The position numbers and the translations under genes were made by a program. Under the pieces are notes generated by a model that saw only the letters and a list, made by a program, of their open reading frames with translations, ran no database searches and had not been told where the DNA came from. A stretch of 38,221 nucleotides of DNA, taken from positions 1 through 38,221 of IMG/VR virus record IMGVR_UViG_3300033513_000029, one strand, 5' to 3'. Positions 1 through 38,221 of the stretch are shown here, piece by piece. Source of the DNA: a virus. Taxonomy: Duplodnaviria > Caudoviricetes. Each line of letters begins with the position of its first letter. Position 1 is the stretch's first letter.

Positions 1-1
1 C

Positions 2-1294
2 TCCCAGATCCAACTGGCAACCATTCAAACCCTTTGGCGACGACGAGACAAGCGTCCGGCTGCGAACCTTGTTATCGTTGACGAGGCGCACCATGTCGGC
101 GCTAAAACTTACAATTCAATTCTTGCCAGTTACCCCGAAGCATTGGTTATTGGGTACACCGCTACTCCCGCTCGAAAAACCGGTCTCGGCCTTGGCGATT
201 ATTTTACCGATCTGATTCAGGTGACTACGGTCAAGGAATTGACTGAACAAGGATGGTTGGTGCCAGTAACGTATATGGCTCCCAATGTTCCCGATTTATC
301 CAGTGTAAGGGTGCGTAATGGCGATTATGTCGAACCAGACCTTGAAAGAATTATGGGAGAAAAGCGGCTCATTGGTCACACTGTTGGACACTATGCGGAA
401 TATGCCGCCGGGCGAAAAGGTATCGTTTTCGCTTCTGGCGTCGCACATTCCCGCGCATTGTGTGATCAGTTTAACCAGTCCGGGATCCGGGCAGCTCACC
501 TTGACGCTGGTACTGATCGAAGCGAGCGGGAGATAATTGAAAATGCGTTTCGGGAAGGGTCGATTCAAGTTATCTGCAACTGTCAGGTATATACTGAAGG
601 CATCGATGTTCCCGACTGTTCTTGCATCGTCCTCGCCCGCCCTACCAAAAGCCTCACGTTGTACCTTCAAATGGCGGGGAGAGGTTTACGTCCTGCGAAT
701 GGCGTGGCATCAGGGGACGAGGATTGTCTTCTTATCGACCATTCTGGAAGCGTGTTCCGGCATGGTCCCATTGACGAAGATCACGAATGGAGTCTTGATA
801 CTGGCACCCCAATTAGTGAACGTGATCAGAAAAAGAAAACGGAGAAGCGCGAAATCCAGCAGTGGTTATGCGCCAAATGCGGATTAATTTTTTCGCGTTC
901 GCGAACCTGTCCGCGTTGCGGCTTTCCCCTTCCACAAACCGCCAAGCCGGTGGAGTATGTACAAGAAAAATTGCGCAGTTACAGTCCTGCGGAAGTGAAA
1001 GAGCGGGCCGCACGGGCTCGAAATAACGAATACTCCAAAGAGGAAAAACTACAGGCGTGGCGTAAGCTATTGCATGAAGCATCTTATCATGGTCGCCTTG
1101 TTGGTTCTGCCGCGCATAAGTATAAAGCGACTTTTGGGGTGTTTCCCCGAAACATGGAGTATTATCAGCCGCATAGTTTTGAATGGCGGATGAAAGCGAA
1201 GGACTTTCTTTTACGAGTAGGGACGGATAAACTACGTCTTTCCCAAGAGGACTTAGGTAATGAGCCTAACAACGATGCGCGGGTCACTGGTTGA
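2..1294 (+). CDS. SF2 DEAH-box helicase (RadD/YejH-like) with C-terminal Zn ribbon; 5'-truncated by the window
   Basis: Frame is open from position 2. Motifs: LVIVDEAHH (II), GYTATP (III), TEGIDVP (V), YLQMAGRGLR (VI), CAKC...CPRC. Confidence 0.9.
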   Translation, partial: SQIQLATIQTLWRRRDKRPAANLVIVDEAHHVGAKTYNSILASYPEALVIGYTATPARKTGLGLGDYFTDLIQVTTVKELTEQGWLVPVTYMAPNVPDLSSVRVRNGDYVEPDLERIMGEKRLIGHTVGHYAEYAAGRKGIVFASGVAHSRALCDQFNQSGIRAAHLDAGTDRSEREIIENAFREGSIQVICNCQVYTEGIDVPDCSCIVLARPTKSLTLYLQMAGRGLRPANGVASGDEDCLLIDHSGSVFRHGPIDEDHEWSLDTGTPISERDQKKKTEKREIQQWLCAKCGLIFSRSRTCPRCGFPLPQTAKPVEYVQEKLRSYSPAEVKERAARARNNEYSKEEKLQAWRKLLHEASYHGRLVGSAAHKYKATFGVFPRNMEYYQPHSFEWRMKAKDFLLRVGTDKLRLSQEDLGNEPNNDARVTG

Positions 1295-1526
1295 AACTAT
1301 TTTGGCCATTGCTTCCATCAATAGCGCCGTTCAGCAACGAATCGTCGCTGCGAGAGCGGAAGAGCGGGCGGCTGTGGAAGCGGAATATGCGGAGGAGATT
1401 GCCCTACTTGAAGCCAATATGGCGGAGCTACGAAAAGCGGTGGACACTTTGGCGACTCAAGTTGGGGTTGTAGTGTTTACTCCCGTGACGGGCGATGTCG
1501 TTATCGACGCCGGAATTATGACGTAA
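1260..1526 (+). CDS. small coiled-coil hypothetical protein
   Basis: 88 aa, Ala/Glu-rich helical pattern, GAGG upstream, overlaps the helicase end. Confidence 0.6.
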   Translation: MSLTTMRGSLVETILAIASINSAVQQRIVAARAEERAAVEAEYAEEIALLEANMAELRKAVDTLATQVGVVVFTPVTGDVVIDAGIMT

Positions 1527-1529
1527 GAA

Positions 1530-1799
1530 TCAGGGTGTTTTATTGGATTCGCGGATCACTGTCTCCAGTTGCTCCGCGTATTCCCTGCGAAGAAAATCGC
1601 GACGGACAATGTTGTCCAGGGTTTCGCGCTTGATGATAAAGGTGCCGTCGCCTCGGGGGTGAAATTCTGACGCGGCCACCGGGGGGAGTACGGGCCGGGG
1701 CGGCATGGGTAACCGCCCCACGGGCGCGACAGTGGCGCACGCGCTACCAATGATTGTCCAGGCCAGAATAATCGCCTTGGCGTATCCTGTCTTCTTCAT
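1530..1799 (-). CDS. outer-membrane lipoprotein spanin (Rz1-like, o-spanin)
   Basis: Start reassigned to ATG 1799. MKKTGYAKAIILAWTIIGSA-C signal peptide with lipobox, followed by Pro-rich PMPPRPVLPP; overlaps the i-spanin candidate. Confidence 0.7.
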   Translation of the reverse strand: MKKTGYAKAIILAWTIIGSACATVAPVGRLPMPPRPVLPPVAASEFHPRGDGTFIIKRETLDNIVRRDFLRREYAEQLETVIRESNKTP

Positions 1800-2010
1800 C
1801 CTGTATCTCCGCGTGAGATTGGGTTTGCGCCTTTTCCAGGGCATCTTGCACAGCTTCACTTTTTTGTTGTGCTGTAGTGGCTTGGCGACGGCGCTCCTCT
1901 TCCGTTTTGCGCTTCTCTCGCTGCAAAAGAGCGTAAAGGATAGTCGCCACGCCAGTAATGGCGACATACCCCCATTTGCGAATAATGCCGATTACAACAA
2001 ACGGATTCAT
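1744..2010 (-). CDS. inner-membrane spanin-like protein (Rz-like, i-spanin)
   Basis: Start ATG 2010 overlaps the holin stop. N-terminal hydrophobic segment then charged coiled coil; lies in the lysis cassette. Confidence 0.6.
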   Translation of the reverse strand: MNPFVVIGIIRKWGYVAITGVATILYALLQREKRKTEEERRRQATTAQQKSEAVQDALEKAQTQSHAEIQDEEDRIRQGDYSGLDNHW

Positions 2011-2228
2011 GGCAGCGGTGGCCACGCCGGGGCCTTGTTTCGTGCCAGCGTCACCATGCGTCCCACCAATACCGCCAGGAAGGCATATTTCACCCAAGGG
2101 GGCGGAAGGTATTGGGGGAAGAACGCGAGGTATTCAAACGCCGCGCTCAACAACGTGAACAACGTGGCGAGTTGCACACTGGCGAATTTCCACGCTTGCC
2201 GCCAGTCCGGAATGAGGGTCAGTTTCAT
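2007..2228 (-). CDS. holin-like membrane protein
   Basis: MKLTLIPDWRQAWKFASVQL N-terminus typical of a widespread small phage holin family; two hydrophobic segments; ATGA overlap with the endolysin stop. Confidence 0.7.
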   Translation of the reverse strand: MKLTLIPDWRQAWKFASVQLATLFTLLSAAFEYLAFFPQYLPPPWVKYAFLAVLVGRMVTLARNKAPAWPPLP

Positions 2229-2539
2229 TTTGGATCGTACTCCAGGTGAATGTGATCGGTTTCCAGTATGACATCGAAATTCGGCAATCGCGATTGGATT
2301 ACTGCTGTAATCATCTCCCACTTATCCGGGGGGAGCCCACCTTTTTGTGGCCCGTACTTGATACGCAAATCCGCCGCCAAACCCTTTCCGTGCAAACTGT
2401 TTACCATATGTCTTCCATTACCAATTGCCGTCACTACCATGTCCGAACCGAAAGAACGGTAAACGTCATTCGCTACCATCAGCCCGATAATCAACTGCGG
2501 TTGGAGATATGTAATCGTCGTGCCTTCTGCCAGTTGCAT
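2225..2539 (-). CDS. endolysin, Zn peptidase M15 family
   Basis: SLHGKGLAADLR (HxxGxAxD) and DHIHLE motifs; start reassigned to ATG 2539. Confidence 0.85.
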   Translation of the reverse strand: MQLAEGTTITYLQPQLIIGLMVANDVYRSFGSDMVVTAIGNGRHMVNSLHGKGLAADLRIKYGPQKGGLPPDKWEMITAVIQSRLPNFDVILETDHIHLEYDPK

Positions 2540-2735
2540 AAACCGCCCTTTCCAGATTTTGCAAACGAAATTCGATTTCCGCATGTGCCGGGTGTTCTTG
2601 CTTGGCCATCCAAGTCTTAATCCACTTCAAATCTTGCTTCATTTCCCCTTGAAGGGAAAACATTTTTACCAACCCGCCAAGCAATCCCACTACACATAAT
2701 ACTGCCACGGTCGCGAAAGCGTATTCAAACGTCAT
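2466..2735 (-). CDS. single-pass membrane protein (holin/antiholin-like)
   Basis: N-terminal TM (AFATVAVLCVVGLLGGLV) then coiled coil; first gene of the lysis cassette. Confidence 0.55.
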   Translation of the reverse strand: MTFEYAFATVAVLCVVGLLGGLVKMFSLQGEMKQDLKWIKTWMAKQEHPAHAEIEFRLQNLERAVYATGRRHDDYISPTAVDYRADGSE

Positions 2736-5700
2736 TGGGCGGCCTTCCTTCGTTCGATGTCGGGGAACTTCGCAAGGATCTGTTTACGCGCTTCTTTGCG
2801 TTGCATGTCAAAGATTTTGCGAATCATATCCTCTTTGTCTTTATCGGACAAGGACTTCCAGCCGGTGGAGCCCACCATCCTCTGAAGATGGTCTCGGGCC
2901 AACCTTCCAGCGATTCGCTGATATTCCGCGTATTCCTCTTGGGTAAGATCCACACCTGCGAGTTTTTTGCTGACGCCGCTCTTGAAGATTCCCAGACGAA
3001 GCATTTCCTGACTTACCGGGTCGTCCTTTTGGGTTGACATGTAAAGGACGGAAAGCAGGTCGGGACCAATGGATCCTTCCACTTTGATGGGTTTGCCGAA
3101 GAGGTCCACCTTCTCGGGTAGCGTTTCACGAAGGCCGGGGATCCGTTCCTTGATCTTGTCCATGATGTTATCGGCCCGGCGAAGATACGGGTCTCTCGAA
3201 CGTGCCAACTGCGCGATACCCGTCGGCACAGCGGTCCCGGCATAGTTCATAATCCACTGTTTTCCGTAACGATCCGGATCCGACATCGCCTCCATCATCT
3301 CCGACAATCCGCGCAGATATGTTTTCGATGTCATGTTCTTCGCGAACGATCCGACGAACATCGCCATCAATTCTCCCGCTTCCTTTTCCTCCATAACTTG
3401 CGCCATTTCCGCCATATCCGCCGCCATGCCTACCAACATGCCAAATGGTTCCAAACGGGAATAACTGACATACGTATCTCCAATTTTTACGGAATAAGGT
3501 TGCCATCCCGTTTGATAGAGGAGTCGCTTTTGGTTAGGGTCGTCCGGACCCTTGCCTGTGAACATTCCCGCCAGTGTCAACGAGAAGATCGCCGCGCCGA
3601 TACTCGTGCCCGTGGCGATGCGCGCCAGTGCCATATCTCGCGCCGCACCACCCGCCTTGATGTCGGATTGCACATCATGGAAGAGCAACCCTGCGGGTGT
3701 ACGTTTCAAAACGAACTTCACGATATTGGAAGGCGTCTTGATGAAGGGCGCGATCAAGCGCATGTAGGGATGCTTGGACAGAACGCGCTGTACCGCTTGT
3801 CCGATGTCACCTAACTCATTAGTGAATGTCGCCGTCCTCGCGACACTCCACGCCTTTTCCATAAGGGTGTCGTCAGGATTGGTTAATAGGTCTTGGAAAG
3901 ACCGGCCTGTGAGTTGCGCTTCGCGCATCGCCAGGGCGCGGTATTCCTTGGATACTGTAAGCGCCTTGTAGAACATATCCTCCGCGTTGAGGAAACGACC
4001 AGGGCCGCGTACGATCTTGCCAATAGCGCCGGGGATCGCTTTCTTGTACGCACCGCCTTCCACCTTGCCAAAGAGGTCTATCGCGTCTTCCGAACGAAGC
4101 GCCTTCGCCATTGCCGCCAGTCCCGCGACCGTGCCGTCAATGTTTCCGTAAACGCGATTCAATGCCTCGCCGAATGTAACCTTATCGCCACCATGGAGTT
4201 TACCGAAGGTCGCGCCGACAAAACGTTCCACGTCTTCCAGGGCGCTGACAATGGCATTGGAAACGGTATTCGCGACATGGGTTTGCGGTCCGGATAACAA
4301 GCCATTGATCCAGATCTCCATGAACTTGTCCATTTTCGTGGGCGCAAGCGTTTCGCGAACGACACTGGCTTGCGAACCCAAAGGGAGCGCATCGATCAAT
4401 TGGGCCTGATTGCGGATGTCGGAGGAGGAGCCGATGGTTTGTCGAATGAGTTCGGCGCGAGAGGCTTGATCCTTGGCGAGACGAAGGATGTTCAGCGCCC
4501 GGCCCGCCTCTCCCGAGACGCCGACGAATTGCGCTTGAATGGTCGCGAAATTTAAACGCTGTTCAGTAAAGGCTTGGTCGTCCAGATCCGATGCCCGACC
4601 TTCCTTGATGCGGGTGACGTATTCGCGGGTGAACTTCTGAAAGTCGGAAGAGGTTTTGTCCAAGAGGGTGACTGCTTGGGCCAGCTCTTCCGCGTTGAAC
4701 GCCCGTCCAATGTTTCGACGGGCGAACTTGTCCACTTCCACGGGAGAGGCACCCAAGCGGTCAGCGATGGCTTTTGTGAGATCGTGGGGACGCACCTCGC
4801 GCTTGGCCGCGCCGGGCATCTCCTGCTCTCCCACAACCGCTCCAAGCGTCTTTAACGCCGGGGGGGCAGCGGTGCCTCCTCCAGGTTTTCCCGCAGCTTG
4901 GGAGCTTCCAGGAAGGGGCGTACCGGGGATCCGGTCTCCAGTGATCGCCGCAATAATGGGAGAATTTCCGACTCCTCCATCTGTCTCACCGCCCACACCG
5001 GCACCGGATGCCTGAAACGCTCCTCGTATTGCTGACTCAAGGTCTGCATTTCGTTGAGTTTGTAGCGCATTTTTAATGCCCTCCATCAGTTTCACGCCTT
5101 CCGGCAGATACTTTTGCGCGGCGGCTGGGTACTCATAGTATAGACCCATTAACTGACCTACGGCTTCGCGCTGAACGAAATAGTTATCCTCCGCTTTTCC
5201 GGATAATTTGTAAAACGGGTAATGCAAAAGTCGCCTCAATCCGCCCTTGTTTTCCGCGTAGGCTTCGTAAAGTTCCCGAATTACCGGCCCCATTTTGTCG
5301 GTATCGACATTTCCATCTGAAACAACAGACTCACTCATTTGGAATAATGGGGACGCCATAGCGACCGAACGGCCCGTTAGATAGTCCACCGCATGGCCCA
5401 GCTCGTGCGCCACATCAAAACGTACCGCCCGAAGAGAACGGGTCATCGGAGCTTCCTTGGCCGCCTGCAAAATTTCCTCATTGAATCCCATAATATGGTT
5501 GCGGCTATTGAAGGCCGCATGGTCGGTTCCCTTCAGTACGCCCACCCGGTTTACAAGGTTGACGATTTGTCGGGGAAGACCCGCATCAAACAGGTCACGA
5601 AAGGATGCCGCAAGCACCTCCCGATGCGCGGAATTGATAACCGGGGCCCAGTCCTGATCTGCATCCTGCGAACCGAACAATTTCCCCACCGTCTCCACCA

Positions 5701-8332
5701 CTTCCATGGAAGCCTGTGCGTTCGATACCTGAATACTCGACTCCTGAATTTGCGCATGGGCGCGGGAAAAGGCATTTCTCCTCACCATTTCCCGCGTTTT
5801 GGGGGAAACATTCAGCTCCTCTTTGGAAAGGGGTTTTTGCGTCATTCCAATCTTTTGACGCAAGTACGCCTTTTGCTCGCGAGTGAATTGCTCCGCATGG
5901 TCACGGAGTTGCAGTGCCACCATTGCCTTGGTAATCGCTGGGTCAAACGCCTCCGGCGAATCCACCAATACCTCCAAGGCATTGCCACGGGAACGCTCTA
6001 TGACATGCTGCTTGTTGTCGTAAAGCGCATAAGGACGGTCTACCCCTGACATGGATTCAAAGGCGTCCGCCAATTTAATAACCGACAGTAATGCCCCTTG
6101 TTCCGGGGTTAGGGTATTGTTGTCGATAAGTTCCCGAATTTGCTGCGGGGAGTCGTGATGTCTGCGCGCCAGGGCGCGGGCCGCAATCCCAATCAGTCCG
6201 GGCGCGTCCGTTAGTCGGGTTTCTCCCGCTTCCGTATGCGCCTTAATAGCGGATCGTTCCTCCTCCGTGAATCTTCCTAATTGTGATGCGAGATAATCCT
6301 GCCGACGAAGCTCCTCTTCCGTCTTACCGGATTTGTCGATAAGCGTATTGAATTCCTTCTCTTCCGCTTTGGATAGTTTGTTCGCTTTGTCCAGGATGGA
6401 CTTCGGTACGTCCAGCTTTCCTTCGTCATGAAGAAGGGAAGCCATTGTTGCCAGGGTCAACCTGTCCGCGTCAAACCCAAGGAATTGACCGAGTTCACGA
6501 ACAATTTTCGCCACACCAAGAGAATGGCTTTCTGTCCAGTCGGAGTAACGATTTAAATCTGACAAATGCTTTTCAAGGTAATTTTTCATTTCCTTGCGCT
6601 TCGTCACATCCGGTTCCGCGAACGATAGTTCCGTTACTTCCGTTTCGGTGAAATCCCTGTCAGTACGAACGCCCCTTGGTGGTCTGTAACGTAACGGATG
6701 GTTCCCTTCCTCGTAGGAACGGATGGCGTCCCGGAAGATGTTTGCGGCGTCTTCGCGGGAGTCTCCGCCAAGGAAGGATCCTTGTCCTGTGTGGGCTTCG
6801 ACTTCGATTCCATAATGGTCTGCGACCTCTTGAACATTGGGCAGTAGCGTATTGCCTTGGTCGAAGACCATCACTCGCGTGCGCGTGCCCTTGGGGATTA
6901 GAGTGTGGAATTGGATTCCACGTTCCGTTAATGTTTGGCGTGCCGCTTCCACGGAATCGGGGAGATCCATCGAATACAGCGTATCCGGCCCGCCCTCGCC
7001 TTTCTGAAACGTAAGAATGGCTTTCTGGTGCCCCACCAAACCCTTCCATGCGGCATTGTATGTCAGGTCGTCACCGCCAACATTCGGGATGAACTCGGCA
7101 AGGGAATTCTCCGCGCCATCCACCCAATCGCCCACCGCGTCTTCCATGGAAAACTCCAATCCCATTTGGGCGTCGATGTCCTGCGCCAGGGTGCGGAATT
7201 GCGTATGTCGGGGGGAAGTCAAAATCTCCACGGCACGCGGGAAATCCATATCCTCTTCCTCGTTATTGGAGAAGAACTCATAAGCCGAACGTACCTCATC
7301 CTCCAGGGGCGCCACACCCGTCCGCGCCTCCAGCTTACGAACCGCATTCAAACGTTCATCGGAATCTTTAATGGATTCTTCATAAACCCATGGGGTTATT
7401 TGTCCTTCTCGCAAGGTGTCGGTGACGTTGACCCGATCTTCGGCGATTCTTTGTCTGAGCTGTTCCGAGAGTTGCTGGGTAGTTGGACGGTCAACCATCG
7501 CCGCCACATCATCAGGAACATTCTGAATCGCCATCGTCTCAGAAAGGTAATCTGGTCCAGCGGCTTGTGAGCGAATGGGGTTATTGACGTAATCCTCGAC
7601 AACGACACGCTGTGCCTCGGAAAAACGGGGCGATACGGAAGTCACCGCACCCGTAAGTGCGGCTGGTCCAAAAACATCCAAACTACGTTTTAACCCCTCG
7701 GTAACGGGTTTGCCAGTAATAATGGATTCAACAGGCTCCTCCGCCGCTTCCGTGGCACCTTCCCAAAGGGCCTGACTACCCGCTTTGAGTCCAGCTCGAA
7801 GAAGTTTGTTCCCAAGAGTACCGCCTGCCGTCACCCCCGGCTTGAAGAGCTGGAAAGCGGGAATAGCGTTCAAGGCACCCGTGGCAAGTCCCATCCCTAC
7901 GGCTTCAAGACGGGCCTCAGTTTCCGACTTTCCTTCGTCCAGCGCCTGCCGATAGGTGCTTGCCCCCTCCAGAGCGCCGCCTGTGGCGCCCGCCGCCAGG
8001 GAACCCGCCACCGTGGCGGCTTTCATGCCCAAGCCTACCCCTTTGGCCGCCGCGCCCGCGCCGCCACCCACCAACAGGGAAGCCACTGTTGAGGGAAGGG
8101 ATTGTCCGACGTTATAAAGCCACCAATCCGGATCTTTTAGGATGCTTGGATCATTGGCAACAGATTTACCTTGTAAATCTGCGTCAATTTGGTTCTCTTC
8201 TGTTTTCTTTTTAAAATGTTCGTATATACCTTGTCCGGTTTTCTCGGCACCCAGAAAATGCAAAAAGTCGCCCGCAGAGCGCCCAAGCCCGTAAACTCCC
8301 GCCGCCAAACCACGCCCAAATGAACCCGTCAT
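2732..8332 (-). CDS. giant polyvalent internal virion / DNA-ejection protein with HD-GYP-like domain, zincin HExxH motif and LPD38-like C-terminus
   Basis: 1866 aa, last gene of the ejection module. Gly/Ala-rich N-terminus; LLHDEGK...HH...LADAFESM..RPY; AHELGH; C-terminal GWQPYSVKIGDTYVSYSRLEPFG. Confidence 0.8.
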   Translation of the reverse strand: MTGSFGRGLAAGVYGLGRSAGDFLHFLGAEKTGQGIYEHFKKKTEENQIDADLQGKSVANDPSILKDPDWWLYNVGQSLPSTVASLLVGGGAGAAAKGVGLGMKAATVAGSLAAGATGGALEGASTYRQALDEGKSETEARLEAVGMGLATGALNAIPAFQLFKPGVTAGGTLGNKLLRAGLKAGSQALWEGATEAAEEPVESIITGKPVTEGLKRSLDVFGPAALTGAVTSVSPRFSEAQRVVVEDYVNNPIRSQAAGPDYLSETMAIQNVPDDVAAMVDRPTTQQLSEQLRQRIAEDRVNVTDTLREGQITPWVYEESIKDSDERLNAVRKLEARTGVAPLEDEVRSAYEFFSNNEEEDMDFPRAVEILTSPRHTQFRTLAQDIDAQMGLEFSMEDAVGDWVDGAENSLAEFIPNVGGDDLTYNAAWKGLVGHQKAILTFQKGEGGPDTLYSMDLPDSVEAARQTLTERGIQFHTLIPKGTRTRVMVFDQGNTLLPNVQEVADHYGIEVEAHTGQGSFLGGDSREDAANIFRDAIRSYEEGNHPLRYRPPRGVRTDRDFTETEVTELSFAEPDVTKRKEMKNYLEKHLSDLNRYSDWTESHSLGVAKIVRELGQFLGFDADRLTLATMASLLHDEGKLDVPKSILDKANKLSKAEEKEFNTLIDKSGKTEEELRRQDYLASQLGRFTEEERSAIKAHTEAGETRLTDAPGLIGIAARALARRHHDSPQQIRELIDNNTLTPEQGALLSVIKLADAFESMSGVDRPYALYDNKQHVIERSRGNALEVLVDSPEAFDPAITKAMVALQLRDHAEQFTREQKAYLRQKIGMTQKPLSKEELNVSPKTREMVRRNAFSRAHAQIQESSIQVSNAQASMEVVETVGKLFGSQDADQDWAPVINSAHREVLAASFRDLFDAGLPRQIVNLVNRVGVLKGTDHAAFNSRNHIMGFNEEILQAAKEAPMTRSLRAVRFDVAHELGHAVDYLTGRSVAMASPLFQMSESVVSDGNVDTDKMGPVIRELYEAYAENKGGLRRLLHYPFYKLSGKAEDNYFVQREAVGQLMGLYYEYPAAAQKYLPEGVKLMEGIKNALQTQRNADLESAIRGAFQASGAGVGGETDGGVGNSPIIAAITGDRIPGTPLPGSSQAAGKPGGGTAAPPALKTLGAVVGEQEMPGAAKREVRPHDLTKAIADRLGASPVEVDKFARRNIGRAFNAEELAQAVTLLDKTSSDFQKFTREYVTRIKEGRASDLDDQAFTEQRLNFATIQAQFVGVSGEAGRALNILRLAKDQASRAELIRQTIGSSSDIRNQAQLIDALPLGSQASVVRETLAPTKMDKFMEIWINGLLSGPQTHVANTVSNAIVSALEDVERFVGATFGKLHGGDKVTFGEALNRVYGNIDGTVAGLAAMAKALRSEDAIDLFGKVEGGAYKKAIPGAIGKIVRGPGRFLNAEDMFYKALTVSKEYRALAMREAQLTGRSFQDLLTNPDDTLMEKAWSVARTATFTNELGDIGQAVQRVLSKHPYMRLIAPFIKTPSNIVKFVLKRTPAGLLFHDVQSDIKAGGAARDMALARIATGTSIGAAIFSLTLAGMFTGKGPDDPNQKRLLYQTGWQPYSVKIGDTYVSYSRLEPFGMLVGMAADMAEMAQVMEEKEAGELMAMFVGSFAKNMTSKTYLRGLSEMMEAMSDPDRYGKQWIMNYAGTAVPTGIAQLARSRDPYLRRADNIMDKIKERIPGLRETLPEKVDLFGKPIKVEGSIGPDLLSVLYMSTQKDDPVSQEMLRLGIFKSGVSKKLAGVDLTQEEYAEYQRIAGRLARDHLQRMVGSTGWKSLSDKDKEDMIRKIFDMQRKEARKQILAKFPDIERRKAAQ

Positions 8333-8916
8333 CTCGCCAACCTTTCAAGCAATGTCTTGCCCGTGGTTTGTGTTAGAAACTTCGTCGCCCGGTTTCCAAT
8401 CTCCGCTCCCACCTTTTGCAACGGCTTTTGGCCTTCCTTGAAAAGATGATAGGCGGGCATGGCGTTCAGCGCCGTCGCACCGATACCCATCATTGCCCCA
8501 CTGATCCGTGCGTCGGTTTCCGATTTCCCAGACTCCAACTCTTGCCGGTAGGTATTCATACCCTTAGTTAGTCCGCTGGGAGCGCCTCCCGCCACCGAAC
8601 CCGCCAGAGTTGCCGCCCGCGACCCCGCACCCAAACCTGTCGCCGCCGCGCCACCACCCATTCCGGTCAGGTAGGAAAGCCCCAAGATCGGGGTAATCCT
8701 TCCCGCCTCGAAAGCGGGCCAGCGGTCTTCACCTGAAGGTAGCCTGTTTTCCTCGATTTTTGATTCAGCCCCCTGCCGAACCCGGTTTCCCGTTTGTTCA
8801 GCACCGATGAAATGGAGGGCATCGCCCGCCGACTTCCCGAGTTCCATTACACCAGTTACCAATCCGCGTCGAAAGGGTTCCTTTTGGCGATAAATGACAG
8901 GGGCCGGAAGCGTCAT
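8329..8916 (-). CDS. putative ejection protein, paralogue of the N-terminal domain of the 1866-aa protein
   Basis: Aligns by eye along its length with the first ~170 aa of the downstream protein; translationally coupled on both sides. Confidence 0.7.
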   Translation of the reverse strand: MTLPAPVIYRQKEPFRRGLVTGVMELGKSAGDALHFIGAEQTGNRVRQGAESKIEENRLPSGEDRWPAFEAGRITPILGLSYLTGMGGGAAATGLGAGSRAATLAGSVAGGAPSGLTKGMNTYRQELESGKSETDARISGAMMGIGATALNAMPAYHLFKEGQKPLQKVGAEIGNRATKFLTQTTGKTLLERLAR

Positions 8917-10085
8917 TTGCCCAACCCTTTCCTTCGTACCACCTCCTGCAAACGGCCCACCATATCCAATGCCTTGCGCTTTTCCTCATCCGGGAGGTCG
9001 TTGTAGATCTGACGAAGTGTCGCAAGGTCTTGCTGTGGGTCGCCTCCCGAGATATCGAAGCGGTAAAGCGGATCGTTCACCGTCCTTCTCAACTGATTGA
9101 ACTGGTTCATCGCGTTGTCCTTACGCGATTTTGTTTCCGCTTCTCTGCGTTGTGCCTCAAGAACATCAGGGGACAACTGCGCCGGGGGCGGGGCCTCTTG
9201 TCCTTCCTGTGCTTCCCCACCTGTCAGAGTCTCCCGAACATTGTTTGGCAGAAGGGTGTACTCGCCACCCTGTTCCACAAACGACAGTTCGCGTCCTTCT
9301 CCACCGGGAACTTGAACAACTTGTGGCATATCGCGAGACTTTTGTTTGTCCCGTTGGACTTGTGTTAGTTTTTCCATTTCGATTTGCGCTTGAACATCAG
9401 CCGCCCGTCCTGTGCGTTGGTTTGCCGCCAATCCTGCCCGCGTTTCCTCAATTTGTAATGGGAGCAATTGTTTGTTGCGCTCCATCTCAGCCGTCGTGGC
9501 GCGTGTTGCCGCGTTTCGTTGACCGATGCCCGCGCGCGTCTCTTCAATTTGCAGGGGAAGCAATTGTTCGTTTCTGGAAATATCGGATTCCGTGGCGCGG
9601 GTAGCGACGCGACGTTGATCGATATCCGCTCTGGCCCCCTCTTCCCGTAGCTTGCCCTCGCGGGTATATGGCGCCACGATGTCTGACACGTCCATTCCGT
9701 ACATGGAACCCAATGTCAGGGCGTTGCGCGCGACGCGTTCCTGATGCACCGGATCTTCCAAGGATGGAATGCGTTCGACGATCTTGGAAATGTTTTGGCG
9801 CCCCTTCTCGGTGTCCTCAATCATCTTGAGTTCCTTGTCGGCACGCTTCATTTCCAGGTTGCGTTGTTTGGACATTTGTTCAAATTCGCGACGTTTCATT
9901 TCGTCTTGCGTTTTTTGGCGCTGTTCCTGTTTTTGCTGGGAAACCATCTGGTCGTACATTCCCAGGGCTTGGGTTCCCGCATTGGCAAGACCGACTCCCA
10001 AGCCTTGTCCAGTCCCGGCATTGCCTAACATACCCAGGCCGAACTGCATCAGGGCGCGACGTTTGGGGTCTTCGAAGGGATTCAT
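8913..10085 (-). CDS. putative internal virion / ejection protein (coiled coil)
   Basis: Gly-rich N-terminus (LMQFGLGMLG), long Q/E/R helical body, located between pilot protein and giant protein. Confidence 0.65.
   Translation of the reverse strand: MNPFEDPKRRALMQFGLGMLGNAGTGQGLGVGLANAGTQALGMYDQMVSQQKQEQRQKTQDEMKRREFEQMSKQRNLEMKRADKELKMIEDTEKGRQNISKIVERIPSLEDPVHQERVARNALTLGSMYGMDVSDIVAPYTREGKLREEGARADIDQRRVATRATESDISRNEQLLPLQIEETRAGIGQRNAATRATTAEMERNKQLLPLQIEETRAGLAANQRTGRAADVQAQIEMEKLTQVQRDKQKSRDMPQVVQVPGGEGRELSFVEQGGEYTLLPNNVRETLTGGEAQEGQEAPPPAQLSPDVLEAQRREAETKSRKDNAMNQFNQLRRTVNDPLYRFDISGGDPQQDLATLRQIYNDLPDEEKRKALDMVGRLQEVVRRKGLGK
9432..9623 (-). repeat. two-copy 96-bp (32-aa) tandem duplication inside the ejection protein
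   Basis: ATRAT...RNxQLLPLQIEETRAG occurs twice; the DNA copies are offset by 96 bp. Confidence 0.85.
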
Positions 10086-10095
10086 GAGGGTCTCC

Positions 10096-11058
10096 TTATA
10101 GGAACGCCGCCGCCAGAGACATGCCGCCTAATGCGCCGGACCAGGGGTCTCCGGGGGTCTTTTGCGATGTGGTACCGGAGCCACGGGAATATGTTGTTCC
10201 GGAGGTCGAACCCCATTTCTGCTCAGATCCGGAACTGGTCATCTTGTCGGAACTGCCCATGTCCCCTGTCATCATATCCTTATACCATCCCATCATGTTC
10301 ATCGGGCCGTAAAGGTTGGCAAAATAGGCTTCCTTCTCGGCGTCCAATTCACGTTGGGATTGAGCTTGCAGAGTTTCACCCACACCCATCATCATCTGAC
10401 CGGGTTGGTACGCCATGGACGAAATGCCCGGTAGGGCCTGCAATGCCATCCCCCGTTGATTCTGGGCGTCCTGCATCGCTTGAAACATCATCTGGGTCTC
10501 GGCATTTCCCACCTGTTGAGCGACACGACCGGCGCCGATATCCAATTCCTGCCGATGTCCACCACCACCATAGCCGCCATATTGAAGGGCTTCGGAGGCA
10601 ATCGCCGGAAGGACATCTTCCTTGAAAGAACCCGTGATCTGGTTGCGCACCATGTTCATCATGGGGGACCACATTTCCATGTTGGGCTTGCCTTGCAACA
10701 TCTCCAATACGGTGCCCGTCGCCTGCGGTAGGAAACTCGCCTGTTGCCCCGCTGCTCCCATGATGCTTTGCATCCCCGCCATTTGGGGCGAGGTCATATT
10801 TGCTACTGTATCAAAACCGGGGTAAAACTCATCCGGCATATTCCGCATCATGTTTTGCGCGGAATTCAATAAATCACGTTGATAACCTTGCTGCCATGGC
10901 GTATGAACGGAGGTCTGGGTTGTGTTGTATTTTTGCCCGCCCGTGAGAGATCCCTTCTCCGACGCATACGAAGATTGCGATTGTTTTTGTTTGCTCTTGG
11001 AGCCGGAATTCGAACCAAGAACCGCGCCGATGGCCGCGCCCGCGCCTAATACGCCCAT
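10096..11058 (-). CDS. DNA pilot / ejection protein
   Basis: Gly/Ala hydrophobic N- and C-termini, Ser/Thr-rich linkers, Gln/Met-rich core; typical position after the tail tube gene in podoviruses. Confidence 0.7.
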   Translation of the reverse strand: MGVLGAGAAIGAVLGSNSGSKSKQKQSQSSYASEKGSLTGGQKYNTTQTSVHTPWQQGYQRDLLNSAQNMMRNMPDEFYPGFDTVANMTSPQMAGMQSIMGAAGQQASFLPQATGTVLEMLQGKPNMEMWSPMMNMVRNQITGSFKEDVLPAIASEALQYGGYGGGGHRQELDIGAGRVAQQVGNAETQMMFQAMQDAQNQRGMALQALPGISSMAYQPGQMMMGVGETLQAQSQRELDAEKEAYFANLYGPMNMMGWYKDMMTGDMGSSDKMTSSGSEQKWGSTSGTTYSRGSGTTSQKTPGDPWSGALGGMSLAAAFL

Positions 11059-11070
11059 GTGTTTATGCCT

Positions 11071-11307
11071 TTATACGATAAAGTTCCACGCATTATCTTT
11101 GTAGAAATACAAGCCTTTTCCAGAGCCAGGATTCCAATCTACTCCGTCCGCAAACCGCAAATCTCCCTCTTGGGGGTTATCCGGCGCGATGTTTTCCCGT
11201 TCGATATGCCCGTCCATTATCGCGTTTAATGTAATGGCGATTCGTTGGAATTCCAGCCATAACGCATGTGGATCGTTGGTAGGCGGGTAAGGTGTATATC
11301 TTTCCAT
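11071..11307 (-). CDS. small podovirus virion/tail-associated protein
   Basis: GDLRFADGVDWNPGSGKGLYFY motif; start overlaps the stop of the tail tube gene. Confidence 0.6.
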   Translation of the reverse strand: MERYTPYPPTNDPHALWLEFQRIAITLNAIMDGHIERENIAPDNPQEGDLRFADGVDWNPGSGKGLYFYKDNAWNFIV

Positions 11308-13025
11308 TAGTAACGTCCCACCACGTCAATATCAAACGTGAATCCCGATAGCTTCACTCCTTTAGGTATATCGCAGCGAATCGCCAAATCCCGTCCTACC
11401 ACTCTGGTGGGTTGTGTTTCGTTGGTGCCTAGTGTGAATTCCAGGGATGTGTCGTAGGAAATCGCCTGCGAGAGAAGCATTCGACTCCCAAGGTATACCT
11501 TGATTACCGCTCCAACCGGACCAATGGCATGGACCCATATGCGATTGATGCGCTTGACGTTCACCGGGTCATAGATGGGTCTTCCATGACTGTCCAGCCC
11601 CACGACGACACACCCCTCACGCTCGATGTAGGCCGGAAAGACAGTACCCGCGTAGGTATCCCCACTGTTGTACTTGAGCAACTGTCCTGTCGCGCCTACG
11701 GGCTTGCAGAGGAGGAGTCCGGTATTGATGGGGGAGTAGGCGCGATCTCCCCATGCTGTCGTCAGCAAATCGGACCATGGCGTGGATTCAAACTCCACCC
11801 AGGTTTTGAGGAGTTGCGTCGATCCACCACCGAACTGAATGCGTCCATATCCCGCGTTGACCGCCCCAATATCCCGCTCCGTCCAGGTATCGGTACGCCA
11901 GTTCCAGACAAACGCGCGATCACAAAAATACGGCGTATCCGTATTCATGGTGGGGATGAAGATAAGCACTTCCGTATTTCGCTGGTCTATTGTAAGAAAC
12001 GTATTCGATAGGTAGGTTGGATTGATGGCGTTGAATAACGCCTTTCGGTTTCTTCCATCGATAATCGAATTCACACCAGATCCGTTGGTGGTTACCACGT
12101 CTTCGGTGCTTGTAATAAATACATGTAATGGTAATGTTCCTTGCGGTTGGAACACCCCAAGGCATCCACGGGCGAACAATCCAATATCGGGAATTGCGGG
12201 CGTGATTTGGTGCACATACCTTGTGTTATTGGCGTATTGCATTCTCCAAATCGAATCTTCCTTGTAAATAAGGTGCATGTCGCCAATGGAAGCGGAATCA
12301 AGAACGAAACCTTCGGTACCGTCCAAATCGATATAGCGCGCCAATTTGTCCGTTCGCGTGTCATCCCATGTCGTCGGCTGGTTTCCCTCGATAACGGGAT
12401 GCGACCACCGGACTCTTCGCGGATACCTCACATCGTTTTCCGTCATATCCAGCGCCACGAGGAATTCTCGATAACGCCGTAAGTTTAAGCATGTTGCCGC
12501 AATGACGGTGCCCGACCGGGTGAATGCCGCCCATGTCGAACCGGAACTCGCGTCCCATTGCGCCGTTCGCAATTTGGATGTCAGGGAAGGGCTTGCCCAC
12601 ACCTGTGGATAATCCATCCCGTTGGTGAGATAGGGCAGTCCGCCGATATTGGCGTAGTTCCATCGTGTGGGTGCCGTGGCGGAATACAAGACAAACGATT
12701 CCGTCGCCGTGCTCCATCGCGTGACATTGGCGTCTGTCGTTCCATTGTGGGCGTAGATGGAATTGCCGTCGCCGTATAACCAGAAGTGTCCGTCAGTGGT
12801 GGGAACGGGACAAGCGAACCAGGGCGCGACCGCAAGTTGTTGTGTCGCTGTCGCCGCCGATACGGTGAGATTGAACACCTCCTCCGCGCCGTCCATGCGC
12901 TCAATGAAACCGTCGTGGAAATGCACATTCAGTGCATTCGACCATGCTTCTAGCGGAAGGGTTTGGGCAGGAAGGTCTTTTATGACCCCCATCGCTCCCG
13001 CATTTCCGAATGGTATAATTGCCAT
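11307..13025 (-). CDS. tail tubular protein B / P22 gp10-like head-closure (stabilisation) protein
   Basis: ~572 aa, beta-rich; start reassigned to MAIIPF at 13025; YPRRVRWS motif; synteny with ejection genes. Confidence 0.75.
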   Translation of the reverse strand: MAIIPFGNAGAMGVIKDLPAQTLPLEAWSNALNVHFHDGFIERMDGAEEVFNLTVSAATATQQLAVAPWFACPVPTTDGHFWLYGDGNSIYAHNGTTDANVTRWSTATESFVLYSATAPTRWNYANIGGLPYLTNGMDYPQVWASPSLTSKLRTAQWDASSGSTWAAFTRSGTVIAATCLNLRRYREFLVALDMTENDVRYPRRVRWSHPVIEGNQPTTWDDTRTDKLARYIDLDGTEGFVLDSASIGDMHLIYKEDSIWRMQYANNTRYVHQITPAIPDIGLFARGCLGVFQPQGTLPLHVFITSTEDVVTTNGSGVNSIIDGRNRKALFNAINPTYLSNTFLTIDQRNTEVLIFIPTMNTDTPYFCDRAFVWNWRTDTWTERDIGAVNAGYGRIQFGGGSTQLLKTWVEFESTPWSDLLTTAWGDRAYSPINTGLLLCKPVGATGQLLKYNSGDTYAGTVFPAYIEREGCVVVGLDSHGRPIYDPVNVKRINRIWVHAIGPVGAVIKVYLGSRMLLSQAISYDTSLEFTLGTNETQPTRVVGRDLAIRCDIPKGVKLSGFTFDIDVVGRY

Positions 13026-13026
13026 G

Positions 13027-13938
13027 TTAGTATTTGATACATGGCAAGAGAGCGACGTTGACGGGGCGCACTTCGTCCGCGACACGAATAGACGACGACG
13101 GTTCTACGTTGAAGCGAACGTAATTATAGTTGGTTGCATAGGGAAAGCTATTTGCAAGAGCCGGTGAAGTGACGATTGAGGAACTGATTGCATCCCCTAT
13201 AATACCGCCGGTATTGTAGGCGTAGGAATGCCAGACATACCAGAAGTCCTGCTGCGCGTCCGCTTGATCTGACGCGAACGTGCGGCCAGTATCCACACCT
13301 CGGCTATGGTCCCAACCACGAACAAACTTACCCCGAAGGTCTGGCAATTGAAATGTCGTCGTTCCGTCTCCCACACCAAAGGAGGTCCCGATGGCCTCAA
13401 ATAACGTCGAATAGGTTTCACGATTAACCGCTGCGCCATTACACTCCAGCCAACCCGTCGGGGGCGTGGAACGGGCAAAGTGCATCACGGCACCAGCGGG
13501 CACAACGCCAGGACCCCCCAGCTCCGAAACGTAAATATACGCGAATGACGAAGATGCCTGTGATTGAATACCACCGTTGGCGGTGACCACACCATTCACG
13601 GTCGTACTTTGTAATGTGGTCGTTCCTTGAACCGCCAGCTCTTTGGTAACCGTCACACCGGTTTTGAAGATTGCCGTGGCGGAAACTGTCAACGAGGACA
13701 TGATCTCCAAATTCCCTTTGATCATGACCGTTCCTGAAATCGTCCCCCCGCAATGCGCCAGATTCAACTCTTGCGCATTCGACGATACCGTGGCGGATAT
13801 TGCCGGAAAGGTGTAAACCAGCGACTTTTTGAGGTTTTGAAAGTGTTGTGGCGCCTGCCCGGCCATGTCGGAAATACCGGGATTCGCAATATTTAGATTT
13901 GCGATTGTGTGGCCCGCAGTGATGTCTTCAAGCGCCAT
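13027..13938 (-). CDS. tail fibre protein with phage tail-collar domain
   Basis: VPAGAVMHFA..PPTGWLECNGAAVNRETYSTLFEAIG...TTFQLPDLRGKFVRGWD and C-terminal EVRPVNVALLPCIKY. Confidence 0.9.
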   Translation of the reverse strand: MALEDITAGHTIANLNIANPGISDMAGQAPQHFQNLKKSLVYTFPAISATVSSNAQELNLAHCGGTISGTVMIKGNLEIMSSLTVSATAIFKTGVTVTKELAVQGTTTLQSTTVNGVVTANGGIQSQASSSFAYIYVSELGGPGVVPAGAVMHFARSTPPTGWLECNGAAVNRETYSTLFEAIGTSFGVGDGTTTFQLPDLRGKFVRGWDHSRGVDTGRTFASDQADAQQDFWYVWHSYAYNTGGIIGDAISSSIVTSPALANSFPYATNYNYVRFNVEPSSSIRVADEVRPVNVALLPCIKY

Positions 13939-14278
13939 CGCGTTTCTCCATTAAATACCCTATTCGTTTATATCCATATCGCCGTTCCCACGCTTTTGGG
14001 CTTCTCCGCGTAAGAAAAAGGATGCGTGAGCATCCCGTTTCTTTGGCCTTGTCCATTACCCACTTATCCCAATATCGTCCATCACCGTAACAATTCGCTA
14101 TCCAAAACTCCCCTTGATAAATGTACCATGTCAAAAATCCGTGTTCGTTTACTACCACATTTTGCGTTGTTAAAATCTGGCTATCACCAGACCGCTTGAG
14201 ATAGTCCTTTATCCATCCGACAAACTTACCGCCGTTAATAGCCATTCCGCACCCATTGTTGTTGTGGTTACGCGGCAT
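13928..14278 (-). CDS. GNAT-fold-like small protein (true start possibly 14245)
   Basis: AKETGCSRILFLTRR..KAWERRYGYK resembles the GNAT-like proteins found in podovirus tail modules. Confidence 0.5.
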   Translation of the reverse strand: MPRNHNNNGCGMAINGGKFVGWIKDYLKRSGDSQILTTQNVVVNEHGFLTWYIYQGEFWIANCYGDGRYWDKWVMDKAKETGCSRILFLTRRSPKAWERRYGYKRIGYLMEKRDGA

Positions 14279-14439
14279 TGCGCGGATCCCTGCTCATCCT
14301 CCACTGTCACCGTAAAATCGGGAAGGTTACGCGGCGGTCCCCACGTATTACGTAAAAGGGCCTTTTCCGCCGCTTCTTCCCGTGTATCGGCAAATACCAC
14401 TTCCGTCCAGTTATCAGAGCGAACGTGCCGCTTGATCAT
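14209..14439 (-). CDS. hypothetical protein
   Basis: ATGA-coupled to the upstream gene; VxADTREEAAEKA motif common in small phage proteins. Confidence 0.5.
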   Translation of the reverse strand: MIKRHVRSDNWTEVVFADTREEAAEKALLRNTWGPPRNLPDFTVTVEDEQGSAQCRVTTTTMGAEWLLTAVSLSDG

Positions 14440-14864
14440 ACGTTGTCGGAGGTTTCAAATACGCCCGCGCTGTCCCATTGGACGTTGATTTGCGACGCCA
14501 CCACTTCAGCCGTGGACAGTTCCCAGTAAGCCAGCGGAATGGCGCCACCGGACGCAAACAGTACGCCATAACGGGCGCAAATGTTTTCACCCGTGGAAGC
14601 GGTAACGGCGATGTCGTCCAGATCGAATTTGATAACCCCGTCCGTCACCTTTGCCACCGTCCCGACATTCGCGATCTGACGGTCGGCTTGTCCTGCCGAT
14701 GCCTTGAGATGAAAATAGGTAGTTACCGATACTACCGTGGACGTGTCAATACTGGGGGTCCACCCTCCCGACAGGAGAGCTACCCGGTAGGTATCCGACA
14801 GCTTGAGGTCTCCCGAGAGAAGCCCTATCTTCGCCTTATCAAACACTACAACAGTCTTACCCAT
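14436..14864 (-). CDS. small virion fibre/structural subunit (paralogue B)
   Basis: LLSGDLKLSDTYRVALLSGGWTP; strong AAGGAGG SD; paralogous to the upstream 132-aa protein. Confidence 0.7.
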   Translation of the reverse strand: MGKTVVVFDKAKIGLLSGDLKLSDTYRVALLSGGWTPSIDTSTVVSVTTYFHLKASAGQADRQIANVGTVAKVTDGVIKFDLDDIAVTASTGENICARYGVLFASGGAIPLAYWELSTAEVVASQINVQWDSAGVFETSDNV

Positions 14865-14879
14865 TTGTCCGCCCTCCTT

Positions 14880-15278
14880 TTAGGGCCATTGGATTTGAAC
14901 AATCTTGGCGGTCGATTCTACCGCACTTAATGAGAAAACTGCCACTGGGGTATCGACGCCAGATTGTACCAGAATAGCGTACTTGGCACACAATACGCTA
15001 CCCGTACTCGCGGTAAACGCTACATCCGGCAGATCCCAAATTACCGTTCCCACCGGACTTCGGGTTACCTCCCCCTGCCCAACCTGCTTTATTGCCGGTC
15101 CTCCCGAAGCGTTCCGGCATACGTATCCGGAAAACGAATTCGACCAACTCGTTTCATCGAGATTTAACGTATACGCCGAAGATAGCAATGCACACTGGAA
15201 TGTTTTGCTGAGATTCACCCCCCCAGCAAAAAGCTCCCGCAATCCACTGTTGAAAAACTGTAGCGTTGATTCAGGCAT
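14880..15278 (-). CDS. small virion fibre/structural subunit (paralogue A)
   Basis: LFAGGVNLSKTFQCALLS...DLPDVAFTASTG..CAKYA matches DLDDIAVTASTG..CARYG of paralogue B. Confidence 0.7.
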   Translation of the reverse strand: MPESTLQFFNSGLRELFAGGVNLSKTFQCALLSSAYTLNLDETSWSNSFSGYVCRNASGGPAIKQVGQGEVTRSPVGTVIWDLPDVAFTASTGSVLCAKYAILVQSGVDTPVAVFSLSAVESTAKIVQIQWP

Positions 15279-18200
15279 TTAATTGCTCCTATCTGGCGTT
15301 ATTGGCGTCCAGTCTTCCACTTGTTCCGCGTCGGGTTTTACCGGCACCCAGAATCCCCCCACTGAATTGATTTCGTTTGAGATAAAATGGAACATCCCTT
15401 TTGCGGTATCCGTATTAATCCATCTACCACCCGCCGCCGCTTTACCGGCGAATATGAATTTTCCCGCATTCGGGGCGGTATTGTATTTTTGTTTCTGATC
15501 GACAGGTTCATAACCTTTCCACTGCCACTGTCCCACCACCGCGTGTGATATCGCTCCACTATAGGAAACAACGGTGCCACCCAAGAATGACAGTTTCCCC
15601 GCAATAACCGGGGCATTGATTCCAGGAATATTCGCTTCCGGCAACAAACCAACAAATGACCATTTACCACTTGAAAGTAGCTTTGTTGCTGTATCTTGGT
15701 TCGCTTCCGGCGCCGTTCCTTTGATACGAACTATTCCGCGAATCGGAAACGATACATTTCCCGTCTTTGTCGCCACTGCCTCGTAGGTTTTGAATTGCCA
15801 TTTCGCCACTGGTGGCGTGAACGTAAATTGCACATAAGGAGTTCGCGGCTCCCAACCGATCCATATCCATTTACCCGCTGTGGGGGCGTTTGTTTTTTTT
15901 TGCTCCCCTCCGCCCTCCGTGGGCAGGAATGTGATTACTCCTTCGCTTGGACGAAAAATTTTCGTCGCGTCCGCAACCACTTCGTTCCCTTTAAAAAACA
16001 TTTTCCCAATAACGGTCGTTTCGTATTTTACGACGCCGTATATTTCGGGCGCATAACCCACATATAGGAACTGACCTGCTACTGTCGTTTTGGTCGTTGT
16101 TCGAATAACTACATGTTCCGCCACCCCGCCTTTAAATACCCACTTCCCGGAAATGTTGTTGTGCCCGTAGGTGGAAATATCGTTTGCCGCGCCACCTTTG
16201 AAAACGAGTTTTCCTACTAATGCTGAGTCGTCATAGCCGGTAACTTGGTCCGCACCAATGTCCCATGTTACACCGCGACGCGCTTGTTCCAGATCGTAAT
16301 CGAAGGGATATACCGTACTTTCGGCAAGATTAACCCCGAATCCTTTGGCGCCTGCGTCAGTTTTAAGTAACCGATAATCATATAAAGCCGTGTTAACAAA
16401 CATAAATGTTTGGTTTCGACGGCTATTCGCTTGTGCGGTAAATTCGCCCACACGCGAAGAATTGTAATTGGAATTTGTGGTATACGGTCCTGGTGGTGTG
16501 GCAACATTAACCTTGAAAATATTATTGATCATGCTAACGGTGCCAGCGAGACCATTTCCGATTGCACCCGCACTCGCATCAAATGTATTGTTGTACATCA
16601 CTATCGACGAAGCGGTGCAAGAAGCGGTATATACAGCATACACTGGCGCACGAAACACGACCGTATTTGCGACCTTGACGGCATTTGGGGTCACAAAATC
16701 CGTCAGATAAAGACCACCGTAAGTCGATCCGGTACCTGCCCACAACAAACAGTTTTCAATAACCGCCGTGGGTTCCTGTAAAGTACCGTTTCGGAAGATA
16801 ATGCAGCACTTATCCCAAGTGGACGTGGTTTTGATCTGAAGGTTCTTCAGAATGGCATGGTGTATTCCGGTAATGGCGAAAAAGGGTTCTGACGTAGTAC
16901 CCGCCTCCAGGCGGTAAATGCTGGTATTCCATTTACCTCCATGGTTTTGCACGCACTCAAAAGTGACCGTGTGTGTGGCGTCCGTAGTCCATAGGCTGGA
17001 AGCGACAAAGACGGTCGTGTCCGGGGTACCATCAGACGAACGAATGTAGACGTGTAGACTTTCATCAGCGGTGACCAAGTTCTTGGCGTACCCATTGACA
17101 GCATTCAGGGTCGTGTAGGCATTGGTATAATCATCGCCCGACCCGGTACCCGTTGCTGCTGGGTCTACATATTTGTACGTAATTCTGACCGTCGTTTCCG
17201 CAACTGTCCCACCACGAAACCACCACTTTCCCACCAAAGGGAGTTCGGTCGTTATTCGTGGACCCACGTCTTCCACGGGCTCGTATCCCTTGAAAATGAG
17301 CTTGCCCGCTATAGCGGAATCGTCAAATCCCGTAATTTGGTCTGCGCCAATATCCCACGTCGTCCCTCGTCGCCCGCCCTCGGCATCTACCGCAAACGGG
17401 TAGTCGGCATCCGCCGTCAAGGACACACCAAATCCTTTAGCGCCCGCATCCGTCTTGAGTAGACGATAATCCAATCCCGCCTCATTTCGATACGAGAAGG
17501 TCTGTAGAGCACGCGAATGGGCTTGTGCTGTAAACTCCGACCGTGTTGAAGCGTTGTAGTCTGACGCCGCCGCAAAATGGGTTGCTGTAACAACGGCCCC
17601 ACCATCGAAAATATTATTTTTGGCTATTATTGAACCAGTAATAACCGGTCCATTAATCGTTATGATGGATGCGTTTACTAATGTATTGTTGTATAGAACA
17701 ACACTTGATGCAGTGGCTGTAGATAAACGAATGCTTTCCCCATTATTTCCGGAATCGAATACGTTATTTGCCAAAATAACCGATTTTGGTAGTGTGATAA
17801 TGCCAATAAATGCCGCCCTTGCGCTTACTCCTGCCGTTTCGGCAAGCGAACAAATACAACCATCCATTACCAGTCTGGTTGTACCGGCGACCGACTTACT
17901 AAAGGCACGCCCGGCTCCTGTTCCGGTATATTTTAATTGTATGTTTTTAAGCTCGATATGCCCAACCGCACCACCGTCAAACGCGGCGGAATAGGTGGTA
18001 CCTGTCCCATCCGATTCCAATCGGTAAGCTGACGTATTGTAAGAGGAAAGTTTGGTTTCACCCTCAATAAGGATGTATCGTGTTGCGTCCGTGACCCACG
18101 CCGCCGCCGCCGAGAATGCCGTGGTATCTGCGGTGGACCCTCGAACATGGACATACAAAAGTTCGTCGGCAGTAACAAGATTCTTCGCGTATCCATTGAG

Positions 18201-18293
18201 TTGGGACATGCCTGTATAGGCATCCGCCCAACTATTACCTGTTGCCGCGCCTGCGGCATCGGTATCGATATACTTATGAACTGTTGTCGCCAT
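15279..18293 (-). CDS. large fibre/spike protein with two duplicated beta-helix-like domains and ~15 GKxxFxG repeats
   Basis: Internal duplication (YRLLKTDAGAKGFGV and WDIGADQ both occur twice); LYNNT/NNIF beta-helix signatures; C-terminal periodic motif. Confidence 0.75.
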   Translation of the reverse strand: MATTVHKYIDTDAAGAATGNSWADAYTGMSQLNGYAKNLVTADELLYVHVRGSTADTTAFSAAAAWVTDATRYILIEGETKLSSYNTSAYRLESDGTGTTYSAAFDGGAVGHIELKNIQLKYTGTGAGRAFSKSVAGTTRLVMDGCICSLAETAGVSARAAFIGIITLPKSVILANNVFDSGNNGESIRLSTATASSVVLYNNTLVNASIITINGPVITGSIIAKNNIFDGGAVVTATHFAAASDYNASTRSEFTAQAHSRALQTFSYRNEAGLDYRLLKTDAGAKGFGVSLTADADYPFAVDAEGGRRGTTWDIGADQITGFDDSAIAGKLIFKGYEPVEDVGPRITTELPLVGKWWFRGGTVAETTVRITYKYVDPAATGTGSGDDYTNAYTTLNAVNGYAKNLVTADESLHVYIRSSDGTPDTTVFVASSLWTTDATHTVTFECVQNHGGKWNTSIYRLEAGTTSEPFFAITGIHHAILKNLQIKTTSTWDKCCIIFRNGTLQEPTAVIENCLLWAGTGSTYGGLYLTDFVTPNAVKVANTVVFRAPVYAVYTASCTASSIVMYNNTFDASAGAIGNGLAGTVSMINNIFKVNVATPPGPYTTNSNYNSSRVGEFTAQANSRRNQTFMFVNTALYDYRLLKTDAGAKGFGVNLAESTVYPFDYDLEQARRGVTWDIGADQVTGYDDSALVGKLVFKGGAANDISTYGHNNISGKWVFKGGVAEHVVIRTTTKTTVAGQFLYVGYAPEIYGVVKYETTVIGKMFFKGNEVVADATKIFRPSEGVITFLPTEGGGEQKKTNAPTAGKWIWIGWEPRTPYVQFTFTPPVAKWQFKTYEAVATKTGNVSFPIRGIVRIKGTAPEANQDTATKLLSSGKWSFVGLLPEANIPGINAPVIAGKLSFLGGTVVSYSGAISHAVVGQWQWKGYEPVDQKQKYNTAPNAGKFIFAGKAAAGGRWINTDTAKGMFHFISNEINSVGGFWVPVKPDAEQVEDWTPITPDRSN

Positions 18294-18305
18294 AGCGTGG
18301 ACTCG

Positions 18306-20756
18306 TTATGTCGTTTCGTAGGCGCCCAAGTCGGGGGCCGTTCCGTTGTAAGTAAAACCGACATTGACCCCCGCATTGATACAGGGGCTTCCCGCCTGCA
18401 ATCGTAGGAATCCCGCATTGCCAGGGGTAAGGCTGACGAAGAGCGGGTTCGTGATTCCCAAGTTCCACGTATTGTGGTCGTGGGTAACATTGGTCGCGCT
18501 GAGGTCCAGAGATCCACTGAGATACGCAATGCAATTGCGAACGATGTTCGCTGTGGAAGTGCCGTAGATCTGATACGATGTCGGATTGTCCCACGCCACG
18601 CAGTTGTACCACGTCACACCAGAAGGGCTGCTATTATTGGTAAACCCTCGACGGAGGTTGTTGTAGGAAATACAGAAGTAGGCACTATTGCCACCGCCCG
18701 TGGGGCCGCCCATCTTGAACCCGTTGCCATCGCCGCCCGTATCATATCCATTGTCGTGGGCAATGCAGCGTACAACGGTATTGAACTCGCCCTCCCACAA
18801 GTCGAATCCGTCGTCGGAATTGTTGTACGATTCGCAATCGTAGAATTCGTTGTAAGACCCAGTGGATACCGCAAATCCATCGGCAATGTCGCCAGCAGTA
18901 CTTCCTGAGTCGTAATTGGAATGTGATATGCAGTTGTAGCACTTGTTCCTATTACCACCGCCGACGTTGTAACCGAAGATCCCACTATTGTGAATTAACA
19001 GGTTGCGGAAGGTATTGTCATTTCCTGTGACATATACACCGCGAGACGGCGCATTGGAAATCTCGAAACCGATAAAGCTATTCCAGCTTCCCGACACCGT
19101 GAAGCCCGCTGCGCTGATAATGACCGATTCCCCAGGGTATTCCGTCCAGGTAATGGGGGCCGCCGACGTTCCCGAAACGCCAAAGGTCACAGAGGTTGTA
19201 TAGGTCCCACCACGCACCGCTACCGTGTCTCCAGGACGCACAACCGTCAACGCCTTGGCGAAGGTGCGGAAGGGAAGAGACTGCGTGCCAGGGTTCGCAT
19301 CGTTGCCCGTGGTCGCGATGTAGTAGTTGTAGGTCACCACCGGGGGCTCACCCATCTCCGGCCCCACGTAGGGAAGCCAGTAGGAGTTCGCGAAGCACCC
19401 CATATCCCGACCATCCCGGCCTGTCCCAATACAAGGGGAAGTCGCCGCCAACCGCCAGTCACCGCCGTTCTCGTTGACGAAGAGGGGGTTCTGGTTGATT
19501 CCGTGGGCGTCATACCCCACCGCCTGCCATCCACCCAGTCCGGTCACCGCCGCCGTGTAATTGTTCACCCACTGCGGCAGTGCGCCCAATGTGGAGTAGT
19601 AGCAGTTGTAATCGCAGAGGGTGAATGTCCACGACGCCGGGGGCCATACCCAGAACCGCTTGACTCTGAAGGTCGATTGCTTGTTGTAAATAATATTGTT
19701 GTAAAACAGGATGTCATGTTGGAGCGTCTTATCGACTCCGGGCTCATACGTCCCGAACCAAAAGATGGCGGAGTCCGATGCTACCGCGTCGGTCATGTTG
19801 ATAACCGTATTCTGGTAGAAGTGGTTTCGATAGTTGGTATACCGCTGTCCTACCATCCATCCCATACGGGCATTGCGTAGTAGATTTTCATTCGCAACGT
19901 TGTCGTCGCATGCAGATCCAGTAGCGGCGTCCCCCGAATTAAGCATGATCGTTGCGGCTTCTCCTTCACCGCTATAAAAATCGTGCATATAGTTTCGATA
20001 AAACGTATTCCTGTCATCGGACCGTAGAGAAGCGTCAGCCGCTTGGATCTTTAAGTGGATTCCCGAACCCACGTTGTAAATGTTGTTGTACTGAAAAAGA
20101 CTGTCATCGCAGCCATAGAGTGTAAACGCGCAACCATTGGCTGTTCCATCCGTATTGCGTGCATCGTAAAGCTCATTATGTTCAAAGGTAAGATGATCGC
20201 CATTGCCGACACGAATGCACGCAGTATTGTCTTTGGCGACTTGCCTTGTCCCATGGATCACGCAATGAGAGATTGTGATATAGGAGGCGTTGAACGCGCC
20301 CGCCGCATAAGGTCCGTTTCCAATGACTTCAAAGCCCCGCCACGTAATGTAATTACGTCCATAGGCGCCAATGGCCGCGCCGGGGGAGTAGGCGGTGAAC
20401 TGAATAATGGGCCGTTCGCCGGGGTAATTCCGAATCGTAATTGGCGCTGTGGACGTGCCGGAATTGGTGGGGTTCAGCGAGACGTTTTCAAAGGAGGGGG
20501 AAGGAGCGCATGTGTAAGTGCCCCCGCGCACCAGAACGGTCTTCCCTGCCGTTAGTACCGTTAAAGCTTTCTGGATGGTTTTCCAGGGTTGCGCCGCCGT
20601 CCCTGGATTGGTATCAAGCCCCGTTGTTGCAACGTAGTAGTCCCCCGTGACAGCGGTTCCGCTATCGGTCGCCTCATATCCCTTGAATATGACTTTACCC
20701 ACCGAGGGAACGCCATATCCGACCGTGTTACTGCGAAACCGAAAAAGAGGGGGCAT
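18306..20756 (-). CDS. tailspike/depolymerase with two right-handed beta-helix (pectate lyase PL9-like) domains
   Basis: YYVATTG.D.NPGT...P..T..KA occurs twice; NSDDGFDLW and GDGNGFKMGG in domain 2; C-terminal APDLGAYE. Confidence 0.8.
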   Translation of the reverse strand: MPPLFRFRSNTVGYGVPSVGKVIFKGYEATDSGTAVTGDYYVATTGLDTNPGTAAQPWKTIQKALTVLTAGKTVLVRGGTYTCAPSPSFENVSLNPTNSGTSTAPITIRNYPGERPIIQFTAYSPGAAIGAYGRNYITWRGFEVIGNGPYAAGAFNASYITISHCVIHGTRQVAKDNTACIRVGNGDHLTFEHNELYDARNTDGTANGCAFTLYGCDDSLFQYNNIYNVGSGIHLKIQAADASLRSDDRNTFYRNYMHDFYSGEGEAATIMLNSGDAATGSACDDNVANENLLRNARMGWMVGQRYTNYRNHFYQNTVINMTDAVASDSAIFWFGTYEPGVDKTLQHDILFYNNIIYNKQSTFRVKRFWVWPPASWTFTLCDYNCYYSTLGALPQWVNNYTAAVTGLGGWQAVGYDAHGINQNPLFVNENGGDWRLAATSPCIGTGRDGRDMGCFANSYWLPYVGPEMGEPPVVTYNYYIATTGNDANPGTQSLPFRTFAKALTVVRPGDTVAVRGGTYTTSVTFGVSGTSAAPITWTEYPGESVIISAAGFTVSGSWNSFIGFEISNAPSRGVYVTGNDNTFRNLLIHNSGIFGYNVGGGNRNKCYNCISHSNYDSGSTAGDIADGFAVSTGSYNEFYDCESYNNSDDGFDLWEGEFNTVVRCIAHDNGYDTGGDGNGFKMGGPTGGGNSAYFCISYNNLRRGFTNNSSPSGVTWYNCVAWDNPTSYQIYGTSTANIVRNCIAYLSGSLDLSATNVTHDHNTWNLGITNPLFVSLTPGNAGFLRLQAGSPCINAGVNVGFTYNGTAPDLGAYETT

Positions 20757-20786
20757 AGCGGGGTTCCTTTTGTTAGAAGCCCGCCG

Positions 20787-20792
20787 ATTATA
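20787..20792 (-). promoter_or_regulatory. possible -10 box upstream of the tailspike gene
   Basis: Perfect TATAAT 31 nt upstream of the ATG; no convincing -35. Confidence 0.3.
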
Positions 20793-20828
20793 CTACGTGG
20801 AGATTTTTAATGAGATAGGGTAACGGGG

Positions 20829-20868
20829 AACCCCGGCCCCCTCACTACTAACCGAGAGGACCGGGGTT
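20829..20868 (-). other. intergenic 15-bp RNA hairpin (2 G-U pairs), no U-tract
   Basis: AACCCCGGTCCTCTC-N10-GAGGGGGCCGGGGTT immediately after the stop at 20879. Confidence 0.55.
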
Positions 20869-20878
20869 TGGGGTGTAC

Positions 20879-21187
20879 TTACTTCTTTTTCGCCTGTCCG
20901 GGCGGTTCCTTTCTCGGCGTTGCCGCTTCCGGATCGCCTTCGGGCGCGTGTTCCTTCTTCGGCTTGCGCGGCTTGCGCGTGCGCTCGTACTCGTGCGATA
21001 CCTTGCTGGCCGCGACTTCCTCGGCGGTACCGACGATAAAATTGACTTCCAGACCATCCGCCGACAGGTGGGGCTTGCCGAACGCGATGTGGACCGTCGG
21101 GTCCGTTAGTTGCACATGGGTAGCGAAATAGGTTTCCAGCTCTTCCCGCGTGATCTTCAAACGACTTGTTACTACATAAGATGCCAT
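20879..21187 (-). CDS. hypothetical protein with basic C-terminal tail
   Basis: 102 aa, AGAGGA SD, Lys/Arg/Pro-rich tail. Confidence 0.6.
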   Translation of the reverse strand: MASYVVTSRLKITREELETYFATHVQLTDPTVHIAFGKPHLSADGLEVNFIVGTAEEVAASKVSHEYERTRKPRKPKKEHAPEGDPEAATPRKEPPGQAKKK

Positions 21188-21232
21188 CTTGCTTCCTCTT
21201 TTGTTTTGATTAACAAACGTGACTATGGTAGG

Positions 21233-21346
21233 TTACGGGCGATGCGTCTTGCAATACCATTTGCCCGCTTTTTTCTTCCGTAAATTCACACCAAACCCGA
21301 AAGGGGCGCGATCCCCGCACACCTCACATCTTGTTTGGAGTTCCAT
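21233..21346 (-). CDS. small Zn-binding protein
   Basis: MELQTRCEVCG...APFGFG...WYCKTH (C2CH pattern); start reassigned to ATG 21346. Confidence 0.5.
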   Translation of the reverse strand: MELQTRCEVCGDRAPFGFGVNLRKKKAGKWYCKTHRP

Positions 21347-21530
21347 CGTTCCTGTTGGGTGAAACAGAATGGTGACAGATCTCTTGTTCACCAGAACGAC
21401 GGGCTTTGTGGTCCCCGTCTTTTCGCCACGAAAGCTCATTGCTTTCTATCTCGCGCTGAAGTGACTCGACCAACCGCCTGTATTGCGCCGCCTCTTCCTC
21501 AAGACGGCGCACCAGCTCGTTAAGCATCAC
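21324..21530 (-). CDS. small coiled-coil hypothetical protein
   Basis: Coupled to the upstream stop; heptad pattern in the N-terminal half. Confidence 0.45.
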   Translation of the reverse strand: MMLNELVRRLEEEAAQYRRLVESLQREIESNELSWRKDGDHKARRSGEQEICHHSVSPNRNDGTPNKM

Positions 21531-21805
21531 TCCCTAGCCTTTTCCCTGGCAAACTGCGTCAGCTCCGTCATCCGTTCCTTGAGTCCATAGGACTCCGCTA
21601 CCAGAAGTACCAGCCCTTGCGCAAGGTCGTGTTGGCCGTCCTTTGTTTCGGACAAATCCTTGATCCGCGTCAGCGTATCCATATTGCTCGTAATGTATGC
21701 GACCTCCCAGGCAAACTGAATCGCATCACGTAGCGGTTCCGGAAGCTCAACCGTCGTCTGTGCGAATATGTCGCGCCCTTCCTGCATTTTGTCCAAAAGC
21801 GTCAT
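21527..21805 (-). CDS. hypothetical protein
   Basis: 92 aa helical protein with GGTGAG upstream, same orientation as its neighbours. Confidence 0.6.
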   Translation of the reverse strand: MTLLDKMQEGRDIFAQTTVELPEPLRDAIQFAWEVAYITSNMDTLTRIKDLSETKDGQHDLAQGLVLLVAESYGLKERMTELTQFAREKARE

Positions 21806-21861
21806 AACTCACCCCGTTGCGGCAACATGCCGCGTCACTGTTTGGAGTTTACGGATAGGGA

Positions 21862-22335
21862 TTAGTTCTTACACGACAGGGTTATTTCTTGTTTTTCAAC
21901 ATTCACCGTAAACGGACTGGCTTGTCGTAATACGTTCATCCCCAGAAGAGGCATCCCCTCTTTGATGATTGCCACGCTTACGTTTCGAAAGGTACATTGA
22001 CCCAGGCGAACTACGGGCACCCGATAAAACTTAATCTCCACCATATCGCCATTCGCCACCATGGCACTGGCATTTTTCTCGAATACCGCATCCTTCAGGT
22101 AGGGCAGAAAAGGTGCGGGCAAGAGGGTGCTATCCGCCCCCGTATCCACCTTCATCTTGGCGTACCCCACCCCTCGCATCCATACGTCAGCGTATTGGCC
22201 GCCGCCACGCTGGTAGATGGGAACCGTCATGGTACTCGGCGATGCCATAACGTTTACAAACAATGCTAATATCAACACAGCGGCCAATCCCATTGGAACC
22301 GATAATGCCAAACATGTCTCCACCGTCTTTTTCAT
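21862..22335 (-). CDS. clan AA retropepsin-like aspartic protease with N-terminal membrane anchor/signal
   Basis: VDTGAD catalytic motif, ANG flap, LLGMNVL motif; hydrophobic N-terminus. Confidence 0.85.
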   Translation of the reverse strand: MKKTVETCLALSVPMGLAAVLILALFVNVMASPSTMTVPIYQRGGGQYADVWMRGVGYAKMKVDTGADSTLLPAPFLPYLKDAVFEKNASAMVANGDMVEIKFYRVPVVRLGQCTFRNVSVAIIKEGMPLLGMNVLRQASPFTVNVEKQEITLSCKN

Positions 22336-22958
22336 TTTGTCGGCTCGATTCGTCCTGTATTGGATCGTCTTGCGGTTTCGGCAATCAGGTTACTCAGTGC
22401 CGCTTGAGCGATATTATCAAAGACGTCGGCTTGTTGCATGGCTTCCGGTCCTTGAATCACTGTGGAGCAAACAAGCGCCTCCGCTCGTCTTTTGATCAAG
22501 ACTTCGCCATCCGTGAACCATCGTGAGGCCGTCGTGACTTCCACCACGTCCTCTAATGATTTGGAGTACACCAGCTCCATGGTGTAGGCGGTATCGGGAG
22601 GAGGGTATAGGCGGATCTGTTGCTGGAAGAAGCAGAAATAGGTGGGCGTGCTGTAATAGGTGTTACTGGTTTTTCGCTGCTCGATCCAATTGAAGGACTT
22701 GGGCACCAATTGCTTACGCCGCCCATCGGCATCGATAAGCGTGATGCCGGTAACGTCCTGGAAGTCGCCAGGGAGGGAGTACCATTCCTTTTGGGCAATG
22801 GTGGGACGTGTGGCCCGTTCTTCAGTGAAGTAGAATCGTTTGGTCTCGAACTCGGAAATGGCGTCCTTGATGGCCTGTCCGATTTGGGCGGACAGGTCGG
22901 GACGTTTGAGGTCGTCCTTGATGTCGGAGATCATGCCGCCATAGGTACCGTCACCCAT
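22332..22958 (-). CDS. head-tail adaptor / tail tubular protein A-like
   Basis: TYGGMISDIKDDLKRPDL N-terminus; P..F......IRLYPPPDTAYT motif typical of podovirus adaptors. Confidence 0.75.
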   Translation of the reverse strand: MGDGTYGGMISDIKDDLKRPDLSAQIGQAIKDAISEFETKRFYFTEERATRPTIAQKEWYSLPGDFQDVTGITLIDADGRRKQLVPKSFNWIEQRKTSNTYYSTPTYFCFFQQQIRLYPPPDTAYTMELVYSKSLEDVVEVTTASRWFTDGEVLIKRRAEALVCSTVIQGPEAMQQADVFDNIAQAALSNLIAETARRSNTGRIEPTK

Positions 22959-22963
22959 GGCGG

Positions 22964-23326
22964 TTACTCTTCGTCAATGACGCCGAAGATCAACGCCTTC
23001 GCGCCCGTTACTGATACAGAAACCGACAGGTCTACGAATACACCGTGTTCCAGTCGAATGAACGGATAGGAGTAGAAAACGTTGATTGTGCGATTGGTAC
23101 TAGGAACAACCAAAGTCCCGGTACTGGCGCTACCATCAAAGATCTTTACGACGACGGTTCCTGCGTCGCTTGTCGTGAAACTCTGGTACTCCACTCCCGC
23201 CAGCCGGAAGGGTTGACTGGTCAAAAGTCCCTTGTTGCCCGCCGTTACCACCCAGTAATCGGCATAGTCCGGTAGGCTTGCTCGCCCGCCTCTCCCAATC
23301 GGGTATTCCGCTGCTTTCTTCGCCAT
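22964..23326 (-). CDS. small beta-rich virion protein (putative)
   Basis: VKIFDGSASTGTLV...IRLEHGVFV pattern; AGGGGG SD; located in the structural module. Confidence 0.55.
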   Translation of the reverse strand: MAKKAAEYPIGRGGRASLPDYADYWVVTAGNKGLLTSQPFRLAGVEYQSFTTSDAGTVVVKIFDGSASTGTLVVPSTNRTINVFYSYPFIRLEHGVFVDLSVSVSVTGAKALIFGVIDEE

Positions 23327-23404
23327 GGGTAATCCCCCCTGTAGGTTCCGGGGAGTTTACCATACGAGGCACCGCGTGGTCATTCTGGTGAGGGAATCGG
23401 CGAC

Positions 23405-23539
23405 TCATCGGAAGAACAACCACTCGAACATGGCGAACACCGCGAAGATTAAAGCCACCAGGGCAATCTCGCGAATCACGATCCACACCTTTTTCCATCG
23501 GCTGGCAAAGAGCCATTCCGTATTGAATGCGTTGTTCAC
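23405..23539 (-). CDS. 44-aa membrane peptide (not in ORF track)
   Basis: GTG start overlapping the upstream TGA; TM segment IALVALIFAVFAMFEWLFF. Confidence 0.5.
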   Translation of the reverse strand: MNNAFNTEWLFASRWKKVWIVIREIALVALIFAVFAMFEWLFFR

Positions 23540-23643
23540 TTTTTCAATTTCCTCCATATTTCTTCTGCTACCATTACGCACAGCGTGATAATCAATATCA
23601 GCACTGCGCCTTTCGCCACCGCCACCAACATCGCAATTACCAT
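23536..23643 (-). CDS. 35-aa membrane peptide (not in ORF track)
   Basis: MVIAMLVAVAKGAVLILIITLCVMVAEEIWRKLKK; start overlaps the end of the MTase gene. Confidence 0.5.
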   Translation of the reverse strand: MVIAMLVAVAKGAVLILIITLCVMVAEEIWRKLKK

Positions 23644-24155
23644 TTTAAATCACCCATCCCCTTAAATATCCTGAACACTTCACTTGCTTGCCAGATTTTC
23701 TTTCTCGGATACAGGTAGGTTACCACGGACCCTTTCTGCGCTCCTCGTAACACGGTTAGATCCGGCAATAGGTAATTCGTTCGCGGGGCCAGAAAGAGTT
23801 GAGGGAATCTCGCCAAAGGTCGGTACCATCCTTCCGAAGTCGCCGCGTAGGTAATGCAGCACGCCTGCTCGATATTCCCATCGGTATATTCCTGAATCAG
23901 CTTATTGATCCAATCCTTATTCCATTGTCGATGAAAGGGATGGTTCATCCACACCCTACCCGTCCACGGTAGGGCAAGCCCGTTGTCCTTCGCCGTATAA
24001 AACCGTTCGGCATGGACAATCAGATTGTTCGCCCTTTCTGAGGAGGCAGGGTCAAGATCGATAGCCCCCATCAGTTGACGGGCGGCTTCCACTATGGGTT
24101 TGGGCGTGTAGTATTCCCATTTCCCCGATGTTTGCACCAATAGGTGACTTGTCAT
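23637..24155 (-). CDS. phage Dam-family DNA N6-adenine methyltransferase-like protein (motif IV variant NHPF)
   Basis: EYYTP, IDLDPAS, FYT..DNGLALPW.GRVWMNHPF; start reassigned to ATG 24155. Confidence 0.8.
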   Translation of the reverse strand: MTSHLLVQTSGKWEYYTPKPIVEAARQLMGAIDLDPASSERANNLIVHAERFYTAKDNGLALPWTGRVWMNHPFHRQWNKDWINKLIQEYTDGNIEQACCITYAATSEGWYRPLARFPQLFLAPRTNYLLPDLTVLRGAQKGSVVTYLYPRKKIWQASEVFRIFKGMGDLKW

Positions 24156-24275
24156 TCGCACCACCCAATTACTACGGCTATCTTTAACATCCAGATTCAC
24201 CCTTGTCCACTAAAAATGCTACCACTACTAATAACAATGCTACCACTATTAATAGTGCAATAACCCACCAGTCAA

Positions 24276-24791
24276 TTATTTCTCCCTCTTCGTCATAATC
24301 GCCATGAATTCTTGATTGGCGACGTTCGTGAAGTGATCCAGCTCGAAGTACTTCATCAGCACACTGAGCCACTTTCGATAGGACTTCAGGTTGATATGCG
24401 CGTTCCGCCCGTCCGGGAGTTTTTTCTTTGCGGGTCGTGTTGCCACGGTAATGAAGAGGACCTTTTTGGTCAGCATGTGCAAATCAAAAAGGACTTCCTC
24501 CAGGCATTCCTCTTCGATGTGCTCCAGTACGTCGGTGCACACCACCAAGTCCGCAGGTTTTGAAGGGAGGTCAAGGCCGGGAATTGCCGGGTCGTATCCT
24601 CGTACCGTGTACTGAGGGAGGGCCTTGGCAAGGGTCTGCTTACCGCACCCGTAATCCAGGATGGCCTCCGCCTGGATCATCTCCGCAATCTCCGCCACCG
24701 TCTTGGCGTGCTTCGCCCCTGAAGTCCCGTATTCCTTATTGGACTGGTGGAGATCCGCGTTCTGCTTGCGGTATTCCTCAGTGATCTTCAT
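24276..24791 (-). CDS. class I SAM-dependent methyltransferase
   Basis: ILDYGCGK, GYDP, DLVVCTDVLEHI, LPDGRNAH motifs. Confidence 0.88.
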   Translation of the reverse strand: MKITEEYRKQNADLHQSNKEYGTSGAKHAKTVAEIAEMIQAEAILDYGCGKQTLAKALPQYTVRGYDPAIPGLDLPSKPADLVVCTDVLEHIEEECLEEVLFDLHMLTKKVLFITVATRPAKKKLPDGRNAHINLKSYRKWLSVLMKYFELDHFTNVANQEFMAIMTKREK

Positions 24792-25018
24792 TGGGTACTT
24801 ACCGTTCCGAGATCATGGTTTCCAGTACGGTCTGGCGCTTCACCGTTCGCGAATTTGTCGGCCATTCGCAACAATAAATGCGCCGCTTCCTTACACATCA
24901 TTGTTTTTTGTTCGCATTGAAAACGCCCCGGAAACTTAATATCCACTTTTGCCCACAATTCACCATCATCTGCGGTATAGATAAGGGCAATCGGAATTTC
25001 CAAGATTCCATTTACCAT
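24788..25018 (-). CDS. hypothetical protein
   Basis: GGAGGAG SD before ATG 25018; stop overlaps the MTase start. Confidence 0.5.
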   Translation of the reverse strand: MVNGILEIPIALIYTADDGELWAKVDIKFPGRFQCEQKTMMCKEAAHLLLRMADKFANGEAPDRTGNHDLGTVSTQ

Positions 25019-25215
25019 ATCTCCTCCTCCGGCTTCAATCGCCATTCGCACACCACGAAGTCAAAACTTGGATCTGGGTTGTCCTTCCAGGGTTGCTCCG
25101 GCGAACATCGCGATTGCACCACTCTGCCATCCTTGAACCCTTGTACGAGTTCCATAATTTCGTCAACGGTTATCCGGCGGCGACGCGTACTCTCCAGGAT
25201 ACGAAAGCGTGTCAT
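25012..25215 (-). CDS. hypothetical protein
   Basis: ATGA-coupled; W.D..P.FDF...EWRLKPE motif seen in small phage proteins. Confidence 0.55.
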   Translation of the reverse strand: MTRFRILESTRRRRITVDEIMELVQGFKDGRVVQSRCSPEQPWKDNPDPSFDFVVCEWRLKPEEEIW

Positions 25216-26825
25216 TTATTATCCCTCAGGATCGAATTCCGCCTCGGTTTGGGGGCCACGACATTCTCATAGGGATCGAATTCCGCCCCAATCACCTGTT
25301 CCAAGGTCTTAATGGCTTCCGTCCATCCACCGATAGGAGTTTGCCGGAACTGCCTGACATTGGGATACCAAACCATGTCCTTACGCTTTAACCCATACCT
25401 CCATGCGGGTTTCGCGGGCGTCAGGGTGTAGCAGGGCAACCCCATCGCGCCCATTAGGTGGACCAGTGACGAATTTACCGTGACCACTCTACCACCCAAT
25501 TCTGTCAATGCCGCCACGAAAGCCGCTGTTTCGCCGTAGTCATAGGCGGGAGTATCGTGTACATGTTCAATCTCTCCGCCGTAATGCACTCGAAGTGGCT
25601 TCAGTTCTTCCTTGTTCTTACTCTCGGCGATAGGTGTGCCGTCCTTCATCAGTATGTATTTCTCTGCCTTCTGACAACACACCACTTCGGGGAAATGCCA
25701 TATCCGCGTTGCGGTCTCCTTGAAATACGCCTCCGTGTCCTCCTCTCCATGACTGGTGTATTGCACTGAAAATACGGTCCCCGCCCGCTGAATGATGGGG
25801 GTGAGGTCGGCGAGTTTGATGGATCGAATATCCTTCCTCGTCTTTTTGTGACCACCCACCCACCCGACAGCGAGATAGGGACCGGGACCTGTCAATCGAA
25901 TCCATTCCTTGTATTCCTCGACCTTCTCCCGGTCGGGGTAGATGTACGGGACTTTAGGAAAGTCCTCTTCTTTACGCCGGAACCACTTACCCAGATTCCC
26001 GATGGGCACTTTCCATTGTATAGGCATTTCGCTGGGTAACCAGGACACCGGCCTGTCCAAAATCTTGCGAGTATCATAGACATGAACTTCGGGAAATGCT
26101 CCCTCAAAAAGGGACACAAGGCGGGGATGGGCATCGAAAATTACCTTGCCTTGAAAAGCGTTTTGCAGATCAGGGAGCATAGAAGCGAACATTATCTCGT
26201 CGCCTATCCCCTGCTCTCCATAAACCACAATCTTGTCGTTTGGGTGAGCGTCCCCATCCCACCACAAAGCGTCACCGTAGTTCTTCGTCAGCCGGTCATT
26301 GGACGCCACGCCCCAAGCGTACTCGGGGAAGCCCTCGTCCCACTGTTCCAACTCCAGGAGCGCCAGCCCACGGTTCCAATGCAACTGGTTATGCGCCCCT
26401 GACAGTGCCAGCCCTTTGTTCAAATACTCCAGGGCCTTGTCCGGTGACCCCTCATTGATATGCAGGGTTGCCAAGTTGTTGTAGACATCCGGGTCGTCAG
26501 GCTTGATCTCCAGCGCCTTCTTCAGACATCGCTCCGCATCGGTATTGTGGTTCTCTTTGCGATACGCCGTTCCTAGATTGTTCCAGGTCTCGGGACAATT
26601 GGGCTCCAGTTGCGCCGCCCGCTCGAACAACACGATGGCGATACCATCCTTCCCATAGTGGAGATAGATGTTCGCCAGGAAGAAGATGGCCGCCCAGTTA
26701 TTGGGTTGTTGCGCGAGAATGCCGTGAATCAGGTTCTCGGCTTCCGCCATGGCCTTATGATCACCTTCCGCTCCCTTCCTGAGGAGTGCCTGCACATCCT
26801 CCATACTTATCAGTCGTGTTCCCAT
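25212..26825 (-). CDS. TPR-repeat protein fused to a GT-B (GT9-like) glycosyltransferase domain
   Basis: TPRs (WNNLGTAY, YNNLATLH), EQGIGDEIMFASMLPDL, PRLVSLF, SSLVHLMGAMG, WRY...WYP. Confidence 0.85.
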   Translation of the reverse strand: MGTRLISMEDVQALLRKGAEGDHKAMAEAENLIHGILAQQPNNWAAIFFLANIYLHYGKDGIAIVLFERAAQLEPNCPETWNNLGTAYRKENHNTDAERCLKKALEIKPDDPDVYNNLATLHINEGSPDKALEYLNKGLALSGAHNQLHWNRGLALLELEQWDEGFPEYAWGVASNDRLTKNYGDALWWDGDAHPNDKIVVYGEQGIGDEIMFASMLPDLQNAFQGKVIFDAHPRLVSLFEGAFPEVHVYDTRKILDRPVSWLPSEMPIQWKVPIGNLGKWFRRKEEDFPKVPYIYPDREKVEEYKEWIRLTGPGPYLAVGWVGGHKKTRKDIRSIKLADLTPIIQRAGTVFSVQYTSHGEEDTEAYFKETATRIWHFPEVVCCQKAEKYILMKDGTPIAESKNKEELKPLRVHYGGEIEHVHDTPAYDYGETAAFVAALTELGGRVVTVNSSLVHLMGAMGLPCYTLTPAKPAWRYGLKRKDMVWYPNVRQFRQTPIGGWTEAIKTLEQVIGAEFDPYENVVAPKPRRNSILRDNK

Positions 26826-26844
26826 TTATTGCCCCATTTCGTGC

Positions 26845-27002
26845 TCAGGACCATAAGTAAACCAATGTCTCATTCTCTTTCTTGCCCTTTCGCTTCCCCG
26901 CGTAAAAAGCCGCTTTAGCGACTTTCCATGCAAGGGAATCTTTAGGTATTTGTTCCCGATCTCTTTCTACCATTCATCGAATTGTGTATCCTCAATAGTC
27001 AT
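26845..27002 (-). pseudogene. small ORF with apparent 1-nt frameshift
   Basis: MTIEDTQFDEW stops at TAG 26969-26967; one more G would join it to VERDREQIPKDSLAWKVAKAAFYAG. Confidence 0.35.
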
Positions 27003-27053
27003 TTTTCACACCTTCTCCGGTCCATAACGCTATCACAAGCTCTCTCATTGTGG

Positions 27054-27194
27054 TTACCAGAACTTGACAACAAAGTGAAACACTGCCACCCAGAACGCGA
27101 CAGCTATTGCCAATCCCACGATGGCCGCCGCTACTTTCACAAAATCCTCGATTGTCATGACTTTTCGGGGCACCTTCTCGAATTTAGGGCGCAC
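27054..27194 (-). CDS. 46-aa membrane peptide (not in ORF track)
   Basis: GGAGGGG SD, GTG start, TM segment VAAAIVGLAIAVAFWVAVFHFVV. Confidence 0.5.
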   Translation of the reverse strand: MRPKFEKVPRKVMTIEDFVKVAAAIVGLAIAVAFWVAVFHFVVKFW

Positions 27195-27371
27195 TATGCC
27201 ATCCCCCTCCAGGAGAATTCAATTGGTTTGGAAACTATTTTTTCCGCTCCTGGCTTATCCCGTTTGCGGAATGGCGCGTATACGATTCTCAACAGGGTTG
27301 GCGCACTATCGTAAATGCGCCTACGGGGAGGGGGAACATCGATATTCTTGTGGTGACTACGACTGGTAAAT

Positions 27372-27406
27372 AAAAAAGACCCTTGGAGCGGGGTACTCCA
27401 AGGGTC
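27372..27406 (-). terminator. intrinsic terminator after the capsid/cement genes
   Basis: 11-bp perfect stem GACCCTTGGAG/CTCCAAGGGTC followed by T6 on the - strand. Confidence 0.85.
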
Positions 27407-27432
27407 AAAGGGTCTCCGGGGTGAGGAGACGG

Positions 27433-27831
27433 TTAAATCTGGCCGTCCAGGTCGTACACCAGCACGAACTTCACCGTGCCAGAGTAGGCCGCCGACGTGG
27501 GTTTGAGCGTCAGATCGGTATAGCGAACGATGGAACTGTCCGTCACACTGACCTTGTGGCCCAGACCCGTGGTAGTCAAGATCCCAAACGTTGCCGACGT
27601 GACCGAGACATAACGGTCAGTATCGGACAAGTCGCCGATGTCAAGCCCGGTCGTTCCCCCCATTCCGTAGATGTCCAGAATGCGGACGCCATGCGGAATC
27701 TTCAGGAGCTTGACGATACCGGACAACGATGCCGTCACCACTTCGTTGAAGTAGACGAAGGTGGGACCAGGGGAGTTCAGTTTCGGCACCCATTTCACAT
27801 AGGCGGAACTGGTTCGCGTTGCTACTGCCAT
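27433..27831 (-). CDS. capsid cement/decoration protein (putative)
   Basis: Directly after the capsid gene, strong AGGAGG SD; KIPHGVRILD...LDIGD..DTDRY pattern. Confidence 0.65.
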   Translation of the reverse strand: MAVATRTSSAYVKWVPKLNSPGPTFVYFNEVVTASLSGIVKLLKIPHGVRILDIYGMGGTTGLDIGDLSDTDRYVSVTSATFGILTTTGLGHKVSVTDSSIVRYTDLTLKPTSAAYSGTVKFVLVYDLDGQI

Positions 27832-27848
27832 GTCAGTATCCTCCTATG

Positions 27849-28889
27849 TTAGGTATGGGCAATGGCGTAGGTCGGAATGACCATACTACCAAAGTCCACC
27901 GAGTTGAACTGAAGCTTCTTGAGTCCGGCAATCGTTCCGGCTTCCACGCCCAACTGGTTCTTGTAGTCGAAGAACTCTTCGTTCCAGTCGTACTTGGAGC
28001 CGGTACTGTAACCCTTGCCAAACGCAATCGCCGCTGCCTGCGCGCCGCAGAAGATGGCGCGTCTCGTCGTCGTCGTGGGGGCCGGGAGTCGATGCGTGCT
28101 ATGGATCACCGTGTTGTTATACACGCCAATCGCACCCGAGAAGATGGGATTATCCGTCCCCTCGCCGCCCTCCAAGCGGGCCCGCATGATGTCCCCCCAC
28201 TCACCCGCCGTGAAGTTCCGACGTAGATCGGTTTCCTGATAGGGGTGAATGAAGAGTACCCAATAGTCCTTGCCGCCGACCTTGACCGGACGCATGGGGT
28301 AGGTGCGCAGCTTCGCCTTCTCGATAGCCCAGTCAATCAGCTTGACGCTCATGATGTCAGCCGTGGACATGGATGCCGTGGAGGTCAGCGAGGTTCTCGG
28401 CTCCAGGATGTTCTCCGGGGCGATGGCCGCCTGCAAACCCGTATAGCGGGTATCGGTTTCGTCGGTATTGCCACTGAGCTGGTTGAAGAACCAGTAGTCG
28501 AAGCGGTCAGCCCACCAGTCGGCCAGGGCATCGCGTGCCAGGGCGCGGACGTTGTAGGGGATACGCTGCTCGGACATCTTGCCCGTCGAGCGCACCGCGT
28601 GGCGGAGCTGGTTGATGTAGAGATCGTCGTGGTAGATCGTCAGGTCTTCTTCGTTGCCTTCCTGCGTGTTGTCGCCCAACACACCGGCACCAGACAACTG
28701 AATACGAAGACTGACACGCACCCGGTCGCCGTCCCCCTTCAGCTCATTGCGCACCTGACACAGGGAATTGTCAGACGTGCCCATGAACCGAAACGCATAG
28801 GTCTTCTTGAGCAGTTCCTTGAAAAGGTCGCTTGCCCAGTACTTACGCGCTTGGGGATGGTCCACCGGCCATTGATTTGCCGTTGCCAT
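27849..28889 (-). CDS. major capsid protein, N4-gp56/DUF4043-like
   Basis: GDRV...L.G.GV.GD...EGNEE.L, INQLRHAV, HPYQ..DLR, NPIFSGAIG.YN, RAIFCGAQA motifs. Confidence 0.92.
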   Translation of the reverse strand: MATANQWPVDHPQARKYWASDLFKELLKKTYAFRFMGTSDNSLCQVRNELKGDGDRVRVSLRIQLSGAGVLGDNTQEGNEEDLTIYHDDLYINQLRHAVRSTGKMSEQRIPYNVRALARDALADWWADRFDYWFFNQLSGNTDETDTRYTGLQAAIAPENILEPRTSLTSTASMSTADIMSVKLIDWAIEKAKLRTYPMRPVKVGGKDYWVLFIHPYQETDLRRNFTAGEWGDIMRARLEGGEGTDNPIFSGAIGVYNNTVIHSTHRLPAPTTTTRRAIFCGAQAAAIAFGKGYSTGSKYDWNEEFFDYKNQLGVEAGTIAGLKKLQFNSVDFGSMVIPTYAIAHT

Positions 28890-29032
28890 CGATATACGCC
28901 TCTAATGTGAGCCTTACCTTGAACCGGTCAAGGTTTCCGACTCGTCCCACTGCGGGGGGGCGTACCGATGGCGCACGTCACAGGGTGCGTAAACTGAAAA
29001 CGCTATTTTTACCGGTTGCGTTCCGAGCCTCC

Positions 29033-29071
29033 AAAAAAAGGAGCCACGATAGCCGTATCTATCGTGGCTCC
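29033..29071 (-). terminator. intrinsic terminator upstream of the capsid leader
   Basis: 13-bp perfect stem GGAGCCACGATAG/CTATCGTGGCTCC followed by T7. Confidence 0.88.
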
Positions 29072-29121
29072 GGGGTACGGCCCAGCGCTGAGGAGGGAGC
29101 GCTATAGTGGGCCGTCGGGGC
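29033..29121 (-). ncRNA. candidate ~90-nt small RNA with an anti-Shine-Dalgarno loop
   Basis: Non-coding, between a sigma70-like promoter and a terminator; hairpin ACGGCCC-actat-AGCGCT[CCCTCCTC]AGCGCT-GGGCCGT. 5' end estimated. Confidence 0.55.
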
Positions 29122-29127
29122 GAGATA

Positions 29128-29157
29128 ATTATTTCGCGCTTGGTAAGGTCATGTCAA
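29128..29157 (-). promoter_or_regulatory. sigma70-like promoter
   Basis: TTGACA (29157-29152), 18-nt spacer, AATAAT (29133-29128). Confidence 0.6.
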
Positions 29158-29167
29158 TAGGGGCCCC

Positions 29168-29383
29168 TTATTCTTCATACGCCAGTCTGCGAATCTCCCA
29201 ATAGCCATCCTGAATAGTTGGCCCAGTACTCTTCTCGTGCGCCAAATCTCCAATCTCGTGAAGTAGATTTGACAACCTCTCATTCTCTTCGCGCAGCCGA
29301 TTAATCTCCACCAGCATCTCGAAAACAATCGCGTCGAAGTCTTCGGCGTTTCGGGTCAGCCGCTCCCCGTAACTTTGGCTCAA
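29168..29383 (-). CDS. small coiled-coil hypothetical protein
   Basis: EINRLREENERL pattern; TTG start. Confidence 0.55.
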   Translation of the reverse strand: MSQSYGERLTRNAEDFDAIVFEMLVEINRLREENERLSNLLHEIGDLAHEKSTGPTIQDGYWEIRRLAYEE

Positions 29384-29722
29384 GGTAATTCGTCCCCATG
29401 TTCCAGGATAGATAGCAATCCCTCAAGGAAGAGATATTCGGCTTCTGCGGCCTCTTGAACAATCTCCCACTCTATCTTTGTTTTGTTTATAGTTTCCAAC
29501 AGCAAACCAAACGGCCCCTCTGACGTCTGCCCAAGTCCAATAAGGCGAACCTAAACAGCCATCGTTCCCTGTCACCTCCCGCACTGGACAATCTCTGCAA
29601 CCCAGCCTTTGGCACAACTGACACCATGGCTCCTCCATGTCGGGATACACCATCAGCCGTTGCCACTTCGAAAGCGAGGCGCGCAAGGCCTCAATCGTAT
29701 ACGCCCTTATGTTGTCTCTCAT
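29380..29722 (-). pseudogene. Cys-rich phage protein with apparent +1 frameshift
   Basis: EALRASLSKW...CQLC...CRDCPV..TG..GC.GSPY. The family-like C-terminus AAEAEYLFL lies in a shifted frame whose stop (29380) overlaps the next start. Confidence 0.5.
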
Positions 29723-29883
29723 TGTCCCACCTTCTTGATCGGCGTTGCTTTCTGGTTTACCGGCAAATGATTCTTACACCAGTAACGCCCATCTTCAGTC
29801 TGATACTGAGGCACCGCACCGCAGTTCCATCCCTTCCAATGTCCGGACTGGCGCACTCCGCTACAGTGGATTTGCGGACTCAT
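29719..29883 (-). CDS. 54-aa Zn-finger-like protein (not in ORF track)
   Basis: MSPQIHCSG...WNCG...YWCKNH; ATGA overlaps at both ends. Confidence 0.6.
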   Translation of the reverse strand: MSPQIHCSGVRQSGHWKGWNCGAVPQYQTEDGRYWCKNHLPVNQKATPIKKVGQ

Positions 29884-30065
29884 TGCCCCACGTCCTTCAG
29901 TAAGCCCTCAACCTCTTGGCTCAACTCCCGATAGGCCGCTTCCAGTCCGGACTCCAAGTCATCCAGCCGGTCTATCCATCCGGCCATCTTCTCCAAGGGA
30001 GATGAATCATGCTCCCATGAATCCTTCATTTCCTTTACCACCGCACCAATGCTGTCACCCATCAC
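29880..30065 (-). CDS. hypothetical protein
   Basis: 61 aa acidic helical ORF, coupled on both sides. Confidence 0.6.
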   Translation of the reverse strand: MMGDSIGAVVKEMKDSWEHDSSPLEKMAGWIDRLDDLESGLEAAYRELSQEVEGLLKDVGQ

Positions 30066-30253
30066 TTCTTCCCCCGCTGTAAGCCCATCAGGTCCGCCAA
30101 CTGCCGTTGGATCTCCTCCCTGCCATCCGCCACGCCTCGCGCATACTCACGCTTCTTGGGCTCCTCCATAGGCTCTTTGAGCGTCCGCGCCCTTTCCCGC
30201 GCCGTTCGCACCAACACCGCCAGCCGCTTGAAGTCATTCCCCGTTATTGCCAT
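30062..30253 (-). CDS. hypothetical protein
   Basis: 63 aa, AGAGG SD, YARGVADG motif. Confidence 0.6.
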   Translation of the reverse strand: MAITGNDFKRLAVLVRTARERARTLKEPMEEPKKREYARGVADGREEIQRQLADLMGLQRGKK

Positions 30254-30295
30254 TTGATTGCCTCTGAATTTTCATGTGGAAATCCCTACCGTTTA

Positions 30296-30613
30296 CTAAG
30301 GTTTTTCCATCAATTCCTTGGCCAGCTCATTCACATCCGCCCATAACAACCACCCCGGCTGTCCGGGAATCCTTACCAGACCACCCTCGTTCTCCAGCGT
30401 CCTTGGATGTTGGCCTACCCACTCTACCAACTGGTCTGCGCAGATAGAGAATAGAATTGCCTTTTGGGCTTCACCCTCCGGGCATTGCTTCTCTTGCCAT
30501 TCCAGGTAACGGTCTCTGATTGTGGCCTTGTTGCGTGCCCGCATGGTCCAGACATTCTTGTCCGTAATCACTGTAAAGAACCATCGGGCCCCATCCTCAA
30601 AGATCACCTTCAT
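30296..30613 (-). CDS. hypothetical protein
   Basis: 105 aa; overlaps the upstream ORF; ends TAG TAA. Confidence 0.6.
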   Translation of the reverse strand: MKVIFEDGARWFFTVITDKNVWTMRARNKATIRDRYLEWQEKQCPEGEAQKAILFSICADQLVEWVGQHPRTLENEGGLVRIPGQPGWLLWADVNELAKELMEKP

Positions 30614-30848
30614 CGTTATTTTCCCCCGTGCAATATGAACAGGGCGGGCTTATGTGACACGAACACCCTGAAGGAAATTCCGTATGATAGGCTCGAAGTG
30701 GATCCACGTGGTTGTCATACGCCTTCTGTTCCGGGGTTAGTCGCTTGTACGCCGCCGCCCTTCTGGCCCGCCTACATAAGCCACATTCCTCGTGATCTTG
30801 CGGCTCACAACTGCATCCCACTGGTCTTGGGTTCCACGTCACTGTCAC
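30597..30848 (-). CDS. Cys-rich small protein
   Basis: GCSC...CGLC and GCSCHISPPCSYC motifs; GAGGAG SD before a GTG start. Confidence 0.65.
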   Translation of the reverse strand: MTVTWNPRPVGCSCEPQDHEECGLCRRARRAAAYKRLTPEQKAYDNHVDPLRAYHTEFPSGCSCHISPPCSYCTGENNDEGDL

Positions 30849-30859
30849 GGTCTCCTCAC

Positions 30860-30889
30860 AAAAAAGAGGGGACAGTTTCCCATCCCCTC
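30860..30889 (-). terminator. intrinsic terminator
   Basis: GAGGGGATGG-GAAA-CTGTCCCCTC followed by T6. Confidence 0.75.
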
Positions 30890-30896
30890 GTTTCGG

Positions 30897-31232
30897 TCAG
30901 TCTTGCACCCGGCGCCACCCTTCGGGGGTATGCTCGCGTTGCCGACGGATCTCGTAGTTGCCGGGACCAATCCCCAGGGCTTCATGCGTGTCGAAAGCGC
31001 GCAAATGCCGCAATTCGACATTGCCCTCAACGACCACGTAGCTCACCAAGGGGTCGTTGCTCTGAAAGCAATGCACATCTTTCCTCGGCAACACGTGATG
31101 GTGCCCAGTCTCGCTATGACCCACCACATACACCTCGCCCTCCGGAACCATTGGCGCCAACCCCTCGGGGATATCCTTGATCCTGCGGACCAGCAGGTCA
31201 CCTTGCGCAGCCTGTTTTCCAAACGTCTTCAT
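30897..31232 (-). CDS. His-rich small partner protein of the DUF6745 protein
   Basis: QGDL, GHSETGHHH, H...THE...PG.YEIRRQRE motifs; ATGA-coupled to the upstream gene. Confidence 0.75.
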   Translation of the reverse strand: MKTFGKQAAQGDLLVRRIKDIPEGLAPMVPEGEVYVVGHSETGHHHVLPRKDVHCFQSNDPLVSYVVVEGNVELRHLRAFDTHEALGIGPGNYEIRRQREHTPEGWRRVQD

Positions 31233-33130
31233 GTCCTCACCTCCGGATAATAATCATTCGCGTCAAGCGAGTACGTCCAGGCATTCGCCTCTCTCGCCGT
31301 CCGCATCTCTTGTGGAACCGGAATAGCAAACTCTCGCCCCGTCCCACATTTGACTACCAAGAAACGTTCCTGTTCGGCATCGGGCAAATCCACCTCCAAA
31401 AGCGTCCCCACCATGGGATTGGTGTCCCGATCTACTTCTTTGGCATTAAGCTCCCTCAATATACGGGCCCACCCCACTATTTCGCAAGCGGCCCGACGCT
31501 TTTCAATATCCTGTTCTTTCAACGCCATTTCTGGCGTGAGAGATCCCTTGTCCTCAATCCATTCGCCAGGGACGCGCACGCCATGCCAATGATACAGGCT
31601 CCACCCATCCCTCCATTTATGGCTTGGCCCATCTTCGCAATGCGGACGGTTGCGATCATCCATTTTCAAAACCTCCGGAAAATCCGACACCATGCAAAAC
31701 TCCTCGTGCATCATCCGGAAGCCCCCGTGAATCGCCGCCCGCTCCCATGCGTCATATTTCTCATAAACAGGCAACCGAAGACCCAAAACATCCCTACCCG
31801 CGGTCAGATAGCAATCATACGCCACCGCCATGTTTCCTCCCTGATACATAGCCCACCACCGACTCATACACCCAGTTACAAACTGTATCCATCCCTTAGA
31901 GGACGCGGCGCGGTAGGTCGCGTCACGGATCGCGGCAGCGGTCGCGGCATCGGTCACAGCACGGGTCGCGGCATAGGTCGCGGCGACGGTCGCGGCACGG
32001 ATCGCGGCACGGGTTGCGTCATAGGTCGCGTCACGGGTCGCGGCATAGGTCGCGGCGTGGGTCGCGTCACGGGTCACGACACGGGTCGCGGTAGCGGTCG
32101 CGTCAGCGGTCGCGATGTCGGTCGCGGCGTGGGTCGCGACTTCGGTCGCGACGGCGGTCGCGATGTCGGTCGCATCGCGGGTCGCGGCGTAGGTCGCGAC
32201 TTCGGTCACGACGCGGGTCGCATCGTAGGTCGCGGCGGCGGTCGCGTCACGGGTCACGACGCGGGTCGCACCGTAGGTCGCATCATCGGTCGCGGCGACG
32301 GTCGCGTCGCGGGTCGCGAAAGCGGTCGCGACTTCGGTCGCGTCACGGGTCGCGACGTCGGTCGCGTCGCGGGTCGCAGCGTCGGTCGCGGCAACGGTCG
32401 CGACATCGGTCGCGGCGTGGGTCGCGTCACGGGTCACGTCACGGGTCACGTCACGGGTCGCGTCGTAGGTCGCGGCATCGGTCGCGGCGCGAGTCGCGGC
32501 ATCGGTCGCAAGAGCCGCGTCACGGATCGCGGCATAGGTCGCGATGTCGGTCGCGGCGTGGGTCGCGACTTCGGTCGCGGCATAGGTCGCGGCGACGGTC
32601 GCGTCACGGGTCGCGACGACGGTCGCGACGGCGGTCGCGATGTCGGTCGCGTCACGGGTCGCGGCGCGGGTCGCGTCACGGGTCACGACACGGGTCGCGA
32701 TAGCGGTCGCGGCGTGGGTCGCGTCACGGGTCACGACACGGGTCGCGGTAGCGGTCGCGGCATAGGTCGCGTCACGGATCGCGGCATAGGTCGCGGCGAC
32801 GGTCGCAGCAGCGGTCGCGGCGCGGGTCGCAGCATGAATCTCATTAAACCCCGGAGTCTTCCTAGGATTTTTCCGCGCGTACCATACGGCCGCCGCCGCA
32901 CCACCCGCTACCGCCATGATTCTTGGACTCGGCACAACCACCACACGCGGCTCTTTCAACCCCGCTACTCGATATAAATCCCTAATTGCCCTCCCAATTT
33001 CATTGGGCTCAATCGGCGCCGTCCGTAACGCCCGCGCAATCCACATTTCAGAATGCGCCGCCATTCGCGCCTTTTCTTCAGGCGTGACCCCACCACCCGC
33101 AAAAGTCGGAGTTCTCACAATCTTTTCCAT
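31229..33130 (-). CDS. DUF6745-like protein with a long xxAT tetrapeptide repeat
   Basis: C-terminal RPHCEDGPSHKWRDGWSLYHWHGVRVP, E.RRAACEIVGW, CGTGREF..PVP; central repeat block. Confidence 0.8.
   Translation of the reverse strand: MEKIVRTPTFAGGGVTPEEKARMAAHSEMWIARALRTAPIEPNEIGRAIRDLYRVAGLKEPRVVVVPSPRIMAVAGGAAAAVWYARKNPRKTPGFNEIHAATRAATAAATVAATYAAIRDATYAATATATRVVTRDATHAATAIATRVVTRDATRAATRDATDIATAVATVVATRDATVAATYAATEVATHAATDIATYAAIRDAALATDAATRAATDAATYDATRDVTRDVTRDATHAATDVATVAATDAATRDATDVATRDATEVATAFATRDATVAATDDATYGATRVVTRDATAAATYDATRVVTEVATYAATRDATDIATAVATEVATHAATDIATADATATATRVVTRDATHAATYAATRDATYDATRAAIRAATVAATYAATRAVTDAATAAAIRDATYRAASSKGWIQFVTGCMSRWWAMYQGGNMAVAYDCYLTAGRDVLGLRLPVYEKYDAWERAAIHGGFRMMHEEFCMVSDFPEVLKMDDRNRPHCEDGPSHKWRDGWSLYHWHGVRVPGEWIEDKGSLTPEMALKEQDIEKRRAACEIVGWARILRELNAKEVDRDTNPMVGTLLEVDLPDAEQERFLVVKCGTGREFAIPVPQEMRTAREANAWTYSLDANDYYPEVRT
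31916..32836. repeat. array of 77 short units (76 x 12 bp and 1 x 9 bp): near-constant GCGACC plus 6 variable nt
   Basis: GGTCGC (variants GGTCAC, GATCGC) recurs every 12 nt on the + strand over 921 bp. Confidence 0.95.
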
Positions 33131-33145
33131 CGCTTAATCCCCTCG

Positions 33146-33172
33146 AAAAGAAGGGGGCAAACACGCCCCCTC
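33146..33172 (-). terminator. probable intrinsic terminator after DUF932
   Basis: GAGGGGGC-GTGTTT-GCCCCCTT followed by CTTTT. Confidence 0.55.
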
Positions 33173-33176
33173 GATA

Positions 33177-34145
33177 TCATGCCGCCAACTTCAACGCCAA
33201 CTCAAACGCCCGCGTTTTGGTCTGGTTGCCGTCCCCAAACCACGCCCGCTGCAATCTCGCATCATCCGAACGGGTCTTGCGCTCGTGGTCCACATACCGC
33301 GTCACCGCATTTACCAAACCCCACGCCGTTCCATTCGCGGAACGAACGCTCTGCCCCACCCCATTCTCGTAGATGTCCACAATCTGCAACATCTGGCTCT
33401 TCACGCGCGGCGCCTCCATATCCACGTCACGTCCCTCGTAATACAGATCCACGAAGAACTTGACCGCCTCTTCCTTGGACACTCGCCGCTCAGCAAGTGC
33501 CTGCGCCCGACGCTGAAATTTTTCCCACACCTCGTTGGTTTCCAGCCCCAACCGCCCCTTGATCACGCTGGCATTAAACTTCGTGCTATGCCGCAGCGAC
33601 ACGCCATTCCCCGCATCCCGGCCCACACTGAGGTTCAGCGTATTGTTGCACACCACCCTCACCGTGGTCCTGGTTGCCACCGTCGCCATGCTTCCATCAA
33701 AGGACGTGGCCAGAAGAACATACCCATTCACCCGGTCCTGCCCCATGATCGTCGCCTCTTCCCCGGTACGGGCCAACGCCCACACCCGCTTCCCTCCGTA
33801 CAAAGACCCCGCCGTTTCCATCCGGTACCCCATCCCTTCCACCAGACTGCGATAGAACTCCAGCACCTCACGCGGCTGCACCAGCCGGTAGTCCTCACCC
33901 ATTACCGCCAAATCCGCCCCCGTGTCAGAACGGTAAATCACCTTTTTACCCGCAATGACACGAGGCTCCCCATCCACCATCCGGTACACCTCACCTTCGC
34001 GGGCCTCCCAGCCCAACCCGGCAACATGCTCCCACACCTCCAAAGGCTGGTTCGCCGGAAGTTCGTGTCCCAGTCCATGCCAGGGCATATCGCCCACATA
34101 CGCAATATTCGCCCGATTGTTGGAAAAGTCTATCTCGTGTGCCAT
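33177..34145 (-). CDS. DUF932 / TIGR03299 phage-plasmid family protein
   Basis: MAHEI...PWHGLG, ETAGSL.GGKRVWALA, TSFDGS, VRVVCNNTL, GTAWGLVNAVTRYVDH. Confidence 0.92.
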   Translation of the reverse strand: MAHEIDFSNNRANIAYVGDMPWHGLGHELPANQPLEVWEHVAGLGWEAREGEVYRMVDGEPRVIAGKKVIYRSDTGADLAVMGEDYRLVQPREVLEFYRSLVEGMGYRMETAGSLYGGKRVWALARTGEEATIMGQDRVNGYVLLATSFDGSMATVATRTTVRVVCNNTLNLSVGRDAGNGVSLRHSTKFNASVIKGRLGLETNEVWEKFQRRAQALAERRVSKEEAVKFFVDLYYEGRDVDMEAPRVKSQMLQIVDIYENGVGQSVRSANGTAWGLVNAVTRYVDHERKTRSDDARLQRAWFGDGNQTKTRAFELALKLAA

Positions 34146-34146
34146 A

Positions 34147-34440
34147 TCAATTCCTCTCCTCTTCTTTACCCATGTTGTAAGCCACCGCCGTCGCGCTTAC
34201 CGTCGCGTCCGTATACGCAACTCGATTGGCATACATTACATTCCCTTCATACCCCGCCGCTTTCAGAAAGCGAATCGCCTCAAACTTCGGGTTCGCTTCC
34301 TTCATCTTCACCGACATCGCGAAGAGGGTATATTCCCACTCCTGCAATGGCGTTTTCGCGGGAATCGCCGAATGATTCTCCGGCTTCGCTTCCTTCAGCA
34401 TCTCCGCAATAAACGCCACCTGCGCCTTCGTGAATTTCAT
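34147..34440 (-). CDS. hypothetical early protein (predicted sRNA target)
   Basis: GAGGAGGG SD 7 nt before the ATG; NPKF...RFLKA motif of a common small phage family. Confidence 0.7.
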   Translation of the reverse strand: MKFTKAQVAFIAEMLKEAKPENHSAIPAKTPLQEWEYTLFAMSVKMKEANPKFEAIRFLKAAGYEGNVMYANRVAYTDATVSATAVAYNMGKEEERN

Positions 34441-34634
34441 AGCGACGCCCTCCTCGCAAGCTCTTCGCTAATCTCACCACTACGAACCTTTTCGTCAATG
34501 AAATCCACCCACATGCACCGCACCGTCGCAGAATAGTCGTTCTGCCGATACGTCACCCGATAACAGTCCCGAATTACCCCCGGCACGCTTTCCCAGAACG
34601 CCCTTCGTAAATCCTTCTGATTCGTAAATTTCAT
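34437..34634 (-). CDS. hypothetical early protein
   Basis: TNQKDLRRAFWE...RQNDY.ATVRCMWVDFID..RSGEISE.LA.R; strong SD. Confidence 0.7.
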   Translation of the reverse strand: MKFTNQKDLRRAFWESVPGVIRDCYRVTYRQNDYSATVRCMWVDFIDEKVRSGEISEELARRASL

Positions 34635-34762
34635 CGCTCATCCTCCTCCGTCCACCACAACCCACCACACCCCTGACACTGGAACCACAACACCAGCCCC
34701 AACCATCCCAGACAAACCACCCGCGATCCCTCGCCACCACATAACGGACAGTCCCCTTCCAA
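34631..34762 (-). CDS. 43-aa Zn-ribbon protein (not in ORF track)
   Basis: TTG start; CPLCGG...LG.LG...WFQCQGCG; TGA overlaps the next ATG. Confidence 0.6.
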   Translation of the reverse strand: MEGDCPLCGGEGSRVVCLGWLGLVLWFQCQGCGGLWWTEEDER

Positions 34763-34796
34763 TCCCTTCGCCCCTCTCGCTTCTCTTCATAATCTT

Positions 34797-34824
34797 AGAA
34801 TAGCTTTCAGGAAGAAGGTTTCAA
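34797..34824 (-). promoter_or_regulatory. sigma70-like promoter heading the early-gene island
   Basis: TTGAAA, 16-nt spacer, TATTCT, in the only AT-rich intergenic gap before the island. Confidence 0.45.
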
Positions 34825-34853
34825 ACCACAATCGATTGCTTTTACGGTAACGA

Positions 34854-35207
34854 TTAGGTCAGGCGACGCATAATGGATTTGACTACGATTGCCTCACACA
34901 TTCCCACAAAATACTCTTGGGGATAGGCGTTTTTCATTATGTTGACGTGTTCGTGAACCCATTGGACATTCCCTGTCTCGTAAGGTTTCTTGCTGTCGAT
35001 CCGATCCACACTCGCCGTCCGCTCGCGCCCATTCTTTCCCAGCACGAGAGAGAGGCCGGTCAGCGCGCACCGGCCCTCCTGCGCTTCCCAGAGCGCCGCC
35101 AGCTCTTCGGGAGTGACACTGACGGCTATCCCCCGCACCTTCGCACTTCGGGTCAAGGAAGACCACACGTGACGAGGGAGGATTAATACGCTACACATTT
35201 CTCGCAC
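34854..35207 (-). CDS. His-Me finger (HNH-like) endonuclease, start uncertain
   Basis: LWEAQEGRCALTG...ASVDRIDS.KPY..GNVQWV...VN.MK. Confidence 0.75.
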   Translation of the reverse strand: MREMCSVLILPRHVWSSLTRSAKVRGIAVSVTPEELAALWEAQEGRCALTGLSLVLGKNGRERTASVDRIDSKKPYETGNVQWVHEHVNIMKNAYPQEYFVGMCEAIVVKSIMRRLT

Positions 35208-36130
35208 ACCGTCCCCGTCACATCCCGCTTCAGGTGAGCCTTGCGCAGCTCGATAAACTTCGGCGAGTTCCAGGCACTCATGAAGTGCTCCGTCACGAGG
35301 TCACCCATGATCCAGTTCCCGCCCGCGTCAAAGCAGCATGCCGACAACCCGCCATCCGCCCGTACATGCCCTTCCGTAAAGGCGGACCAGCAGGGTAAGG
35401 GCTCTCTCAAGGCTTCCAACCGCCCTTGATTCCCCGCCGTAGGCCGATACCCCAATTCCTTCTCCCGCTGAGTGGCGAAGGCGCCCATGGAATAAAGGGG
35501 AAGCCAGTAATGCTGATCCACATAGTCAATAATCGTATGCAAGACCGGCTGCATCTCGCCCCTATGCTGTTCGTCGTACAAGATCGAAGAGGCGTACAAT
35601 TTCGTCTTATACCCTCCCCGCTCCCGCACCCTGAAAGCATCACGAATGTTCTCGTGCGCCTTATGGAAGAGTCGGCGAGACACGCCCATAATCTTCGCGA
35701 ACTGGTCCTCATTCGCCGCATTCACCGACCACTTCAATGAGTCCAGCCCAGCCGCCATCACCGCTCCCACCCGGTCGGGAAACGCCAGGGACGCATTCGA
35801 TGTGCAAAACACATACGGCATCGCCAATTCCCGCTTCAGATATGTCACCGCGTCCGTCAACAATTCCGGCGCACTGAAGGGTTCGCCAAGATAGAACACT
35901 CCGATCTCCTCCACTCCCGCCTCCCGCATCTCCCTCGTAATCCGTTTGAACAAATCCAGGTCCATATCCTTCTTCGGCTGATTCTCTCGGGTTCGCAACG
36001 CGCAAAACCCGCAGCGGTAATTGCACCTTGGCGACAACTCGATCTTTACCGACTTCGGGGCGGGAAGAATGGCGTGCAAATACTCCGCCTTAATCTTTGT
36101 AATATTGTCGATTCTCGTTGTAATTGTCAT
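35183..36130 (-). CDS. radical SAM enzyme with C-terminal SPASM/Twitch-like domain
   Basis: CNYRCGFC (CxxxCxxC), GEP, then PC...V..DG..SACC.D...GDL...W...LR..H...C.KC. Confidence 0.9.
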   Translation of the reverse strand: MTITTRIDNITKIKAEYLHAILPAPKSVKIELSPRCNYRCGFCALRTRENQPKKDMDLDLFKRITREMREAGVEEIGVFYLGEPFSAPELLTDAVTYLKRELAMPYVFCTSNASLAFPDRVGAVMAAGLDSLKWSVNAANEDQFAKIMGVSRRLFHKAHENIRDAFRVRERGGYKTKLYASSILYDEQHRGEMQPVLHTIIDYVDQHYWLPLYSMGAFATQREKELGYRPTAGNQGRLEALREPLPCWSAFTEGHVRADGGLSACCFDAGGNWIMGDLVTEHFMSAWNSPKFIELRKAHLKRDVTGTVCEKCVAY

Positions 36131-36133
36131 TTT

Positions 36134-37060
36134 TTATTTCCTTCCAAACACTTCTTTCATGGCCACAAAGAATTCATCCATTCCCTCCTCGTCTCCCGTT
36201 TCTACCGCCTTGCTTTCGGCGGCCTTCCCGGACCCCAAAGTTCTTGCGGCTCTTCTGTTCTCGCGCTCCGCTGCAATCTGCTCTCGCGCTTCCGCTTCCT
36301 TATCACCTTTCTCTTGGGCTTTTCGTTGATACCCATATTCCTTCGCCATTTGGTACACAATTTCCGCCGGGTTACGTTTCTTACTCAACGCCGCTTGGGC
36401 CAACGCGAGTTCCCGACGTGACACCTCCTGCATCACCCGTTCCGGATCTACATCCTCCCCGGCAAAAAGCATAATCGCCTTCGCTTCCACCTTACGAATG
36501 TGGTTCAAGGCGTCGTAATAGTCAGGGTTTTCCGCCACGAATTCCTTTTCCATCTTGTCCACCTGCCCAATCACGACACTCGTTTGCCGCTGCGTCTCGC
36601 GCTGTTCCTCCTCCGCCACTTCCCTCTCATGAAGACGCCGCGTCTCTTCCTCCAGTCGCTTGGTCCGCTCATGAAGGTTTTCCACCGGGCGCTCCTCGAA
36701 CGGCGGGGGTTCGGGCTTCTCTTCCTCCGCCTTCTCGGCCTTCGTCGCCTCGTAGGCACGAAACCGCTCCTCCAGGCCACGCAACTGCTCTTCAAGCGCC
36801 TGCCTTTTCTTGCGCTCGCCCCTCAGCTCCGCCAAAGGGACCCATTTACCTTTCGGACGTTCCTCTTCCTTCTCTTCCGGCTCTTCCGCTTCCTCTTCTT
36901 CCGACTCTTCCGCTTCCTTCTCTTCCGGCTCTTCTTCCTCTACCTCCTCATGCTCTTCCTCTTTTTCTTTTTCTTCCTCTTCTTCCACTTCCTCCACTTT
37001 ATCGTTTTCCACCAGCTCTTCAATGAACTTGTCCACGTCTTCAAACATTGTCAGATCCAC
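36134..37060 (-). CDS. capsid scaffolding protein
   Basis: Very acidic N-terminus, VPLAELRGERKKRQ, F..ENPDYYDA, NPAE..Y..AK..GY; directly follows the portal. Confidence 0.8.
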   Translation of the reverse strand: MDLTMFEDVDKFIEELVENDKVEEVEEEEEKEKEEEHEEVEEEEPEEKEAEESEEEEAEEPEEKEEERPKGKWVPLAELRGERKKRQALEEQLRGLEERFRAYEATKAEKAEEEKPEPPPFEERPVENLHERTKRLEEETRRLHEREVAEEEQRETQRQTSVVIGQVDKMEKEFVAENPDYYDALNHIRKVEAKAIMLFAGEDVDPERVMQEVSRRELALAQAALSKKRNPAEIVYQMAKEYGYQRKAQEKGDKEAEAREQIAAERENRRAARTLGSGKAAESKAVETGDEEGMDEFFVAMKEVFGRK

Positions 37061-38219
37061 CTGTATTGAATTGTTTGTTGTTCGCTTCTTCTATCTTCGC
37101 GTAGGCGCTCGCCTTGTTCAGCTCCACCTTCGATTCCGTTTCCGCCACTTCCGCCATCTGACCACGCAACGTCACTTGCTCCGCAATCTCCGTCTTCTTC
37201 TGAACCTCCGGTGAAGGCTGCAAGGACGCCTTCCACTTCTCCGCCAACACCTTGGGCAACGGCAAGTAATCCAGAATTTCTGCGGGCGGCATCACACCCA
37301 CCTTCGACAGGAAGGGCAACAACTGCATCAACACCGCGAATACCCGATCCCGCTCGTTCGGACTCGTCGGACTCTCACTCACCACCACATCATATTCCAC
37401 CGACAACCGATCTCTCATCAGCGGAATGTATTCTTCGGAACCATCCTCCCCCATGATGCGAATCAGCCTACCATCGGAAATATGCTCGCGAATGAACTGC
37501 GCCAACACCCGACCATGCACATGACGATAGGCCGCCAACGCGGTAAACGCCCACGAAAGAATCGTCATCCCCGCCTGTTTTCGCTGCGCCTCCAACACCC
37601 CCGGCTGGACCTTCTCCGCCAACCCCAACAGCTCCATATTCACACCCGTCACTTCCGTGAACATGGACATAGCCGTCGCCAACAACTTATCCAGCCCCGA
37701 TGGAATCGACGGGGGCGGTCTCGGCATCACCTTTCCATTCGTCAATGACCCCGCCGCCACCAAGGACACCGTATCCGGCTGCGCCCAATCCTCCTTGAAT
37801 TTCTGAATATCAATAATCGCGTCTTCCTCGGCAATAAGTCCGCCCTTCGCGTTAGTATTGATAATCCACAAAATCTCCGAATACAACTTATTCACCCATT
37901 GCTGGGGTGAAATAAGGTTCCTCACAATCCCATACCACAACCCCTTGTTGCGGTCCAATACCCCAGTCATGCAATTGAGCGTAAACCAGTCCTTCTTGAT
38001 ATCCATTTGCTCTAGAACGGTATCGCCAGCGATAAACGCCTGCCTTACCACCCGACGCTTATCCTCCATATAGGATTTTTGCAAACGGGAATACACATTC
38101 GGGAATTTGTCCCTCAACGACTTCCATTGTTCTTGATCGAACTCCTGAACTCCCAAAGGCGTCGCCGCCCGATAAATCTTGCGATGCTCAATCCATTGAT
38201 ACTGAGCGACATAAACAAT
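37041..38219 (-). CDS. portal protein (P22-like), 5'-truncated by the window
   Basis: Frame is open to the window end; YGIVRNLISPQQWVNK, VTGVN.ELLG, RKQAG, RLIRI.GEDG, YDVVV.E.P.SP. Confidence 0.88.
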   Translation of the reverse strand: MVYVAQYQWIEHRKIYRAATPLGVQEFDQEQWKSLRDKFPNVYSRLQKSYMEDKRRVVRQAFIAGDTVLEQMDIKKDWFTLNCMTGVLDRNKGLWYGIVRNLISPQQWVNKLYSEILWIINTNAKGGLIAEEDAIIDIQKFKEDWAQPDTVSLVAAGSLTNGKVMPRPPPSIPSGLDKLLATAMSMFTEVTGVNMELLGLAEKVQPGVLEAQRKQAGMTILSWAFTALAAYRHVHGRVLAQFIREHISDGRLIRIMGEDGSEEYIPLMRDRLSVEYDVVVSESPTSPNERDRVFAVLMQLLPFLSKVGVMPPAEILDYLPLPKVLAEKWKASLQPSPEVQKKTEIAEQVTLRGQMAEVAETESKVELNKASAYAKIEEANNKQFNTGGSDNV

Positions 38220-38221
38220 AT

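Follow-up and report, generated by a model that had tools for sequence, protein, structure and literature searches.

Few phage-encoded small RNAs are known, and in the account given in PMC12197685 most of them come from model coliphages and from prophages of pathogens. Among these, SprX (RsaOR), from the converting phages of Staphylococcus aureus, is described as preventing ribosome loading on an operon's second gene, its C-rich loop pairing with the ribosome-binding site there (PMC4005690), and the c4 antisense RNA of phages P1 and P7 is described as pairing through its loops around a ribosome-binding site in its own operon (PMC12197685). In Alphaproteobacteria, the family cuckoo/RSs0680 (CcsR)/ar14 is presented as a set of two to four adjacent hairpins, each with the loop motif CCUCCUCCC; the motif takes up 9 nt per module and the family matcher accepts loops of 9-27 nt (PMC4615179). 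The rigid display of a C-rich or anti-Shine-Dalgarno-like loop can be regarded as the signature of small RNAs that block ribosome sites, with SprX (PMC4005690) and cuckoo (PMC4615179) as described examples, and c4 as the example for pairing within an RNA's own operon (PMC12197685). A promoter followed at once by a terminator also has a precedent in the PR'-tR' cassette of lambda 6S RNA/StxS, where an always-on promoter is reported to precede an intrinsic terminator and the short RNA can regulate (PMC7547250).

The stretch of DNA analyzed here (the window) comprises 38,221 nt and is a linear virus record of IMG/VR, with an estimated completeness of ~59%, from an uncultured freshwater or wetland podophage. 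Just ahead of its major capsid gene, and on the same strand, lie a promoter, a hairpin and an intrinsic terminator. Morons of lambdoid phages are promoter-gene-terminator inserts in late operons, and the classic morons encode proteins. The unit resembles a moron in having its own predicted promoter and terminator and in lying, as an insert, between late genes that relatives carry side by side; it differs in that it contains no ORF. With no such unit in relatives, and with its place at the end of an insert between late genes, it comes closest to the idea of a moron whose cargo is RNA.

Our leading explanation, which we hold tentatively and rate somewhat short of probable, is that the unit specifies an autonomous, moron-like RNA of ~88 nt that likely reduces the translation of messages with strong Shine-Dalgarno sites. 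Transcription would begin near 29121, from the sigma-70-type promoter, and stop at ~29033 on the 13-bp/U7 terminator; a rigid, G+C-rich hairpin would keep the loop CCCUCCUC single-stranded, so that it could pair with strong GGAGG-type ribosome-binding sites and lower translation. Within the phage, the candidate sites would be those of the 65-aa, 97-aa and DUF932 genes (starts 34634, 34440 and 34145) and of the gene starting at 25018, and host messages may also be targets. The RNA would be a candidate for a new, lineage-specific sequence, assigned to no Rfam family, that acts like the C-rich-loop repressors. Such a promoter-to-terminator unit would extend phage small-RNA regulation to environmental phages, in the form of a moron-like insert that carries an RNA.

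Promoter, hairpin and terminator

The earlier note on this DNA, made from the letters alone, had described a promoter TTGACA-N18-AATAAT; it is present on the minus strand and scores 11/12 (Table 1). It is the sole site of at least 11/12 in the window, sigma-70 hexamers being assumed valid for the host. Judged by spacing, transcription is predicted to start near G 29121. In a first-order Markov simulation of both strands, sites of at least 11/12 arose at a mean of 0.24 per 38 kb and 21.5% of the simulated sequences held at least one, so the match is by itself not significant. Weaker promoter-like sites, of at least 9/12, are likewise at chance level (12 against 15.9 expected and 12 against 11.2). 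What gives the match its weight is its position, 11 nt past the stop codon of the upstream 71-aa ORF (29170-29168) and ~13 nt before hairpin 1; by our own arithmetic from the simulation, the chance of such a site on the right strand and within ~60 nt upstream of the hairpins is ~2e-4. The best promoter match and the best terminator of the window stand ~55 nt apart on the same strand.

The promoter's 18-nt spacer is not optimal, and was counted against the small-RNA reading.

Table 1. Coordinates of the features discussed, in minus-strand order
Feature	Position	Strand	Details
P22-type portal gene	37041-38156	minus	Truncated by window end
Scaffold-like gene	36134-37060	minus	23% identity over 225 residues to the scaffold gene of L003, E 2e-9
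Radical SAM/SPASM gene	35183-36130	minus	Accessory insert
HNH gene	34854-35207	minus	Accessory insert
Shine-Dalgarno of 65-aa gene, candidate site	34641-34649	minus	Gene start 34634; 7-nt complement; -11.1 kcal/mol
Shine-Dalgarno and start codon of 97-aa gene	34437-34456	minus	First proposed target
97-aa gene	34147-34440	minus	Among the small ORFs of the accessory insert
Shine-Dalgarno of DUF932 gene, candidate site	34151-34162	minus	Gene start 34145; 6-nt complement; -11.9 kcal/mol
DUF932 gene	33177-34145	minus	Accessory insert
DUF6745 gene	31229-33130	minus	Accessory insert
71-aa ORF	29168-29383	minus	Last of the insert; weak phrog_1816 match, 6.7e-5; no Pfam family
Sigma-70-like promoter	29128-29157	minus	-35 TTGACA 29157-29152; 18-nt spacer; -10 AATAAT 29133-29128
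Hairpin 1	29077-29115	minus	Lower stem, bulge, upper stem GCGCU/AGCGC, 8-nt loop
Intrinsic terminator	29033-29071	minus	13-bp stem 29071-29040; loop AUACGG; seven U 29039-29033
Capsid leader	28890-29032	minus	143 nt, terminator to capsid ATG
Major capsid gene	27849-28889	minus	346 aa; next gene 3' of the unit; PF13252 7.6e-68; phrog_334 7.5e-83
Shine-Dalgarno of 76-aa gene, candidate site	25019-25029	minus	Gene start 25018; 7-nt complement; -12.0 kcal/mol

Hairpin 1 had been described as 7 bp, a 5-nt bulge and 6 bp. A bulged hairpin is indeed predicted: the fold gives 8 bp, the bulge CUAUA (29107-29103) and 5 bp, with the 7+6 bp alternative just as populated (unpaired probability ~0.5 for both A14 and A19). 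The loop CCCUCCUC (29097-29090) is exposed, as had been proposed, with a predicted unpaired probability of 1.00. It contains CCUCC, the core of the ribosome's anti-Shine-Dalgarno sequence, assumed to apply in the host; a CCTCC loop is found in 2/434 minus-strand hairpin calls (~0.5%), hairpin 1 among them. The 13-bp terminator with its U7 tract (29071-29033) is present as first reported. Its stem has 8 G-C pairs of the 13 and its loop is 6 nt, and no other terminator-like site in the window is as strong. Folded together as 101 nt, the two hairpins reach -53.6 kcal/mol (z = -6.87), and none of 200 shuffles was as stable.

Consistent with the earlier note, the predicted RNA contains no minus-strand ORF of at least 30 aa, and from the predicted start to the terminator there is no ORF. 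The two plus-strand ORFs that overlap it, of 91 and 62 aa, gave no PHROG match at E <= 0.1. Searches of Rfam returned zero matches for the unit at the gathering score and, at E <= 10, seven sub-threshold matches, all on the minus strand and all generic hairpin-plus-terminator look-alikes, the best of them Scr3202 with 27.1 bits against a cut-off of 52. With respect to the marks of a stand-alone small-RNA gene, the unit has its own promoter, recognized from sequence only, and its own intrinsic terminator with a long U tail. At an operon end ahead of the next promoter the terminator would come first; the order found here, promoter, hairpin and terminator, favors a dedicated short transcript.

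Comparison with described small RNAs

SprX is like the unit in being a phage-borne small RNA with a C-rich hairpin loop directed at the ribosome-binding site of an internal operon gene. As described, it differs in host group and sequence and in targeting a host message, and its action was proven by toeprints and loop mutants (PMC4005690); the predicted candidate sites of the present unit are in the phage's own genes. The c4 RNA is likewise a small structured phage RNA whose loops pair around ribosome-binding sites of its own operon, but according to its description it is processed from the transcript of its target and uses two specific loops, not a generic anti-Shine-Dalgarno motif (PMC12197685). 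In Rfam, c4 RNA gave no match for the unit.

The earlier note had likened the RNA to the cuckoo/CcsR type. Both display an anti-Shine-Dalgarno-like loop on stable hairpins, and the seven contiguous letters CCUCCUC are common to the loop and CCUCCUCCC. The unit, however, has one loop hairpin against two to four in the family, its second hairpin being a plain terminator with the loop AUACGG, and its loop is 8 nt against 9-27 nt and holds seven of the nine motif letters. The cuckoo covariance model gave no Rfam match at the gathering score and was not among the seven matches at E <= 10. CcsR is reportedly co-transcribed with an upstream small DUF1127 gene in an alphaproteobacterial genome, whereas the unit is on a phage contig with no DUF1127 gene, and the 71-aa ORF upstream of it has no Pfam family. 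We therefore reject membership of the cuckoo/CcsR family on module count, loop size, model match and neighboring gene alike.

Gene order and relatives

Nearly every gene of the window is on the minus strand, where the order is portal, scaffold-like gene, ~7 kb of accessory genes, RNA unit and capsid. Seven more small ORFs follow 3' of the DUF6745 gene, ending at 29168; from there the order is stop codon, promoter, hairpin, terminator, leader and capsid gene, so that the unit is seen directly to stand at the end of the insert. Farther 3' of the capsid gene are a 132-aa gene, a TPR protein, methyltransferases, and tail and internal-virion genes. The proposed target and its neighbors had been assigned to an early region or island; this assignment does not hold, as they form an accessory insert between the scaffold-like and capsid genes, and relatives are without it. 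In L002 and L003 (50-59% capsid identity) the order is portal, scaffold, a short gap and capsid, with no insert.

A profile built from three capsid proteins retrieved 80 IMG/VR loci with 44-54% identity, of which the 79 with at least 150 nt before the capsid start entered the upstream comparison. Upstream of the capsid gene, none of the 79 resembled the element (blastn, E <= 1) and none had a hairpin with a CCTCC loop; any terminator-like hairpin was found in 3/79 and a promoter of at least 10/12 in 1/79. In 74 relatives the non-coding stretch ahead of the capsid gene measures 141 nt at the median, nearly the length of the 143-nt leader here. Since the unit is missing in relatives and the leader is about as long as the usual gap, the unit is the capsid-side end of a lineage-specific insertion. 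On this comparison we judge that it is not a conserved capsid regulator; its absence from 79 more distant relatives indicates that it is young or dispensable.

Wider searches turned up hardly any close relatives. Scans with the capsid protein recovered only 50-59% relatives from viral contigs, and 30-50% relatives plus the window itself from metagenome contigs. A 20-mer of the hairpin top had 0 matches in viral contigs, blastn of 28700-29500 against phage records and a search with the 71-aa ORF each gave no match, and a search with the 99-aa ORF gave one 15-residue match. An 18-mer scan of genome contigs gave 21 matches in scattered phyla, against ~17 expected by our arithmetic for 596 Gb on both strands, and none of the 21 shared flanks with the unit. 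The pair L020/L026 is a terminator after a peroxiredoxin gene and was judged coincidental. Loop-type motifs 5' of the capsid gene in L003 and L006/L007 were also set aside, having no significant structure (fold z = -0.01 in L003) and no homology.

Variants from other sequencing runs

Logan contigs of other sequencing runs were compared with the window; of the five runs listed, none is on record as a source of RNA. A contig of 744 nt from run X2, with ~97% identity, covers the 5' end of the capsid gene and the unit, and has four itemized differences in or beside the unit, at 29062, 29103, 29127 and 29026. The T>C change at 29062 turns the A-U pair 29062-29049 in the terminator stem of the minus-strand RNA into G-U, and would be a mismatch on the opposite strand. 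The 5-nt deletion at 29103 takes out the CUAUA bulge and nothing else, so that the 13 bp form one perfect helix, in keeping with selection on RNA folding. Of the other two, one lies just 3' of the -10 hexamer (29127) and one downstream of the terminator (29026). The loop and the -10 hexamer are unchanged and no itemized difference breaks any helix, such that both of the two hairpin changes in this one variant keep the structure. Four of the seven substitutions in the X2 piece are not itemized and probably lie beside a joint at 29168, and the first bases of the -35 hexamer are not vouched for.

In both X2 and X5 (a run labelled RNA-Seq and flagged as probably DNA) similarity breaks at 29168 and other sequence takes the place of the 71-aa ORF's 3' end, from which it follows that the unit stays on the capsid side in these variants. 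Another variant piece, of 79 nt, has five differences that are not itemized. A contig from run X3 is identical to the window over 34138-34525, a region that the X2 contig does not reach. Conservation is thus limited to near-identical variants.

A dedicated RNA or the end of an operon

A somewhat unlikely alternative, and the one that survives best, is that the unit is a mere 3' end of the accessory operon, with hairpins that terminate or stabilize the upstream messages and a promoter that is weak or incidental. The unit does lie directly 3' of the last ORF of the insert, strong terminators close both neighboring gene blocks (30889-30866 and 27406-27378), a promoter of 11/12 turns up somewhere in 38 kb in the 21.5% of simulations mentioned above, and the 79 relatives are without the unit. 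In a Thiofaba genome (L026), moreover, the terminator after the peroxiredoxin gene is a similar G+C-rich hairpin with the same loop, which shows that such loops arise without a regulatory role. A terminator at an operon end would, however, precede a promoter and not follow it, and the order found here counts for an RNA unit. The promoter stands exactly where that of a small RNA would, at a chance of ~2e-4; the block common to the variants begins at 29168 by the promoter, while the end of the upstream ORF is replaced; and the CCUCC loop is a rarity among hairpins, as noted above. Even a fragment of the 3' end would still carry the loop, and could act after processing. We infer, in favoring the autonomous RNA, that the promoter fires and that the transcript accumulates.

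Pairing with ribosome-binding sites

The sequence GAGGAGGG, a perfect 8-nt complement of the loop, is found at 34455-34448 on the minus strand, 8 nt before ATG 34440, in the Shine-Dalgarno region of the 97-aa gene, as the earlier note had reported. In the window GAGGAGGG has four copies where 1.33 would be expected; the minus strand carries two of the four, the second at 36190-36183 within the scaffold-like gene. Among 44 minus-strand gene starts, curated by hand, seven have at least 6 contiguous nt of loop complement: the longest stretch is 8 nt at one start (34440), 7 nt at three (34634, 25018 and 14864) and 6 nt at three (34145, 30848 and 27831). The complementarities themselves are a matter of direct observation; action in trans, and the messages touched, belong to the proposed mechanism. 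A perfect 8-nt match to at least one of the 44 start regions is expected in 10-23% of such loops (25/255 GGAGG-containing 8-mers, 7/31 purine-only and 4/28 of the same composition); the earlier note had itself cautioned that the match could be chance.

The earlier note had gone further and suggested that the RNA silences the 97-aa gene, whether as a timing switch or in antitoxin-like control. We consider such silencing as the RNA's purpose, a sub-case of the preferred reading, unlikely. Its appeal lies in the perfect 8-nt complement at the right distance from the ATG, in SprX as a described precedent for targeting the second gene of an operon (PMC4005690), and in the claimed extension of the pairing over the start codon, which duplexfold reproduces with 16 pairs that span 34456-34437 and take in the start codon, at -27.7 kcal/mol. 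This raw duplex is the best of the 44 starts, the next being 6 kcal/mol weaker at -21.7, and with the loop fixed 28/1000 shuffles of the 5' flank, or 42/1000 with either side, reach the same energy.

The extension is costly, however. Opening the upper stem takes 8.6-8.9 kcal/mol and the target's own fold 4.4-8.3 kcal/mol, leaving a net -10.4 kcal/mol at 34440, no gain over the -10.2 of loop-only pairing. In an accessibility-corrected scan of the whole minus strand, the 34440 site is 11th of 1512 bins and fifth among start-region sites, behind 25018, 34145, 26825 (-11.2 kcal/mol through the RNA's 5' tail) and 34634; a site internal to a gene, 36191-36181, reaches -14.8 kcal/mol. The scan is our approximation of RNAup/IntaRNA and not those programs, and differences of 1-2 kcal/mol are within its error. 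The ranking over phage start sites thus keeps 34440 first as a raw duplex and drops it to fifth once unfolding is counted. A ranking by whole-RNA cofold was discarded, since pairing from within a closed hairpin loop is beyond what cofold can represent. An 8-nt hairpin loop is sterically unable to form all eight pairs.

Further points also speak against a single privileged target. The CUAUA bulge supplies half of the claimed extension and is deleted in X2, which shortens it. The site is itself translated as the end of the 65-aa ORF, whose stop codon overlaps the start in ATGA, and six other starts have complements of 6-7 nt. Pfam, PHROG and PADLOC assign the 97-aa protein to no family and the Atlas places it only in unnamed viral clusters, so that none of these four resources marks it as a toxin. 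We therefore place the 97-aa gene among four or five candidate sites, perhaps as the strongest in raw pairing; three of these sites belong to consecutive genes (65 aa, 97 aa and DUF932). Of the trans-acting small RNA originally proposed, the self-contained promoter-to-terminator unit with a displayed loop stands in silico, and the single target is no more than a candidate.

A bolder form of the autonomous-RNA reading, for which we see rather little probability, would make the unit an RNA-only moron: a free-standing anti-Shine-Dalgarno hairpin gene that throttles the strongest ribosome-binding sites. If this were true, the messages throttled would be those of the phage's accessory operon (65 aa, 97 aa and DUF932) and perhaps some of the host, and the structural-gene operon would contain a timing or dosage switch at the level of translation.

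Capsid gate or DNA element

We give still less credence to a gate of the lambda PR'-tR' type, in which capsid expression would depend on an antiterminator and the short RNA would be a by-product akin to lambda 6S RNA/StxS. A strong promoter and then at once a strong terminator do stand directly 5' of the most highly needed late gene, and the 143 nt from terminator to ATG have no sigma-70-like site of at least 9/12. A search of 16 intergenic regions for a shared late-promoter motif gave nothing convincing (TAAAAAT occurs seven times against 4.76 expected, and a longer pattern is likewise at chance level). The complete relative MW202512.1 has NinB- and NinH-like genes, a hint of a lambdoid layout, and StxS is described as a by-product turned regulator (PMC7547250). 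In that description, however, the PR'-tR' cassette heads the late operon beside the Q gene (PMC7547250), whereas the unit sits amid structural genes: the portal and scaffold-like genes are upstream in the same orientation, and the late operon starts elsewhere. A comparable unit is found in 0/79 relatives, and the capsid family does not use such a gate: 3/79 have any terminator upstream of the capsid gene and 1/79 a promoter of at least 10/12. No antiterminator family was found among the ORFs scanned, in the window (~59% of the genome) or in the candidate region of MW202512.1, and no alternative antiterminator fold was evident on inspection.

That the unit acts as DNA, its inverted repeat with 13-bp arms being an operator or a recombination site at the edge of the insert, is highly improbable: the self-complementary hexamer AGCGCT does occur twice in the stem, and the unit is at the insertion border with variant joints nearby at 29168, but the A-to-G change of the variant keeps its pair solely in the minus-strand RNA, the bulge deletion perfects an RNA helix in a way that would fit selection on RNA folding, the repeat lies at about +7 to +45 and not over the promoter, and the window holds no second copy of the element and no repeat family that contains it.

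One minor observation concerns the capsid leader, whose predicted fold pairs 28972-28959 with 28900-28885, start codon included, at a z of only -1.82.

Occurrence of the hairpin 1 loop in a bacterial terminator

In two bacterial contigs, one of them from Thiofaba sp. (L026, positions 386-436; the other is L020), a close likeness of hairpin 1, the element of the predicted small RNA with the anti-Shine-Dalgarno-like loop, is found as an ordinary terminator 3' of a peroxiredoxin-like gene, where it is followed by six U. When this terminator is compared with hairpin 1, the loop is identical, the upper stem is the same and the lower stem is similar. We judge this likeness to be a coincidence; it shows that plain terminators, too, carry loops of this kind.

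Transcription and leader of the capsid gene

The capsid gene and a 132-aa gene are bracketed by two of the three strong terminators (see table), and no sigma-70-like site was found in the 143-nt capsid leader, 3' of the terminator at 29040. In the predicted fold of this leader (minus strand, 28885-28972), positions 28972-28959 are paired with 28900-28885, so that the paired stretch takes in the start codon of the capsid gene and some of the Shine-Dalgarno sequence ahead of it; taken as a whole, the leader's fold does not reach significance (z = -1.82).

Features in the window
Feature	Position	Strand	Remark
Strong intrinsic terminator	27378-27406	minus	within same-strand gene array
Strong intrinsic terminator	29040-29071	minus	within same-strand gene array
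Strong intrinsic terminator	30866-30889	minus	within same-strand gene array
Second terminator-like hairpin	27104-27082		within 26826-27432 stretch
Accessory insert, ~7 kb	29168-36130		between scaffold-like and capsid genes
16-bp hairpin	20868-20829	minus	without U tail
Perfect TATAAT	20792-20787	minus	3' of the 16-bp hairpin; 31 nt ahead of ATG of 816-aa gene

The accessory insert and its counterparts in relatives

The accessory insert encodes a radical SAM/SPASM protein that weakly matches prokaryotic viperins in PADLOC (3.3e-7), an HNH endonuclease, DUF932 and DUF6745 proteins and about 10 small ORFs belonging to no family. It is missing from two viral relatives (L002 and L003), and the scaffold/capsid junctions of MW202512.1 and of a Paracoccus phage hold different, endonuclease-bearing inserts. 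In MW202512.1 (region 5475-6110), the capsid match starts only at query residue 30 and is longer than the annotated capsid CDS. Immediately upstream of it lies an ORF that is HNH-like and carries the annotation 'icea protein'; the 5' end of this capsid gene may have received a homing-endonuclease insertion.

Two ORFs of the insert contain repeats. The DUF6745 ORF (31229-33130) has 12-nt periodic repeats, reported as 57 register-shifted copies, in a long run at 31828-32500 where G+C is 0.70, and this periodicity implies a region of 4-residue repeats in the 633-aa protein. Within the 97-aa ORF (34147-34440), a 29-nt direct repeat (34285-34313 and 34378-34406, 83% identical) indicates that the protein is internally duplicated.

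Other non-coding signals

The ~600 nt lying 3' of the terminator at 27378 (26826-27432) contain no long minus-strand ORF, only short ORFs and the second terminator-like hairpin. The TATAAT ahead of the 816-aa gene is not accompanied by a good -35 hexamer, and the region spanning this motif and the 16-bp hairpin (20787-20868, minus strand) may represent another type of promoter.
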